Assembly: GCA_020433455.1 (NCBI GenBank)
Contig: JAGRCP010000046.1
Location: 1 to 39,735, forward strand
Source: Caldilineaceae bacterium
GTDB lineage: Bacteria; Chloroflexota; Anaerolineae; Caldilineales; Caldilineaceae
Direction: 5' to 3'
Length of the DNA: 39,735 nucleotides
Program-made: the position numbers and the translations under genes
The notes under the pieces: generated by a model
Told to the model about the DNA's origin: nothing
Database searches by the model: none
The model's input: the letters and a program-made list of their open reading frames with translations, nothing else
Shown: positions 1 through 39,735 of the stretch, one piece after another
How positions within the stretch are numbered: position 1 is the first letter of the stretch
How the letters are laid out: each line of letters begins with the position of its first letter

Positions 1-192
1 GTCGCCGATCGCGGCGTCGAAGGCCGCAATCTGACTGCCCCGTTGCCGTGGTTCCGGCTGATGGTCGACTGGCTCGCGCAGAATCCGGCGCACGGTATCC
101 CGGTGGCAGCCAACTGCCTTGGCGATCTGGCTGTTGTTCCAGCCCTTCTGTTTCAGATAGTAGATGGTAGATCGTTCCATGAATCCCAGCAT
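1..192 (-). mobile_element. IS21-family transposase IstA, N-terminal HTH fragment; the gene continues beyond the window start
   Basis: The reverse-strand translation reads MLGFMERSTIYYLKQKGWNNSQIAKAVGCHRDTVRRILREP.... Its layout matches the IS21 IstA N-terminal helix-turn-helix (compare MLSREDFYMIKQ...TVRRYL). The ORF runs off the 5' edge of the window. The start is at 192 (ML...), with an alternative in-frame ATG at 180. Confidence 0.6.
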
Positions 193-291
193 CCTTGTTG
201 GCGTCCCTTCGTGGCAGATGACCTGTCCCTGACTGGGAACAAGTGGCGGTAATCTGCCCGAAGTGTACCCGCCGTGGGTGCTGATTTTTAA

Positions 292-323
292 ACCGGAATT
301 GTGCCCTATTCTTCACCGGAATT
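292..323. repeat. 9-bp direct repeat accggaatt x2 (292-300 and 315-323), a possible IS-end transposase-binding repeat
   Basis: The exact direct repeat is visible in the sequence. It lies upstream of the transposase start, where IS21 ends carry multiple repeated binding sites. That link is inference. Confidence 0.25.
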
Positions 324-329
324 TACAAA

Positions 330-368
330 GGCGGCAGGCAGGCCCTTGCTGCAAGACTGCCTGCCGCC
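330..368. other. Perfect 12-bp stem hairpin (GGCGGCAGGCAG / CTGCCTGCCGCC, 15-nt loop)
   Basis: The arms are exact reverse complements. The hairpin sits between the IS fragment and the AT-rich HAD gene, so it may be an insulator or terminator at the IS/cargo boundary. Confidence 0.4.
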
Positions 369-453
369 CAACAAGCCGTTGCAGCCGACCGGCTTCGCCG
401 GTGGCTGAACGGCACGCCGTTATGCATTCATGAAATAGGACTACAGATACTCA

Positions 454-1154
454 ATGGAAATAGTTACAATAAGAAATGTAGTGTTTGATATTGGAAATGT
501 ACTCGTCAAATGGTCGCCAGAAGAGATCATCCGAAAAACATTCGGAGAAGAAGCAGATACGGAAAAATTGATTGAGAAGATCTTCCGAAATGAATGTTGG
601 ATTGCTCTAAATAAGGGTGAATTATCCGAGGAATCCGCAAAACAAAAGTATCAACGAATATTATACTCCGTTCAGAATGAAACCCGCAGTTTGCCACTCG
701 ACCCGTGCGGCAGAAAAACTGTTGGTCTCAAATTGCACGCAGTATAGATGTCAAATCAGAAATAATTGATGAATTATTCTATCAGATCAAAGACACCCAG
801 AAGCCTGTCGAAGGAACCGTGGATCTTCTGCATCGCCTATCCAGCTCAGGCTATATGCTTTATGCATTAACGGACAATGTGATAGAAATCGTCCAGTATT
901 TAAAGGAACGATATACATTTTGGGAATATTTTGTCGGAACAGTTGTCTCTGCCGAGGTAAATTGCATGAAGCCAAATCCTGAAATCTTTCTTCATTTATT
1001 AGATGAATATAACATCCTGCCAGATGAAACTGTATTCATTGATGATCACATGCCCAATGTTGAAAGCGCAAACAATCTTGGGATACATGTAGTGCATTTC
1101 AAAGACGCCAATGAATGTGAACAGGAGTTAAAGGAATTAGGATTAGTATTCTAA
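454..1154 (+). pseudogene. HAD-superfamily hydrolase (YihX / epoxide-hydrolase-N-terminal-like), split by a frameshift near 705-747
   Basis: Two overlapping ORFs (454..747 frame 1 and 705..1154 frame 0) together give a complete HAD domain. Motif I is VFDIGNVL, motif II is LYALTDN, motif III is the Lys in MKPNPEIF, and motif IV is FIDDHMPNV. The region is AT-rich and unlike the flanking DNA. Confidence 0.6.
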
Positions 1155-1187
1155 CATTGTGTACGAGGTTGAAATTGTAGACTACCA

Positions 1188-1487
1188 TTGAGGAATAGAA
1201 CGAGAGATTTACCGCCCATTCATCCAGGGGAGATATTGTTGGAAGAGTTTTTGGCGCCGATGGGAATTAGCCGGTATCGACTTGGCAAAGGACATCAGTA
1301 TGCCGGCGGGTCGCGGATGTCGCGCCGGCTCATATGGGTGGTCGTCGCTTTTGCCGCCGTGAGTCTGGCGCTCAATTTGATGACGCCCAGCAGGGGCGAG
1401 CGGGCGATCTGGGCGCCGGCGGCCTTGCTACTGCTGATAAGCAGCGCCATGGTCGCTATGGACAAGTCTTCTCAGCCCATCCCTTGA
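1188..1487 (+). pseudogene. Decayed HigA-like (XRE HTH) antitoxin remnant fused to unrelated reading frame
   Basis: The N-terminus IHPGEILLEEFLAPMGISRYRL is the canonical HigA start. The expected continuation AKDISMPAGR appears in the +1 frame and is then lost. There is a TTG start and no cognate higB nearby. Confidence 0.3.
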
Positions 1488-1675
1488 CAAGGCGCTGAAC
1501 CGCGCTCCTCCTGGTTTGGCAACTGACTTCACCGGAGTCCGGACTGCTAACGCAAGGCTGTTCCAGGGAATCAAATCCCTTTGTTGAAAGCTCATGGGGA
1601 ATGCTTTTTCTTGACGTTTGTGAGAAATCCATTGTTTTGACGCGATATCAATAGGAGCTTTACGAGGTTACAAAC

Positions 1676-2503
1676 ATGAGAGATCTATTCTCGCTGGAGG
1701 GAAAGACCGCGGTCGTGACCGGCGGCTCAACCGGGATCGGGGCGATGATTGCAGAAGGGTTTGTTAACTTTGGGGCGAAGGTGTACATCGTAGCGCGCAG
1801 GGAAGAACTCCTGCAACAGAAACAGGTGGAGTTAGGACGCATCGGTCTCTGCGAGTACCTTGTCGCCGATGTGGGGTCCGTCGCCGGGATCAAGGAACTG
1901 GCCAAGGCGTATGGTGAACGTGAGGACTCGCTCGACATCCTGGTTAATAATGCCGGTATCAGCGACGGCGGACAGGAGATCGAGGAGGTGACCGAAGAAA
2001 CGTGGGATGCCGTGATGGATCTCAACCTCAAAACCATCTTCTTTATGACTCAGTCCTTTCTGCCCTTCCTGCGGGTGGGGGCCTCTCCTGCAACCCCGCG
2101 CAATGTGATCAATATCGCATCGATCGACGGGTGCGGGAAGCTCAATGCCTTTTACAATTATGCGTATGGCGCCAGCAAAGCCGGCGTTATTCAGTTGGGC
2201 CGACATCTGGGCGACAGGCTCGCCTGGGAGGGGATTCAGGTCAATACCCTCTCGCCCGGTGACTTTCCCAGCGATTTGAACACGACGGCTCGGGACCATA
2301 CGGAGGAGATGAAACGCGTCATCCCTGCGAAGCGGATCGGCGAGAAGGAGAATATCGCCGGGGCGGCTATCTTTCTCGCCTCGCGTGCCGGGAACTTTAA
2401 TGTCGGCTCCAATCTCGTGGTTGACGGCGGTGAGAGCGTGCGGGGAATTCAGCGGGCATTTTATGCCACGATTTGGCCCGATCTGGTGAAGTTGGACAGG
2501 TAG
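1676..2503 (+). CDS. SDR-family NAD(P)-dependent oxidoreductase
   Basis: The Rossmann motif TGGSTGIG is at the N-terminus and the catalytic YAYGASK (YxxxK) is present. The length is about 275 aa, and NNAG is present. Confidence 0.9.
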   Translation: MRDLFSLEGKTAVVTGGSTGIGAMIAEGFVNFGAKVYIVARREELLQQKQVELGRIGLCEYLVADVGSVAGIKELAKAYGEREDSLDILVNNAGISDGGQEIEEVTEETWDAVMDLNLKTIFFMTQSFLPFLRVGASPATPRNVINIASIDGCGKLNAFYNYAYGASKAGVIQLGRHLGDRLAWEGIQVNTLSPGDFPSDLNTTARDHTEEMKRVIPAKRIGEKENIAGAAIFLASRAGNFNVGSNLVVDGGESVRGIQRAFYATIWPDLVKLDR

Positions 2504-2704
2504 TCGCCCATGCGATCATTCTTTAAAAAATGAGCCGATACGTTGTGCATTGCGCCAGGGGCAAAATCGGTAGCGGAATATAGCATGGCAAACGCCTTCC
2601 GGCGCAGCTGCTCGACACTCTACGATGGCACATAACAAGCCATAGTTAGGTGCTTCATGCGCGCCGGTGACATTGATCGTGATGCGGCTGAATGGGAAAG
2701 AATT

Positions 2705-3352
2705 ATGGCAGGCAAGAAGAAAAAATTCTATGTTGTCTGGAAGGGCCACAACCCAGGAATCTATACGAGTTGGGCAGAGTGTAACGCCCAGGTAAAAGGC
2801 GTCCCGCAGGCTGAATATAAATCATTCGAAACATTGGCAGAAGCGGAGCAGGCCTATCAAGGCAAGTATTCAGTGTATGCGGGAAAATCCGGCAAGACGC
2901 AGAAAGACAATATCTTACCGGAAGATGTTTTACGAAGGATCGGACAACCCAATCCGGATGCATATTGTGTCGATGCAGCCTGTAGCGGAAGCCCCGGAGA
3001 GCTTGAATATCGCTGTGTGCATGTTGGGACAAGAAAAGAGATATTTCGACAAGGTCCCTATGCAGACGGGACCAATAACATCGGCGAGTTTTTGGCACTC
3101 GTGCATGCGCTCGCTTTATTCAAGCGGGAGGGGCTTACCAAGCCCATCTACTCTGATTCAAAAATAGCCATCGGCTGGGTCGAGAAAAGGCATTGCAGGA
3201 CTAAACTTGAAAAAACCGAAAGAAACCAGAAGTTGTTTGATTTGATTGAGAGAGCGGAGAGATGGTTGATTGAGAATCATTTCGAAAATAGGCTCATAAA
3301 GTGGGAAACACGCGTTTGGGGCGAGATCCCGGCAGATTATGGCCGTAAGTAA
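2705..3352 (+). CDS. rnhA: Ribonuclease H1 with N-terminal hybrid-binding (dsRNA/RNA-DNA) domain
   Basis: The N-terminal KKFYVVWKGHNPGIYTSWAECNAQVKGVPQAEYKSFETLAEAEQAY is the RNase H1 HBD / caulimovirus-viroplasmin-like domain. The RNase H catalytic core is CVDAACSGSPGELEY...TNNIGEFLALVHAL...YSDSKIAIGWVEK. The gene is AT-rich. An upstream in-frame ATG at 2657 is an alternative start. Confidence 0.8.
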   Translation: MAGKKKKFYVVWKGHNPGIYTSWAECNAQVKGVPQAEYKSFETLAEAEQAYQGKYSVYAGKSGKTQKDNILPEDVLRRIGQPNPDAYCVDAACSGSPGELEYRCVHVGTRKEIFRQGPYADGTNNIGEFLALVHALALFKREGLTKPIYSDSKIAIGWVEKRHCRTKLEKTERNQKLFDLIERAERWLIENHFENRLIKWETRVWGEIPADYGRK

Positions 3353-3776
3353 ACGAGAGCCGCATTGAAGATTTCCCATGGGAAGAGCGCTACGTTTTTG
3401 GGTACGGCAGTAAAACAGAATATGAAAAACTGAAAAAGACCCAGCCTTCTTACACGGATACTTTTGAATTCCTCGGCTTTGATGATGAAGTTGACAGAGG
3501 CTATGGCATCCTGGTTAAGGTAAGGCGGGTAGCTGATAAAAGGAAGTTCACAGTATCTTTGGACGATTTGGAAGCTACAGATGAGCAATCAACGAATTGT
3601 CAACTGCTCGATGATTTTTCCGTATGGTTTGTTAACTATTAGGCGGTAACGCGCAACATCTTGCTTGCGCCTAATCACCGCTTCACCTCAGACTGTCGCA
3701 GCAGCGGCGCGCTTGCGGCAGCATATAATCCTCCCATGCAACCTGCTCCATTTGGCGCTTAAAAAGGTGGCAAAAA

Positions 3777-4355
3777 TTGGTTGACATAGACCTGTCCAGG
3801 GTAAGGGCGTTCAAGACCTCAGACGAGTTCTATGATTGGTTGGAACTCAATCATCAGGACTCTTCTGAATTATGGTTGCAGATCTACAAAAAAGGGTCTC
3901 AGCAGCCGTCGATAAGCTGGCAGGAAGCGGTTCGGGTTGCGCTCTGCTGGGGCTGGATTGACAGCGTAAAAATGTCTCGCGATGCCGATTCCTACCTGCA
4001 ACGATTCACGCCCCGACGCGCGGGCAGCAGTTGGTCAAGACGCAATACGGAACATGTGGAGGCGCTGCTTGAAGAAGGATTGATGAGAGAAGCGGGCATG
4101 CTGCATGTCCGGGCCGCACAAGCGGACGGACGCTGGGCGTCGGCTTACGCGCCATCCAGCGAAATGGCCTTGCCGCCTGATTTCCTGGCTGAATTGGAGG
4201 CCAACCCGGCAGCTAAGGAATTTTTCGAGACGCTGAGCAAATCTTCCCGCTATGTGATCTATCATCGACTCCAAACGGCAAAGCAAGCGGATACCAGGCA
4301 GAGGCGGCTGGAAAAATTTGTCGCGCTTCTCACCAACCGGGAGAAGCCGACGTAA
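3777..4355 (+). CDS. YdeI/OmpD-associated family protein (DUF1801-like)
   Basis: The sequence DEFYDWLELNH...ELWLQIYKKG...WQEAVRVALCWGWIDS matches the family signature. There is a TTG start with an aaaaaggtgg RBS. Confidence 0.7.
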   Translation: MVDIDLSRVRAFKTSDEFYDWLELNHQDSSELWLQIYKKGSQQPSISWQEAVRVALCWGWIDSVKMSRDADSYLQRFTPRRAGSSWSRRNTEHVEALLEEGLMREAGMLHVRAAQADGRWASAYAPSSEMALPPDFLAELEANPAAKEFFETLSKSSRYVIYHRLQTAKQADTRQRRLEKFVALLTNREKPT

Positions 4356-4460
4356 GTGGGGTGAGTGCAGCCATCCGAATTCCTCTTGCTCCTGCTCTGG
4401 CCTCCGCTCGCACGGATTGCGTTAGTTCTTCTGCTCACGCTTTACTCATTCGGACGAATT

Positions 4461-5210
4461 ATGCCCCATTCCGCCTTCACCCGATCCGATCATCGACCCT
4501 GGCCCTATCCCAACCGCGCCTGGTCCTGGCGTCAGTCCTGGCGGGACTTGCTCTTTCTCCACTGGCCCGTGCCCGCGGCCGCGCTGCGTCCGTTGGTCCC
4601 GCCGGAGCTGGAGATCCAGGAATTTGACGGGACGTCCTGGGTCGGCGTTGTGCCCTTTCGCATGGCGGGCGTCATGCGTCGCCCGCTGCCCGATTTGCCG
4701 TGGGTCTCCGCCTTTCCCGAGCTGAATGTACGGCTCTACGTGAAGAAAGCCGGGGAGGAGGCGGAGAGCAAGCCGGGCGTCTGGTTCCTCAGCCTGGATG
4801 CCACGAATCTGCTGGCGGTCTGGGCGGCGCGGCGCTTTTTTCATCTCCCCTACTATCGGGCGCAGATCACCGTTGAGGATGCGGGCGACCAAATTCGCTA
4901 CGATTCCGTCCGGCGCAAAAGCGACGCGCGCTTCCGCGCCCGTTACGGTCCCACGGGGCCCGTCTACGCAGCCCGCGCCGGCGCGCTCGACCACTGGCTG
5001 ACCGAGCGCTACTGCCTGTACGCGCTGGACCCGCGGGGACGCTTGCTGCGCAATGAAGTGCATCACGTTCCCTGGCCGCTTCAACCCGCCCAAGCCGAGA
5101 TTGAGGAGAACGCCATGCTCCAAACCTACGGGATTCAACTGGAAGGCCCGCCCCTCTGCCATTTCGCCCGCCGGATCGATGTGGTCGTGTGGGACGCTGA
5201 AGAAGCGTAG
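4461..5210 (+). CDS. DUF2071 (YqjF-like) family protein
   Basis: The motifs WRDLLFLHWPV and PWVSAFPELNVRLYV are typical of COG3361/DUF2071. The ORF opens at 4365 but the likely start is MPHSAF at 4461. Confidence 0.6.
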   Translation: MPHSAFTRSDHRPWPYPNRAWSWRQSWRDLLFLHWPVPAAALRPLVPPELEIQEFDGTSWVGVVPFRMAGVMRRPLPDLPWVSAFPELNVRLYVKKAGEEAESKPGVWFLSLDATNLLAVWAARRFFHLPYYRAQITVEDAGDQIRYDSVRRKSDARFRARYGPTGPVYAARAGALDHWLTERYCLYALDPRGRLLRNEVHHVPWPLQPAQAEIEENAMLQTYGIQLEGPPLCHFARRIDVVVWDAEEA

Positions 5211-5291
5211 CCTTTTGCCCATAAATGCCCCGGTTGTGCGCGGCATCATGCCGCCCCACTGCCCCTCTGCAATCCCATCTAAAATTCCCGA

Positions 5292-5361
5292 TTGACACAT
5301 TCGCCGTTTTGGTTCATACTGTCGGTAATGTTCCCGGAAACATTACCGGAAACGTTGCCGG
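5292..5361 (+). promoter_or_regulatory. Sigma70-like promoter (TTGACA-17-CATACT) followed by two overlapping LacI-type operator palindromes (CCGGAAACATTACCGG and CCGGAAACGTTGCCGG)
   Basis: The -35 TTGACA is at 5292-5297 and the -10 CATACT at 5315-5320, with a 17-nt spacer. The two 16-bp near-palindromes are centred on ACAT/ACGT at 5334-5349 and 5346-5361, upstream of the ABC operon that contains a LacI regulator. Confidence 0.55.
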
Positions 5362-5557
5362 CAATACAGCAATAGAGATAGCCGGCACACTCGCTCTCAC
5401 CCAGTAGATTAGCTGAACGCCAACTGAAAATTTCCGTCCGCACCTATCGTGCGGCCCTGTAGGCCCACTCGCCGTCAGCGTTCGTCGATCGTAACCAACG
5501 CTCCGTCATCCGCGTTGGGTAGATCGTTTTTTGACTATTTTTAAGGAGGAAACAAGG

Positions 5558-6904
5558 ATGAAAAAAATTACGTCAGTTTTGAGTTTGCTGCTTCTGACAG
5601 CCTTATTGGCAGCCGGCTGCTCGACTGCCCAGCCGGACACGAGCGGCAGCGCGGGCAGTGCTGAATCCGGTGAATCCGGCGGATCCCAGGAAGGCATTAC
5701 GCTCACCTACATGGCCAGCCAGGGGTGGATCAAGGACGCTGAATTGGAATTGGCCCAGAAGTTTGAAGATGAGACCGGCATTCACGTTGACTATCAGATC
5801 ATTCCGGCTGACCAGTATTTCAGCGTCTTGAAGACCAAGCTGAATTCGGGCGAGGCGACGGACATCTTCGGCGGTCAGAGCGGTCAGACCGATCTGGCTG
5901 TTCAGTACAACGTGGAGCAGAACGCGGTGGATCTCTCCGATGAAGAGTGGACGTCGCGTCAGGATTCCCTCTCGCTGGAGATGGTGAGCCTGAACGGCAA
6001 GGTCTACGGCGCGGAGATATGGGACACGATTGCGTCGAACTACTTTGTCGTCGTCTATAACAAAGCCATCTTCGATGAGCAGGGGCTGAGCGTTCCCGCC
6101 ACCTACGCCGAGTTTAAGGACGTCTGCGTGGCGCTCCAGGATGCCGGCATCACCCCCATCTACGAGCCCATCTCCGACGGCTGGCACCACGTGCTCTGGT
6201 TCCCCATGATCGGCCCGCGCTTCGAGGAAGTCAATCCCGGCCTTTCGGATCAGTTAAACGCCAACGAGACTACATTCGCCCAGACGCCGATCATGCAGGA
6301 TGCCATGAGTCAGCTCAACGAACTCTATGCGCTGGACTGCTTCGGCGACAACGCGCTCTCGGACGCCTTCTCGGACACCAATGCCAAGCTGGCGAGCGGC
6401 GAATATGCCATGTCCCTGGCCACGCTGACCACGCCGGTCAGCATTGAAAGCGAGTACCCGGACGTCTCCGCCCAGACCTTCGGCTTCTTCCCCATTCCCC
6501 TGGCGGACAACATGCTGGCTCCGGCCCACCCGGCCGGCCCGAGCAAGTTCATCTACTCGGGTTCCGAGCACGTTGACGAAGCCAAGCAGTACCTGGCCTT
6601 CCTGGCGGCCCCGGAAAATCTCCAATATCTCCTGGACAATACACCTGACTTCGCCGCCCTCAACTTCTCTGGCCTGGAAGACAAGTGGACGCCTGAGCAG
6701 CAGGAGTTCCTGGACGCCTACCCGGCGAAATCCATCGTCTATCAGGATTCAGTGAATTATCTCAATCCCCAGTGGATGGACATCGGCAAGGATATGGTGG
6801 CCATGTTCACCGGCGCAATGAGCCCGGAGGACGTACTGACCAGCATTGACCAGCGCCGCACCGAGATGGCGCAGACGGCCCAGGATCCAGCCTGGAGCGA
6901 ATAG
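5558..6904 (+). CDS. Carbohydrate ABC transporter substrate-binding lipoprotein (SBP family 1)
   Basis: The start MKKITSVLSLLLLTALLAAGCS has a lipobox and is preceded by an AAGGAGGA RBS. The fold is that of a sugar-binding SBP. Confidence 0.85.
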   Translation: MKKITSVLSLLLLTALLAAGCSTAQPDTSGSAGSAESGESGGSQEGITLTYMASQGWIKDAELELAQKFEDETGIHVDYQIIPADQYFSVLKTKLNSGEATDIFGGQSGQTDLAVQYNVEQNAVDLSDEEWTSRQDSLSLEMVSLNGKVYGAEIWDTIASNYFVVVYNKAIFDEQGLSVPATYAEFKDVCVALQDAGITPIYEPISDGWHHVLWFPMIGPRFEEVNPGLSDQLNANETTFAQTPIMQDAMSQLNELYALDCFGDNALSDAFSDTNAKLASGEYAMSLATLTTPVSIESEYPDVSAQTFGFFPIPLADNMLAPAHPAGPSKFIYSGSEHVDEAKQYLAFLAAPENLQYLLDNTPDFAALNFSGLEDKWTPEQQEFLDAYPAKSIVYQDSVNYLNPQWMDIGKDMVAMFTGAMSPEDVLTSIDQRRTEMAQTAQDPAWSE

Positions 6905-7070
6905 CGCATCCCCTGGGAGCGCCGGACTCCAGTCCGGCACGCCATGCCGCACCGGAATCCGGCGTTTCCAGGAAATATCCGCAACAATCGCCGCTCACTC
7001 CAATGAGCCGGTACCTGGAATTGTCCCCTGGCCTCAAACGGGCATGTCGATACGAAGGAGAAGAAGCGCG

Positions 7071-7943
7071 ATGAAAAACCGAGCCTATCCGTTCTACTTT
7101 GCAGGCGGCGCGCTCCTGCTCTACACACTCTTCTTCGTCCTGCCCAGCATCATGGGCTTCTACTACGCGTTCACCGACTGGAACAGCTACTCCAACGAGA
7201 TCAACTTCGTCGGGCTGGATAACTTCCAACGGATCTTTGCCACCGGCTCGGGCCAGAATTATCTGCTCTTCATCCGCAACACGGTCGTCTTCACGGTTGC
7301 GACCATCTTTCTGAAGACGGTTTTTGCCCTGGCCCTGGCCGTCCTGCTGACCAATGGAATCCGACGCTTCGCTTATTTTTACCGGGTCATCATGTACTTG
7401 CCCGCGGTGCTGCCCATGCTGGTGGTCAGCCTGGTCTTCAAATCGATTCTGAATCCCGCGACCGGGCTCCTTAACACCTTTCTGAACAATGTTGGGCTCG
7501 GCTTTATGGCGCAAAAATGGCTGGTGGACGTGCATTGGGCGTTGCCCTCGGTCATCGGCGTGGACACGTGGCGGGGCGTCGGCTACATCATGGTCATCAT
7601 GATCGCGGGGTTGCAGGCCATCCCCAAGGAATATTACGAAGCGTCGGCCATTGACGGCGCAAGCGGATTCGCGGCCTTTCGCCACATCACGCTCCCCCTG
7701 CTCATGCCCGTGCTGACGGTTACAACCGTGCTCAACCTGCTCTACGGGCTCAAGGTCTTCGACATCGTCTTCGTGCTGACCAACGGCGGGCCTGGCCGGG
7801 CCACGGATACGGTCTACACGGTTATCTTCGATGAGTTTTCCAAGGGGCGCTACGGCATGGCCACCACGCTCTCAAGCCTGCTCTTTATCGTCATGATCAT
7901 TCTCGGCTATTTTGTGATCCGCTTGATGCACAGTGAGGAGTGA
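7071..7943 (+). CDS. Carbohydrate ABC transporter permease (MalF/UgpA-like)
   Basis: It has six predicted TM segments and the EAA loop EASAIDGASGFAAFRHITLPLL. The ORF opens earlier, but the likely start is MKNRAYPFYF. Confidence 0.85.
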   Translation: MKNRAYPFYFAGGALLLYTLFFVLPSIMGFYYAFTDWNSYSNEINFVGLDNFQRIFATGSGQNYLLFIRNTVVFTVATIFLKTVFALALAVLLTNGIRRFAYFYRVIMYLPAVLPMLVVSLVFKSILNPATGLLNTFLNNVGLGFMAQKWLVDVHWALPSVIGVDTWRGVGYIMVIMIAGLQAIPKEYYEASAIDGASGFAAFRHITLPLLMPVLTVTTVLNLLYGLKVFDIVFVLTNGGPGRATDTVYTVIFDEFSKGRYGMATTLSSLLFIVMIILGYFVIRLMHSEE

Positions 7944-8041
7944 GGCGTGATTGGCGGCGAACAGCCCCTCTCTAATCACGCCTCACGAGTACGTATCGCC
8001 TTTCATCCGTTTGAGCCGCAACAAGGAGATAGGAAAGCCCC

Positions 8042-8863
8042 ATGCGTATCGGAAAAGTCCAGCGCCTCTTCAACCAGTTGATCGCCCTGATCGCGGGCCT
8101 GATCATGTTTATCCCGGTCTATCTGGTCTTCGTCAATTCGCTCAAAAGCAAGACAGAGGCCGCGGCCATGAACGCCCGCTTCCCCACCGCCTTTCATTGG
8201 GAAAATTTTGCCGTGGTGATCGAAAAGGGCAAGCTGATCACTGCCTTCGGCAACAGCGTCCTCTATGCCGTGGGCGCGACCATCATCGGGACGACCGCGG
8301 CCGCGCTGGCCGCCTATGTCCTCTCCCGCAACCGGAGCCGCTGGAACCGCTTCACCTACTTTTTCATCATCATGGGCATCGCCATGCCGACCAACTTCGT
8401 CACGCTGATGAAGGTCATGCAGCTCACACACCTCATCAACACGCAGATCGGCATCATCCTGCTCTATTCGGCGACATCTATTCCGTTCAGCGTCTTTCTC
8501 ATCTACGCCTTCGTGGGGACTATTCCCCGGGAGTTGGACGAGGCGGCCATCATCGACGGCTGCGGGTCGATCCGCCTCTTTTTCTCGGTCATTTATCCCT
8601 TGCTGACGCCCGTTCTGGTCACCGCGGGGATTCTGAATCTGCTGGGCATCTGGAACGAGTTCCTGCTGCCTCTCTACTATCTCAACAGCAGCGATTACTG
8701 GCCCATGACCCTGGCCGTCTACAACTTCTTCGGCCAATTTCAGGCCGACTGGAGCCTGGTTTCGGCCGACATTGTGCTGACCATCCTGCCGGTCATCATC
8801 GTCTATCTCTTTGCCCAACGGTTTATTCTGTCGGGTATGACCTCGGGTTCGGTCAAAGGATAG
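8042..8863 (+). CDS. Carbohydrate ABC transporter permease (MalG/UgpE-like)
   Basis: The EAA motif is DEAAIIDGCGSIRLFFSVIYPLLTP, and the protein is a TM permease. Confidence 0.85.
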   Translation: MRIGKVQRLFNQLIALIAGLIMFIPVYLVFVNSLKSKTEAAAMNARFPTAFHWENFAVVIEKGKLITAFGNSVLYAVGATIIGTTAAALAAYVLSRNRSRWNRFTYFFIIMGIAMPTNFVTLMKVMQLTHLINTQIGIILLYSATSIPFSVFLIYAFVGTIPRELDEAAIIDGCGSIRLFFSVIYPLLTPVLVTAGILNLLGIWNEFLLPLYYLNSSDYWPMTLAVYNFFGQFQADWSLVSADIVLTILPVIIVYLFAQRFILSGMTSGSVKG

Positions 8864-8976
8864 GCCGCCCGCATCGACAGTCACCCCATCCAATTGTCCG
8901 AACACGTGAGCGGAGGATATGATTACACACCGCTATCACTTGTGGAGGTGAGGAAGATAAGCGCACAAACGCCTCA

Positions 8977-10038
8977 GTGACCCACATGAAATACCTGAGG
9001 CTCACCCTGGATGGAAGGGAAACCGTGATCAAGAAGACGACAATTGTGGATATTGCCAAGGAGGCGGGTGTTTCGGTTTCGACGGTCTCGCGCATTCTGA
9101 ACAACAAGCCGGACGTCGCGGAGAAGACGCGGCAGCGGGTTTTGCAGGTAATCGAAGAACAGAACTTCACGCCGCAGACCGCCTGGCAACAGTTACGTTC
9201 GGGCAAAAGCCGGGTGATCACGCTCCACTTTCCCCAGAATTTCAACCCGCTGTTTCAGGGGATGATCGCCGATGCCGCGCTGCGCTGCGAGCAGTTGGGC
9301 TTTACGCTGAACTTGATGGTCGGTCCGCTGGATGAGCCCGAGTTGCTCAATATTCTGCGCAGCGGTCAGGCGGACGGCATCATCCTGACGGAAACGCTTA
9401 CCCACGATTGGCGCGTTGAGTCGTTACGCGGCTACCCGTCCCGGTTTGTTATGATCGGTCGCTGTGCCGATACCACCGGCCTCAGCTATGTTGACTCGGC
9501 AATTGAGCTGGGGGTCGGCGACGCGATTGATCATCTGGCGGAACTGGGGCATCGTCATGTGGGGTTTCTCACTCTGGGGAAGATCGCGCCGGGGAAAGAA
9601 TACAGCTTCACCGGGTTCGCCCGTGCCGGCTGCCAGGCCGCGTGCCGGCGTCACGGCATCACCTGCCACCTGCGGGCGACCGATTTGAGCAATGAAAGCG
9701 TAACCGATGCCGCCGTCAACCTGCTCGAGCAACACCCGGAGATCACCGCCTTCGTAACGCCCCAGGATTCCGGCGTTCCCGGCATCCTCAAGGCTATTGC
9801 CCTGCGCGGGCTGCGCATTCCGGAAGATATCTCGGTTGTCGGCCTGCTGGACGAAGCTTTTGCCGAGATGATTACCCCGCCCCTGACCGCGCTCGATTTT
9901 TCGTCCCACACGTTGGGTTTTACCGCGGCCGAGCTGCTGGTAGCCCAATTAAACGATGAGGTGTCCGGTCCGCAGCAGGTGCTGATCAAGCCGGAACTGC
10001 ATGTACGCGGCAGTACGGGACCATGCGTACAGAGATGA
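8977..10038 (+). CDS. LacI-family transcriptional regulator
   Basis: The N-terminal HTH is TIVDIAKEAGVSVSTVSRILNN. The C-terminal domain is a periplasmic-binding-protein-like sugar-binding domain. Confidence 0.85.
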   Translation: MTHMKYLRLTLDGRETVIKKTTIVDIAKEAGVSVSTVSRILNNKPDVAEKTRQRVLQVIEEQNFTPQTAWQQLRSGKSRVITLHFPQNFNPLFQGMIADAALRCEQLGFTLNLMVGPLDEPELLNILRSGQADGIILTETLTHDWRVESLRGYPSRFVMIGRCADTTGLSYVDSAIELGVGDAIDHLAELGHRHVGFLTLGKIAPGKEYSFTGFARAGCQAACRRHGITCHLRATDLSNESVTDAAVNLLEQHPEITAFVTPQDSGVPGILKAIALRGLRIPEDISVVGLLDEAFAEMITPPLTALDFSSHTLGFTAAELLVAQLNDEVSGPQQVLIKPELHVRGSTGPCVQR

Positions 10039-10078
10039 TCGTGAACAACCCTTCCATAAGAACAAGAAAAGCACCCTG

Positions 10079-11170
10079 ATGAAACCACTCGGATTAGGCG
10101 TACTCGGTCTCGGCGAAGGCCGCAGCATTATCTCGGCAGGCGTCCGCAGCGCGCTCTGGGACGTCGTCTGCCTCTGTGATACCAACGCGCGGCTGGCGCA
10201 AGAACGCTGTGCGGAATTCGGCGTTGAACAATACACCACCGACTATGAAGCGATGCTGGCCGACCCGGCTATCGATGCCATCGGCATTTACACGCCCGAT
10301 CACCTCCATGCAGATCACATTCTGGCCGCGCTGGCCGCGGGCAAGCACGTGATCTGCACCAAGCCCTTCATCGACGATCTCAGCCGCGCGCGGGAACTGC
10401 TGGACGCGCAGGTCAGCAGCGGCAAAGCGGTCATGGTGGGGCAGAGCACGCGCTTCTTCGAGCCGTTCATGCGCCAACGGGAGCACTATGAGAGCGGCGC
10501 GCTGGGCGATTTGGTCACGGTGGAGGCGAGCTACAGCGCGGATCATCGCTGGTTTCTGGACAAGCCGTGGGCGCGCCAGGCCGCGTTCAAATGGCTCTAC
10601 GGCGGCATCAGTCACCCGGCGGATCTGGTCCGCTGGTATCTGCCCAACGTGAGCGAAGTCATGGGCTATGCGTACCTGAGCGCCAACGGCCGGGAAGGCG
10701 GTCTGGTCAACCCGGACACCTATCACTTTGTGCTCAAGGCGAGCGACGGCCGCATCGCGCGGGTGACGGGCGTTTACTCCTGCCCCACCGTGCCCGTGGA
10801 GCGGGACAGCCCCATGACCTGCATCCTGCGCTGCGATCTGGGTGCAAGCCAGGCCGATTATCATGAATTACACTACGCGTGGACCGTCGGCAAGCAGGCG
10901 GCGATTGAGTCTTTCGAATCCAAACGCGACTACTATTTCCGCTTCGGCGGCAACAGCCACCATGCCGGCGAGTATCAGAACTATATCGAGTACTTCGCCC
11001 GTTCACTGGCCGCGGGCGAAACGCCCCGACCCGACGTGCGTGAGGGCATTGTCACGGTGGCGCTCATGCAGGCCATGGACGAAGCTGCGCAGACCGAACA
11101 GCCGGTGCGCATCGCCGATCTCCTGGGCAGATACGGGCTGGAAGGGCTCCTCGCAGAGACGGCTCGTTAA
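10079..11170 (+). CDS. Gfo/Idh/MocA family oxidoreductase
   Basis: The N-terminus LGLGVLGLGEGRS is a Rossmann fold, and the size is about 360 aa. The ORF opens at 10001 but the likely start is MKPLGL at 10079. Confidence 0.8.
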   Translation: MKPLGLGVLGLGEGRSIISAGVRSALWDVVCLCDTNARLAQERCAEFGVEQYTTDYEAMLADPAIDAIGIYTPDHLHADHILAALAAGKHVICTKPFIDDLSRARELLDAQVSSGKAVMVGQSTRFFEPFMRQREHYESGALGDLVTVEASYSADHRWFLDKPWARQAAFKWLYGGISHPADLVRWYLPNVSEVMGYAYLSANGREGGLVNPDTYHFVLKASDGRIARVTGVYSCPTVPVERDSPMTCILRCDLGASQADYHELHYAWTVGKQAAIESFESKRDYYFRFGGNSHHAGEYQNYIEYFARSLAAGETPRPDVREGIVTVALMQAMDEAAQTEQPVRIADLLGRYGLEGLLAETAR

Positions 11171-11258
11171 TCGAGAGACCAAGTGGATATTGGATAAGCG
11201 TACGGACATGGGGTGCGGCGGAAGGGCCCCACTGCCGAGCGACCGCAGGGATCACACC

Positions 11259-13682
11259 CTACAGCGGTGAATATTCTCCCTCCCCTCGCTCAACCAGATA
11301 ATGCACCCCAGCCTGGGCATCGAACTCGACGACGCCCTCCTCGGGCGCGTCAAGTGATACTGCCGTGCCGGCGGCAAGTACGCGGACGGGAATGCCGGCC
11401 CGTACGCGACAGCGTCCGCTGAACGCAGGGACGATCAGCGCCTCGCTCAGTGCGCCGTCGCGCCAGGTAATGGTTACAGTGTAGCCGCCACGCGCGCGCA
11501 GTCCGCTCACGCTGCCGTCGCGCCAGGCGGAGGGCAGTGCAGGCAGCAGGTGGAGTTCGTCGTTTTGGCTCTGGAGCAACATTTCGGCAATGCCCGCGGT
11601 GACGCCGAAGTTGCCGTCGATCTGAAAAGGCGGGTGCGCGTCCAGGAGATTGGCGTAGACGCCGCCGCCTTCCAGCGCGACGCCGGACTCCTCACAGAGT
11701 TGCAGCATGTTATCGATGAGCTTGAGCGCGCGATCGCCGTTCTCAAAGCGGGCCCAGAAATTGACCTTCCACGCCATGGACCAGCCGGTGCCGCCGTCGC
11801 CGCGCAGCTCCAGCGAACGCCTGGCCGCTTCCCACAGCCCGGGCGTACCCCGCCGCGTGATCTGATTGCCCGAATGGAGCGCCACCAGATGGGAGGCGTG
11901 GCGGTGATGATCCTCGGGATCGTCCCAATCCTGGGCCCACTCTTGCAGTTGTCCCAGGCGTCCGATACGGAAGGGGTAGAGCTTCTCTATGGCGGCCGTC
12001 AACCGGGCCCTAAAATCGGCATCAACGGCGAGGATTCGGGCTGCGGCGACGCACTTGGCGAACAGATCCCGGGTGAGCGCCATATCCATGGTCGAGGCGT
12101 AGCTCACGGCCGCATGTTGGCCGTCGGGCGTGGTGAAGTTATTCTCGGGCGAAGTCGCCGGCGCCGTGACCAGATAGCCGTCATGCTCAATAAGCCAATC
12201 CAACAAAAATTCGGCTGCGCCCTTCATGAGCGGATAGGCCCGCCTGCGCAGAAAGTCAACATCGCCGCCGAAAAGATAATGCTCCCAGAGGTGCTGGCAG
12301 AGCCAGGGCCCGGCCATGGGCCACGCCGCCCACACGGGATTCCCCTGGCCGTAGTTGCCGGCGGGTGCGGTTTGCCGCCAGAGGTCGGCATTGTGATGCG
12401 CGGCCCAGCCTTCGGCCCCATAGTTGATTCGGGCCGTCTCCCGGCCGTTGACGCTCATCTCGGCGATAAAATCGAAGAGCGGGGCGTGGCATTCAGCCAG
12501 ATTGGCGGGCTCGGCCGGCCAGTAGTTCATCTCCGTATTGATGTTGACCGTATAGTTGGAACTCCACGGCGGGCGTACCTTGTCGTTCCAGATGCCCTGC
12601 AGGTTGGCGGCTTGCGTACCCGGTCGTGATGAGGCGATGAGAAGGTAACGACCATACTGGAAGAGCAAGGCGATGAGCTGCGGATCAGCGCCGCCTTGAT
12701 AGGCGAGAATGCGATCGATGGTGGGCAGGTCGGCGCGGGGCGTGCGCCCCAGGTCCAGCGCGACGCGGCGGAATAGCTGCTGGTGATCGGCGATGTGGTC
12801 CGCACGCAGGACGATGAAGGGGCGAACCGCCGCTGCCGCGACATCGCTTTGTGCGAGATCATGGGGGTCGATGCCGGACGTTGCGGGCATCCGGTTGAAG
12901 CCGTTGAAGCTGGTGGCCGCGCCCAGAATGATGACGGCCTCGGTTGCGCCGGTCACCCGTAGCGTGGCGCCGTCATCAATGGCACGGGTGACGCTTGCTG
13001 CGGGATCGACCAGAATGCGGGCATAAGCGGCAAAGCTCATGCCCATCTCCTCCTCATTCTCGGCATAGGTTACCGGCTGGTCAGACGGCATGTAAGAGGG
13101 GACCACGTTGCTGGGAGCCCGACCGGAGAGCGCCAGTTGGCCGTCCTCCGTGACTACAGCGGTGAAGCGCAGGGGGCTGTCCAGTTGCGCGCTGAAATTG
13201 AGCCGGCCGGCTTCGTCGGCGGAAAGGCGCAGGACAATGACCCGATCAGGCGCTGAGGCGAAGGCTTCACGCCGGAACGTTATGCCGTTTGCCTCATAGG
13301 AAACCGCGGCCGCGGCTGAATCCAGATCCAAAGAGCGCTGATAATTCACAACTTCACCTTCATGCTCGAAGAAGAGGCGTAGATTGCCCAGCGGCAGGTA
13401 GGATTCGTTAAAGAGGCCCTGCATGTCCTTGGCCAGCTCATCGGCGCGTTCATACTCGCCGGCGAAGATGGCTTCGCGTACCTTGGGCAGGGCCGTCAGG
13501 GCCGCCGGGTTGTTGGCATCCCGGGGGTAGCCGGACCAGAGCGTATCTTCGTTGAGCTGGAGCCGCTCCTCCTGGATGCCGCCAAAGACCATCGCGCCCA
13601 GCCGCCCATTGCCGATGGGCAGGGCCTCTACCCAGGTTGCGGCGGGTTTGTTATACCAAAGTGTCAGATCGGTGCTCATCAA
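11259..13682 (-). CDS. Glycoside hydrolase family 95 (alpha-L-fucosidase)
   Basis: The N-terminus [28 protein letters not shown]...[13 protein letters not shown] is the GH95 signature. The protein is about 807 aa. Confidence 0.85.
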
Positions 13683-13986
13683 GAGTTCCTCTTAAATTGA
13701 AGGGGGACGCAGCGCGTCTGCTTCCGGCAGGCGAGCGCCGGGGATGTAATTCCCTGAATATGCGCTAAGCATAAAACCGACTGTCTCCATCCTGCAACTG
13801 CGCCATGCATTCTCCCGCTGCCACACTCCCCTGCCCCGCCGCTGCGCATCTCCGTACATGAGGCGTTGGTGCGTTGGCCCGACCAAATTGCCCCTGCTGC
13901 CGATTCTGGCTACAATGCCCTACCGAAGCTGAACGATGAGTTAAATTGACCCTTCCTATAAACCCACACCCACGAAACAACCTGCC

Positions 13987-14847
13987 ATGACCTATACAAC
14001 GTTAATTTCGACTGCCGACCTGGCCGCCTGCTACAGCAACCCGAACTGGGCCGTTATCGACTGCCGCTTCTCTTTGGCCGATCCGACCCAGGGACGGCGC
14101 GACTATCTCAACGCCCACATTCCCGGCGCGGTCTACGCCCATTTGGATAACGATCTTTCCGGCCCCATCATTCCCGGTGAGACCGGCCGCCATCCGCTGC
14201 CCTCGGTGGAAGAATTTGCCGCCACGCTGAGCCGATGGGGCATCGACGCCGGCGTCCAGGTCGTGGCCTATGATGATGCCGGCGGCATGTACGCCGCGCG
14301 TCTTTGGTGGATGTTGCGCTGGCTGGGTCATGCTGATGCGGCCGTGCTGGACGGCGGTTGGCTCAAATGGTGGGAAGAAGCGCGCCCCATGGCCGGCGGG
14401 CTGGAGCAACGTTTCCCGCGCACTTTTTACCCTGATCCCCAACCCGACATGCAGGTTTCGTCGGCTGATGTGCTGGCCGCGCTGGACGACGGACGCGTGC
14501 TGCTGGCGGACGCGCGGGACGCGGTCCGTTATCGCGGCGAGGCGGCCGGGCTGGACCCGGTGGCCGGACGCATCCCCGGCGCGCTGTCGGCCCACTATGT
14601 CTGCAATCTCAATGATGACGGCACGTGGCGCTCGCCTGAAGAGCTGCGGGCGTATTATGCGGCTTTGTTGGGAGCGGACGACAGCGGACAAATCTCGCAG
14701 GAAGTAATCTTCTATTGCGGTTCAGGCGTTACCGCAGCGCATGACGTCCTGGCGCTGGAGCAGGCCGGGCTGGGCAAGTCAAAGCTCTACGCCGGTTCGT
14801 GGAGCGAGTGGATTACGGATGCGACCCGACCGGTGGCCCGGGGGTAG
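13987..14847 (+). CDS. sseA: 3-mercaptopyruvate/thiosulfate sulfurtransferase (tandem rhodanese)
   Basis: It has two rhodanese domains, and the active-site Cys lies in FYCGSGVTAAH. Confidence 0.85.
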   Translation: MTYTTLISTADLAACYSNPNWAVIDCRFSLADPTQGRRDYLNAHIPGAVYAHLDNDLSGPIIPGETGRHPLPSVEEFAATLSRWGIDAGVQVVAYDDAGGMYAARLWWMLRWLGHADAAVLDGGWLKWWEEARPMAGGLEQRFPRTFYPDPQPDMQVSSADVLAALDDGRVLLADARDAVRYRGEAAGLDPVAGRIPGALSAHYVCNLNDDGTWRSPEELRAYYAALLGADDSGQISQEVIFYCGSGVTAAHDVLALEQAGLGKSKLYAGSWSEWITDATRPVARG

Positions 14848-14887
14848 GCAATTGCCCGTTTTCAAATCAGCGGCATGATGTTGCGGA

Positions 14888-16393
14888 TCATTGCATTACG
14901 TGGATGGGCATGCCCAGATATGCCCGGGCAAAGAGGACTGCGGCATCCTCGTTGTCGAGCATGGCGCAGCCGAACGTGGCGGGTTGGCCGATGAGGCCGT
15001 CCCAGATTTCCTCGCCCGTATCCCAATCGATGGGCAGCCCGTGGATGCCGTTTTCGTATTCGCCCACGTCGTAAATGCCCAGCCAAAAGGGCATGTCCAG
15101 ACGATAGGCGCTGCTCTGGGCCATTTCCAACATGGTCTGTACGCGGAAGGTTCCCGTGCGGGTGATCCATTCGCCGTAGCCGGTGCTGCACGTCCAGCGG
15201 ATGCGCGGCTGGGCGCCTTCAAACAGCCAGCACTCCTGACGGCTCAGGCTGACCAGGAAACTGGTCCCCGAGAGCGGGACGGGCGGCATTATTTGTGCGA
15301 GGGGCGGCGCGCCGAAGGGGATGCGCAGCTCCAGCCCCGTGTAGACCGTCTGCTCATCGGGCAGACGGTTGAACTCCATAAGCGCCAGCACGGTGCTGTC
15401 AAACTCCCTGGCCAATCCCGAGAGCGTGTCGCCCGGCTGCACGGTATAGTAGTAAAATCCTCGTCGCTGGGGACCGATGGTCAAGGGCGGCGCACTCGCT
15501 TCGTCGGTCGGCGGCGGAATGCTGAGCGCCTGGCCCGCGCTCAACAAGTCCGGGTTGCGGATGCCGTTGGCGTTCAATAGCTCCGTCAAGCTGATGGCGT
15601 GGTCCCGGGCAATTTGCCCCAGGCTGTCGCCGGGCCGGACGATGTAGCTTGCCGCCGCGGGGATTACCTGAAGCTCGTCGGCTGTGGCCGGCAAAATGAG
15701 GGTCTCGCCGGCTGTGAGATCCGCGTTGTTGCGATCCTCCATGCCGTTGACCGCGCGCAGCGCGCGGACATCCACGCCGTAGCGCAGGGCAATGTCGGCC
15801 AGCGTATCGCCCGATCGCACGGTCATAACCGGGTTGAGGGACGTGGTGCTGCGTACGGGCGGGGCTTCAGGCGCTGATTCCGAGGCCTCCCCCGGGACGG
15901 CAGGCGTTTCAGCCTCTTCTGTGGATGCTTCCTCCTCGCCTATCCTGTCTTCATCCGTTTCCTCTTCATCCGCAGCGCCTTCATTCGTCGGCGGCAGGCG
16001 CAGGCGCTGCCCGATCAGCAGGCTATCCGCATCGGTCATCCCGTTGAGCGCCATCAGTTCGGCGCTCTCCACGCCGTAGGCCTGGGCAATTTCGCTCAGC
16101 GTCTCGCCCGGCTGCACAATGTGAACCGGCCCATCCTGGGCCAGGAGGGCAGTCTGCCCCCATGCGGACGCCAGCAGAAAGCAGATCAGCAACAATACCG
16201 CGCCGATCCTGTGGACCGCGGGTCCGTTCTGTCGGATGTGGCTATACGGCTTCCTCCGGGAGAGTTCGCGGAAAATACGCCGGTCCTGGAGAGAAACTTC
16301 CTGGAGGCTGTATAATAATTGCCGGACAATGGGGCGGATGAAACCTGTTTTTTCCGGGCGTGATGGTTGCTTTTCTTTCATTGCGGCTCTCAT
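14888..16393 (-). CDS. LysM-repeat (x4) L,D-transpeptidase (YkuD domain)
   Basis: There are four LysM repeats (HIVQPGETLSEIAQ..., MTVRSGDTLADIAL..., YIVRPGDSLGQIAR..., YTVQPGDTLSGLAR...). The C-terminal YkuD domain has the His/Cys motif (GIHG...TFGC). The true start may be internal. Confidence 0.75.
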   Translation of the reverse strand: MRAAMKEKQPSRPEKTGFIRPIVRQLLYSLQEVSLQDRRIFRELSRRKPYSHIRQNGPAVHRIGAVLLLICFLLASAWGQTALLAQDGPVHIVQPGETLSEIAQAYGVESAELMALNGMTDADSLLIGQRLRLPPTNEGAADEEETDEDRIGEEEASTEEAETPAVPGEASESAPEAPPVRSTTSLNPVMTVRSGDTLADIALRYGVDVRALRAVNGMEDRNNADLTAGETLILPATADELQVIPAAASYIVRPGDSLGQIARDHAISLTELLNANGIRNPDLLSAGQALSIPPPTDEASAPPLTIGPQRRGFYYYTVQPGDTLSGLAREFDSTVLALMEFNRLPDEQTVYTGLELRIPFGAPPLAQIMPPVPLSGTSFLVSLSRQECWLFEGAQPRIRWTCSTGYGEWITRTGTFRVQTMLEMAQSSAYRLDMPFWLGIYDVGEYENGIHGLPIDWDTGEEIWDGLIGQPATFGCAMLDNEDAAVLFARAYLGMPIHVMQ

Positions 16394-16485
16394 TGCGGCG
16401 GCTTACCTCGCTGTGCTATCATTGATCTGAATGGGTCCGTTCAAATCCGTCCTCACCGCTTTGGCTGCGGTCTATTATCCGGCAT

Positions 16486-17193
16486 ATGGGAGATCCCATG
16501 CTCCAACCGAGAACCTATCCTGAGCTGCTGGGCAAAGCGCTTATGCTCGATGCCGATCCTCATGTTGTCCTGCAGGATGATGACCAACCGTGGGTTGAGG
16601 GGCTGGTTATCACCGTCCTGGTGGGCGCGTTGGCTGGCCTGGCCCAACTCATCGGCGGCTGGCTCCTCAACCTGACGATGCCGCCGGCTGCCCTGACCTT
16701 AAGCGCACTCCTGGACAGTATCGGCGCAACGTTGGGGCCGGCGGTCCAGGCCGAGAGCGAACCGGCCGTTCGCTTGCTCTGGGGATGGGTCGGCCTGATC
16801 ACCGGCTACGGCGGCGGTTGGGGACGACTGCTGATCGTGGCAGGCATGCCCCTGTTGCTGGTTGTACAGTGGGCGTTTTTCGGCTTTATCGGCTACGGCG
16901 TCGCCAGTTATCTGGGCGGAAAAGGCTCGCTCAGCCAGACATTGGGCGCTGTAGGCCTGATGGTCGCGCCTCAGGTTTTGCTCTTCTTCCGCATCATTCC
17001 CTTTGTCTCCGTAAGCGGCTTGCTTCTCGCGGTCTGGTCTCTGCTGATCGCCTATCGGGCGATTGAAGTCGTCCACGAGCTGCCGTGGCGAAAGGCCGTC
17101 ATCAGTACGCTGACGTTACCGGTTATCCTGGGACTGGCCGGGCTTGCCGCCTATCTTGTCAACGCCGCCATCCTCTATGTCGGAGGTATGTAG
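16486..17193 (+). CDS. Yip1-family integral membrane protein
   Basis: It has 4-5 TM helices and a Gly-rich segment typical of Yip1/DUF1282. Confidence 0.5.
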   Translation: MGDPMLQPRTYPELLGKALMLDADPHVVLQDDDQPWVEGLVITVLVGALAGLAQLIGGWLLNLTMPPAALTLSALLDSIGATLGPAVQAESEPAVRLLWGWVGLITGYGGGWGRLLIVAGMPLLLVVQWAFFGFIGYGVASYLGGKGSLSQTLGAVGLMVAPQVLLFFRIIPFVSVSGLLLAVWSLLIAYRAIEVVHELPWRKAVISTLTLPVILGLAGLAAYLVNAAILYVGGM

Positions 17194-17195
17194 CA

Positions 17196-18076
17196 TGAGT
17201 GAACAAGCAATCCGCTCCAATCCGAGCGACGCACAGCTGTCGGAAACGCCTGAGGTCGTCGCGATCTTGCCGGCGTCTGACGACGGGATGGCCGTCACCG
17301 TTTTCTATAATGAGTGCCCGGAGGGCGGCTTTTTCGATGTGGGGCAGTGGCTGCCGCCGCGCGAGCAAATGCAATACGCTCTGCGCCTGAATGCCCGCTA
17401 CGCGATTGAGGGCGACCCTGAGCATCAGGCGGCCATCGCGCCCTGTCCTGCTACCAGCATGCGTCAGGGCGCAGGCATGATCTTTATGGCCGCACTCATT
17501 ACCGGCGCACTGCCGTTCCTGATCCGTTGGATCCAGGCCGCCCGCTTCGGCACGGCGACGCCATTGCTGGACCTGGCCCGGCTTTTTAATGTGGAAAGCG
17601 CCTTTCCCGCCGACGGAGGCATTCCTCTGGTTACCGATGCGGTTTATCGCGTTGTGGGCCTGGATCCCCGGGCTCCTGCCTGGCTGGCGGCAGGGCTGAG
17701 CGCGCTGGGTGAATGGATTTCGTTGCCGCTGGATTGGTTGACCGTCTGGATCATTTATGGTGTGGGCGTCCTGGCCGTCAGCCACTTGCTGGGGGCGCAT
17801 ACTACCCTGCAGCATTTTTTTGCCGGCACCAGCTATACCTGCCTGCCCTTCCTTCTGCTCCTGCTGACGCCGATTCCCTACCTGGGCGTCCTGGCCGCCG
17901 GCGCGGCTCTGGTCTGGGCCGCCATTCTCTACGTCAGAAGCGTCATGGTCGTCACCGGCCTGGATCTGGGCCGCACGTTGGTCAGCGTCATCGCTCCCGG
18001 CGCGCTTGTGGGCTTGCTGCTTTTACTCGGATTCGGCGCGGCCGTCTTCTCCGCCTTGCAATACGCCGTGATGTAA
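17196..18076 (+). CDS. Integral membrane protein, Yip1-like paralog
   Basis: It immediately follows the Yip1-like gene. It is multi-TM with a similar hydrophobic architecture, and the ORF opens at 17144. Confidence 0.45.
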
Positions 18077-18118
18077 CAGCCGTCATGTAACAACCGGAAC
18101 GCCGCTTAAAAACGCTGC

Positions 18119-18751
18119 CTAACGCTGATACAGGCCCTGGTCGAAAATATACTCCATGACGACCTTTGGGACCATGAAGCGAATGGGCCGCCCCTCGCGG
18201 ACCCGAGCCTGGATGACGTGGCTGGCGATCTCCAATTCGGGCATGTCCAGAATAATCACCCGCTCCCGGACGCCGGGCAGGGCCGCTTCCAGCGCGTCCC
18301 AGTCCAGGTCTACATCGTGGCGGCTGAGCGCCACGATGCGACAATTCTCCACCAGCCAGGCGGCTTCGTGCCAGGTCGGCAAGTCCCGCAGGCTATCCAT
18401 CCCCATGAGATAATAAACTTCTGTGCCCGCGGGCGCCCGTTCCTGCACCATGCGTACCATGTCGGATGTGTAGTGGGGACCGGGGCGATCCGCATCAATG
18501 CGGCTGACCCGAATATGGTCGATATCCTCCGTTGCCAGTTCCGCCATGCGCAGGCGATGGGCGACCGGCGAAAGCGAGCGGTCCTGCTTGTGGGGCGGAT
18601 CGCCGGCCGGCACCAGATAAACCCGATCCAGCTTTAACCGGGACCAGGCTTCCTCCACCAGGATCAGATGGCCGATGTGGATGGGGTCGAATGTGCCGCC
18701 GAAGATGCCGATGGAAAACGGCTGAACTTTATTCTCCGAAGGCATTGTCAT
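18119..18751 (-). CDS. nadD: Nicotinate-nucleotide adenylyltransferase
   Basis: The motif [14 protein letters not shown] is the (H/T)xGH motif. The size is about 200 aa, and the 5' end overlaps the 3' end of obg. Confidence 0.9.
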
Positions 18752-20018
18752 AGCCCCAAATCAGTTCGACATTGGCGATGTGCACCGTATCTCCCTCCTG
18801 AACGCCGGCTTCGCCCAGGGCGTCGCGAATCCCCATCGCGCGCAGAATGCGCTGGAAACGCATGGCCGCTTCGTAATAGTCCCAGTTGGTCATGCGCGCC
18901 GTCCGCTCGATGGCAATGCCCGTCACCCGCCATTCGCCGTCGCCCAAATTCACAATCTCAAAACGGTTTTCATCCGCTTCCGGCACAATCTCCGGCAACG
19001 CCTCTTCTGCCGCGGGAAGGGGATCGGGCAACTCATCCAACAGGGCCTGGACCTGATAGAGCAACTGCTGTACATTCTCACGCGTCACGGCGCTGATGGC
19101 GATGACGGGCAGATCCTGCACCTGTATGGCGGCCTCAATTTGGGGCCACTGCTCCTGAGCCATGGGCAGGTCCATTTTGTTAAACGCCACGATTTGAGGC
19201 TTGTCGGCCAGGGCGGGATTGAAGAGCGACATTTCCTGGTTGATGGCCTGAAAGTCGCCCAGGGGGTCGGGGCTGTCGCCCGCGAGGACGTGGATGAGCA
19301 CGCGCGTCCGTTCAATGTGACGCAAAAATTCGTGTCCCAGGCCCGTTCCTTCATGGGCCCCCTCCATGAGGCCGGGAATATCGGCCAGCACAATCTGACG
19401 GTGGTTGATTTCAGCAACGCCCAGATTGGGTACAATAGTGGTAAAAGGGTAGTCGGCGATTTTTGGTTTGGCCGCGCTGACCACGCTCAACAGGGTGGAT
19501 TTGCCTGCGTTGGGCACGCCCACGATCCCCACATCGGCAACCAGCTTCAGCTCCAATTCCAGCCAAAGCTCTTCGCCCGGCTCGCCCTTTTCGGCCATCC
19601 GCGGGGCCTTGTTGCGCGCTGACTTGAAGGAATTGTTGCCGCGCCCGCCGCGGCCGCCGCGCACCACCCGCTCTTCGTCGCCCGCGTGGGTCAGATCGGC
19701 AATCACGTCGCCCGTCTCCGCCCGGTAGACCAGCGTGCCCGGCGGCACGGGAATGCGCAAGTCGGTCCCGTTGGCGCCCGTCTTGTTGGCGCCGCCGCCA
19801 TGCACGCCCCGTTCGGCGCGGTAATGGACCTGATTTTTGAACGCGGCCAATGTGTTGAGGCCCGGATCGACGTAAAATATCACGTCGCCGCCGCGACCGC
19901 CATTGCCCCCATTAGGGCCGCCCCGAGGCACGAATTTCTCGCGCCGAAAAGAGACGACGCCGTTGCCGCCGTCTCCCGCTTTCACATAGATTCTCGCCTG
20001 ATCGAAAAACATGCTCAT
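18729..20018 (-). CDS. obg: GTPase Obg/CgtA
   Basis: The Gly-rich Obg fold GGNGGRGGD is present, and the G1 motif is [16 protein letters not shown]-terminal TGS/OCT domain is also present. Confidence 0.92.
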
Positions 20019-20114
20019 ATTGTACCGATGGAGGGAACGAAATCCAAAAGCGTTATAAGGCCCTTGCTTTTCTTTTTACTTCCGTCGTCCGTCTACTCAC
20101 GCTATAATGGGGGC

Positions 20115-21680
20115 ATGAGCGATAAAATTCTCCACTCTTTTCAAGCCCGGCGGCTGGTTGTCCAAGCCTTCGATGAACTGGGCGCAACAACCAGCGAAAA
20201 TGAGCTGATCCGCCAGGCCCGGACGCTGGTGCAAAAATTTGACGCCCCCCTGATCCTGGCAGAGTTGCTGCGACGTCTGGACACGCCCAGCAGCCAACTG
20301 CGCGGCGGGCTGGGGCACGTGGCCGCGCTCCTTCCGCCCGACGCCACGACCCCGGCCCTGCGCGAGGTTGCCGCCGATCGACGGCGGGCTCCTCAGGAAC
20401 GTATCGCAGCGGCGCTGATTCTGGAACGCTACCTGGGCGAGGACCTGCCCGCAGGCGTCATGAGCGATCTGGATGAGAGCGACGATGTCGCCATGCAGAG
20501 CCTGCGTGAGGCCATCGAGGAAGCGCAGCAAAACCGCCACATTTTGCTGGAATACGTCTTGCAGATGCGCGCCATGGGAGCCGAAGTCGCTTTCGCGGTG
20601 ATGGAGATGCTGGCCCGGCTGCCGCCCGCGGATCAGATTGAACTGCTGCGCCTCATTGCCCAGGACCGCCGTCCGGCCGTCATGCACGGGGCCCTCCGTC
20701 AATTGGAATCTCTGGGACAGAGCGATGCCGGGGAAGCAGCGGCCCGCGCGCTGCACATTCTTACGTTTATGCTGCCCGGCGCCGGCGGGGAAGCCGCTCG
20801 GCGCGCGCTGCGCAAGCTGAGCTTCACCGGCGTGCGCTACGCGCCGCCTGCGCCGAAGAATTGGCATGCGCTGCTCAGCCCCGCGGACGTAATGGGGAAT
20901 CAATATCTCTGGTTTGTCAGGCGTCCCCGCCGCGCCGAGACCGGAACCATTGTCAGTTATCAAATCAACCCGGTTTCCGGCCTTGCCTACTTTTTCGCCG
21001 GTGAGGCGATTCCTCCCGCTTTCTTACCCGGCGCGCCGGGCGAGGGACGGCAGATGTTGCTGGATACGGGCTCCGGCGAATCGGTGCTCATGGTTCAGCC
21101 CCCCCTTGATCTCGCCCGTCAACTGGCGCATGAGAGCTTGGTCCGCTATCAGGCGATTGATAATCCTCCCTCCCTGCCCGCGGAGATCGAACTGTACAGC
21201 GATCATCTCTGGCAATTTGCCGCGCCGACGCCCGCGCCTGACCTGGCGGCTTACCTGGCGCTCCCGGATGAGCCGGCGTCTCTGCCTGCTGCCTACGACC
21301 CCTTTACCCAGGCGGAGGAATTGCTGCGCTTGCCCAGCTTTTCGCCGTGGTTTCGTCAGTTCCACACGCTCCTCAGCGAGACGGGCTTTTCACCCCCGGC
21401 CGACGCAGTAGCCAATAATGCGACGAATGAAGAGGCGCTCTTTACCCTGGCCGGACAGGCGCTCACCGAGTTAAGCCTTTTCCCCGGGGCGCAGGAAATG
21501 CAGGTCGCTTTGGCCGGCGCGTTGGGGCGTCAAGCGCTTTGGCTGCACCTCACGGGCAATCAGCGGGACGCTGAACGTGCTTTTCAGTTGGCAAGTTTCC
21601 TGCCTGGCCGACCGCTGCAGCAAGACCCGTTTCTCCTTACCTTACTGGCGGGCGTTCTGGCCAGGATTGAGGAGAAATAG
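20115..21680 (+). CDS. Conserved hypothetical protein (about 521 aa, Ala/Leu/Arg-rich, no recognisable motif)
   Basis: The long ORF opens at 19686 inside obg, but the first plausible start is ATG 20115 (MSDKILHSF), after obg and just downstream of a TATAAT box at 20103-20108. Confidence 0.55.
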   Translation: MSDKILHSFQARRLVVQAFDELGATTSENELIRQARTLVQKFDAPLILAELLRRLDTPSSQLRGGLGHVAALLPPDATTPALREVAADRRRAPQERIAAALILERYLGEDLPAGVMSDLDESDDVAMQSLREAIEEAQQNRHILLEYVLQMRAMGAEVAFAVMEMLARLPPADQIELLRLIAQDRRPAVMHGALRQLESLGQSDAGEAAARALHILTFMLPGAGGEAARRALRKLSFTGVRYAPPAPKNWHALLSPADVMGNQYLWFVRRPRRAETGTIVSYQINPVSGLAYFFAGEAIPPAFLPGAPGEGRQMLLDTGSGESVLMVQPPLDLARQLAHESLVRYQAIDNPPSLPAEIELYSDHLWQFAAPTPAPDLAAYLALPDEPASLPAAYDPFTQAEELLRLPSFSPWFRQFHTLLSETGFSPPADAVANNATNEEALFTLAGQALTELSLFPGAQEMQVALAGALGRQALWLHLTGNQRDAERAFQLASFLPGRPLQQDPFLLTLLAGVLARIEEK

Positions 21681-21795
21681 GACCTGCCCCTCGAAACTTT
21701 TTCCCTGCCTTCCCGTATTGCTTTGTACAACGAGTCAAGCGATATTCACTTGGCGTACATGATATTGATGACGTTCGTGCGGGAACCTGGTTCGC

Positions 21796-22032
21796 TTGGA
21801 TGTCATATCCGAAAAAGGAAGCAAGGAAATGGACGAAATGACCGTAAATGAAGAACGTAACCAGCTGCGCCGCCAGAACGGCATGATTGCCGGCGTATGC
21901 GGTGGACTAGGCGCTTTTTTTGGCATTAACCCCTTCTGGTTCCGCCTGCTCTTTGTGTTGCTGGCGCTGCCGGGCGCGTTGCCGGGCGTACTGATCTATT
22001 TTGTGCTCTGGCTGATTATTCCCCGCCGCTAG
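21796..22032 (+). CDS. PspC-domain membrane protein
   Basis: The sequence GVCGGLGAFFGINPFWFRLLFVLLAL...VLIYFVLWLIIP is a PspC domain. An alternative start at 21829 (MDEMTV) has an AGGAAG RBS. Confidence 0.75.
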   Translation: MDVISEKGSKEMDEMTVNEERNQLRRQNGMIAGVCGGLGAFFGINPFWFRLLFVLLALPGALPGVLIYFVLWLIIPRR

Positions 22033-22070
22033 CCGCGGCCTATCGCATTCCGATACCCTTTTTAACGCAA

Positions 22071-22103
22071 AGAGGCCGGGTTCCGTACGGAACCCGGCCT
22101 CTT
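22071..22103. terminator. Bidirectional hairpin (15-bp perfect stem, 3-nt loop) between convergent pspC-like and S41 peptidase genes
   Basis: AGAGGCCGGGTTCCG-TAC-CGGAACCCGGCCTCT is an exact inverted repeat. The flanking T-tracts are weak. Confidence 0.5.
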
Positions 22104-22140
22104 TGGCTGTCAGCCCATCCTCGCAATCGGCCGGAAAACG

Positions 22141-24795
22141 CTACTCTGCAAAGTCCGTATAGCGCACCTGGACCCAGCCCGGTATGACCAATGCATCGGC
22201 GGCGACCTGGACCCAGGCCCCGTCTTCGCTGACCTGAAGAACGCTCAGGATGGAGCCGTTGGCCAGATAGGCCAGGGCTTTGGCCTTTGTATCCGGCTCT
22301 TCATGCACGGTGAGGGGCCAGCCGTCCGTCTGTATGGAGGCCAAACCGATGGGTTCGGCCGTTGCTCCGGCGGTGTGGACATCCGTCTCGCCGCCCGCTC
22401 CTTCGCCCATCGACGCGTCTGCCACCGTCAGCATGAATTCACCGGCGCCGACATCGTCCAGGCTGCCCGCTTCCAACACCAGGGTCAGATCGTAGGGGAT
22501 TTCCAGTTCGGTAAAGCCCGCGTCCCGGATATCTTCACCCAGATCATCATTCGCCAAAAGCAGGTTGTCGTCCAAATCATACACGCGCAGAACCGTGTCC
22601 AGATCGTCGTTTGCGGCCGCGACGCGGATATTGATGACGTCTCCCTCCGCCACGTCCAGCGTATAGCGTACGCGCGTGTCCGCCGCAAGTTCGCCGCTTA
22701 CGCTGTCGCCGACCGCAACTGCGCCGCCGTCTGTAATCTCCGCGGTAGTCGCGCTGATCAGATAGTCGATTGCCGCGTCCAGAATGGGATCGCCCTCGCT
22801 GAAGAGGGTCTCCTCAGTCACGGGCACTTGTACGGTGGGCTGCACGCCTACGCCTTCAATGTGGATGTCGCCGTTCATGTCCACGGCGCGTCCCGCGGTG
22901 AAAGTGAAATATTCGCCGCCGGGCATGAGCACCTGATCAATGCTGCCGCCCAGACCGCCGGTAGGATATTGGCCCACAATCGCGGCACGATCGTTGAGGC
23001 TCATGTCGTAGGCGAAGAACTCGCACGCGCTGTTGCAATTGGGCCCCACCAACACGGCCACTTTGCCCCGATAGCGAAGGTCTTCCGCCGGCAGATAGAA
23101 GCGATCCACGGTGCGCTCGTCAAAGAAAAACTCGCCCAGGCTTTTGTCATAACGTCCGTTGTTGCCCAGTTCCAGGGGCTCATCGAAGAAATATGCGGCC
23201 ATCTGATCGGCCAGGAAACCGCTGCCGCCGCCGTTCTGGCGCATGTCGATGATGAGACCGGGCACGCCCGCCTGGTTGAGCGTACGGATCATGCGCTCCC
23301 ACAGCTGAATGCTCAGGAGGTCATTATCCGAGAAGCTGTAGATTTTGGCGTAGCCTAACCCCGCGTTGTCCAGCAGCAAGTATTCCACCGGCTGCTCAAA
23401 ACCGGTGAGACCGCTGTAAAAGGAGGAGAAGCTGAAGCTTTCGGTTTCGGGAACCGCGGCCAGGGTCGCGGTTACGGCGTCGTCCTCTCCCGGATTTTTA
23501 TACGTAATTTCGACTGTTGAATCCAGGGGGAAGCGAATGGCATAGCGAAGCTGCTGCAAGCGGCGCACGTGATCGGTGCTGAAGGGACCGGAATAGGCCA
23601 CGGCCGAGTCCACCGCCTCATCTATGGGCATGCCGTTGATGGCGATAATTTCCGCGCCCAGTTCGATGCCCTGCTCAGCGGCCGGACCATTGGGTAAGAT
23701 GAAGTTGGCAATAACCCGACCGTCATCCACGTCACGGATGGCCAGGCCCAGCCCGGCGGCCGTCGCGGACTGGAAATCTTCCATGATGTTGGGACCGCTC
23801 ACGTGGCCGTCGGGAATGCTCCAGGCGAAGTCGCGCAGCGCGCGGCGATAAGCCGTGAGGTCGTTGTTGGCCTCGGCCTCTTCAAAACGAGGAAGCAACT
23901 CGCTGCGCAAGGCCTCCCAGTCCATGCCCTTGTATTCGGTAAAGGCATATTCGTTGCTCAGCTGGTCAACTAGCGCGTTGAATGCCTCAGCGTAGCCCAG
24001 GTTCGAGTAATCGACCAGGGCGGAACCTTCGGGCTCAATGAGGTTCACCACCGGATTGCGCGAACGATCAAACGTAAAGGGATCGCTGTCCAGATTGACC
24101 AGCGTGTAGCCGGCGGGCACGGTCACGATGGGATCGTCGTCTGTAAAGAGGAGTCCATCCTCGCCAAAGCCGGCAGGAAAGCCCTGCTGATCATCGGGCG
24201 CGTAAATGAGGAACGTCCCGCCTACGATTTCCCGCCGGGTTTCCGCATCTTCGCTTACCCGGGTGGATGCATAGGCCGTGGACCAGCCGCCGCCGTAGAG
24301 GTCCCGCTCTTCCAGAAACGGATCGCCGAAGGTATTGGTCCAGTAGGCGGGCGCAAAGACCATGACGCCCGTCTCGTCCACGCCGTCGTGGTCCACGTCG
24401 CGCAGGCTGCCCTGGGGCTCAATCGGCAGGGCAATGGAATAGGCGAAGGGCGACGTGTAGAAGTCCGAGGTGATCTGCCCCAGGGTTTGGGATTCTACGG
24501 GCATAATGTAGCCTTCGTTGCGGTCTACAAAGCCGGTCTGATCTTCCAGGATGACCATGGGCGCGGCCACGCCCATGGTGAAGAAGGGCGAGGTATAGTT
24601 CACCTCGCCTGTGATGGTCACAGGACCGCCCTCGTCGTTGACGATTTCGGCAGGCGGCGCGTCCTCCTGGGCGTAGGCCGCCGGTGCCAGGAGCAGGCCG
24701 AAGGCCAACAGCAGAATCAACAAGTACGTTAATCGTCGCTCCGTGCTACTGGAATGCAGATACATATTGTTCTCCTTATAGAAAATGAAGATCAA
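22141..24795 (-). CDS. Secreted S41-family (C-terminal processing/tail-specific-like) peptidase with PDZ and C-terminal PPC domain
   Basis: A signal peptide is present. The S41 motifs are LIIDMRQNGGG and GPNCNSACEFFA. The PDZ domain contains GAEIIAINGMPIDEA. The C-terminal pre-peptidase PPC-like beta domain contains DTRVRYTLDVAEGDVINIRV. Confidence 0.7.
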   Translation of the reverse strand: MIFIFYKENNMYLHSSSTERRLTYLLILLLAFGLLLAPAAYAQEDAPPAEIVNDEGGPVTITGEVNYTSPFFTMGVAAPMVILEDQTGFVDRNEGYIMPVESQTLGQITSDFYTSPFAYSIALPIEPQGSLRDVDHDGVDETGVMVFAPAYWTNTFGDPFLEERDLYGGGWSTAYASTRVSEDAETRREIVGGTFLIYAPDDQQGFPAGFGEDGLLFTDDDPIVTVPAGYTLVNLDSDPFTFDRSRNPVVNLIEPEGSALVDYSNLGYAEAFNALVDQLSNEYAFTEYKGMDWEALRSELLPRFEEAEANNDLTAYRRALRDFAWSIPDGHVSGPNIMEDFQSATAAGLGLAIRDVDDGRVIANFILPNGPAAEQGIELGAEIIAINGMPIDEAVDSAVAYSGPFSTDHVRRLQQLRYAIRFPLDSTVEITYKNPGEDDAVTATLAAVPETESFSFSSFYSGLTGFEQPVEYLLLDNAGLGYAKIYSFSDNDLLSIQLWERMIRTLNQAGVPGLIIDMRQNGGGSGFLADQMAAYFFDEPLELGNNGRYDKSLGEFFFDERTVDRFYLPAEDLRYRGKVAVLVGPNCNSACEFFAYDMSLNDRAAIVGQYPTGGLGGSIDQVLMPGGEYFTFTAGRAVDMNGDIHIEGVGVQPTVQVPVTEETLFSEGDPILDAAIDYLISATTAEITDGGAVAVGDSVSGELAADTRVRYTLDVAEGDVINIRVAAANDDLDTVLRVYDLDDNLLLANDDLGEDIRDAGFTELEIPYDLTLVLEAGSLDDVGAGEFMLTVADASMGEGAGGETDVHTAGATAEPIGLASIQTDGWPLTVHEEPDTKAKALAYLANGSILSVLQVSEDGAWVQVAADALVIPGWVQVRYTDFAE

Positions 24796-24818
24796 AGATT
24801 GGGAAGAAGCGTGCAGCT

Positions 24819-27089
24819 TTATTCCTCAATCTTTACTCCTCGACTTACCGCGTGCCACACCTTTTCCGGCGTATAGGGCAGCTGGTCGATCCAAACGCCG
24901 GTCGCGGCATGGATGGCGGCGCCGATGGCCGGCGCAGTAGGAATGAAGGGCATCTCCGCCATGCCCCGTGCGCCCAGCGGCCCCTGGGGATCGGGATGTT
25001 CCAGAATGATGGGGGTGATTTCCTGGGCCACGTCCAGCACGCCGGGGATGAGATAGCCGCTCATGCTGGGGTTGCCGATGCGGCCGTCGCTCTGGACCAG
25101 ATTCTCCAGCAATGTCCAGCCTACGGATTGGGCGACCGCGCCCTCGATCTGCCCTTCCACCTGCTGAGGATTGATGGCCGCGCCTACATCGTTGACGCTG
25201 ATAAGCCGCGTCACCGTGACGCGGCCGGTTTCCATGTCCACCTCTACTTCGGCGGCCTGGGCGCAATAACCGTAGGTGATATTGGGATCGGATTCGCCCG
25301 TCTCGGCATCGTACATGGTGGTCGGCCGGGGGCGATAAACGAAGTCGGCCCGGGCGGGGCGCTCTTCGTTCCGCCACGCCCTGAGGGCCTCTTCGGTCGC
25401 GCCCAGAATGGCATTGCCCGCCATGAAGCTCATGCGGCTGGCCGATGTGCTGCCGGTGGAGCCGCCGTCATCCGTATCTTCCGCACGCAACGTCACTTGA
25501 TTGGGCTCAATGCCCAGCGCCTGGGCGGCAATTTGGCAGAACAGGGTGTGCGCGCCCTGGCCCACATCCGCGCCCACGCAACTCACGACAGCCCGCTCAA
25601 TCTCCGATTCGCCATGCAGCTCCACCGCAGCAGCGCACTGTTCGGGCGCGCCCAGGCTGAAGCCCACATTTTTCAGACACATGGCCATCCCCACGCCCCG
25701 CGCGGTTGCGCCTTGGGTCGCGTCCAGGGAGAGGCGCAGCGCGGACCGCGGTTGCGTCCGGCGCGTTGCCCGCCTCATTGCCAATTGACCCTCGTTTGTC
25801 GTCAACTCTTCGTCGACGCGCTCCAGCACTGCGGACGCGGAACAGCCCGGCGGCACGGGGCTGCGGGTCGCCAGCAGATCGCCGTCATGCAGGACGTTGC
25901 GTCGCCGTATTTCCACCGGATCCAGGCCCAGTGCAGCCGCCAGCTTGTTGACCTGCATTTCCGCGGCAAAATGGGCCTGGGGGCCGCCAAAGCCCCGAAA
26001 CGCGCCATTGGGGCAGTTGCTGGTGTAGACCGCCCTGGCCTCCACCGCAACATTCGGGATGGCGTAGGGCCCCAGACAGGCCAACACCGCGTTGCCCAAT
26101 ACCTTGGTGCTGGTCGAGGCGTAGGCTCCGGCATCGGCGATTACCTCGTTCTGCGCCGCGGTGATGCGCCCCTCTGCATCGGCCGCCCACTTGGCGCGAA
26201 TAATGTAGGGATGGCGCTTGTGGTGCCCGCGGATGCTCTCCTCACGGCTCCAAACGGTCTTGACCGGACGTCCTGTCTTTTGTGCGGCCAGCGCCAGCGC
26301 GATCTGGAGCGAGATGTCCTCCCGCCCGCCGAACGCGCCGCCGATGGCCGGATAGCGCACGACGATTTGCTCATCGGGCAGGCCCAGCGCGTGGGCGATC
26401 TGCTCTCGCTCCTCATGCATCCACTGGCCGCCGCAGATGACCTCAATGCGGCCGTCAGGCAGCGTGTGGGCCAGCCCCGCTTCAGGCTGAAGGTAGAGAT
26501 GCTCCTGAGCGTGGGTTCGGTACTCCGCCTCAATAACGACTTCGGCATCGGCAAAAGCCGCCTCCACATCGCCGTGATGGATGCGGAACGAATGGAGCAC
26601 GTTAGAGGCCAGATTTCGTTCGCCGTACATGAACTCAAAAAAATTGGGGTGGAAGATGTGGGCGTCGGGCTGCATGGCCGCCAGGGGATCGGTGATGATG
26701 GGCAGCTCTGTGTAATCCAATTCGATCAGCTCGGCCGCGGCCGCGGCCTGCCCGGGCGTTTCGGCTATGACCAGCGCAATGCGATCCGCTTCCCACCGCA
26801 CCACCGCGGCCTGTTCATTGCTGCCCGGCCCGCAGATCACGGGCTGGTCGGGCATGATAAGCCCGAATTCGTTGACGGGAACGTCCGCCGCAGTCAATAC
26901 GGCAATGACGCCCGGTGCGGCCGCGGCCCGGCTGACATCCACGGCGTGAATGCGGGCATGGGGAATGCCCGCAAAGACCGTTTTCATGTACGCCTGGCCC
27001 GGCAGATCGATATCACCGGGATAGAGGGCTGCGCCCGTGGTCTTGTCCGCCCCGTCGATTCGGGGTAAACTGCTGCCGACAGCTCGCAT
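24819..27089 (-). CDS. Molybdopterin-binding large subunit of the xanthine dehydrogenase/aldehyde oxidase/CoxL family
   Basis: The N-terminal a/b-hammerhead is [18 protein letters not shown]...[10 protein letters not shown]...[13 protein letters not shown], and the 756-aa MoCo-binding body follows. No adjacent 2Fe-2S or FAD subunit genes are present. Confidence 0.85.
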
Positions 27090-27156
27090 GACAATCTCCC
27101 TATCGTTTAATTTTTTTGTCGGTTCTCTGAATCAATTCGGCTACTCTTTGGGACCG

Positions 27157-27513
27157 TTAATCCCGCCGGACCAGCATGGGGCCGAGCCGACGCCCGCCCA
27201 ACAGGTGCATGTGCAGGTGATACACTTCCTGGCCGCCGTCCCGATTACAGTTCACGATCAAGCGGTAGCCGTTCTCGTCAATGCCCTCGTCGGCGGCCAG
27301 CTTGGCCGCGACCGTGAAGAGGCGGCCCAATGCCGGCTCATCCTCTTCCGTCACGTCGTTGACGGTGGGAATGATCCGGTTGGGAATGATGAGGATATGG
27401 GTAGGCGCCTGGGGATTGACGTCCCGGAAAGCAGTAACCAAATCGTCCTGATAAAGAATATCGGCCGGAATTTCCCGGCGGATAATTTTGCTGAAAATGG
27501 TCTCCTGGGCCAT
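27157..27513 (-). CDS. HIT-family (histidine triad) nucleotide hydrolase
   Basis: The motif HLHMHLLGG is HxHxHxx, and the protein is 118 aa from [11 protein letters not shown]. The listed longer ORF has an implausible N-terminal extension. Confidence 0.85.
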
Positions 27514-27806
27514 GAACGCCTCCTGAGTCGGGTGGGGGGGAAAAGTCGTCCTGCGGTAAGCTGACGGAATTATAGCGCAGTTCGCACACGCTGTCAGGCA
27601 AGCGCTGCGCTGTGGGCGCAATTCACTTTGCGAGCAGATCGTCATGCCTGACCAGGCTTGCCGTAAGCTCATACAATCCGCCGTCTGTCTTTGCCCCGCG
27701 TGCGTCAGGCGAATGTCATTGCCCTGTCGCAGGCTAGTCAAGTACAATACGTCGTAAATGCTTAGACTGACAATATCGTTCCGGTCTCTTATGCAGGAGA
27801 ACGTCT

Positions 27807-28568
27807 ATGCTGCGCATGACCCGCACCCGCATCACCTTCTTCAGCGTCGTCGGTCTGATGGTGATTATCCTTATGATCTCCCTGGCGACCCAATCCATTG
27901 CCGTACAGGCGTTGAGCCAGCTCTTCATTGCTGCAACCATTTTCAGCGTTGCGGTGGTGACCATCGACATGCTGGGCCTGCTGGGCGGCGAGAGCGGCGA
28001 CGGCGCGCACGGCGGCGACAGCGGTGATTTTGATGCAGGCGATGTTGACGCGGGCGATTTTGACGCAGGGGATGCGGCGATCGACCACGCGGGTGACGGC
28101 GAGATTGCGGTAACGGGCGGCGAGGATATCGGTCCGGGCGACACCCATACCGGATATCTGGGCGATCAGGGCAATCCGGTGCTCTCGGCCCTGACCTACC
28201 TGCGCATGTTCGTCTATTTCTGCCTCGGCTTTGGGCCCGTGGGTTGGTTTGCGCTGAACGGCGGTTGGAATCCGGCCATGGCCCTGCTGTTGGCCGCGGG
28301 CGTGGGCGTGATTGCGGTCTTTATCGCCCAGGCGTTTTTCCGCTTCCAGCGCAGCGATACCGACTCCAGCATCCGCAACAGCGAACTGCTGCAGCGTCCT
28401 GCCACCGTCCTCATCGGCCTAAGCGACACGAGTTTGGGGCGGGTGCGGGTTCAGATCGGCATGAGCGTGCTGGAGCCCCACGCGCTGGCTGCTCGTCCCG
28501 GACGTTTTGTCAAAGGCGACGCCGTGCGCATCGTCCGCGTCGAGGATGATTGCGTTTATGTGGAATAG
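27807..28568 (+). CDS. NfeD-like membrane protein (OB-fold C-terminus) with Asp/Gly-rich acidic insert
   Basis: It has TM helices and the C-terminal NfeD beta-barrel (ATVLIGLSDTSLGRVRVQIGMSVLEP...GDAVRIVRVEDDCVYVE). It lies immediately upstream of the flotillin gene. Confidence 0.7.
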   Translation: MLRMTRTRITFFSVVGLMVIILMISLATQSIAVQALSQLFIAATIFSVAVVTIDMLGLLGGESGDGAHGGDSGDFDAGDVDAGDFDAGDAAIDHAGDGEIAVTGGEDIGPGDTHTGYLGDQGNPVLSALTYLRMFVYFCLGFGPVGWFALNGGWNPAMALLLAAGVGVIAVFIAQAFFRFQRSDTDSSIRNSELLQRPATVLIGLSDTSLGRVRVQIGMSVLEPHALAARPGRFVKGDAVRIVRVEDDCVYVE

Positions 28569-28625
28569 CAGGCGTAACGCGCCTGCATTACTTCTGACAT
28601 CTGACTGTTGAAAGGAGCGTTATCC

Positions 28626-30011
28626 ATGGGAATTATCGGTGGCGTTGTAGCGGTTGTTCTTTTCTTTCTGGTAATCGGCCTGCTGCGGTCCATTATTCAC
28701 GTCTGTCCGTCGAACCAAATTCTGGTGATTACCGGCGGCACGGAGACCGAAGTGGACGGACGCAAATATGGCTTCCGCCTGCAGAAGGGCGGCTGGACGG
28801 CCATCGTGCCTTTCCTGCAGAACGCACGCTCCATTGACCTGACGATTACGCCCATCAACGTGCGCATTGACGGCGTCAACTCGGCCAACGGCATCAACGT
28901 GGGCGCGGATGCCACGGCCTGCGTCTGTATCGATGATGAGAATGAGACGCTGCTCTACAGCGCGGTCCAGCAGCTCCTGGGCAAATCGCGGGATCAGATT
29001 CAGGATCAGATTCAGCAGACCATGATTGGTAACTTCCGGGCCGCGCTCAACAAGACGACGCCCCTTCAGGCCATCGGTATGGTGGAGAGTGCAGAGGATG
29101 TGGATGATGTGGAATTGGCCGCCCTGGCGGGCAAAACCATCGGCACGACGCCCATGGATGCCTCCAACAGCAGCGCAGAACTGGTCGAGAAGATTAATGA
29201 TGCCGAAGGCGAGCGCGCAATCTTCCGCAGCGTACTGCTGGAAGATTGCCAGGAAGATTTGAGCAGCTTCGGCATTGACGTTGTTTCGGTCTCCCTCCAA
29301 CGGATTTGGGATACGTCCAACTATATCGCCAACCTGGCCAATAAGACCCTTTCACGCAAGCGCCAGGATGTGGAAGTCGAGGAGGCCCGCCTCCACGCCC
29401 GGGCCGACCGGGCCGAATCCGATGCCCAGCGCCGGATGCAGGTGGCCGAGAGTCAGGCCAACGAACGCATTGTGGCCGCACGTCAGGATGTGGAACTCTT
29501 CCGACGCCAGGCTGAGGCTGACATCAACCGGGCACGGCTGGAGGCGGACAGCGCCATTGCCGAGGCGGAAAGCCAGGGCCAGCGCAAGGTGGAGGAGTTG
29601 AAGGTGGAGTTGCAGCGGCTGCGCAACCAGTCGGAAGTGACGCTGGATGCCTCGGCCCGGCGCCGGGCCGCGGAAACCACGGCCGAGGGCGAAGGCGACG
29701 CCGTGGAGATCGTCCAGGCTGCCCACAACGATTTGCTCCAGCGCAGGGCCGAGCTGCTGCGGGAGAACGGCGATTTGGCGCGGCTGGTGCTCATCTACAA
29801 CAAGCTGCCCGAACTGTTTGCTGCCTATCAGCAGCACGCCCAATCCCAAAAGGTGGGGCAGCTGCTGGTGCTCAACGAAGAAGACGGTTTCAATCAGGCC
29901 GTCAACCGGGGCCCGGCCGCCATGGTCAGCTTCCTGCAGCAACTGGATGCGGGTTTCGGCGTCAACCTGCGCGATCTCCTGCGCAGCGATCAGCCGGCCC
30001 AGCAAGCGTAG
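28626..30011 (+). CDS. SPFH/Band-7 flotillin-like protein (FloT/YuaG-like)
   Basis: There is an N-terminal TM segment, an SPFH domain, and a C-terminal Ala/Glu/Arg/Gln-rich coiled coil. An AAAGGAG RBS precedes the ATG at 28626, and the TTG at 28608 is an alternative start. Confidence 0.8.
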   Translation: MGIIGGVVAVVLFFLVIGLLRSIIHVCPSNQILVITGGTETEVDGRKYGFRLQKGGWTAIVPFLQNARSIDLTITPINVRIDGVNSANGINVGADATACVCIDDENETLLYSAVQQLLGKSRDQIQDQIQQTMIGNFRAALNKTTPLQAIGMVESAEDVDDVELAALAGKTIGTTPMDASNSSAELVEKINDAEGERAIFRSVLLEDCQEDLSSFGIDVVSVSLQRIWDTSNYIANLANKTLSRKRQDVEVEEARLHARADRAESDAQRRMQVAESQANERIVAARQDVELFRRQAEADINRARLEADSAIAEAESQGQRKVEELKVELQRLRNQSEVTLDASARRRAAETTAEGEGDAVEIVQAAHNDLLQRRAELLRENGDLARLVLIYNKLPELFAAYQQHAQSQKVGQLLVLNEEDGFNQAVNRGPAAMVSFLQQLDAGFGVNLRDLLRSDQPAQQA

Positions 30012-30134
30012 GGCAAATGAAAGTCAATCAATATCGTCTGCGGCGATATCGTCTTGGGGCCGGTTTGCGTGCAAGATATCGCTTGAACTTACGACAATAT
30101 TGGTATCAATAACCATACGCATACGGTTCGTATC

Positions 30135-30434
30135 CTACTGACCTGAAGCGCTGCGTGCATCATCAACCAGATTCTCGATCAGCCCTGTAAGGGTGTCTTC
30201 AGCGACATCCAACTGCGCCAGAGGAGAGGTCGCTGACTGCGCGTAGATCTGCCCGAGAACGGCCGTGCGCTGTTCTCGTTGCTGTTCCAGTTCTTCAAGT
30301 CGTTCAATCGGAATCAGGGCGATTGCCGGTTTTCCGGAACGTGAGACAATGTAGGTATCCTTGCCGTACATCACTTCGTTCATCACCTGTGCGAAGTTAA
30401 TGCGCACGTCTGTGGCGGAAATAGTTTTGTTCAT
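30135..30434 (-). CDS. Phd/YefM-family type II antitoxin (no adjacent toxin)
   Basis: The sequence MNKTISATDVRINFAQVMNEVMYGKDTYIVSRSGKPAIALIPIERLEELE is the Phd/YefM fold. The protein is 99 aa. Confidence 0.75.
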   Translation of the reverse strand: MNKTISATDVRINFAQVMNEVMYGKDTYIVSRSGKPAIALIPIERLEELEQQREQRTAVLGQIYAQSATSPLAQLDVAEDTLTGLIENLVDDARSASGQ

Positions 30435-30560
30435 AAATGGCGCCTTTTTGTAAATCAGGATACGCTGTCTACCAGTACATAAAATGTACATTTTGTATAA
30501 GTGTCCTACGTTAAAATTGTTGCGTAGTCAAGGGCGCGTCTGCCGCGGATCTAATTCAAT

Positions 30561-30776
30561 TTTGGGGCAGGATTCAGAATCGGTGGGTAGATTCTTCGCT
30601 GGAGGTTAGGGACGCCTGAACATTTTGGGTTAACCCGCTCAGAATGACAGCGCGTCTTGTTTTGTCATTCTGAGCGGATCGCCACAGCCGCGTCATGACA
30701 GCAGAAGGTCAGCGAAGAATCTTGCCTGGGATAGTCAGGGGGGTATTTCACGCTGGGGGCAGGATCCAGAATTCGA
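30561..30776. repeat. Nested inverted-repeat element flanked by about 20-bp direct repeats (MITE-like / structured ncRNA candidate)
   Basis: The inner 15-bp perfect stem pairs 30636-30650 with 30665-30678 (CCGCTCAGAATGACA / TGTCATTCTGAGCGG). The outer 13-bp perfect stem pairs 30590-30602 with 30711-30723 (AGATTCTTCGCTG / CAGCGAAGAATCT). The element is flanked by direct repeats GGGGCAGGAT(T/C)CAGAAT(C/T)(G/C)G at 30566-30585 and 30757-30776, the first copy preceded by TTTT. Confidence 0.5.
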
Positions 30777-30945
30777 GCCGCAAAGGGTTAATATCAGCCG
30801 AAATACCGTCCAATCCGGCCCAAATTTTGCCTGAATTACGATCGCTCCCCCAAATTGAAATGCACTTGTCTGCCGGACGACCGCAAGGGTCGCACTCTAC
30901 CCCAGCATTATTTTCTGTAGTGGCGTAGGCGCGTATGGGCATATA

Positions 30946-30989
30946 AAAAGCGGCCGTCATCTTGCTGATGAGACGACGGCCGCTTTTTG
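30946..30989. terminator. Bidirectional rho-independent terminator (AAAAAGCGGCCGTC...GACGGCCGCTTTTT)
   Basis: A GC-rich 9-12 bp stem is flanked by an A5 run on one side and a T5 run on the other. It lies immediately 3' of bcp on the minus strand. Confidence 0.8.
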
Positions 30990-31025
30990 AGTAGGGTTTT
31001 CGATGAGCGTTCTTGCTATGGGCGC

Positions 31026-31487
31026 TTATCCCAGCGCTTTGAGCGCGGCGGGCGCACTCTTTTTGGGACTGATCTTGTACTGTACATCGACCAGCTTCCC
31101 GGCTTCATCAATGACAAACTGGCTGCGGATAATGCCCATATATTTGCGGCCATACATGGATTTCTCGCCCCACACGCCATAGGCATCGGCGATGCTGTGA
31201 TCCTCATCCACCAGGAGGGTGAAGGGCAGATCGTACTTGCTGCGAAACTTTTCGTGGGAGGCCACGCCGTCGGGGCTGACGCCCAACACCACGGCGTTCT
31301 TCTCTTCAATTTCAGGATAGACATCGCGCAGGCCGCACGCCTGGGTGGTGCAACCGCTGGTATCATCTTTGGGATAGAAGTAAAGCACCACGCGTTTCCC
31401 CGCATAGTCGCTCAGGCGGACGGTATCGCCGCTGTCGGTGAGTGCGCTAAAGACCGGGGCCGATTGGCCGACTTCCAGGTTGGTCAT
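31026..31487 (-). CDS. bcp: Thiol peroxidase Bcp / peroxiredoxin Q
   Basis: The motif FYPKDDTSGCTTQAC carries the peroxidatic and resolving Cys, and the fold is thioredoxin-like. The protein is 153 aa from MTNLEVGQSAP. Confidence 0.85.
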   Translation of the reverse strand: MTNLEVGQSAPVFSALTDSGDTVRLSDYAGKRVVLYFYPKDDTSGCTTQACGLRDVYPEIEEKNAVVLGVSPDGVASHEKFRSKYDLPFTLLVDEDHSIADAYGVWGEKSMYGRKYMGIIRSQFVIDEAGKLVDVQYKISPKKSAPAALKALG

Positions 31488-31563
31488 GGATGAAGTTCCT
31501 TGCTGGTAGAGAATACAAATTGTCGACAAGCCATCAAATTCTACCTGGAAGTATACCAAACCT

Positions 31564-32370
31564 TTATGTAGGGCGGGAGACGGAACCGGCGGCCGCGCGC
31601 GGGGCGGTGCGCGCCTTGCTCCCTTTCGGCTTGGCTGAAAAAATGCGGTAATAGGTAGCAAAGAGTACGCTGGCGCCCGTGAACAAATATACGGCGTGCA
31701 TGGCAAAATGCCCGCTATCGCTGCCCTCCATGAGACCGTGGATCAGGGCCAGCACAAAGGCGACATAGGCCAGATAGTGAAAGGCGCGCCACGCCCGCCG
31801 TCCGATCCGCTTGCGCACGTAAAAGCTTGCAATCAGGGCCGTCGAGAGATAGAAGGAAACCGTCCCCAATCCAGTCCACACCGGCTTGTAGGATGCCGTA
31901 AACGGCAACAACAAATCGCGTAGCTGGAAGTGAATGTACTGGTCGCCCAGCAGGACCAGCGCATGCACCGCAGCGAAAATGACGGCCAGAAAGGGAAAGA
32001 ATTCATGCAGACCGAAGAGCAGCGCAGGCTTGAGGGCCCCTTTGGTCAGCTTGCCGCTCATGGCCACGCCCCAGAAGGTTGCAAACCAGAGCAGGAGATA
32101 AGCGACGATGCCGCCGGCACGGGCCATATACCAATAGGCGGGCGTGTCTTCCGTCAGGGGCAAAGCCATGATCGTTGCCTCTTGGCGCAACGTGTCTGTG
32201 ACCGCGGAACCGGCCGCAGTAAGAGCCGCGGGTTCGCGGAGCGCCATGGTCGGGAGCAGTGTTGCTGCGGTCAGTACGGCAATCGCGCCGATAAGACTGC
32301 CGACCAGCATAATCAGGATGTCGGGGCTGCGTGTGGAATGGGTTTGGGTAGTCATGAGCTGTTTCCTCAA
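31564..32370 (-). CDS. Ferric-reductase-like / MsrQ-like di-haem transmembrane protein
   Basis: It has six predicted TM helices. There are two His pairs at H-x13-H spacing (LHEFFPFLAVIFAAVHAL and FHYLAYVAFVLALIHGL), which is typical of bis-haem b ferric-reductase domains. Confidence 0.6.
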   Translation of the reverse strand: MRKQLMTTQTHSTRSPDILIMLVGSLIGAIAVLTAATLLPTMALREPAALTAAGSAVTDTLRQEATIMALPLTEDTPAYWYMARAGGIVAYLLLWFATFWGVAMSGKLTKGALKPALLFGLHEFFPFLAVIFAAVHALVLLGDQYIHFQLRDLLLPFTASYKPVWTGLGTVSFYLSTALIASFYVRKRIGRRAWRAFHYLAYVAFVLALIHGLMEGSDSGHFAMHAVYLFTGASVLFATYYRIFSAKPKGSKARTAPRAAAGSVSRPT

Positions 32371-32417
32371 TTGAATGTTATTCGATAAGCGTCGGGTTAA
32401 ATGTGCAGCCGTCGCCC

Positions 32418-32888
32418 TTATGAGCTGCCGCTCTTGGACGAGCCGCCGCTACTATTGCTGCCGCCGTTGTTATTGTTGCTGCTGCGGCTGGGCGGTGGCG
32501 GGACCGGCTTCTGGGGCAGAGCAGGAAGGGGCTCCAGCGTAGGCAGCGGCGCCAGGGCGGACATGCCGGGTAAGGCAAGGTCTACAGGAGCGGCCGCCTC
32601 CGCCTCGTCGAGTTGGTGCGTGATAAAGTCGGCCGTGTTTACGCGCAGGGTGGGGATGGACGCCGGCGTGGGCAGGGCGGCAATGTCCGGCAGCCCAGGC
32701 GTGACGGTCACTGCCTGCACCGGCTGCTCCGGGAGCGCCTCGGACTGGGCTCTGGCCGCCTCCAGGTGGCCGATCGCGCCCCAAACCCCGATCATCGACG
32801 TAATCGCCAGGGCGGTGGCCGTGGTTTTGGCCGGCAGAGAAAATTTACTGGGTCCTACAGGTTGTGGTTTCATATCAATCATCCTCAT
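32418..32888 (-). CDS. Membrane-anchored Pro/Ala-rich hypothetical protein with Asn/Gly/Ser-rich C-terminal tail
   Basis: It has a single N-terminal TM segment (ALAITSMIGVWGAIG), then a Pro-rich extracytoplasmic region and an NNNNGGSNSSGGSSKSGSS tail. It lies between the ApbE and MsrQ-like genes. Confidence 0.4.
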   Translation of the reverse strand: MRMIDMKPQPVGPSKFSLPAKTTATALAITSMIGVWGAIGHLEAARAQSEALPEQPVQAVTVTPGLPDIAALPTPASIPTLRVNTADFITHQLDEAEAAAPVDLALPGMSALAPLPTLEPLPALPQKPVPPPPSRSSNNNNGGSNSSGGSSKSGSS

Positions 32889-32960
32889 AATTTTCGGGCA
32901 AATTTTTGTGCAGCAGAATTAACCGTACGACGGAAACATGGCTTTCGTCGGGTTTCCGGT

Positions 32961-33903
32961 TTAGCACGACTGTACTGGGTGTAAATGACGTTCAGGCGGA
33001 GAGACGGTGAGCCGGGAAGCCAGCCCATCAGTAGCATAGAGCCTTCCGTCCTGAGCCTGAAGTAGAGCATCCACGCCCCGTTGCGTCAGGAAAGTCAGTC
33101 CGGCGCGGCTGCCCAGAATCAGTGCGCTCTTGGCATAGATCTCAGCGATGGTCGCCCGGGGCGCCAGAACAGTAACGGCGAGCAAGTCGGTATCCGCGGG
33201 TTGACCCGTGCGCGGGTCGATAATATGGTGGCGCATCCGCCCATCCCGCTGCCAGCGACGCTTGATCACCGTTGACGTGGCGACCGCACTGTGGCTGACC
33301 GTCACTGTGGCCACGCCGGCATCCGGATTCAATGCGTCTTCTATCTCGATCCGCCAGCCGTCCGTTGTCCCCGGCGTACCATAGGCATAGATATCCCCGC
33401 CGGCATTGAGCAGAAACGGCCCTTCCTTGTAGAGCAAATCGGCGCAGCGATCCACCGTCCACCCTTTCCCGATTCCGCCCAGATCCAGGCGGAGCTCGCA
33501 GGGGCGGCGCACCCGACAACCGTTGCGATCAAGCACCACATCCTTCATGGTAAAGTGACTGTGCGATGAGCCGTCCGCGCGCCAGCCTGCTACGGTTGGC
33601 GTCGTCTGGTCGGCGGCTATCTCTTCAAAGCTACGGTCGTAGCCCGCCCTTTCCAGACTCGGCAGGATGGTCGGATCAAAGAGACCTTGCGTACTGGAAG
33701 CCGCCCACTGCGCGGCTTCCAGTACGGCGAACAACTCGTGGCTCACGTGTTGTTCAGGCCGTTCGCTGCGGTTGAGCAGACTTAACTCGCTGTCCGCACG
33801 GAACCGGGAAAGGCGTTGCTCGCTGCGGGCGAAGGTCGTCTCCACATACCGGGCCAGGCTGGGGCGGGTTGAATACAGCAGGACGGAGACGTTGGTGTTC
33901 ATG
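32961..33903 (-). CDS. apbE: FAD:protein FMN transferase ApbE
   Basis: The motifs RFRADSELSLLN, LGGIGKGWTVD, NAGGDIYAYG and HHIIDPRTGQP are ApbE signatures. The likely start is MNTNVSV at 33903. The Met/Thr-rich N-terminal extension of the listed ORF is an out-of-frame read of the upstream gene's repeat. Confidence 0.85.
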
Positions 33904-33987
33904 GCTCGAAATTGGCGTTCCGTCCAGGCTGCTCCGCCGGCGGGGCTTACAGCCGCAAATCCCGCAGCGGTTGGTGCGCCCGGCATG

Positions 33988-34674
33988 TTAGTCGTCATCG
34001 TGGTCGCCGCCGTGGTCGTCATCATGATCGCCGCCGTGATCATCTCCATGATCATCTCCATGATCATCACCGTGTTCGTCATCGTGTTCGCCTGACTCAT
34101 GCTCTTCATGGTCGTCATCATCGTCTTGGTGGGCGCTGTTGTTATTATTGTCGCTGCCGCCCCCGTTGCCGCCGGGACGAGCTGCTTGGGCAGCCTGTTG
34201 TGCCGCCAGATCGTTGTAGGCCGTCTGAAGTGAAGCCAGGGTCGTTTCCAACTGCCGGCGCAGTTGCGTTTCGTTGCCTTGAAGCGCCGTTACTTGCTGG
34301 GTGTAGGCCTGGGCGTCCTGCTCCAACGCAGCCTGGGCGGTTTGGAGTTGGGCCTGCAGATTGGCGACGGCGCTCTCCCGGGCGGTGATTGCCGCCTGAT
34401 CGGCCTCTACGGCAGACTGGGCCGCTTCTATCTTTGCGCTATACTCAGCGTCCATATTCGCCAGTACTTGCTGCAACTCTGCAACGTTGGCCTGGAGCGC
34501 CTTTTCCTGCGCAAGCTGGGGCGCTTCAGCCTCGGTAGACGTGACAACCGCAACATCTGTTGTCTCCGGCTGGGCCGCGCTGCGGGCACGGGCCTGACCG
34601 GTCAGCACAACAAGCGGGCCGGCGATTAAAATAGTCAGTAAAGCGGATAGTAAAAAGGCGTGTGAGCGCTGCAT
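33988..34674 (-). CDS. Signal-anchored coiled-coil protein with Gly/Asn linker and His/Asp-rich C-terminal tail (putative periplasmic metal-binding, Spy/CpxP/ZraP-like)
   Basis: An N-terminal TM/signal segment is followed by about 150 aa of Gln/Ala/Leu-rich heptad helix carrying a VTALQ LTxxQ-like motif. The C-terminus is HQDDDDDHEEHESGEHDDEHGDDHGDDHGDDHGGDHDDDHGGDHDDD. An AAAGGAGA RBS precedes the ATG. Confidence 0.55.
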   Translation of the reverse strand: MQRSHAFLLSALLTILIAGPLVVLTGQARARSAAQPETTDVAVVTSTEAEAPQLAQEKALQANVAELQQVLANMDAEYSAKIEAAQSAVEADQAAITARESAVANLQAQLQTAQAALEQDAQAYTQQVTALQGNETQLRRQLETTLASLQTAYNDLAAQQAAQAARPGGNGGGSDNNNNSAHQDDDDDHEEHESGEHDDEHGDDHGDDHGDDHGGDHDDDHGGDHDDD

Positions 34675-34764
34675 GTCATTCTCCTTTATCTCTCGCCCGT
34701 CACGGGCGTTATGTTGGCGATGTCTCATCTCTTGCGGATTGATTTCCGGCCTGCGCCGAGTTTC

Positions 34765-35271
34765 TTACCGTCCCAGCACCTGGTTGACTTCATCCAGCCG
34801 GGCCTGCGCTTCATTGATCTGGGCTGTAATCATCTGGGCGCGGGCCGCGTACTCGGATTGGGCGCCTTGCAGCTGCTGTGCGTATTGGGCGCTGCGCCCG
34901 GCGCGTGCAGCCGTGAATTTTTCCAGCTGTGCGCTCAGCGCTTCCTCCTGCTGAATCAGGGCCGTCAGCTTTTCATCTGCTGCGTTCTGGGCATTGGTCA
35001 AGGCGGTCAATTGGTCGGCAAAGATTGCCTGACGTTCGTCAATGGTGCGCTGAAGTTCACCCGCCTGCTTTTGCAGAGTGAGCGCACGATCTACGTAAAA
35101 TGCCGTATCCGCTTCAGTGCTTGCTTCTGTATTCATTTCTGTACTTGCGTCCGTTGATGCTGATGCCGCTTCGGCCGTCAGGCCCATTGCGGGCGCGAAG
35201 CTAAAGAAAAGCACGGTTGCGGCCAGTGCGACCGTCATGGTGACAACGAAAATGACAACTGTACTCCGCAT
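34765..35271 (-). CDS. Signal-anchored coiled-coil protein, paralog of the downstream gene (Spy/CpxP-like size, 168 aa)
   Basis: An N-terminal hydrophobic segment and an acidic ASTDASTEMNTEASTEAD stretch are followed by a Gln/Ala/Leu-rich helix that contains LTNAQ (LTxxQ). Confidence 0.5.
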   Translation of the reverse strand: MRSTVVIFVVTMTVALAATVLFFSFAPAMGLTAEAASASTDASTEMNTEASTEADTAFYVDRALTLQKQAGELQRTIDERQAIFADQLTALTNAQNAADEKLTALIQQEEALSAQLEKFTAARAGRSAQYAQQLQGAQSEYAARAQMITAQINEAQARLDEVNQVLGR

Positions 35272-35536
35272 GGTTCAAGCCTCCTGTTTCACTGGGATCC
35301 GCTTGTTCTCCGGGCCACCTATATGGCCGGGGGCAGGAGCGGATGCTGGTCGAATCTTCCCGGCGAGCATTGCGCCCGCCGGCCCAGTGTAACAAAAATT
35401 GACCGGGCGGTGGTTAGGTCTGAATTATGCGTATGTTAAGCGTTTCTTTAATCCTGACAGGATTCTTGAGAGGGGTATCGAGCGGATCGTTGATGGGGAT
35501 AATTGCCGGGGAGCGTGCAGGGGGAAGCGCTGGAGG

Positions 35537-37135
35537 TTACCGGCTGGGGATAGGGAACGCTATGGTAAAGGCTGTGCCCTGCTTTTCGGTGCTGGAGACG
35601 CTGATACGGCCGCCGTTTTGCTCTACCAATGTTTTGACAATGGCGAGTCCGAGACCGGCCCCCGTACCCTCGCCCCTCTGCAGGCGGCTACGCGCCGGGT
35701 CAACGCGGTAGAAGTATTCGAAGATATGCGCCAAATCCTCGGGCGGAATTCCCGGGCCCGAGTCGCTGACGACAATTTTCGCAACGCCGGTCCGGCCCGC
35801 CGTCTGTTCGGTCTCGACGCGCAGGGTGACGCTCCCCCCGGGCGGGGTGTACTTGACCGCGTTATCCAGCAAATTGAGCACGACGGTTTCGACTTCATTG
35901 GCGCGTACGCTGAGCGGGGGCAGCAGTTCTTCAACGCTCACGGCAAAGGTGAGGCCGGCGTCCTTCATGCGCATGCGCATGGCGCGCGCCACGTCGAGAA
36001 GCATGGGGCGTATATCTGTCGGCGCTTCCGGCGGCGGCGGTTCGCGATTCTCGATCTTGCTCAGATCCAATAGGGTAGCAGCCAGCCGGCCCAGGCGATC
36101 CGCTTCGCTGTCAATCTCATGCAGATAGCGCTTGCTTAGCGCCGGGTCCTCGCCGTCCAGCGTCAGGAGGGCTTCACTGCGCAGCTTGATATTGGTCAGC
36201 GGCGTGCGCAGCTCATGGCTGGCATTGGCGATGAAGAGTCGTTGGCGGCGGATCATCTCCTGCAGCTCGCTCACCATGTAGTCGAAGGTCCGCGCCAGCG
36301 AGCCAATCTCATCGATTGAGTCAATATCTGCGCTCTGGGACAGATCGCCGGAAGCCACAGCCAATGCGGTTTCCTGCAGGCGTTGGATGGGGCGCACCAA
36401 ACGGCGCGCCAGGAAGATGCCCAGCACCGTGGCCAGGGCCAGCGCCGCCGCGCCGGCCAGTAAGAGGGTCAGCGCGAGCCCCCGAATGGGGGCAAGTACG
36501 TCGGACATGGGTTGAGCCATGCGCACAACGCCGAGCAGATTGTCGCCGATTTGCACCGGTGCAGCAGCAAACATATAGCGCACATCGCCCGCGGGATCGG
36601 TTCGAATATCGTGCTGTTCGACAAGCTGGGTTGCGGCCTGAAATTCGGGCGTGAGCAGTTGGTTGCCGATGGCCGCGGCCGAACCGCGGCTGTCTACGAT
36701 TGCATCGCCGCGCACGTCGAGGATTGTGACCCAGAGGCCGTCCTGTTGAGCGTAGCGGTTGGCCAAATGTTGCAGGCCATTTGTGCCCGGCGCGTTCGCC
36801 GTAAGGCCCTGGTCGCCCGCGTCGTCTTCTTCTCCGGCCGAATCTTCCCCGTCGTCGCTCTCTTTTCCGTCATGACTTTCTCGCCGCTCGTATTCTTCCA
36901 GCTCGCTGGAATATCCGCTGAGCGGATCTTCCAGGGCGTTCGCGGCCAACAAGGCTTTTACCTCCAGATCGTGTTCGGCCTGGTCGATCTGGACGCTGTA
37001 GACAGCGTTAATCACCAGCGCCATGAGCAGGCTCAGCACAATTAGAACGAGCAGGCCATAGCTGGCGATCAACCGAAACTGGAGACGCTGACGCCAGGGG
37101 ATGCGGGATGGGACGGGCAGAGCCTGTTTATTCAT
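35537..37135 (-). CDS. Sensor histidine kinase (two TM, acidic periplasmic sensor, HAMP, HisKA, HATPase_c)
   Basis: The H-box is HELRTPLTNI, the N-box is LLDNAVKYT, and the G-box is GTGAGLGLAIVKTLVEQNGG. The periplasmic loop contains ESHDGKESDDGEDSAGEEDDAGD. Confidence 0.88.
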   Translation of the reverse strand: MNKQALPVPSRIPWRQRLQFRLIASYGLLVLIVLSLLMALVINAVYSVQIDQAEHDLEVKALLAANALEDPLSGYSSELEEYERRESHDGKESDDGEDSAGEEDDAGDQGLTANAPGTNGLQHLANRYAQQDGLWVTILDVRGDAIVDSRGSAAAIGNQLLTPEFQAATQLVEQHDIRTDPAGDVRYMFAAAPVQIGDNLLGVVRMAQPMSDVLAPIRGLALTLLLAGAAALALATVLGIFLARRLVRPIQRLQETALAVASGDLSQSADIDSIDEIGSLARTFDYMVSELQEMIRRQRLFIANASHELRTPLTNIKLRSEALLTLDGEDPALSKRYLHEIDSEADRLGRLAATLLDLSKIENREPPPPEAPTDIRPMLLDVARAMRMRMKDAGLTFAVSVEELLPPLSVRANEVETVVLNLLDNAVKYTPPGGSVTLRVETEQTAGRTGVAKIVVSDSGPGIPPEDLAHIFEYFYRVDPARSRLQRGEGTGAGLGLAIVKTLVEQNGGRISVSSTEKQGTAFTIAFPIPSR

Positions 37136-37150
37136 GATGTCGTCTATTTG

Positions 37151-37894
37151 TTATTTGTGATCGGCGATCTCATCCGGGGCGACGAGACGATATCCCACGC
37201 CCCGGATCGTGAGCAGCAATTCCGGCTTGCTCGGATCCCGCTCCAGCTTTGCGCGCAGCCAGCGCATGTGTACATCCAGCGTACGCGGATCGCCGATCCA
37301 CTCCGCGCCCCACACCTGATCCACCAAATCGCCCCGCTTCACCGCGGCGCCCTGCGCATCGAGCAGCGCTATCAACAAGCTGTATTCCCGCTGCGAAAGA
37401 TGCACCGGTTCATCATCCACCGCCACCTGGTAGCGCGCCCGATTGACGCTTACGTGGCTCAACTGCACGACGGCGGATTCCTCCGGGGGGGCAGTCTCGG
37501 CCGGGGGCGTTTGCTGCGCGCTGTCCATGGCCACCCGCCGCAATACGGCGCGAATGCGGGCGATGAGTTCCCGTGCGCTGAAGGGCTTGGTGAGATAATC
37601 ATCCGCACCCAACTCCAGGCCCAGAATGCGGTCCATTTCTTCTCCCCGGGCAGTCAGCATGATGATGGGAACGCCACTCTCGGCGCGCAACTCGCGGCAG
37701 ACTTCCCAGCCCTGCTTTTTGGGCATCATGATATCCAGCAGGACAACGTCCGGGTCTATCGCCCGCGCCTGGGCCAGCGCATCTTCGCCGTCGACTGCGA
37801 CGTGTACGACAAAGCCTTCGCGGCGCAGTTGCAATGCCAGGGGATCGATGATCATCGGATCGTCATCCGCCAGCAAGATAGTCTCATCGGCCAT
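37151..37894 (-). CDS. OmpR/PhoB-family response regulator
   Basis: The receiver domain has ILLADDDP and the phospho-accepting Asp in VVLLDIMMPK. The C-terminal winged helix ends in GVGYRL. Confidence 0.9.
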   Translation of the reverse strand: MADETILLADDDPMIIDPLALQLRREGFVVHVAVDGEDALAQARAIDPDVVLLDIMMPKKQGWEVCRELRAESGVPIIMLTARGEEMDRILGLELGADDYLTKPFSARELIARIRAVLRRVAMDSAQQTPPAETAPPEESAVVQLSHVSVNRARYQVAVDDEPVHLSQREYSLLIALLDAQGAAVKRGDLVDQVWGAEWIGDPRTLDVHMRWLRAKLERDPSKPELLLTIRGVGYRLVAPDEIADHK

Positions 37895-38058
37895 ATATCA
37901 TCCGTTTCACTTCATTTCGTTGAACGTATCGGGCTCTTTTTGACCACGTCCATTCATTTGCGTCATGCCTGACGGGGATTGTTCCTGTCGCCCCAAGCTG
38001 CCCCGTATAGCATGCCCGAATCCTTTCGTCCTGTGGTCAAGTCCAGGCTAGGAGTCGG

Positions 38059-38108
38059 TTAAGCCTATGTTAAGAACGCTGGATCCAGCGTTCTTAACAT
38101 AGGCTTAA
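38059..38108. repeat. 50-bp perfect palindrome (25-bp arms, no spacer, centred on GGATCC)
   Basis: TTAAGCCTATGTTAAGAACGCTGGA|TCCAGCGTTCTTAACATAGGCTTAA was checked base by base. It lies in the divergent intergenic region between the response-regulator start and the downstream membrane-protein gene. Confidence 0.9.
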
Positions 38109-38351
38109 TGCCTTAATGAGCAATGTTTAACCACGCTCGTCACAAATGGGCGTATACTATCAACCATGCACGGCTTTCATCGGCTTTGGGATGTGCTGTG
38201 TGCAATGCTGTGTACGGCGCTGTGCAGGGATGACATCGTACAACTACCGGCATCTCTGCACAAGCCGCTTAAACTATACGCAGGCAGGCGTTTCCTGCAC
38301 CAAATTCCGGACAACCATGGGTTGTCAAGCTTTAGTTGGAGGATTGTTGAC

Positions 38352-38864
38352 GTGAAAAATTTGAAGCAATTGGTTACGCGAAATTACTACCCGTTGATGT
38401 ATCTCTTAATCGCCGGGAGCTTCCTGGGGCTCACGGCCGAGTTGGTGCTGACGGAGCATTGGGACGGCATTCAGCTCGTTGGTCTATTGGCCAGCATTAT
38501 TGGCCTTGTTCTGGCTGTCGTTGCTCTGTTCGCCGCGCCGCGTATGCGTCAGGCGCTGGCTGTGCTGTTTGTCGTCCTGAGTATCTCGGGAATTATCGGC
38601 ACGATTGAGCACAACGAAGCGCGGAGCGGCGAAGAGGCTTCCGCGCCGGTTATTGTCGCCGCAACAGCCGGCTCCAGCCGGGAACTTCCCGCCGCGCAGC
38701 AGCAGGAAGGCGAAGAGAATGAAGCGCGTGAAGGTCGCGGAGAACGGGGCGAAAGAGAGGGTGAAGCCGCACCGCCCCTCGCCCCCATGAGCCTGGCCGG
38801 TATGTCGATCATTGCCGCCGTGACCCTCATTGCAGACGACCGTAACCGCCAAAAGGCCGGATAA
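38352..38864 (+). CDS. Hypothetical membrane protein with Glu/Arg-rich cytoplasmic segment
   Basis: A GGAGGA RBS lies 8 nt upstream of the GTG at 38352. There are three or four TM helices and a charged EGEENEAREGRGERGEREGE segment. The listed ORF opens at 38166. Confidence 0.45.
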   Translation: MKNLKQLVTRNYYPLMYLLIAGSFLGLTAELVLTEHWDGIQLVGLLASIIGLVLAVVALFAAPRMRQALAVLFVVLSISGIIGTIEHNEARSGEEASAPVIVAATAGSSRELPAAQQQEGEENEAREGRGERGEREGEAAPPLAPMSLAGMSIIAAVTLIADDRNRQKAG

Positions 38865-39027
38865 AGCCGCCCTTTTTCCAAGCAGCAAAATCAGCACGCC
38901 GGAATGAATCCGTTCCCGGCGTGCCGATTCATTTTTTAGATTGAACGAAACCCGATAATCGGCTACAATTTGCCCTGTTCGCTTTCTGTGCGATCCATCT
39001 TATCCGGCCCAAAGGAGACCCCCGACC

Positions 39028-39426
39028 ATGTGCCGAGCCACTATCGAGTTCATCAGCCCCGCCGACGTACCCGTCACGCTCCAGATTACGCCCGCCGACG
39101 AGCAGCAGACCATCATCGATATTTTGGAACGCGCCGAAAAAATCGGCGCCTATTTCCGCGCCCGGGGCTGGCGCTTCGCCCAGTCTGAGCCGGATGCACT
39201 TTCGGCGATTGCCGGGCCAACTTTTGCAGGATATCCCTGTTCGCCCACGGTGGATGACCGGGGCCTGCCCACCTGGATTATCGTGGACGGGGCCCAGGCC
39301 CAACGCCGGGAAAAACAGGGCGATGTTTGGTATAGCGTCAAGGTGGATGAGGACGCTTACATCCAGGTCTTGCGCATTCCCAAGGGTGAGCAAGTTCCGC
39401 CGGTGGCAGGATTGCGCCCTGGGTGA
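39028..39426 (+). CDS. Hypothetical protein
   Basis: An AAAGGAGA RBS lies 9 nt upstream of the ATG. It is a clean 132-aa ORF, preferred over the overlapping antisense 178-aa ORF. Confidence 0.45.
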   Translation: MCRATIEFISPADVPVTLQITPADEQQTIIDILERAEKIGAYFRARGWRFAQSEPDALSAIAGPTFAGYPCSPTVDDRGLPTWIIVDGAQAQRREKQGDVWYSVKVDEDAYIQVLRIPKGEQVPPVAGLRPG

Positions 39427-39550
39427 GAAATTTTCGGCGCCCCTTTTGTAATTGTCCGTTTTCAAGTTGGTGGGTTGCTATATACCCTCCGGGCGCGCCG
39501 GACGCCAGTCCGACGATTCACGCGTTCCCGCAAGGCTGCAAACAGCAAAT

Positions 39551-39572
39551 GAGCCGGTCACATGACCGGCTC
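39551..39572. other. 22-bp perfect palindrome GAGCCGGTCA-CATG-ACCGGCTC
   Basis: It is an exact inverted repeat. It may be a terminator stem for a gene beyond the window end, or a regulator site. Confidence 0.4.
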
Positions 39573-39735
39573 TAAGCCAGACCGGCATTCGCAGCGCGCT
39601 TCTCGCGCTCCTGTACCCGGTCGATCACCGCAAGTCGATGACTGTCCGCCCGCCCAATCTTCGCAGGGGCGCGCCTCATTGACGCAGGAACATGAAACAG
39701 GGTACGCTATATAGTACTACAACGAGACTTTGAAA

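Follow-up and report, generated by a model that had tools for sequence, protein, structure and literature searches.

The nested repeats at 30561–30776

The intergenic stretch at positions 30561–30776 of the window, i.e. of the whole 39,735 nt of DNA that was analysed, raises the question of what kind of element carries two concentric palindromes enclosed by direct repeats. A sequence-only reading had proposed either a non-autonomous transposable element or a structured sRNA or riboregulator, with a fortuitous palindrome as the outcome if neither were to hold. The two stems are exactly as that reading described them: a repeat finder returns an inner inverted repeat of 15 nt at 30635–30649 and 30663–30677, with a spacer of 13 nt, and an outer inverted repeat of 13 nt at 30589–30601 and 30710–30722, each displaying 100 % complementarity. 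The bracketing direct repeat, GGGGCAGGAT(T/C)CAGAAT, is also real, with plus-strand copies at 30564–30580 (GGGGCAGGATTCAGAAT, which includes the palindrome GATTCAGAATC) and at 30756–30772 (GGGGCAGGATCCAGAAT), and its separation of 192 nt agrees with the approximately 190 bp given beforehand; its length, however, is 17 nt with one mismatch and not 20 bp, and identity is 79 % when the comparison is extended to 29 nt.

Several measures place this arrangement outside of what shuffled or random sequence produces. The 17-mer direct-repeat pattern, allowing up to three mismatches, has three matches in the whole window (two of them exact) against 0.30 expected, and local alignment of the two direct-repeat contexts scores above all 300 shuffles. 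Positions 20001–39735 contain only two repeats of 17 nt with no more than one mismatch within 400 nt, both of which we take to be offsets of this same direct repeat (the script gave no positions). Folding of the 142-nt core against shuffles yields z = −5.2 and −6.3 for the two strands with RNA parameters and z = −4.9 and −4.6 with DNA parameters, the predicted structure being equally strong on either strand. A chance origin for the nested palindrome and its direct repeat is excluded, and the widespread family members and compensated stems described below likewise speak against a fortuitous palindrome. No further copies of any arm were found within the 39.7-kb window, which holds one site, equating to two units. 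With regard to coding capacity, the earlier statement that no ORF covers the element is correct for real genes, but four ORFs of 40–77 aa overlap 30561–30776; the two largest of these (77 and 70 aa) gave no match in a Pfam scan.

The element lies between two genes on the minus strand, encoding a Bcp peroxiredoxin (31487 to 31026) and a Phd/YefM antitoxin (30434 to 30135). From the called phd start at 30434 to the bcp stop at 31026 the gap is 591 nt, and the 540 bp reported previously applies, approximately, to a longer 118-aa ORF. No promoter-like site was found in the phd–bcp spacer. A degenerate GTAG-type hairpin is also present in the spacer, at approximately 30876–30900. Close relatives harbour a second Band_7 gene in place of the truncated PIN-like ORF and phd, and relatives with 86–88 % identical Bcp proteins have non-homologous spacers, one of which holds degenerate units. 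The phd–bcp spacer is thus a rearranged region. In the comparison of orthologous phd–bcp regions that had been suggested, same-strain contigs from other samples are 100 % identical over the element, whereas relatives are rearranged or non-homologous, and no empty orthologous site was found among the nearest of them, as gene order differs or the spacers lack homology. Three of the same-strain contigs end inside the element, at 30610, 30610 and 30587. Further copies of the 216-bp element as a whole, for which a blast search had been advised, did not emerge: the only matches elsewhere are identical contigs of the same strain, and no match was obtained against plasmids and phages.

A split unit in two inverted copies

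The four arms are the conserved halves of one unit of approximately 26 nt, which is present twice, in inverted orientation. On its purine-rich strand, the unit reads 5′-TGTC-ATTCT-GA-GCGNAGC-GA-AGAAT-C(T/C)N, and consists of an unpaired 5′ head (TGTC), a 5-bp stem (ATTCT/AGAAT), tandem G.A/A.G positions, a GCGNAGC mini-hairpin and a C-rich tail. The observation that a CAGAAT core recurs in every arm is accurate, and has a simple cause, because each unit has ATTCT/AGAAT as its basal stem. With AGATTCTTCGCTG as outer arm and CGCTCAGAATGACA as inner arm, the window shows the halves of a single short sequence that is often translated into spurious ORFs.

Both units were located using a regex with a stem-complementarity check as well as the repeat finder (I2 and I5 for unit 1). 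Unit 1 occupies 30588–30649 and reads on the minus strand as a TGTC head, an ATTCT stem, GAGCG, a 35-nt loop insert GGTTAACCCAAAATGTTCAGGCGTCCCTAACCTCC, AGCGA, an AGAAT stem and the tail CTA; on the plus strand it corresponds to the left outer arm (30589–30601) together with the left inner arm (30635–30649). When folded with exact boundaries, its minimum-energy structure consists of the canonical basal stem and an extended apical stem. Unit 2, at 30663–30723 on the plus strand, comprises the right inner arm (30663–30677) and the right outer arm (30710–30722), and follows the same order of TGTC head, ATTCT stem, GAGCG, a 34-nt loop insert GATCGCCACAGCCGCGTCATGACAGCAGAAGGTC, AGCGA, AGAAT stem and the tail CTT. 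Its canonical closure is predicted at −10.8 kcal/mol versus a minimum of −12.9 kcal/mol with RNA parameters, and at −5.6 versus −7.4 kcal/mol with DNA parameters. The half-sites TGTCATTCTGAGCG and AGCGAAGAATC are exact in both units, such that each differs from the canonical form in having the single free loop base N replaced by 34–35 nt, the two inserts being mutually unrelated. The 13-nt spacer GCGCGTCTTGTTT at 30650–30662 separates the two heads, and the pair is therefore of the head-to-head type; by analogy with SsnA, which cuts a few nucleotides 5′ of the head (see below), cleavage of either unit would be predicted to fall within this spacer.

When a split unit is present twice in inverted orientation, the matching half-sites necessarily form an inner and an outer perfect inverted repeat, enclosing an interior that is not complementary. 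Hence the nested stems were not built as a two-stem structure but are a by-product of inverted split units. As single-stranded DNA, the pair is predicted to adopt a composite hairpin of −33 kcal/mol, versus −4 to −7 kcal/mol for the two unit hairpins, and this preference could hide the unit fold that a nuclease would be expected to read.

The direct repeats are not part of any repeat family. A metagenome scan with the 17-nt sequence returned at least 120 matches, all with unrelated flanks, indicating chance occurrence and no repeat family. Target-site duplication was considered as their source and rejected, as the copies do not abut the arms, lying 8 nt to the left of unit 1 and 33 nt to the right of unit 2; the segment that they bound is also without terminal inverted repeats. 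A decayed 192-bp tandem duplication was similarly set aside, being weakly above shuffles (8/300).

Distribution and conservation of the unit

Beyond the window, the unit is found at large numbers of sites. The pattern GATTCTTCGCT-N(1-31)-CGCTCAGAATGAC occurs in 110 stretches of a viral contig collection, with 132 matches in total against a chance expectation that we estimate at approximately 0.01, and in 112 of these 132 the gap is a single nucleotide, which can be any base. The head-to-head pattern CGCTCAGAATGACA-N(3-33)-TGTCATTCTGAGCG, when applied to one genome per species, retrieves at least 110 stretches from more than eight phyla, with hosts amongst the Chloroflexota (Ktedonobacteraceae, Chloroflexia and Anaerolineae), Verrucomicrobiota, Acidobacteriota, Binataceae, Clostridiales, Bacteroidales, Nitrospinota, Omnitrophota, Planctomycetota, Cyanobacteria and Gemmatimonas. 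Some MAGs carry many copies each, and the spacers of head-to-head pairs elsewhere range from 8 to 33 nt, with a mode of 11 (n = 112 pairs). Units are also found singly, as tail-to-tail or head-to-tail pairs and in tandem arrays; within viral loci selected by single units, 37 pairs are tail-to-tail, 13 head-to-tail and 6 head-to-head. The same 25–26 nt is shared by Clostridiales, Bacteroidales, Chloroflexota, Acidobacteriota, Verrucomicrobiota, Cyanobacteria and phages, placing the unit amongst the most widely shared short non-coding sequences that we have met.

Conservation of the hairpin itself is evident from sites chosen by their core. A perfect 5-bp stem surrounds 310 of 387 GA-GCGNAGC-GA sites, and the heads of these 310 are predominantly TGTC (294), with CGTC in nine. 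When only units that the search patterns leave unconstrained are considered, perfect stems number 80 and fall into at least nine compensated types (e.g. ATCCT/AGGAT, ACCCT/AGGGT and ATGCT/AGCAT), whereas shuffling of the partners would give about 25. This excess of compensated variants indicates that the hairpin is maintained. Loop length across the family varies from 3 to 39 nt, with the longer inserts forming small stem–loops. With respect to the core, d(GCGNAGC) is known as a very stable mini-hairpin with any N, the DNA form being more stable than that of RNA (PMC13037366). An asymmetry between G.T and A.C mismatches, which would separate RNA from DNA, was looked for as well, with too few imperfect stems to read.

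The Rfam scan that had been advised gave no relevant match: at gathering score, neither the window nor 12 unit-rich loci matched any family, and permissive scans of the spacer and of loci L147 and L119 returned only chance matches, either to generic long hairpins (miRNA precursors) or of terminator-like kind. Literature searches by sequence or peptide strings similarly found chance primer matches only. The unit class appears to be undescribed in its present form.

With regard to genomic context, single units show no overall orientation bias relative to crudely called genes, with counts of 37 versus 31 in viral loci and 12 versus 17 in genomic loci. One phage lineage, comprising 25 related contigs, has 36 of its unpaired units on the sense strand versus 7 on the other, and 10 of 29 units in this lineage are located 4–12 nt past a stop codon. 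A comparison of filled and empty sites in related phage contigs showed variation in copy number and no clean insertion boundary or duplication. Units flank 18 ORFs, ten of which were scanned; eight encode unrelated housekeeping or phage functions, two are without a Pfam match, and no Y1 transposase or RAYT was found amongst the ten. All-against-all clustering of neighbouring genes yields a phage structural module, common families and a small GIY-YIG cluster.

Relationship to known repeat systems

Close counterparts of the unit are to be found in two published classes of headed hairpin. Di Nocera et al. (2013, PMC3733652) distinguished two superfamilies of REPs, tagged GTAG and CGTC, the latter having a tag that is often TGTC, stems that start A-T, T-A, short tails, dimers and no associated transposase, and including dRS3 of Neisseria and RPE-4 and RPE-6 of Rickettsia; the Chloroflexota are not among the hosts of CGTC repeats in that work. 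The unit resembles these elements in its unpaired TGTC at one end (where CGTC, TGTC or CCTC would be expected), in the A-T/T-A start of its stem and its short unpaired tail, and in being without a transposase. Its dimers likewise can fold separately or as one long hairpin, and close units are found across phyla. It departs from them in stem and loop dimensions, however, as CGTC-REPs have 8–9 bp and loops of 4–5 nt, whereas the unit has nine stem positions, of which 6 and 7 are the G.A/A.G mismatches, and a loop of 3 nt in canonical form or 34–35 nt in the window. C(T/C)N takes the place of CCA as the tail, and the predominance of head-to-head dimers is not reproduced, tail-to-tail pairs outnumbering head-to-head ones by 37 to 6 in the unbiased viral sample.

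The second class is that of the Ssn-related motifs (SRM), which include the Neisseria Transformation Sequence (NTS), CGTCATTCCCGCGMAVGCGGGAATCYRG. According to Chenal et al. (2025, PMC11893778), the NTS extends the dRS3 unit and, as a single-stranded hairpin, is bound by SsnA, a GIY-YIG nuclease of 94 aa with a single domain, which cleaves a few nucleotides upstream of it; in many phyla ssn genes have their own repeats on their flanks, and cleavage by SsnA survives removal or extension of the loop (PMC11893778). Shared with these are an unpaired (C/T)GTC head followed by AT, a hairpin and an AATC(Y) tail, giving an ATTC.../...GAAT-C frame, as well as a variable loop and an intergenic, scattered distribution of copies, often as inverted pairs or clusters. 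When the published SRM search sequence, HGTCWYN(0-2)YYVSBRHN(0-5)WNVSBRGN(0-2)RNCYNB (PMC11893778), is considered element by element, both window units begin TGTCAT, in keeping with HGTC followed by W-Y, and their ATTCT/AGAAT hairpin followed by C-T agrees with a hairpin and R-N-C-Y tail. Applied as our own regex, the full sequence matches the NTS example and an NTS-type flank from locus L365, used as controls, but neither the canonical unit nor either window strand; the canonical unit misses the pattern because of its G.A/A.G positions. In place of the eight G+C-rich pairs and 4-nt loop of SRM/NTS hairpins, the unit has five Watson–Crick pairs, the tandem G.A/A.G and GCGNAGC, and its loops extend up to 34–69 nt in Chloroflexota. 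The window is also without an ssn-like gene. As the unit fails the SRM pattern and departs from CGTC stem and loop sizes, it is filed as a variant of these systems, and not as a member.

Two further classes were also compared. GTAG-REPs and REPINs are similarly short, headed palindromes that form inverted doublets and long hairpins, and some enterobacterial REPs carry an apical GCGNAGC (PMC2817692); the unit differs from those associated with RAYT in its TGTC head and in its indicated partner, which is a GIY-YIG protein and not a Y1 transposase. MITEs such as Correia, ERIC and Nezha are alike in being small, non-coding, palindromic and present in multiple copies, but the unit has no terminal inverted repeats at its boundary and no abutting target duplication, and only approximately 26 nt of it is conserved. 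To our knowledge, the hairpin unit has no parent insertion sequence. An integron attC site was rejected by inspection, as GGGTTAACCC gives no R″/R′ cores.

Association with small GIY-YIG genes

The likeness to SRM/NTS hairpins may extend to neighbouring genes, as at some loci unit repeats flank genes for single-domain GIY-YIG proteins of approximately 95 aa on one or both sides. Within 221 loci selected by DNA motif, seven (L099, L123, L129, L159, L171, L179 and L201) contain a single-domain GIY-YIG ORF of 95–114 aa (PF01541) that adjoins, or lies between, units, whilst none was found in 120 control loci; enrichment is modest on counts, at 5 versus 0 for motif and control loci by an identical regex. 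In the reverse direction, 16 viral loci with genes for homologous proteins were examined, and 13–14 of them display (T/C)GTCAT-headed hairpins within 400 nt. One of them, L363, carries exactly TGTCATTCTGAGCGAAGCGAAGAATCTC, and several others have TGTCATTCCCGCGAAGGCGGGAATCCA, which is of NTS type; homologues of the unit-adjacent proteins are thus flanked elsewhere by true NTS/dRS3-type units.

A Caldilineales MAG, retrieved by way of its protein, belongs to the same order as the source organism of the window. It encodes P0316, a GIY-YIG protein of 95 aa in which Y17 and E64 coincide in position with the reported catalytic residues of SsnA, which were mutated in that protein. On one side of this gene is a canonical unit with the stem ATGCT/AGCAT, and on the other are long-loop units, with loop lengths of 34 and 69 nt and with the half-sites of the window, GAGCGG...CAGCGAAG. 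Two samples differ at this locus by approximately 495 bp of unit array. In addition, the loop start GGTTAAC is common to the minus-strand unit of the window (35-nt loop) and to long-loop units of an Anaerolineae MAG. Two other Chloroflexota genomes thus contain units of the long-loop type whose loop ends are conserved, and these occur beside the GIY-YIG gene and as tandem copies. Given this recurrence in Anaerolineae and Caldilineales MAGs, they constitute a recurring Chloroflexota subtype and are no accident of the present locus, which suggests that long-loop forms propagate. No GIY-YIG gene was found within the 39.7-kb window itself. The GIY-YIG proteins are assigned to Pfam PF01541, and it is by their size, domain content, residue positions and repeat context that they are putatively placed in the Ssn clade (cd10448).

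On this evidence we consider it probable, at roughly 0.7, that the window pair represents head-to-head, long-loop units of a widespread TGTC-headed hairpin repeat, which is related to CGTC-REP and NTS elements and has Ssn-type GIY-YIG ssDNA nucleases as its probable readers. By analogy with NTS and SsnA of Neisseria, the unit would act when DNA is single-stranded, be it incoming, replicating or phage DNA. The single-stranded unit would then fold and be bound by a cognate Ssn-type nuclease via its head and basal stem, with cleavage predicted on the 5′ side of the head, at a distance of a few nucleotides. Recognition of this kind could include long-loop copies, because the loop was found to be both dispensable and extendable in the published work. 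The pair in the window is most likely a passive copy within a rearranged spacer.

Alternative explanations

It is possible, although less likely, that the pair is an inactive relic, i.e. that loop inserts and the stable inter-unit hairpin have rendered it non-functional and that it persists as junk in a rearranged spacer. The composite hairpin is indeed far more stable than either unit fold, synteny with relatives is broken at the site, a truncated toxin gene and a degenerate hairpin of GTAG type share the spacer with the pair, and a nuclease gene was not found nearby. Set against this are the tolerance of SsnA for loop extension (PMC11893778) and the recurrence of long-loop units in two other Chloroflexota genomes. 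The conserved positions, moreover, are intact in both window units even though their loops wholly differ. For many REPs, a role in transcripts has been proposed, as a barrier to 3′ exonucleases or a block to read-through, and an RNA-level element of this kind between bcp and phd would fit the placement of the repeat between two co-directional genes, its very stable RNA fold on either strand and, in the phage lineage, the sense bias of 36 versus 7 and the 10 of 29 units just past a stop codon. We regard such a role as decidedly unlikely, however, as orientation bias is absent overall from viral and genomic loci, and the element is situated beyond a terminator-like hairpin of bcp, in a spacer without a promoter-like site. 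The greater stability of the GCGNAGC core as DNA than as RNA, and the proximity of units to genes of ssDNA-nuclease type, also count against it. For the phage lineage taken by itself, an RNA-level role may nonetheless apply.

The transposable element of the sequence-only reading survives in part, in that the unit does have its place among interspersed repeats that are short, palindromic and non-coding; the specific model of terminal inverted repeats and a duplicated target does not. A classical MITE, mobilised by a transposase and bounded by a target-site duplication in the form of the 17-nt direct repeats, might be argued from the palindromic, non-coding character of an element whose arms recur in many genomes, from the statistically unusual direct repeat that brackets it and from the contigs of three assemblies that end inside it, as happens at repeats. 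This is nonetheless highly improbable: the direct repeats stand off from the arms and are over-long for a typical duplication, their 17-mer motif is not repeated elsewhere with conserved flanks, and neither the window nor 357 loci nor the collections of plasmids and phages yielded a second copy of the whole element. Furthermore, unit-flanked genes are unrelated and include no transposase, the window's top families are also without one, and comparisons of filled and empty sites show no clean insertion boundary. The remaining candidate, a dedicated structured sRNA, riboregulator or control site for phd, has in its favour a strong predicted structure upstream of that gene, yet we judge it the most improbable of all. 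No Rfam match was obtained at any threshold, no promoter-like site is present, the structure is symmetric on both strands, with no overall preference for orientation, and it is the arms that are conserved and not the interior. Identical arms also reside beside unrelated genes in many phyla and, as far as control of phd is concerned, a separate palindrome at 30476–30499, adjoining the phd start, is the likelier operator.

Implications

With the pair read as head-to-head, long-loop units of the TGTC-headed hairpin repeat, the odd structure in the window is explained as an interspersed hairpin-repeat pair; it can be removed from the list of candidate new RNAs and transposons, and as a feature of the window it is ordinary. 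Wider consequences would follow from the unit family. Should the GIY-YIG association hold genome-wide, the Ssn/hairpin system would have a larger range than has been described, and the class would provide new ssDNA-cutting specificities together with natural loop-extended substrates. A more speculative proposal, and one that is unlikely as it stands, is that the TGTC-ATTCT-GA-GCGNAGC unit constitutes a branch of the Ssn nuclease/hairpin-repeat system that is very large but has gone unrecognised, being missed by the published pattern, with members in at least eight phyla and, with a strand bias, in phages, and with a loop 'cargo' of tens of nucleotides that propagates with the unit. If this were true, small GIY-YIG nucleases would be the long-sought spreaders of CGTC-type REPs, beyond a restriction-like action on incoming ssDNA.

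Two minor observations concern the occurrence of the unit in other collections. In plasmids, the canonical pair is matched in five cyanobacterial replicons only. In protein annotation, the unit gives rise to many spurious short ORFs, with peptides such as RFFASLRMT or HSERSEES, and these unit-derived ORFs are of relevance to annotation.

Genomic context of the element

The element, a head-to-head pair of long-loop hairpin units (window 30588-30723), resides at a synteny breakpoint, as gene order past the Band_7 gene differs from that in the closest relatives. In these (loci L223, L224 and L226, with a Band_7 protein 74-87 % identical), the next gene is a second Band_7 paralogue; in the window, Band_7 (28608-30011) is succeeded by an apparent toxin remnant, the antitoxin gene phd, the repeats and the peroxiredoxin gene bcp. 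Three same-strain contigs, from other samples and assemblers, start or stop within the element (window 30587 and 30610; L230, L232 and L358), all approaching it from the bcp side, and three further same-strain contigs span it with 100 % identity. These breaks could reflect a structural variant, repeat-induced branching of the assembly graph or a drop in coverage at the hairpins.

The putative remnant is a 32-aa ORF on the minus strand (window 30024-30122), which starts 12 nt downstream of phd (30135-30434) and has the N-terminal sequence MRMVIDTNIVV. The ORF resembles a PIN/VapC toxin N-terminus, truncated where the Band_7 gene ends; a Pfam search returned no match for it, because the ORF is too short. 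Since the toxin ORF is seemingly cut off, the toxin-antitoxin module that it would form with phd appears to have decayed. Immediately upstream of phd is a palindrome, TACATAAAATGT/ACATTTTGTATA, with GTACA cores (window 30476-30499), which resembles YefM-type operators. This palindrome, which is distinct from the element, is the likelier candidate for a site of phd control.

On the bcp side of the spacer is a further hairpin (window 30945-30988), whose 18-nt arms are 94 % complementary and bordered by A5 and T5; it resembles an intrinsic terminator of the bidirectional kind, which would serve bcp. A consensus terminator scan made no call for this hairpin, and its sole Rfam echo (E = 0.008) is to the terminator portion of a model for an unrelated sRNA.

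The spacer also holds a second type of widespread hairpin repeat, a degenerate GTAG-headed palindrome on the minus strand (window 30876-30900; plus strand GGACGACCGCAAGGGTCGCACTCTAC, the palindrome being read on the reverse complement), with a CTTGC loop and a CGACC/GGTCG stem. Exact matches of 16-19 nt to it occur in L189, which has four tandem copies, and in L032, L221 and L143. Within phage loci, TGTC units and GTAG hairpins of the window's type adjoin each other.

At the start of the window, positions 1-1500 comprise the contig end and an adjoining fragment with HTH_23/HTH_29 domains (transposase-like helix-turn-helix). The HAD-hydrolase gene here is seemingly split into short ORFs, and L360 genes in this region lie at 1-180, 454-747, 966-1154 and 1239-1487.

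Unit arrays and strand bias in other loci

Many intergenic units are found in a phage lineage of 25 viral contigs (including L005, L008, L014, L016, L023, L040, L044 and L102), whose portal is SPP1-like and whose capsid is HK97-like. Unpaired units in these 25 contigs favour the coding strand (36 versus 7 on the opposite strand), and often sit 4-12 nt past a stop codon and 20-50 nt ahead of the next start.

Beside a Caldilineales GIY-YIG gene, recovered from two samples, the repeat array is ~495 bp longer in L381 (2790-3530) than in L380 (2790-3040), despite an identical GIY-YIG protein; the extra sequence includes a duplicate of a 69-nt-loop unit and three additional 34-nt-loop units. L055 (9390-9774) contains head-to-tail tandem arrays in which the unit recurs every 30 nt or 33 nt (in three and four copies), and thus units are also capable of satellite-like expansion.

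Follow-up and report, generated by a model that had tools for sequence, protein, structure and literature searches.

On balance, our comparisons favour the view that seven neighbouring genes of a Caldilineaceae bacterium form an operon, controlled by a two-component system (TCS), for a transmembrane electron-transfer module specific to Chloroflexota, in which electrons would most likely cross the cell membrane through a two-haem protein. The window analysed, of 39,735 nucleotides, is the whole contig of a MAG, and MAGs are also the source of all the sequences compared.

Gene organization of the locus

An earlier note on this DNA described eight minus-strand genes at positions 31026-37894, followed by a strong terminator, as a candidate envelope metal/redox-stress module. 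All eight open reading frames were found there:

37151..37894, minus strand: RR, OmpR/PhoB-type response regulator, 247 aa (Pfam Response_reg 3e-30, Trans_reg_C 1e-23)
35537..37135, minus strand: HK, sensor histidine kinase, 532 aa, two TM helices, HAMP-HisKA-HATPase_c (Pfam)
34765..35271, minus strand: CC1, coiled-coil protein, 168 aa, signal/anchor helix plus Ala/Gln-rich helix
33988..34674, minus strand: CC2, coiled-coil protein, 228 aa (246 aa from an alternative start at 34728)
32961..33986, minus strand: ApbE, FAD:protein FMN transferase family (Pfam ApbE 1e-57)
32418..32873, minus strand: X, small protein, 151-aa ORF (alignment A2)
31564..32355, minus strand: MsrQ-like, ferric-reductase-domain cytochrome b, 263 aa, six TM helices
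31026..31487, minus strand: Bcp/PrxQ thiol peroxidase, 153 aa (Cys46, Cys51)
30946..30989, minus strand: intrinsic terminator, 18-bp stem, A-tract upstream and U-tract downstream

The reported gaps of 15 (RR/HK), 265 (HK/CC1) and 90 bp (CC1/CC2) are real; CC2 and ApbE overlap or lie about 1 nt apart, and the remaining gaps are of 87 (ApbE/X), 62 (X/MsrQ-like) and 76 bp (MsrQ-like/Bcp). Gene callers over-extended the ApbE start (34049): in about 30 homologous ApbE ORFs a start is impossible more than about 20 aa before FRAMN/G, and the likely start is the ATG at 33986, 1 nt past the CC2 stop. The terminator is as strong as had been claimed (-30.8 kcal/mol, z = -8.3), with UUUUUAUAU directly after its stem. 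In all, what the earlier note had observed was confirmed, and its interpretation found support only in part.

Conservation of the cluster across Chloroflexota

The synteny check suggested at that time came out in favour of a core: across 81 related Chloroflexota loci there is co-conservation of RR, HK, CC1, CC2, ApbE, X and the MsrQ-like gene, with gene order and strand kept across families, CC1 directly upstream of CC2, and an identical seven-gene order in a 62 %-identity relative (4.09-Mb contig). Species-level counts were made on the 68 loci whose sequence reaches 4.5 kb or more upstream; 61 of them have ApbE, 59 have CC and 59 have X or its distant counterpart X', and 51 contain the three together. 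The tightest linkage is that of X with the MsrQ-like gene, not of CC with the TCS, and five loci hold X-MsrQ pairs without ApbE or CC nearby. A CxxCH Haem_bd protein adjoins the cluster in 18-21 related loci. The cluster has no conserved electron-donor domain, terminal reductase or metal transporter and contains neither an FMN-binding (FMN_bind) nor an NAD domain; no MsrP or other molybdoenzyme partner was found in the conserved neighbourhood.

The claim of one operon unit stands for the seven-gene core, co-conserved and sharing an operator (see below), but not for Bcp. By tblastn, none of the 81 other loci has a Bcp match closer than 10 kb to the MsrQ-like gene, and Bcp is therefore a local passenger. 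Bcp is a cytoplasmic enzyme type, without signal peptide, and matches AhpC-TSA (Pfam, 2e-41) and the NCBIfam thiol peroxidase (155 bits, cut-off 140); no terminator lies between it and the MsrQ-like gene, and this lineage-specific neighbour may be co-transcribed by read-through. Because it recurs in dozens of species, the core arrangement is far beyond chance. A fortuitous juxtaposition of unrelated genes, which would hold for Bcp only, is extremely improbable, since conservation across families and the shared operator already refute it for the other seven.

A predicted operator at three promoters

Upstream of the operon, of RR-HK and of a divergent gene we identified the following features:

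35408..35452, minus strand: CC1 box, ATTAAAGAAACG CTTAACATACG CATAATTCAGA CCTAACCACCG, upstream of CC1
38031..38074, minus strand: RR box, four 11-bp units CTTAACATAGG CTTAACCGACT CCTAGCCTGGA CTTGACCACAG, upstream of RR-HK
38061..38106: perfect 46-bp palindrome (read from sequence)
38093-38136, plus strand: box of the divergent gene
38166..38864, plus strand: divergent membrane-protein gene, roughly 4 TM, Glu-rich loop

The motif, four 11-bp CTTAAC direct repeats, is common to CC1-upstream regions, and in the window its pattern occurs only three times, all at the three promoters, against 0.09 expected. The CC1 box is followed by a -10-like TACACT (35386-35391), and both together are the predicted operon promoter inside the 265-bp gap. 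The box lies upstream of CC1 in 19 loci, all of which (19/19) have a related same-strand TCS, and it precedes CC1 wherever the related regulator occurs. Seven loci outside the training set of the PWM scored 19.9-45.0 at the same relative position, and only three other matches in the loci exceeded 16 bits, all below 18 (17.8 in L006, a box overlap; 16.5 and 16.8 in L075).

The box upstream of RR-HK, which implies autoregulation, had a PWM score of 15.4 (highest of 20 shuffles, 12.9), and CTTAAC-N5-CTTAAC tandem units were found 78-170 bp upstream of RR in L027, L037, L040, L043, L084 and L001. The 46-bp palindrome consists of the back-to-back first units of two divergent regulator boxes, and CTTAAC repeats face the divergent gene in the window, L027 and L037; its homologues adjoin the TCS in L027 (64 % identity) and L037 (42 %). 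This gene, whose true start is probably downstream of 38166 and whose sole Pfam match is a sub-threshold HlyIII, is a candidate third member of the regulon. The four-repeat layout at three promoters fits an OmpR/PhoB-type regulator, and the TCS control that the earlier note had put forward is backed by this conserved direct-repeat operator, which would tie RR to the operon.

The two-component system and the coiled-coil proteins

The phospho-acceptor of RR is Asp54, in LLD54IMMP (read from sequence), and HK has its His307 within HisKA. RR relatives of 55-89 % identity are found beside the cluster in about 20 loci, and related RR/HK pairs lie upstream or immediately downstream of it, on the same strand; in other lineages they are replaced by an ECF sigma factor or by a different TCS, and each of these comes with a shared promoter motif of its own. 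The outer domain of HK (167 aa, with a D/E/H-rich insert) is indeed acidic, with 33 D+E versus 10 K+R in residues 46-212 and a pI of 4.1, and the AEHDLEV..ANALEDPLSGY..EFE.YE motif and D/E/H insert occur in 15 of 16 aligned kinases of HK type.

CC1 is a paralogue of CC2 minus the acidic tail (hhalign between families, 99.4 %), and both proteins are long single helices with a membrane anchor. The AF2 model of CC2 comprises a TM helix (H3-30), a helix of 115 residues (H50-164, pLDDT >95) and a disordered tail. The His/Asp-rich tail claimed for it exists and is conserved: the last 60 residues include 22 D, 11 H and 5 E, ending in DDD, and a (H/D/E)n-DD(D) end is kept in most loci (48/68 by a scripted criterion). 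D/E/H-rich segments are a recurrent feature, present in the sensor of the kinase, in the CC2 tail and in the tails of the Haem_bd proteins. Since acidic sensor and CC2 tail are both conserved, a cation or metal link is still plausible, as is cation binding by the CC2 tail itself, given the similar kinase insert.

The assignment of both proteins to Spy/CpxP/ZraP was not borne out; neither is a member of that family. They belong to no Pfam or NCBIfam family, Pfam LTXXQ and Metal_resist gave no match at E<=0.1, and the CC2 model has no Foldseek match in PDB. Comparisons with CpxP, Spy and ZraP by hhalign gave probabilities below 1 %; a CpxP-Spy control reached 98.5 %, and the ZraP control was insensitive. 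The 'LTxxQ-like motifs' reduce to a single LTNAQ in CC1, not conserved, and any LTxxQ is absent from 26-27 of 35 homologues of each protein (about 75 %). The label 'periplasmic' is also doubtful, for Chloroflexota are generally regarded as one-membrane cells.

We consider unlikely an envelope stress system of ZraSR-ZraP or CpxAR-CpxP type, with CC1 and CC2 as metal-binding chaperones and the redox genes as accessories. It would account for the TCS-controlled CC genes, the conserved His/Asp/Glu tail and the acidic kinase sensor, and the ends of ZraP are likewise Gly/His-rich; however, to the lack of family, motif and fold matches are added the structure of CC2, a membrane-anchored single helix and not a soluble helical cradle, and the linkage of X, rather than CC, as the tightest. 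The likeness to E. coli ZraPSR/CpxPAR lies in TCS control of a helical envelope protein that has a His-containing, metal-binding end; the CC proteins differ in sequence, motif, fold and membrane anchoring, and ZraR is of sigma-54 activator type, unlike the OmpR/PhoB-type RR.

The MsrQ-like protein

The invariant His residues of the MsrQ-like protein, H122/H136 and H198/H211 (268-aa ORF numbering; alignment A1), are 14 and 13 residues apart. Against Pfam Ferric_reduct it reaches 23.6 bits, short of the cut-off (28), and a match at E<=0.01 is found for 16 of 26 members; NCBIfam similarity to MsrQ is weak (3e-4). Foldseek searches with its AF2 model (pLDDT 79) retrieved at the top SpNOX, STEAP2 and STEAP1, all weak (E about 1e-2, TM 0.35-0.40). 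It shares with E. coli MsrPQ and NOX/STEAP six TM helices and bis-His haem pairs 13-14 residues apart on TM3/TM5, although it has no MsrP partner or dehydrogenase domain and has its own N-terminal TM helix and outer helix, with a conserved MGLPL..AYWYxARxGG outer segment.

The similarity to MsrQ, and Bcp immediately downstream without intervening terminator, could suggest an oxidative-damage repair or defence unit, in which the MsrQ-like protein would supply an MsrP-type reductase and cooperate with Bcp. This is very unlikely, considering the lack of an MsrP/molybdoenzyme partner in the conserved neighbourhood and the absence of Bcp, signal-less and of cytoplasmic type, from 81/81 related loci.

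Small protein X and ApbE

X, without Pfam or NCBIfam family, has a basic N-terminus, one TM helix (GGW) and a conserved PTPWPTI / APLPTLAPLP / poly-Pro stalk, with N-in topology in 35/35, and a Gly/Ser/Asn linker that leads in the window to ..SGGSSKSGSS-COOH. Its terminal residue is Ser in 44/44 loci, and in the database 92 of 97 homologues share the ending [ST]x[GSA]S (S-x-G-S-COOH type); this fixed stop position calls for a terminus-specific function. The terminus resembles the ApbE motif [S/T]-G-A-[S/T], with Gly or Ser at the canonical Ala position and the leading Asp missing, and among the eight proteins [ST]G[AGS][ST] occurs only in the X tail and in TM6 of the MsrQ-like protein (TGAS, not conserved). 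The X tail looks like a natural flavin attachment site.

ApbE has no signal peptide in the Chloroflexota clusters, and its predicted location is cytoplasmic, that of the X tail outside the membrane. Its best PDB match is T. pallidum Ftp (9e-27); the Ser and His are retained, Glu mostly replaces the Asp, and the isoalloxazine position holds an aromatic Phe. ApbE flavin tags 7 residues long perform best when placed at the end of a protein, and some ApbEs are cytosolic (PMC12052999); in FMN_red proteins, an unstructured C-terminal extension has been validated as a site of flavinylation (PMC11334425). With these engineered tags and FMN_red C-termini, X would have in common a short ApbE motif, an unstructured C-terminus and a final acceptor Ser/Thr. 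The canonical motif is D-x-x-[S/T]-G-A-[S/T], whereas X has [N/H/K]-[R/K]-S-G-G-S (S-G-S-S in the window); it lacks the Asp and has no flavin-binding fold beside it.

A real module in which X does not become flavinylated is possible, although we lean against it; the cytoplasmic ApbE would then modify another target or only bind or hydrolyse FAD. The signal-less ApbE facing an outside tail would agree with this, as would the distant-group X', which ends in R-S-S-R/K/Q in clusters without any ApbE-like motif, the X-MsrQ pairs without adjacent ApbE, and the invariant T231-G232 of the MsrQ-like protein (within TGAS in the window). The fixed stop after S-x-G-S and the absence of [ST]G[AGS][ST] from other cluster proteins argue against it, and the TM6 site lies inside a TM helix with a hydrophobic fourth position in 7/26 members. 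On this view ApbE could act, for example, on the TM6 T-G-x-S or on a cytoplasmic flavoprotein whose gene lies elsewhere, and X would be a structural subunit or wall-spanning tether.

Relation to known systems and proposed module

The combination of genes had been presented as an undescribed operon type. This is correct only in part: a class with ApbE and an MsrQ-like protein was described in 2021 (PMC8238504), from which our cluster shows several defining differences. These 'MsrQ-like' flavinylation-associated transmembrane clusters (Meheust et al. 2021, eLife, PMC8238504; Huang et al. 2024, PMC11334425) likewise have apbE beside a six-TM two-haem PF01794-type protein, with presumed extracytosolic electron transfer. 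However, they are mainly actinobacterial and include a protein with an FMN-binding domain, their MsrQ-like protein often bears an NAD-binding domain, and they were collected only if ApbE or FMN_bind had a signal peptide (PMC8238504). The Chloroflexota module has a signal-less ApbE, no FMN_bind or NAD domain and an MsrQ-like protein with a sub-cut-off Pfam score, and has in addition a TCS of its own, X and the coiled-coil/His-tail proteins. Listeria monocytogenes FmnB/PplA (PMC8238504, PMC9973259) also combines, in a monoderm, an ApbE-type enzyme with a membrane-tethered outside flavin carrier, but FmnB is an extracytosolic lipoprotein that needs FAD export, PplA has folded FMN-binding domains, and the membrane step depends on Ndh2/quinone/EetAB and not on a two-haem FRD protein. 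The best reading of the sequence evidence is that the Chloroflexota module is a variant of the described 'MsrQ-like' systems.

From family features, the MsrQ-like protein would hold two b-type haems on the His pairs of TM3 and TM5 and pass electrons, taken from the quinol pool or the cytoplasmic side, on to the outer face, with X as its single-pass partner whose proline-rich stalk would lie outside the membrane. A membrane-anchored stalk ~17 nm long would be built by CC1 and CC2, the His/Asp/Glu tail of CC2 would bind cations, and the similar kinase insert may sense the same cue. More speculatively, the signal-less ApbE might put FMN on the C-terminal Ser of X (S-G-G-S-COOH), and X would then be a flavin carrier, with the role of the FMN-binding domain in canonical systems.

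The MsrQ-like gene cluster and its conservation in Chloroflexota

All eight co-directional minus-strand ORFs reported by the earlier note were found in the window, which is an entire 39,735-bp contig of a metagenome-assembled Caldilineaceae genome, and the note's account of their spacing and of the terminator was confirmed. From the response regulator to Bcp, successive gaps are 15, 265, 90, about 1 nt (or an overlap), 87, 62 and 76 bp, and the cluster is followed at 30946-30989 by an 18-bp hairpin (-30.8 kcal/mol, z = -8.3) and a U-tract.

Features of the cluster and of the divergent gene beside it
38166-38864, plus strand: divergent gene, protein of about four transmembrane (TM) helices with a Glu-rich loop; true start codon uncertain
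37151-37894, minus strand: RR, OmpR/PhoB-type response regulator (Pfam)
35537-37135, minus strand: HK, HAMP-HisKA-HATPase kinase (Pfam)
34765-35271, minus strand: CC1, coiled-coil protein; no family match in Pfam or NCBIfam
33988-34674, minus strand: CC2, coiled-coil protein; no family match in Pfam or NCBIfam
32961 to a likely start at ATG 33986, minus strand: ApbE (Pfam)
32418-32873, minus strand: X, proline-rich 151-aa ORF; no family match in Pfam or NCBIfam
31564-32355, minus strand: MsrQ-like, putative ferric-reductase-domain protein
31026-31487, minus strand: Bcp (Pfam, NCBIfam)

Alignment of MsrQ-like homologues retrieved 80 loci, one per species, all of them from Chloroflexota (Caldilineaceae, Promineifilaceae, Anaerolineae and Ardenticatenaceae), and one more locus was added from a 4.09-Mb contig; single loci are cited by L numbers (e.g. 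L027). Synteny was counted in the 68 loci whose upstream sequence extends for 4.5 kb or more. In 61 of these 68, apbE lies directly upstream and on the strand of the MsrQ-like gene; 59 contain at least one CC gene, 59 contain X or its variant X', and the three components occur together in 51. Synteny thus upholds the idea that these co-conserved genes form a functional module. Closer relatives share the gene order of the window (CC1-CC2-ApbE-X-MsrQ), and a more distant group (L046-L080) shows the order CC-X'-ApbE-MsrQ. Pairs of X and MsrQ-like genes were also found without any ApbE or CC gene within several kb (L026, L028, L035, L041 and L042), and X ends in SGGS even there; because such pairs exist, X and the MsrQ-like protein are the tightest unit of the system.

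The last gene of the cluster does not belong to this module. Its product is a Bcp/PrxQ peroxiredoxin (Pfam AhpC-TSA, 2e-41; NCBIfam PRK09437, 155.5 bits versus a cut-off of 140), with the peroxidatic Cys in a T-x-x-C context (GC46TTQAC51). However, and against its inclusion in the module by the earlier note, Bcp was found within 10 kb in none of the 81 related loci, three contigs of the same organism excepted, and is absent even from a relative with 75% identity (L027); we therefore consider it a local neighbour. No terminator was found in the 76-bp gap that precedes bcp (31488-31563), and the gene is possibly read through from the operon. The same gap contains a weak sigma-70-like sequence, TTGATG-N16-TATTCT (8/12, below the scanner threshold), and bcp may also have its own promoter.

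Just beyond the terminator there is a Phd/YefM-type antitoxin ORF (30135-30491, minus strand), followed by a 32-aa ORF in the gene calls of L081, a contig from the same organism. The window also encodes a 467-aa SPFH/Band-7 protein that contains a long helical region rich in Gln, Ala and Glu (28608-30011, plus strand) and an 884-aa S41 C-terminal-processing peptidase with PDZ and SH3 domains (22141-24795, minus strand). This peptidase is not syntenic with the module, and we thus claim no link between it and the conserved C-terminus of X. The remainder of the window contains unrelated housekeeping and sugar-utilisation genes.

A putative two-haem cytochrome and an ApbE lacking a signal peptide

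In the comparison with Ferric_reduct (PF01794), the MsrQ-like protein scored 23.6 bits, below the gathering threshold of 28; 16 of 26 members of its family match PF01794 at E ≤ 0.01, the best at 5e-7. Two His pairs, H122/H136 and H198/H211, are invariant in the 26 sequences, at distances of 14 and 13 residues, and map to helices three and five of the six in an AF2 model (pLDDT 79). With this six-TM architecture and its two His pairs on TM3 and TM5, the protein is predicted to bind haem. Its best Foldseek matches, all with weak scores, were a bacterial NADPH oxidase, STEAP2 and STEAP1. Clustering of the neighbours in the 81 loci revealed no conserved MsrP (molybdopterin) partner, and the module thus differs from the MsrPQ methionine-sulfoxide repair system in lacking an adjacent MsrP; likewise, neither a donor dehydrogenase nor a metal transporter is conserved near the cluster.

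A membrane-anchored Haem_bd protein (PF14376), with a CFDCH (CxxCH) haem c motif, is encoded beside the cluster in 18-21 related loci (for example L031:8304-8786, L075:10591-11079, L058, L063, L067 and L068). Many of these proteins end in Asp/Glu/His-rich tails like that of CC2; we found no Haem_bd homologue in the window.

ApbE is well supported by Pfam (PF02424, 1e-57; 196 bits versus a cut-off of 25.6), and its closest solved structure is Ftp from T. pallidum (4xdt, 9e-27). The conserved Ser, His and Asp of ApbE are S241, H257 and D285 in V. cholerae numbering (PMC12052999, PMC4767422); in the family found here, ATS and HHIIDP are kept in at least 90% of the members and the Asp position is mostly Glu. 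A Phe of this family aligns with residue 55 of Ftp_Tp, a position where an aromatic residue, on the isoalloxazine, marks FAD-binding transferases (PMC12052999, PMC4767422).

Gene calls for ApbE in the window start inside the sequence encoding the CC2 tail. The +1 frame of the His/Asp codon repeat of CC2 (33986-34121) is open and ATG-rich, and reads as an M/I/T-rich peptide; because of this, gene callers over-extend ApbE by 20-45 residues. We considered this extension as a signal anchor and rejected it as a frame artefact of the codon repeats, because homologues without a preceding CC2 start just before FRAMN. The likely start is the ATG at 33986, one base after the CC2 stop. ApbE or X' ORFs are similarly over-extended in many related loci, and apparent ApbE-X fusions in L004, L027 and L044 were judged to be assembly frameshifts and not true fusions. 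An N-terminal lipoprotein or secretion signal is typical of ApbE proteins, but not universal. In around 30 homologous ORFs, some 20 aa is the most that can precede FRAMN/G, where the domain starts, and this part contains no hydrophobic segment that could be a signal peptide; we therefore place this ApbE with the rarer cytosolic ones and predict that it is cytoplasmic.

CC1 and CC2 are not Spy/CpxP/ZraP proteins

CC1 and CC2 are paralogues (hhalign 99.4%). The earlier note assigned both to the Spy/CpxP/ZraP type from their size and LTxxQ-like motifs, but this homology was ruled out by Pfam, hhalign, motif conservation and fold. Neither protein matches LTXXQ or Metal_resist in Pfam at E ≤ 0.1, and hhalign probabilities with CpxP, Spy and ZraP are only 0.1-0.6%, versus 98.5% in a CpxP-Spy control; the ZraP-Spy and ZraP-CpxP controls failed, so that the comparison with ZraP is less sensitive. 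LTxxQ is absent from 27 of 35 CC1 and 26 of 35 CC2 homologues. Likewise, an AlphaFold model of CC2 from its single sequence consists of a TM helix, one uninterrupted helix of 115 residues (pLDDT >95) and a disordered tail, and not of the soluble helical-hairpin cradle of Spy/CpxP/ZraP; it retrieved no matches from the PDB with Foldseek.

What is conserved in the CC proteins is a REAxYQxQ motif and, in almost all loci including the distant group (48 of 68 by a scripted criterion), a CC2-type (His/Asp/Glu)n tail ending in DD(D)-COOH. It is reasonable to infer that the CC2 tail binds metal or another cation. Of the envelope metal/redox-stress module proposed by the earlier note, the functional unit and its metal/redox flavour are thus retained; its assignment of the CC proteins to Spy/ZraP and its placing of Bcp in the module are not.

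Probable regulation by a dedicated two-component system

RR contains Response_reg (3e-30) and winged-helix Trans_reg_C (1e-23) domains, with the phospho-acceptor Asp54 in LLDIMMP, and HK contains HAMP, a HisKA H-box (His307 in SHELRTPL) and HATPase_c. Relatives of RR (55-89% identity) and HK (44-79%) flank the cluster in related loci. They are encoded on the same strand, either ahead of the cluster, which is the arrangement of the window, or directly after the MsrQ-like gene.

Loci with a related RR/HK pair share four tandem 11-bp CTTAACnnnnn units upstream of CC1, which in the window occupy 35408-35452 and are followed by a -10-like TACACT. A matrix trained on 13 of these sites found seven more that had not been used for training, each in the corresponding position and with 19.9-45.0 bits. 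Above 16 bits, the loci gave no other matches except two in L075 (16.5 and 16.8) and one that overlaps the box of L006 (17.8). The sequence CTTAAC-N5-CTTAAY, allowing up to one mismatch, occurs three times in the window versus 0.09 expected, once upstream of CC1 and twice, once per strand, upstream of RR. The region between RR and the divergent gene (38031-38136) contains a perfect palindrome of 46 bp (38061-38106) made of two back-to-back sets of the CTTAAC repeats, one facing RR-HK and the other the divergent gene. Tandem CTTAAC units also precede RR in six other loci. The box is conserved across loci, has a period of about 11 bp and is confined to three promoters in the window, a layout expected of an autoregulated OmpR/PhoB-type regulator, and we consider it a putative operator of RR.

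The divergent gene, which gave only a sub-threshold match to HlyIII, is kept beside the two-component system in L027 and L037, where CTTAAC repeats also face it, and for this reason it probably belongs to the same regulon. No Rfam family was found anywhere in the window, so we rejected a riboswitch (e.g. for FMN) in the 265-bp gap.

In L004, L005, L009, L011, L017 and L021 the two-component system is replaced by an ECF sigma factor (Pfam), whose gene lies about 3.7-3.9 kb upstream of the MsrQ-like one. The six loci share a promoter-like motif, CGTTACTTTT-N16-GTCACTAAT, upstream of CC1, which is also found in L015 and L019. Lineages without the two-component system of the window contain either this ECF sigma factor or a different two-component system, each with its own common motif upstream of CC1; in L016, L022, L029, L030, L031 and L039, which have another common motif, the regulator is of a third type. 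The regulator is thus exchanged, and the structural genes keep a dedicated regulator of the envelope type.

The outer domain of HK (residues 46-212) has a pI of 4.1, and 15 of 16 aligned kinases of this type contain AEHDLEV..ANALEDPLSGY..EFE.YE followed by a variable Asp/Glu/His-rich insert.

Is X a substrate of ApbE?

A search with the single X sequence gave only five matches, because X is of low complexity, and a profile search gave 97 homologues. None has a Pfam family, and all but two of those named are annotated as 'hypothetical protein'. From N- to C-terminus, X consists of a basic N-terminus, one TM helix (GGW), conserved stretches of PTPWPTI, APLPTLAPLP and poly-Pro, and a Gly/Ser/Asn linker that precedes an invariant end. 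Among the locus-derived sequences, the C-terminal residue is Ser in 44 of 44, position -2 is Gly in 41 of 44 and position -4 is Ser or Thr in all 44; of the 97 homologues sampled from the database, 92 have the ending [ST]-x-[GSA]-S, which in 59 is SGGS.

This end resembles the target of ApbE, D-x-x-[S/T]-G-A-[S/T], of which seven residues are enough and which works best as a tag at a terminus; replacing the Asp has a minor effect, and changing the Gly or Ala approximately halves flavinylation (PMC12052999). In FMN_red proteins, an unstructured extension at the C-terminus has been validated as a site of flavinylation (PMC11334425). No protein of the cluster matches FMN_bind in Pfam, and only the unstructured tail of X (SGGS/SGSS) resembles [S/T]GA[S/T]. 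Among the eight proteins, [ST]G[AGS][ST] occurs only twice in this tail and once in TM6 of the MsrQ-like protein. The TM6 site (T-G-A-S) is not conserved and is an unlikely target, because 7 of 26 members have a hydrophobic residue at its acceptor position. Another candidate site, in the basic N-terminus of X (K-F-T-G-x-A-K), was also discarded, having no conserved acceptor Ser/Thr.

Three observations argue against X as a substrate. By the positive-inside rule its tail is on the outer side of the membrane in 35 of 35 sequences, away from the cytoplasm, where ApbE is predicted to be; X' of the distant group has a different end, ..R-[TS]-R-S-S-[RKQ]; and no ApbE-like motif is conserved in any cluster protein of that group. 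The conflict of topology would be reconciled, as a speculation, if the tail were flavinylated before export, while unfolded. X' itself (e.g. L048:8346-8669) is encoded between CC and ApbE, and its full C-terminal motif, P-[VI]-[AT]-R-[TS]-R-S-S-[RKQ]-COOH, is basic, in contrast to the acidic tail of the CC protein, whose gene immediately precedes it.

The physiological function of the module and the signal that it senses are, like the flavinylation of X, inferred. In one scheme, which we consider rather unlikely, X would represent a new class of ApbE substrate, a natural 'flavin tag'. The cytoplasmic, signal-less ApbE would place FMN on the last residue of X (S-G-G-S-COOH), an unfolded, proline-rich, single-pass substrate whose tail would be exported after FMN attachment. 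The tethered flavin would then lie on a flexible arm of about 100 residues, beside the outer haem of the MsrQ-like cytochrome, and would act as a swinging arm that shuttles electrons through the wall of a cell with a single membrane; such a shuttle could do without FAD export and without a folded FMN-binding domain. The coiled-coil stalks with His/Asp tails would present a metal or another acceptor, and the kinase would respond to this same cue. Flavinylation of X, if real, would make it the first known natural example of a terminal flavin tag carried by an unstructured stalk, and one in which flavinylation precedes export.

Relation to known flavinylation systems

The closest described systems are the 'MsrQ-like' flavinylation-associated clusters of Meheust et al. 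2021 (PMC8238504), which are mostly actinobacterial, contain a protein with an FMN-binding domain and form a set restricted to ApbE or FMN_bind proteins that have a signal peptide (PMC8238504). The Chloroflexota module shares with them its core of ApbE and a putative two-haem cytochrome, with apbE and a PF01794-like gene in one cluster (61/68 loci). Unlike them, it has neither an FMN-binding domain nor a secreted ApbE, and adds X, the coiled-coil/His-tail proteins and a dedicated regulator. Our literature search found no published account of this module.

Dozens of species conserve the module, and the Chloroflexota families to which they belong abound in activated sludge, in soils and in sediments; to our knowledge, little is known of the extracytoplasmic redox biology of these families. 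The clean pairing of regulator box and operon, together with the swap for an ECF sigma factor in sister lineages, offers a directly testable regulon, and a cation signal, as suggested by the His/Asp/Glu segments that recur in the system, would be open to screening. Because its ApbE has no signal peptide, its cytochrome falls below the Pfam cut-off and it contains no FMN-binding domain, the module probably escapes published censuses of flavinylation systems, which may therefore under-count whole clades.

Follow-up and report, generated by a model that had tools for sequence, protein, structure and literature searches.

Flavinylation-associated gene clusters of an MsrQ-like type, mostly from Actinobacteria, were described by Meheust et al. 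(2021, eLife; PMC8238504). They are defined operationally by a PF01794 gene within five genes of apbE, and their six-transmembrane (TM) di-haem protein is presumed to pass electrons out of the cell to an extracytosolic flavin, a route that may serve iron reduction. The clusters typically encode a protein with an FMN-binding domain and often a NAD-binding domain, and a signal peptide or lipidation site was required on ApbE, FMN_bind, DUF2271 or DUF3570. In the main survey, ∼17% of ApbE-encoding genomes had no recognised substrate (PMC8238504). Flavinylation by ApbE-family enzymes also yields the membrane-tethered extracytosolic flavin carriers of the Listeria FmnB/PplA system, in a monoderm envelope, and of the NqrC/RnfG type. 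FmnB is itself an exported lipoprotein and depends on an ECF transporter to bring FAD out of the cell, and PplA has folded FMN_bind domains (PMC9973259). The ApbE of Klebsiella pneumoniae is signal-less and cytoplasmic, and its substrate is a cytoplasmic, soluble fumarate reductase with a canonical FMN_bind domain.

That a terminal peptide can be the acceptor came from the engineered Flavin-tag (Tong et al., via PMC12052999), which uses the canonical motif D-x-x-[ST]-G-A-[ST]. According to that source, a short terminal peptide whose last residue is the acceptor Ser/Thr suffices, a cytoplasmic ApbE works in vivo, seven-residue tags perform best at protein termini, and swapping the motif Asp has a minor effect. 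In Firmicutes, flavinylation motifs have been proposed on the unstructured C-terminal extensions of ApbE-associated FMN_red proteins, and the tail folds back onto the protein's own flavodoxin-like flavin pocket (Huang et al. 2024; PMC11334425). As for the membrane component, E. coli MsrQ (YedZ), NOX and STEAP have six TM helices and hold two haems on His pairs in TM3 (H-x13-H) and TM5 (H-x12-H).

Here, we have analysed a window of 39.7 kb, which is one entire contig of a metagenome-assembled genome of a Caldilineaceae bacterium. Like the MsrQ-like clusters, it has apbE close to the gene of a predicted 6-TM di-haem protein, here with a PF01794 score below the gathering threshold, and the helices and His pairs of this protein are arranged as in MsrQ, NOX and STEAP. 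Unlike these, the cytochrome has no MsrP partner and no dehydrogenase domain, and neither an FMN-binding-domain protein nor a NAD-binding domain accompanies it; the candidate substrate is a domain-less tail, in Chloroflexota. The ApbE is signal-less as in Klebsiella and is not an exported lipoprotein like FmnB, whereas its candidate substrates are exported and lack any folded FMN_bind domain. In the literature searched, neither this cassette nor its C-terminal tail is described.

Gene content and conservation of the cassette

All genes of the cluster lie on the minus strand, in the order response regulator, histidine kinase, CC1, CC2, ApbE, SP and cytochrome. The first-pass annotation had drawn this group too narrowly, as the operon extends to position 35271 with two coiled-coil genes and to 37894 with the two regulatory genes. 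The first gene encodes an OmpR-type response regulator (37151..37894; Pfam Response_reg and Trans_reg_C) and is followed by a sensor histidine kinase with HAMP-HisKA-HATPase architecture by Pfam and an acidic extracytoplasmic loop (35537..37135), which matches NCBIfam kinase models (WalK, PhoR, heavy-metal and MtrB kinases) only below threshold. Most related loci have such a regulator-kinase pair beside the cassette.

CC1 (34765..35271, 168 aa) is conserved in type A loci (defined below), where it opens the cassette; its hydrophobic N-terminal anchor leads into a coiled coil. CC2 (33988..34728, with an alternative start at 34674) has an anchor, a coiled coil, a Gly/Asn linker and a His/Asp-rich tail ending in HDDD. 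An ORF with an acidic/His tail, mostly ending in DDD or HDD, is found on the cassette strand in 54 of the 80 related loci. It had been suggested that the coiled-coil proteins could be substrates of ApbE; we find no support for this, as they lack a Ser/Thr motif and the end that they conserve is the acidic His/Asp tail.

The cassette is kept in loci L001-L004 and across 80 genome loci, where it occurs in two orders, ApbE-SP-cytochrome (type A) and SP-ApbE-cytochrome (type B). Despite this rearrangement, ApbE is adjacent to SP and the cytochrome in ∼68 of the 80 loci. SP is present in 74; truncation, masking or fragmentation affects the remaining six. In at least seven loci, no ApbE gene lies within 5-6 kb of SP and the cytochrome, which counts against flavinylation of the SP tail as proposed below. 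The hosts are filamentous Chloroflexota (Caldilineae/Anaerolineae), with a single copy in a Paenibacillus, P. sinensis HN-1; another carrier is the genome of the 4.09-Mb contig CAWGFG010000006.1. The cassette-bearing Chloroflexota come from soils, sludge and sediments. Promoter and terminator scans performed no better than on shuffled sequence, and scans for Rfam families and tRNAs found none.

A signal-less ApbE and a di-haem cytochrome

The identity of the 341-aa ApbE-family FAD:protein FMN transferase (32961..33986) is firm: it matches PF02424 with E=1e-57 (196.2 bits against a cut-off of 25.6) and retrieves Ftp/ApbE chains from the PDB at E=6e-27, with its HHIIDPRTG segment aligned residue by residue to HHIIDPVTG of Ftp. 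The motifs FRAMNT, LSRFRADSEL, DLGGIGKG, AGGD and HHIIDPRTG were all located. The Phe of LSRFRADSEL aligns with the Tyr of 4xdt (LSAYRDDSAL), which is the position of Tyr60 in Ftp_Ec and is Asn in 7mgt, another Ftp, and it is kept as S-R-F among relatives. By the published rule (PMC4767422), an aromatic residue at this position marks an FAD-binding, transferase-type Ftp and a polar one a pyrophosphatase type, the rule's own residue being Tyr rather than the Phe found here. From the motifs and this aromatic residue, the active site looks intact and of the transferase type.

The residues MNTNVSV, at which the first-pass annotation had started the protein, belong to the conserved F-R-A-M-N-T core motif and do not mark the start. 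ApbE begins at ATG 33986, one base past the TAA of the upstream gene. A longer reading with an N-terminal extension or signal peptide (a 386-aa ORF to 34121) was rejected; its Met/Thr/Ile-rich extension comes from reading the His/Asp codon repeat of CC2 in the +1 frame, and is absent from loci where CC2 is not upstream. The same annotation had noted that ApbE appears to lack a signal peptide, and this holds throughout the clade, as there is no N-terminal room for one: counted from ATG 33986, the stretch ahead of the core motif is only 25 residues long, and in many relatives it can have at most 3-24, with no hydrophobic segment. Characterised bacterial ApbEs typically have a lipoprotein or secretion signal at the N-terminus. 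With the signal peptide absent, the ApbE of this clade is predicted to be cytoplasmic. Fusions of ApbE with SP were not found among the best 120 ApbE homologues (259-384 aa). In 57 of 60 loci, the type of tail found on SP (S-COOH or SSx-COOH) goes with the N-terminal motif variant of ApbE (AMN or AMG), a correlation that may reflect shared phylogeny alone.

The cytochrome gene (31564..32355) lies two positions from apbE and encodes a 6-TM di-haem cytochrome b of the ferric-reductase-like NOX/STEAP/MsrQ superfamily. Its start is most likely ATG 32355, judged by a GAGGA ribosome-binding site. The protein, taken as 268 aa, scores 23.6 bits against PF01794 Ferric_reduct, below the gathering score of 28, and many homologues carry a precomputed PF01794 match. 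The bis-haem character proposed earlier is corroborated by four histidines that are invariant in 22 homologues. The spacing of H-x13-H was given for both pairs; it is right for the first, H122-x13-H136, and not for the second, which is H198-x12-H211 (numbering from TTG 32370; codons at 32005-32007, 31963-31965, 31777-31779 and 31738-31740). The AF2 model has six TM helices (pLDDT 80), and its best Foldseek matches are SpNOX (8qta/8qq7) and STEAP2 (7tai), with probability 1.0 and weak E-values (∼0.03). With six predicted TM helices and bis-His haem pairs in TM3 and TM5, the modelled protein fits the ferric reductase domain superfamily. It scores 20.3 bits against the MsrQ equivalog NF003831, for which the cut-off is 130, and we found no MsrP-type gene in the cassette and no dehydrogenase or NAD(P)H domain in the cassette or the cytochrome.

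A serine-ending tail on two exported families

The first-pass annotation had pointed out that no FMN-binding substrate is recognisable nearby, and this was confirmed across the whole 39.7-kb contig. The six reading frames of the window contain no match to D-x-x-[ST]-G-A-[ST], and Pfam finds no FMN_bind, NQR or RNF protein among its larger ORFs. Nor were FMN_bind, NqrB/RnfD, DUF2271 or DUF3570 found in the scanned window ORFs or the scanned cassette proteins of related loci. Among 84 loci the motif occurs three times, always in ORFs outside the cassette, and the cassettes share no conserved gene for a cytoplasmic reductase or an FMN_bind protein. In the terms used by the survey of MsrQ-like clusters (PMC8238504), ApbE here has no signal peptide and the other three domains are absent. 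Since the survey dropped clusters without a signal peptide on ApbE or the known substrates, a cassette of the present type would have been invisible to it.

Within the cassette, the candidate substrate is SP (32418..32888), a protein of 156 aa, or 151 aa from ATG 32873. It has a basic N-terminus, one hydrophobic helix, read as signal anchor or signal peptide (residues 21-46; 32751..32828) and a disordered Pro-rich stretch, and matches nothing in Pfam or NCBIfam. A structure prediction, proposed earlier as a check, gave an AF2 helix at residues 21-46 only, with a pLDDT of 54 and the remainder disordered, so a fold search was of no use. Among 70 SPs, the mean charges flanking the helix are +4.2 before and -1.3 after it, which indicates an N-in/C-out topology. 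Outside the tail, SPs are on average 22% identical. SP had been described as a Pro-rich single-TM protein without a flavinylation motif; it has indeed no canonical motif, but a conserved C-terminal [ST]-x-[GSA]-S had been overlooked.

SP ends in K-S-G-S-S-COOH (32421..32435), and the consensus of the family is [RK]-[ST]-[G/R/K]-[G/S/A]-S-(x)-COOH, which appears to be its sole strictly conserved feature. The pattern [ST]x[GSA]S(x)-COOH ends 67 of 70 SPs compared with 1.4% of 2186 other ORFs, about half of the latter being themselves copies of SP or of the lipoprotein described below. By position (n=70), the residue at 0 is Ser in 70, that at -1 is G/S/A in 69, and that at -3 is S/T in 64. An HMM search of 1.84 billion proteins gave 85 matches at E ≤ 0.001 among 50%-identity cluster representatives; this full scan was needed, as the low complexity of SP had limited a word-indexed profile search to 10 proteins. 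The tail also ends 73 of 81 further representatives from the HMM search; of the other eight, three are spurious long proteins, four are apparently truncated at the C-terminus and one ends in 'RGRSSR'. Type B tails are basic, R-[ST]-R-S-S-[RK], and type A tails, S-G-G-S, have one basic residue (position -4).

Compared with the ApbE acceptor motif [ST]-G-A-[ST], the tail agrees at three of the four core positions. It differs from the canonical motif, and from the Flavin-tag built on it, in having no Asp at -6, Gly/Ser in place of Ala at -1, and Arg/Lys in place of Gly at -2 in type B; these departures count against a flavinylation reading, and the tail is a candidate acceptor only. The acceptor in the SP tail would be Ser, and Thr is the better acceptor for characterised ApbEs (PMC12052999). 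Like the FMN_red extensions, the motif stands on an unstructured C-terminus, but SP has no folded domain onto which it could fold back. That SP could be a non-canonical substrate had been raised earlier, and is now favoured by the synteny with the cytochrome in essentially every intact locus and by the conserved tail. Two other sites were considered and rejected. In the cytochrome, the conserved residues S105, T166, S182 and T231 are not in a [ST]GA[ST]-like context and the C-terminal tail is variable; the cytoplasmic N-terminus of SP has no invariant Ser/Thr.

A lipoprotein family unrelated to SP carries the same type of tail and is encoded beside the same ApbE in other loci. It consists of a lipobox, a Pro/Thr linker, a domain of ∼110 aa and a Gly linker, and every copy with an intact C-terminus ends in S-G-[GS]-S-COOH (7 genome and 15 metagenome loci), such as SGGS-COOH. 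Most of the tail-bearing lipoprotein genes are directly upstream of ApbE, and distant homologues of the domain outside ApbE cassettes have no tail. The domain has no Pfam, NCBIfam or PDB relative, the apparent PDB hits of the lipoprotein being artificial Gly-Ser linkers. The tail is thus portable, in that the same serine-ending sequence is found on two unrelated scaffolds near ApbE.

A possible route for electrons and the alternatives

We propose that the cluster is a two-component-regulated envelope electron-transfer module in which ApbE, acting in the cytoplasm, attaches FMN to a natural C-terminal flavin tag before the tagged proteins are exported, and this FMN is reduced by the b-type cytochrome; we judge this reading to be about evenly balanced between right and wrong. 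The cytochrome would move electrons across the membrane, and its donor would probably be the quinol pool, because it has no NAD(P)H domain. On the outer face, the acceptor would be FMN held covalently on the last or second-last serine of SP, transferred there from FAD by ApbE. As ApbE is signal-less and the tail proteins are exported, flavinylation would most likely take place in the cytoplasm on the still-unfolded C-terminus, ahead of Sec export, and no FAD export would then be needed. It is conceivable that the tethered flavin acts as a swinging arm or a tethered shuttle. In some relatives, electrons might pass onward to the tail-tagged lipoprotein and a small c-type Haem_bd cytochrome, and a metal ion on the His/Asp tail of the CC2 stalk might be the final acceptor. 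More tentatively still, and with the balance of our judgement against it, [RK]-[ST]-x-[GSA]-S-COOH may be a natural portable flavin tag in general, loaded before export, its bearers being domain-less swinging-arm carriers from the cytochrome to envelope acceptors.

Some features argue against flavinylation of the tail. A predicted-cytoplasmic ApbE would be in topological conflict with tails that are borne on N-in/C-out or lipoprotein precursors, and the FMN would sit on a disordered tail without an obvious binding pocket. Literature searches found no report of Sec export of a pre-flavinylated protein, and we know of no such case. It could be argued instead that ApbE, as a housekeeping or dedicated enzyme, acts in trans on a substrate encoded elsewhere (FMN_bind, Nqr/Rnf-like or a cytoplasmic reductase), and that SP is only a structural or assembly subunit whose tail is otherwise used. 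The Klebsiella fumarate reductase is a precedent for cytoplasmic ApbE-substrate pairs, the enzyme here is signal-less, some SP-cytochrome pairs have no neighbouring ApbE, the tail deviates from the canonical motif, and our substrate search covered the DNA of this one contig. We nevertheless consider an action in trans unlikely, since ApbE stands beside SP and the cytochrome in most loci and in both gene orders, the cassettes conserve no cytoplasmic reductase or FMN_bind gene, and a second, unrelated protein with the same tail adjoins ApbE. It would also leave unexplained why a serine-ending tail is the sole conserved feature of two exported families.

The tail might also be a signal of another kind, such as a processing or degradation tag, a site of docking to the cell wall or a partner, or a site of other Ser modification, with its likeness to the acceptor motif coincidental. 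Electrostatic pairing of the basic type B tail with the EHDDD terminus of the coiled-coil protein, for instance the acidic His/Asp tail of CC2, is conceivable, and the Asp and Ala of the canonical motif are missing. We find this improbable: type A tails are equally strict in their C-terminal placement with one basic residue only, the cassette conserves no other modifying enzyme, protease or sortase-like gene, and the tail accompanies ApbE on two scaffolds that are not related to each other, whereas distant homologues of the lipoprotein domain outside ApbE cassettes lack it. Least probable, in our estimate, is that ApbE is a cytoplasmic FAD pyrophosphatase or flavin-trafficking protein that supplies or loads non-covalent flavin on the cytoplasmic side of the cytochrome, the side on which NOX and STEAP proteins use FAD. 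The best solved relative is the Treponema Ftp, an FAD pyrophosphatase, and both the predicted location of the enzyme and the lack of a dehydrogenase domain in the cytochrome agree with such a role, but the aromatic, transferase-type Phe at the diagnostic position speaks against it, and SP and the tails would be left without an explanation.

If the SP tail is the acceptor, folded domains would be dispensable for ApbE substrates, and genome mining would have to include terminal tags. Flavinylation before export would mean that the flavin is bound covalently in the cytoplasm and crosses the membrane on a chain that is still unfolded, which would solve the FAD-export problem that Listeria meets with a dedicated transporter. 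The cassette would then represent both a new class of ApbE substrate and a new order of events, in which the protein is modified and then exported, and would offer protein labelling a minimal flavin tag of natural origin and the enzyme that goes with it. For the filamentous Chloroflexota, it would give a function to a widespread, unannotated operon, probably in metal or redox chemistry of the envelope.

A five-gene ApbE cassette and its conservation

The window spans the whole of a 39,735-bp contig from a metagenome-assembled genome of Caldilineaceae (Chloroflexota). Positions 31564-37894 on the minus strand encode, in order, an OmpR-type response regulator, a HAMP histidine kinase, the coiled-coil proteins CC1 (168 aa, 34765-35271) and CC2 (246 aa, 33988-34728), an FAD:protein FMN transferase family protein (ApbE, 32961-33986), a 156-aa protein without family match, here called SP (32418-32888; 'hypothetical protein' in databases), and a ferric-reductase-like cytochrome (31564-32355). 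CC1 and CC2 each have an N-terminal anchor and a coiled coil, and CC2 ends in a His/Asp-rich tail. That this ApbE lies beside a ferric-reductase-like protein without a recognisable FMN-binding substrate, as the first-pass annotation had observed, is borne out by Pfam and motif scans of the window: D-x-x-[ST]-G-A-[ST] had zero matches in all frames, and Pfam scans of the larger ORFs found no FMN_bind, NQR or RNF protein. A Bcp peroxiredoxin gene (31026-31487) comes after the cassette and is not conserved in related loci.

Three homologue look-ups returned the identical five genes in identical order, beside either a response regulator and kinase or an ECF sigma/anti-sigma pair. Scanning 185,579 species genomes gave 80 loci, all from Chloroflexota save one from Paenibacillus sinensis. 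Two orders dominate, CC1-CC2-ApbE-SP-cytochrome (type A) and CC-SP-ApbE-cytochrome (type B). Of the 80 loci, 74 have SP and the six without it are cut by contig ends, masked or fragmented; ApbE is adjacent in about 68. Since SP and the cytochrome form a pair without an ApbE within 5-6 kb in at least seven loci (such pairs are found at L031, L033, L039, L045, L046, L078/L081 and L082), SP-cytochrome is the tightest linkage, and ApbE can be unlinked or absent.

Accessory genes vary. A coiled-coil protein with an acidic/His tail occurs in 54 of the 80 loci; as in CC2 (window 33988-34100), its His/Asp/Glu-rich stretch almost always closes with DDD or HDD, a pattern suggestive of a tail for metal binding or docking. 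In L033, the gene upstream of SP encodes a 478-aa multi-CxxCH protein (1078-2514) that likewise ends in REHDD. A small membrane-anchored CxxCH protein, Haem_bd (PF14376), is encoded on the cassette strand in 20 of the 80 loci (L053:3448-4023, L057:5285-5791, L025:1075-1590 and 17 others), and the window lacks a homologue. A divergent cassette encodes, upstream of SP, a protein (L064:3653-4414) with a PepSY domain and a poly-Asp/His end, which links the cassette to another flavinylation- and iron-reduction-associated family. The Paenibacillus sinensis HN-1 locus (L080, NZ_JAHCMB010000049.1) is a type B cassette beside a divergently oriented response regulator/kinase pair, in which SP, ending in RMRTRAS, precedes a signal-less ApbE and the cytochrome, in that order; its presence in a cultured Firmicute outside Chloroflexota hints at horizontal transfer.

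Other parts of the window have features of their own. Positions 1-4000 have a GC content of ~0.50 against ~0.60 in the rest of the contig, encode a short-chain dehydrogenase and a Cauli_VI (RNase H1 N-terminal) domain protein with a weak RNase H match, and may have been horizontally acquired. The interval directly upstream of the studied region (27807-30011) encodes a 253-aa membrane protein that has no annotation and contains an acidic Gly/Asp repeat, and after it an SPFH/Band 7 protein of 467 aa with a long coiled coil; together they look like an NfeD-like/flotillin-like pair. A Phd/YefM-type antitoxin gene (30135-30491, minus strand) has no recognisable toxin partner adjoining, and ~500 bp of lower-GC sequence without a convincing ORF follow (30492-31025); Rfam and tRNA searches gave no match at 30135-31025.

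A conserved C-terminal tail on SP and on a lipoprotein

SP has a basic N-terminus, one hydrophobic helix and, behind the helix, a Pro-rich region of 30-219 residues (median ~110). The 15 residues ahead of the helix carry a mean net charge of +4.2, against -1.3 after it (67 of 70 SPs), which indicates an N-in/C-out topology or a cleavable signal. AlphaFold2 predicted helix 21-46 alone and no fold (pLDDT 54). The alignment has a mean identity of 22%, and the body has no invariant column.

Unlike the body, the extreme C-terminus is conserved. The window SP ends in K-S-G-S-S, and its relatives in KSGGS, KTGSS, SKGS, RSGGS, RTRSSR, RSRSSK, TTGSSK, MTRGS or RTRAS. An ending of [ST]-x-[GSA]-S-(x)-COOH is found in 67 of 70 SPs, and Ser is last or second-last in all 70. 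Among these 70 SPs, tail position -1 carries Gly in 45, Ser in 21 and Ala in 3, position -2 Gly in 32, Arg in 22 and Lys in 8, and position -3 Ser in 50 and Thr in 14; 45 SPs have Arg or Lys at position -4. The same tail occurs in 1.4% of 2186 other ORFs (≥100 aa) from the same loci, and about half of those matches are themselves additional copies of SP or of the lipoprotein; among the real genes of the window, SP alone has one. When 1.84 billion cluster representatives were searched exhaustively with an HMM (E ≤ 0.001), 85 proteins were returned; 81 of them were new, and 73 of these 81 had the same ending. The eight exceptions were three spurious long proteins, four that are apparently C-terminally truncated and one ending in RGRSSR.

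The tail recurs on a lipoprotein whose gene lies upstream of that for ApbE, adjoining it or separated by one gene, in seven genome loci (L018:3437-4165, L030:3131-3907, L034:3226-3957, L035:3643-4494, L036:1259-2092 and L043:3106-3894 among them); the family is absent from the window. It consists of a lipobox (L-x-G-C), a Pro/Thr linker, a conserved ~110-aa domain without known family and a poly-Gly linker, and all intact genome-locus copies end in S-G-G-S-COOH. A metagenome scan added 18 close homologues (L085-L102), and all 15 with an intact C-terminus end in SGGS or SGSS; where the flank suffices, the gene order reads CC1-CC2-lipoprotein-(Haem_bd)-ApbE-SP-cytochrome. Nine more distantly related copies of the domain (32-36% identity) occur in other contexts, with no ApbE nearby and without the tail. 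Judged from their sequences, SP and the lipoprotein are two unrelated, clearly exported scaffolds with one tail, and they otherwise share little beyond Pro-rich/Gly-rich linkers and nearness to ApbE.

The ApbE and cytochrome partners

The assignment of ApbE is unambiguous (PF02424, 196 bits). Catalytic and cofactor motifs are kept, HHIIDPRTG aligns with the equivalent motif of Treponema Ftp, and Phe stands where FAD-binding transferase-type enzymes carry Tyr and pyrophosphatase-type enzymes a polar residue. MNTNVSV, proposed earlier as the start, is part of the conserved F-R-A-M-N-T core (window 33894-33911); the start is ATG 33986, one base past the CC2 stop codon. A longer, 386-aa ORF is an artefact. 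Its extension is the +1 frame of the GAT/GAC/CAT codon repeat of the CC2 His/Asp tail (33988-34121), which cannot hold stop codons, has many ATGs and reads Met/Thr/Ile; the same inflation is repeated in most type A loci.

The absence of a signal peptide, suspected from the window protein, holds clade-wide. In many loci the longest possible extension ahead of the F-R-A-M-x-T core is 3-24 residues (e.g. MRH-FKAMNT, MIQQIQ-FRAMGC, MEYDE-FSAMNT), and these extensions lack a hydrophobic stretch. ApbE also has several cysteines (four in the window protein, more in L002), and on these grounds a cytoplasmic location is predicted for the clade. No fusion protein is among its 120 nearest homologues, whose lengths range from 259 to 384 aa.

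The cytochrome scores 23.6 bits, slightly under the Pfam threshold of 28. Of the two H-x13-H pairs reported at first pass, H122/H136 stands and the other is H-x12-H (H198/H211); all four histidines are invariant in 22 homologues. The AlphaFold2 model has six TM helices (pLDDT 80), and among PDB structures it is best matched by SpNOX, a bacterial NADPH oxidase, and by STEAP2. Together with the histidines, the model places the cytochrome in the ferric-reductase superfamily. An MsrQ orthologue was ruled out (20 bits against a cut-off of 130). By the positive-inside rule both ends would be cytoplasmic, which would put the His pairs in TM3 and TM5, as in NOX. The start is probably ATG 32355, preceded by a GAGGA site.

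The tail as a candidate flavin acceptor

ApbE modifies the final residue of D-x-x-[ST]-G-A-[ST]; the Asp can be replaced with little effect, the yield falls by half on a G-to-A or A-to-V change, Ser can serve as acceptor but less well than Thr, and seven-residue flavin tags work best at protein termini (PMC12052999). Flavinylation motifs have been proposed on unstructured C-terminal extensions of FMN_red proteins (PMC11334425). The tail S-G-[G/S]-S-COOH agrees with three of the four core positions. This likeness, the synteny, the portability of the tail and the lack of another candidate make it the best candidate for the ApbE acceptor.

We propose that the fold-less substrate would be modified while unfolded, in the cytoplasm, ahead of export. 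ApbE would then need no signal peptide and the cassette no FAD exporter, and none is found in the cassette; in Listeria, unlike in this cassette, an ECF transporter is described as needed for extracytosolic flavinylation (PMC9973259). Such an order of events would link two oddities of the locus, a fold-less substrate and a signal-less enzyme. Sec can translocate chains bearing small side-chain adducts and export of biotinylated domains has been reported, so export of a flavinylated tail is plausible by analogy, although we know of no precedent for it. The tethered FMN would receive electrons from the cytochrome, whose donor is probably quinol, and would hand them onward on its long Pro-rich arm. 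Metal reduction is hinted at by the His/Asp tail of CC2, by the Haem_bd cytochrome of relatives and by the name of the family, 'ferric reductase'; the cassette has no metal transporter.

Several observations count against the acceptor reading. The tail is a degenerate form of the ApbE motif, above all in type B; enzyme and substrate are predicted to lie on different sides of the membrane, a conflict that is lifted only if modification comes before export; and some SP-cytochrome pairs have no ApbE nearby. It is possible that ApbE acts in trans on a canonical substrate encoded elsewhere in the genome, as our search for one covered the contig only. Enzyme and tail types are correlated: an AMN core (A-M-N-T) pairs with a tail ending in Ser-COOH in 36 loci and an AMG core (A-M-G-[STC]) with Ser-Ser-x-COOH in 21, with three exceptions, and AMN with Ser-COOH is also seen in three loci of type B gene order. 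This correlation is consistent with enzyme-substrate co-evolution, and shared ancestry would explain it equally well.

In a survey of flavinylation clusters, MsrQ-like systems comprise ApbE and PF01794, typically with an FMN_bind gene, and clusters were kept only where ApbE or a known substrate had a signal peptide or lipobox (PMC8238504). The present cassette fails this filter and would therefore not have been seen there, and full-text literature searches turned up neither this cassette nor a serine-tail substrate. That a cytoplasmic ApbE tags such tails before export is a moderately likely, novel and testable claim, and Paenibacillus sinensis HN-1 is a tractable cassette-bearing organism for experiments.

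Follow-up and report, generated by a model that had tools for sequence, protein, structure and literature searches.

A perfect palindrome between divergent genes

What role, if any, does a perfect 50-bp palindrome play between two divergent bacterial genes, and how does such symmetry arise? The window analyzed here, a 39,735-nt stretch of DNA that constitutes an entire contig of a Caldilineaceae (Chloroflexota) MAG, contains such an element at 38059-38108, inside the 457-nt gap between a response regulator (RR) gene and a divergent membrane-protein gene. A sequence-only reading of the window had described an exact 25+25 bp inverted repeat without a spacer, and a repeat search bears this out: the left arm (38059-38083, TTAAGCCTATGTTAAGAACGCTGGA) and the right arm (38084-38108, TCCAGCGTTCTTAACATAGGCTTAA) are 25 nt each and 100% complementary, with 0 nt between them. 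The symmetry ends at the edges of the palindrome, with G at 38058 and T at 38109. By direct calculation, the chance expectation for a perfect 25+25 palindrome in the window is about 39,735 x 4^-25 = 3.5e-11. The palindrome is real and far beyond chance.

Perfect palindromes can come from chimeric reads, and one contig (L090) begins 5 nt before the center of the element, as might be expected of an assembly or amplification artifact such as an inverted chimera. However, four independent ENA assemblies (ERZ27309150, ERZ27309148, ERZ28655656, and ERZ28655600) and the NCBI contig, five assemblies in all, span the palindrome identically, a second and likewise perfect allele is present in another MAG (NCBI GCA_020634735.1, L089), both flanks are collinear with orthologous loci, and the arms coincide with the conserved boxes described below. 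We consider an artifact barely credible. The collection holds only these two variants, with every extra contig recovered by a search via protein clusters carrying the window allele, and the right arm is also found in Logan SRR6747775.

The RR gene (37151-37894, minus strand) encodes a 247-aa protein of the OmpR/PhoB family with Pfam Response_reg and Trans_reg_C domains, and shares an operon with the gene for a 532-aa sensor histidine kinase (HK; 35537-37135, minus strand; Pfam HAMP, HisKA, and HATPase_c). The divergent gene (38352-38864, plus strand) encodes a 170-aa membrane protein with no Pfam match above cut-off and no NCBIfam match. Translation of the RR would start at the minus-strand ATG at 37894, 165 nt from the palindrome, and translation of the membrane protein at the GTG at 38352, 244 nt from it; both distances had been given correctly from the sequence. 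The GTG start agrees with NCBI gene model P0001 and with an alignment of 12 homologues, and the ENA gene caller placed the start at ATG 38166 instead. A scan of 37800-38450 found neither a terminator-like site nor a T tract, in agreement with the earlier remark that a T tract is missing, and this result together with the position of the palindrome between two divergent gene starts rules out an intrinsic terminator. A consensus scan of the palindrome region found no complete sigma-70 consensus promoter, and the only Rfam matches were to miRNA models, of a generic hairpin kind and at 26.6 bits vs a gathering score of 79. Nothing pointed to a recombination site, which had been among the roles proposed.

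Phased hexamers in the arms and in related loci

The internal repeats TTAAG...TTAAG to which the sequence-only reading had drawn attention, at 38059 and 38070 and mirrored by CTTAA at 38093 and 38104, are the key feature of the element. In each arm, CTTAAC is directly repeated at an 11-bp period (CTTAAC-N5-CTTAAC), and the repeat reads outward to its own gene. The left box, CTTAAC-ATAGG-CTTAAC (38058-38074, minus strand), is directed toward the RR gene, and the right box, CTTAAC-ATAGG-CTTAAT (38093-38109, plus strand), toward the membrane-protein gene. The exact palindrome, to which no strand is assigned, comprises these two strong box pairs and a symmetric 18-bp spacer between the inner hexamers (38075-38092, no strand; AACGCTGGATCCAGCGTT), which holds a paired strain difference at 38080 and 38087.

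Both boxes continue outward. On the minus strand the left array reads CTTAAC (38074-38069), CTTAAC (38063-38058), and then two weaker half-sites, CCTAGC (38052-38047) and CTTGAC (38041-38036), which together occupy 38036-38052 and appear on the plus strand as GCTAGG (38047-38052) and GTCAAG (38036-38041). These weaker half-sites are identical in the orthologous locus L046, and their phase is kept in L007. The right array, on the plus strand, reads CTTAAC at 38093, CTTAAT at 38104, and TTTAAC at 38126, the last within a promoter-proximal half-site TTTAACC (38126-38132) at +33 and in phase with the right box. The hexamers at 38036, 38047, 38058, and 38069 on the minus strand and at 38093, 38104, and 38126 on the plus strand all fall in 11-bp phase. 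Beyond the right array lies a putative -10 hexamer of the membrane-protein promoter, TATACT (38153-38158, plus strand), without a -35 element. The candidate for the RR-HK operon promoter is a -10-like hexamer, CATGCT (38009-38014, minus strand), at +60 from the left box. These -10 assignments are made at the level of the consensus, and CATGCT is weak, resembling the consensus less than the right-side hexamer does. An alternative left -10 element is the adjoining TATACG at 38004-38009.

Orthologous loci were gathered by exact look-up of homologues of the membrane protein. The loci compared for footprints include those of the closest other species (L002, L003, and L046; 76% amino acid identity), L007 (59%), and L008 and L047 (47%), as well as L048, L060, and L080. 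Across these divergent orthologues, the remaining bases change but the hexamers themselves and their 11-bp phase persist, and the boxes share their position in species with protein identities as low as about 40%. The membrane gene is preceded by a right box in 13 loci, 3 of them co-directional and 3 without an adjacent RR gene, and the 11-bp phase is invariant in all 13. The hexamers and phase of the left box are kept in 7/7 divergent orthologous loci. The consensus CTTAAC.....CTTAAC describes 12/12 right arrays and 7/7 left arrays, with N5 and the inter-array spacer variable. On the right side, the consensus in 12 loci extends to CTTAAC.....CTTAAC................gtTTAACC, with the third half-site at +33; after a further 21 nt (22 in L047) comes TAnnnT, which begins +60 from the start of the box in 11/12 loci and +61 in L047. 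On the left side, a -10-like hexamer occupies the mirror position in L046 (CATACT), L047 (CATCCT), L048 (TATAAT), and L080 (GATAAC), and is one nt off this position in L060 (GATAAT) and L007 (TAAAAT).

The boxes also follow gene order. Divergent loci carry them in both orientations, and loci with the co-directional order RR, HK, membrane gene (L050, L052, and L058) carry only the box that faces the membrane gene, in the gap between the HK and membrane genes; the RR gene of these loci has a different, constitutive-looking upstream region. Locus L004 acts as a natural control, with a membrane gene that is 79-86% identical, and hence a close paralogue or orthologue, beside a different two-component system: it has no boxes and its proximal 5' UTR is kept. 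A consensus fold of the 5' UTR of the membrane gene drew on 4 sequences only and has low power.

We assembled an unbiased set of 43 loci (251,855 nt) from GTDB species representatives, found by the membrane protein alone with the motif ignored. These loci contain 18 boxes with at most 1 mismatch, and all but one (17/18) are intergenic, located just upstream of the membrane gene, the orthologous RR gene, or both. Boxes are present in 8/8 loci with an adjacent RR orthologue (>=55% identity) vs 3/35 others, and in the three boxed loci without an adjacent RR orthologue the box is upstream of the membrane gene. No such box occurs at 30/43 of the homologous loci, and the association holds only in the clade that has the orthologous RR.

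This placement bears on the proposal that the palindrome is a repetitive extragenic palindrome, a pair of MITE ends, or another mobile relic. The element is long and perfectly inverted, its ends contain TTAA, and one Logan contig breaks within it. Like REP and MITE sequences, it is extragenic, palindromic, and tens of bp in length, but it differs from them in being single-copy in the sequence searched, positionally conserved with its flanking genes, and without dispersed relatives. No second copy of an arm was found in the 39,735-nt window at up to 3 mismatches (shuffles matching, 0/100), and the further 9 kb of L089 contain none either. Searches of GTDB representatives, JGI metagenomes, and IMG/VR did not return the exact arm, although this exact 25-mer scan is a weak test of dispersal, as the source species is outside the GTDB set and the sister strain differs within the 25-mer. 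A gapped pattern that captures the architecture gave no Caldilineaceae-like copy elsewhere in JGI metagenomes. The boxes stand at the same place, in the same orientation, and at a fixed distance to the -10-like hexamer in orthologous loci, and the suggestion of a mobile relic, which had come from the sequence-only reading, is extremely unlikely. The gapped pattern produced 35 matches in the JGI metagenomes. Most are in unrelated organisms of lower GC content, where the arms are fully complementary and an RR gene is not found close by. The pattern fits every long inverted repeat in which one arm contains the motif, so we did not accept these matches as relatives; the best reading is that they are long hairpins of unrelated origin in which the hexamers occur by coincidence. 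In L027 alone, an OmpR-type RR gene (33% identity) begins about 190 nt downstream of the pair, and in L014 the pair is about 1.5 kb from an OmpR-type RR gene; these were left out of the evidence.

The features that make the window palindrome perfect vary among its relatives. The inter-array spacer is 18 nt long in the window and in L007, where it is non-palindromic, and measures 28, 29, 32, 37, or 82 nt in other loci; no helical phasing of these lengths is seen among the orthologous loci. The sequence of the 18-bp spacer is not kept in orthologues, including L046 from the closest species and L007 with its spacer of the same length. N5 differs between lineages and is non-complementary between the arms in 4/7 divergent loci. 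In the closest other species (L002, L003, and L046), the outer arms are imperfect (GGTTAAGCCTATGTTAAGA ... TCTTAACCCAGACTTAACC), with 32 nt between the inner hexamers, and distant loci keep the hexamers only, as GTTAAG-N5-GTTAAG on the RR side and CTTAAC-N5-CTTAAC on the membrane-gene side, always with the 11-bp period. The DNA hairpin of the window has a perfect 23-bp stem and an energy of -25 kcal/mol (z = -13), compared with -10.7 kcal/mol (z = -2.6) in L046 and values at background in L007 (-2.5 kcal/mol, z = 0.1) and L048 (-4.7 kcal/mol, z = -0.8). Because spacer, N5, and hairpin energy are not kept, the conserved entity is the set of phased hexamers together with their distance to the -10-like element, and neither a stem-loop nor a fixed dyad.

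The same variation weighs against the idea that a separate dimeric helix-turn-helix regulator has an operator superimposed on the RR boxes, formed by the central 18 bp (AACGCTGGATCCAGCGTT) or by all 50 bp. A dyad between divergent promoters is a typical position for a repressor operator, and here the dyad symmetry between the two promoters is perfect. However, the sequence of the spacer is lost even in L046, and also in L007 despite its 18-nt length. The inverted halves are 18 to 82 nt apart, which is unfit for one dimer, and no candidate regulator gene besides the RR was seen adjacent to the element at this locus. Protein binding alone also does not predict the symmetric double substitution that distinguishes the two strains. 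We consider a separate dimeric regulator very unlikely.

A candidate operator pair for the response regulator

From sequence comparison, the palindrome is best read as two ordinary direct-repeat boxes placed back to back, one for each divergent gene. Direct hexamer repeats with a period of 10-11 bp are the binding format of OmpR/PhoB-family regulators. The co-occurrence of the boxes with the RR orthologue and the known binding mode of this family make it likely that the boxes are binding sites for the neighboring RR. The recognition region of this protein, GDPRTLDVHIRWLREKLE, is nearly invariant in the 9 RR orthologues that adjoin boxes: L060, one of the nine, has two substitutions, and the window's own RR deviates at two positions. 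The neighboring RRs at the box-less loci L004, L067, and L079 differ throughout the region. The recognition helix is of the generic OmpR-family type, so we claim no specificity from it. In a PDB search, the closest solved relatives of the RR are RegX3 (219 bits, E 7e-64) and MtrA, with BasR at 94.5 bits (E 7e-26). All NCBIfam equivalogs score under their cut-offs, with YycF, RpaB, and MtrA the best, and the 25 best NCBIfam families do not include BasR.

The arrangement has counterparts among well-studied regulators. In the pho boxes of PhoB promoters and in the F1-F3 and C1-C3 sites of OmpR, 10-11 bp direct repeats form several phased sites upstream of a promoter that lacks a -35 element, and activation is brought about by the phosphorylated RR. 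The Caldilineaceae locus shares with these arrays the phased direct repeats, which here lie upstream of putative promoters without a -35 element. It differs in its half-site, which is CTTAAC where that of PhoB is TGTCA-type, and the PhoB and OmpR arrays are not mirror-paired into a perfect palindrome. Positions for PhoB are quoted in PMC10570014. In Salmonella, Klebsiella, and E. coli, the pmra-box of PmrA/BasR consists of two XTTAAY hexamers 5 nt apart that are bound head-to-tail, CTTAAT and CCTAAG in the case of pbgP (PMC10570014, PMC3973317). This box reads toward the gene on the non-template strand, takes the place of the -35 element at a promoter whose -10 element is present, and is bound by a dimer of an OmpR/PhoB-family RR (PMC10570014, PMC3973317). 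CTTAAC-N5-CTTAAC has the same format and orientation, and both arms of the palindrome agree with XTTAAY, as CTTAAC-ATAGG-CTTAA(C/T). The RR of the window, closer to RegX3 than to BasR, is no PmrA orthologue. The array is also longer, with half-sites at 0, +11, and +33, and its proximal end, about 21 nt from the putative -10 hexamer, lies farther upstream than a pmra-box. Furthermore, in this member of the Chloroflexota two arrays stand back to back, and the boxes are predicted from sequence. The resemblance to the pmra-box is one of working principle and not of family membership.

These comparisons suggest how the locus could operate. The phosphorylated RR would bind as one dimer to each strong box, perhaps with more protomers on the weaker sites that are in phase. 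Because the -10-like hexamer follows the last half-site by about 21 nt and there is no -35 element, the promoters are predicted to be activator-dependent, and the RR would activate, rather than repress, two back-to-back promoters. The left box would serve the RR-HK operon and provide positive autoregulation, and the right box would serve the gene for the 170-aa membrane protein as the conserved target. The two arrays would act independently, and the palindrome as such would not be required. The sequence-only reading had offered a binding site for a dimeric regulator that controls both divergent units. The part of this proposal in which one site serves both genes agrees with the comparative data. 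The element is not a single long palindromic operator for one dimer, as the orthologous loci have two independent, opposed boxes 18 to 82 nt apart. Taken as a whole, the explanation that the element consists of mirrored RR boxes for two divergent promoters, with a symmetry specific to the lineage, is probable.

For an uncharacterized two-component system of uncultured Caldilineaceae, this provides a testable regulatory model with a likely operator, autoregulation, and a conserved target. The target would be a small membrane protein whose family is unannotated and occurs alongside such systems in several phyla. The locus also illustrates that a palindrome seemingly too long for an operator can be built from ordinary parts. 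It alters no current concept, and is an instructive but ordinary case.

Origin of the exact symmetry

Symmetry over the full 50 bp, with N5 and the 18-bp spacer included, is specific to the lineage of the window. The allele in L089 shows what has happened there over a short distance. L089 is 98.64% identical to the window over 11,361 nt, with 141 mismatches, and differs at four positions in the 457-nt intergenic region. Only two of the four, 38080 (T>C) and 38087 (A>G), fall inside the palindrome, and these are exact mirror positions, so that L089 carries AACGCCGGATCCGGCGTT, again a perfect 50-bp palindrome. In simulations with the observed SNP number, a mirror pair arises by chance with P about 0.003-0.004, a value that does not yet demand complementary bases and that describes a single a posteriori observation from one strain pair, which selection for base pairing fits equally. 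The paired changes are of the CCGG>CTGG type, and we considered two independent hits by 5-methylcytosine deamination at CCGG. At the other CCGG sites, 4/108 differ in this way, which is about 1.5x background; this hotspot is too weak, making two independent hits unlikely.

Selection on pairing would follow if the perfect hairpin or cruciform were itself the functional element, either as a supercoiling-sensitive cruciform that hides or exposes the RR boxes or as an RNA or single-stranded DNA hairpin. The stable 23-bp stem of the window is in keeping with this view, as is a strain difference in the form of a compensatory pair that preserves pairing, and the arms are near-identical in L080 and L047 too. 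Against it, L007 and L048 show hairpin potential no higher than background and L046 only a weak one, the spacer varies from 18 to 82 nt, and N5 cannot pair in 4/7 divergent loci. The palindrome lies upstream of both putative -10 elements and is probably untranscribed. Its center, CTGGATCCAG, is not AT-rich, which disfavors spontaneous cruciform extrusion. Mutational homogenization would also account for the paired change without selection. We rate selection for pairing below template switching because pairing is not kept in relatives and the site is upstream of both putative promoters, and we regard a selected hairpin or cruciform as unlikely; the cruciform raised by the sequence-only reading is not supported as a conserved function. 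There is a slim chance that the palindrome has been selected specifically as a cruciform switch over the RR boxes that couples DNA topology to two-component output. If so, negative supercoiling would drive extrusion, the four strong half-sites would be taken out of the duplex and folded into hairpin arms, and the compensatory strain difference would be a real covariation signal in DNA.

Template switching between the arms of inverted repeats is an established mutational mechanism that homogenizes and extends the arms, and imperfect inverted repeats become perfect through clustered or paired changes that raise complementarity (PMC7202029, PMC8604942, PMC13100816). The mirror-paired strain difference suggests concerted evolution of the arms by this route. 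Intramolecular template switching in replication (quasipalindrome correction) would keep the arms identical, with the symmetry a by-product, and we give it somewhat better than even chances of being the cause of the perfection. The paired changes that raise complementarity resemble those of the Ripley model, of the work of the Lovett laboratory in E. coli, and of arm homogenization in yeast, with the difference that here the process is read from natural variation, in two strains and a few species. The locus provides a natural example of how inverted transcription-factor sites may evolve in concert via template switching. In the L046 lineage the arms stayed imperfect, so homogenization is not universal.

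The N5 sequences are consistent with symmetry that is recent in the lineage of the window, probably because one arm was copied onto the other during replication. The right-arm N5, ATAGG in the window, reads CCAGA in L046 and CCGTA in L007; with these loci as outgroups, three changes in it are specific to the window, and each of the three adds complementarity to the left arm. The polarity of this change is uncertain because ATAGG is also the right-arm N5 of the distant locus L048, and a preferred N5 is possible. Agreement between the N5 of the two arms recurs outside the window: the window and L080 each match at 5/5 positions and L047 at 4/5, and the N5 sequences of these three loci are mutually unrelated.

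Start and 5′ leader of the membrane-protein gene

The membrane-protein gene that diverges from the response regulator (RR)–histidine kinase (HK) operon has been given two different starts, with the ENA call producing a 232-aa protein from an ATG at 38166 (38166-38864) and the NCBI call a 170-aa protein from a GTG at 38352 (38352-38864). The GTG start at 38352 is backed by the alignment of homologues and by a GGAGG motif 9 nt upstream. Under the 232-aa ENA call, a mere 58 nt would seem to separate the exact 50-bp palindrome at 38059-38108 from the gene's start codon.

The proximal 5′ leader of the gene, at 38262-38351, is conserved with the closest other species (L046, 76% protein identity) and with L004, a locus where a related membrane-protein gene lies beside a different two-component system. 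In L004, all of the sequence upstream of the proximal leader is replaced, while the leader itself is conserved. The leader contains the hairpins GCAGG-N-CCTGC and ACAACC-ATG-GGTTGT (38313-38327), and RNAalifold found three pairs with compensatory changes, although this count comes from n=4 sequences only, which are too few to judge.

The membrane-protein family and a second copy in the same MAG

No Pfam model scored above the cut-off and no NCBIfam model matched for the family of the 170-aa protein. The family, considered here from the window protein and the 43 GTDB loci found via the membrane protein alone (L046-L088), is small, with invariant residues E30, H36, Q41, and H87 and a PPLAP motif, and it also has an acidic Glu/Gly-rich loop. 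Members of the family adjoin two-component genes in Chloroflexota, and the same neighbourhood is seen in MAGs of Thermaceae, Truepera, and Sericytochromatia. One possibility is that the membrane protein serves these two-component systems as an accessory partner; another is that it is one of their standard targets.

Another copy of the membrane-protein gene, with 79-86% identity, is present in the window's own MAG (L004/L005/L006; P0015, locus tag KDD92_09055). Here a different RR, whose DNA-binding domain shows 34% identity, and a shorter HK come after the membrane gene rather than before it, and the CTTAAC-N5-CTTAAC boxes, which are putative RR sites, are absent. Either KDD92_09055 belongs to a paralogous module or the bin is a mix of two populations.

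Repeats and palindromic elements

Beside the 50-bp palindrome, CTTAATG is present at 38104-38110 and again 8 nt further on, at 38112-38118. Relative to L046, six of seven clustered positions differ within 38104-38118, with the length unchanged. Judged from this comparison, the region is another case of a clustered multi-nucleotide change, here one that creates a repeat directly adjoining the palindrome. The independently assembled contig L090 (Logan SRR6747775_193237) begins at window position 38079, 5 nt before the palindrome centre; the contigs of its assembler are apparently broken by the palindrome.

The same hexamers occur in other arrangements in three unrelated metagenome contigs, as a 66-bp perfect palindrome with GTTAAG-N5-GTTAAG (L029, 28-93) and as tandem 11-bp arrays of CTTAA-containing units (L013, 940-1001; L015, 1817-1989). 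No RR gene was detected near these elements.

A second exact palindrome without a spacer (19+19, CAAAGAGGCCGGGTTCCGT joined to ACGGAACCCGGCCTCTTTG) is found in the window at 22068-22105, flanked by two convergent genes: a 67-aa PspC-domain ORF (21829-22032, forward strand) and an S41 peptidase/PDZ gene (22141-24795, reverse strand). Because its stem is G+C-rich and both ends carry short A/T runs, this palindrome looks like a bidirectional terminator hairpin.

Divergence from the sister strain

Between the window and the sister strain L089 (98.64% identical over 11,361 nt), SNP density is uneven across the sequence. There are 36 differences in 33500-34499, whereas many other bins show between 1 and 6 per 500 nt, and this SNP-dense stretch (33500-34500) spans an ApbE-family gene and its neighbour.
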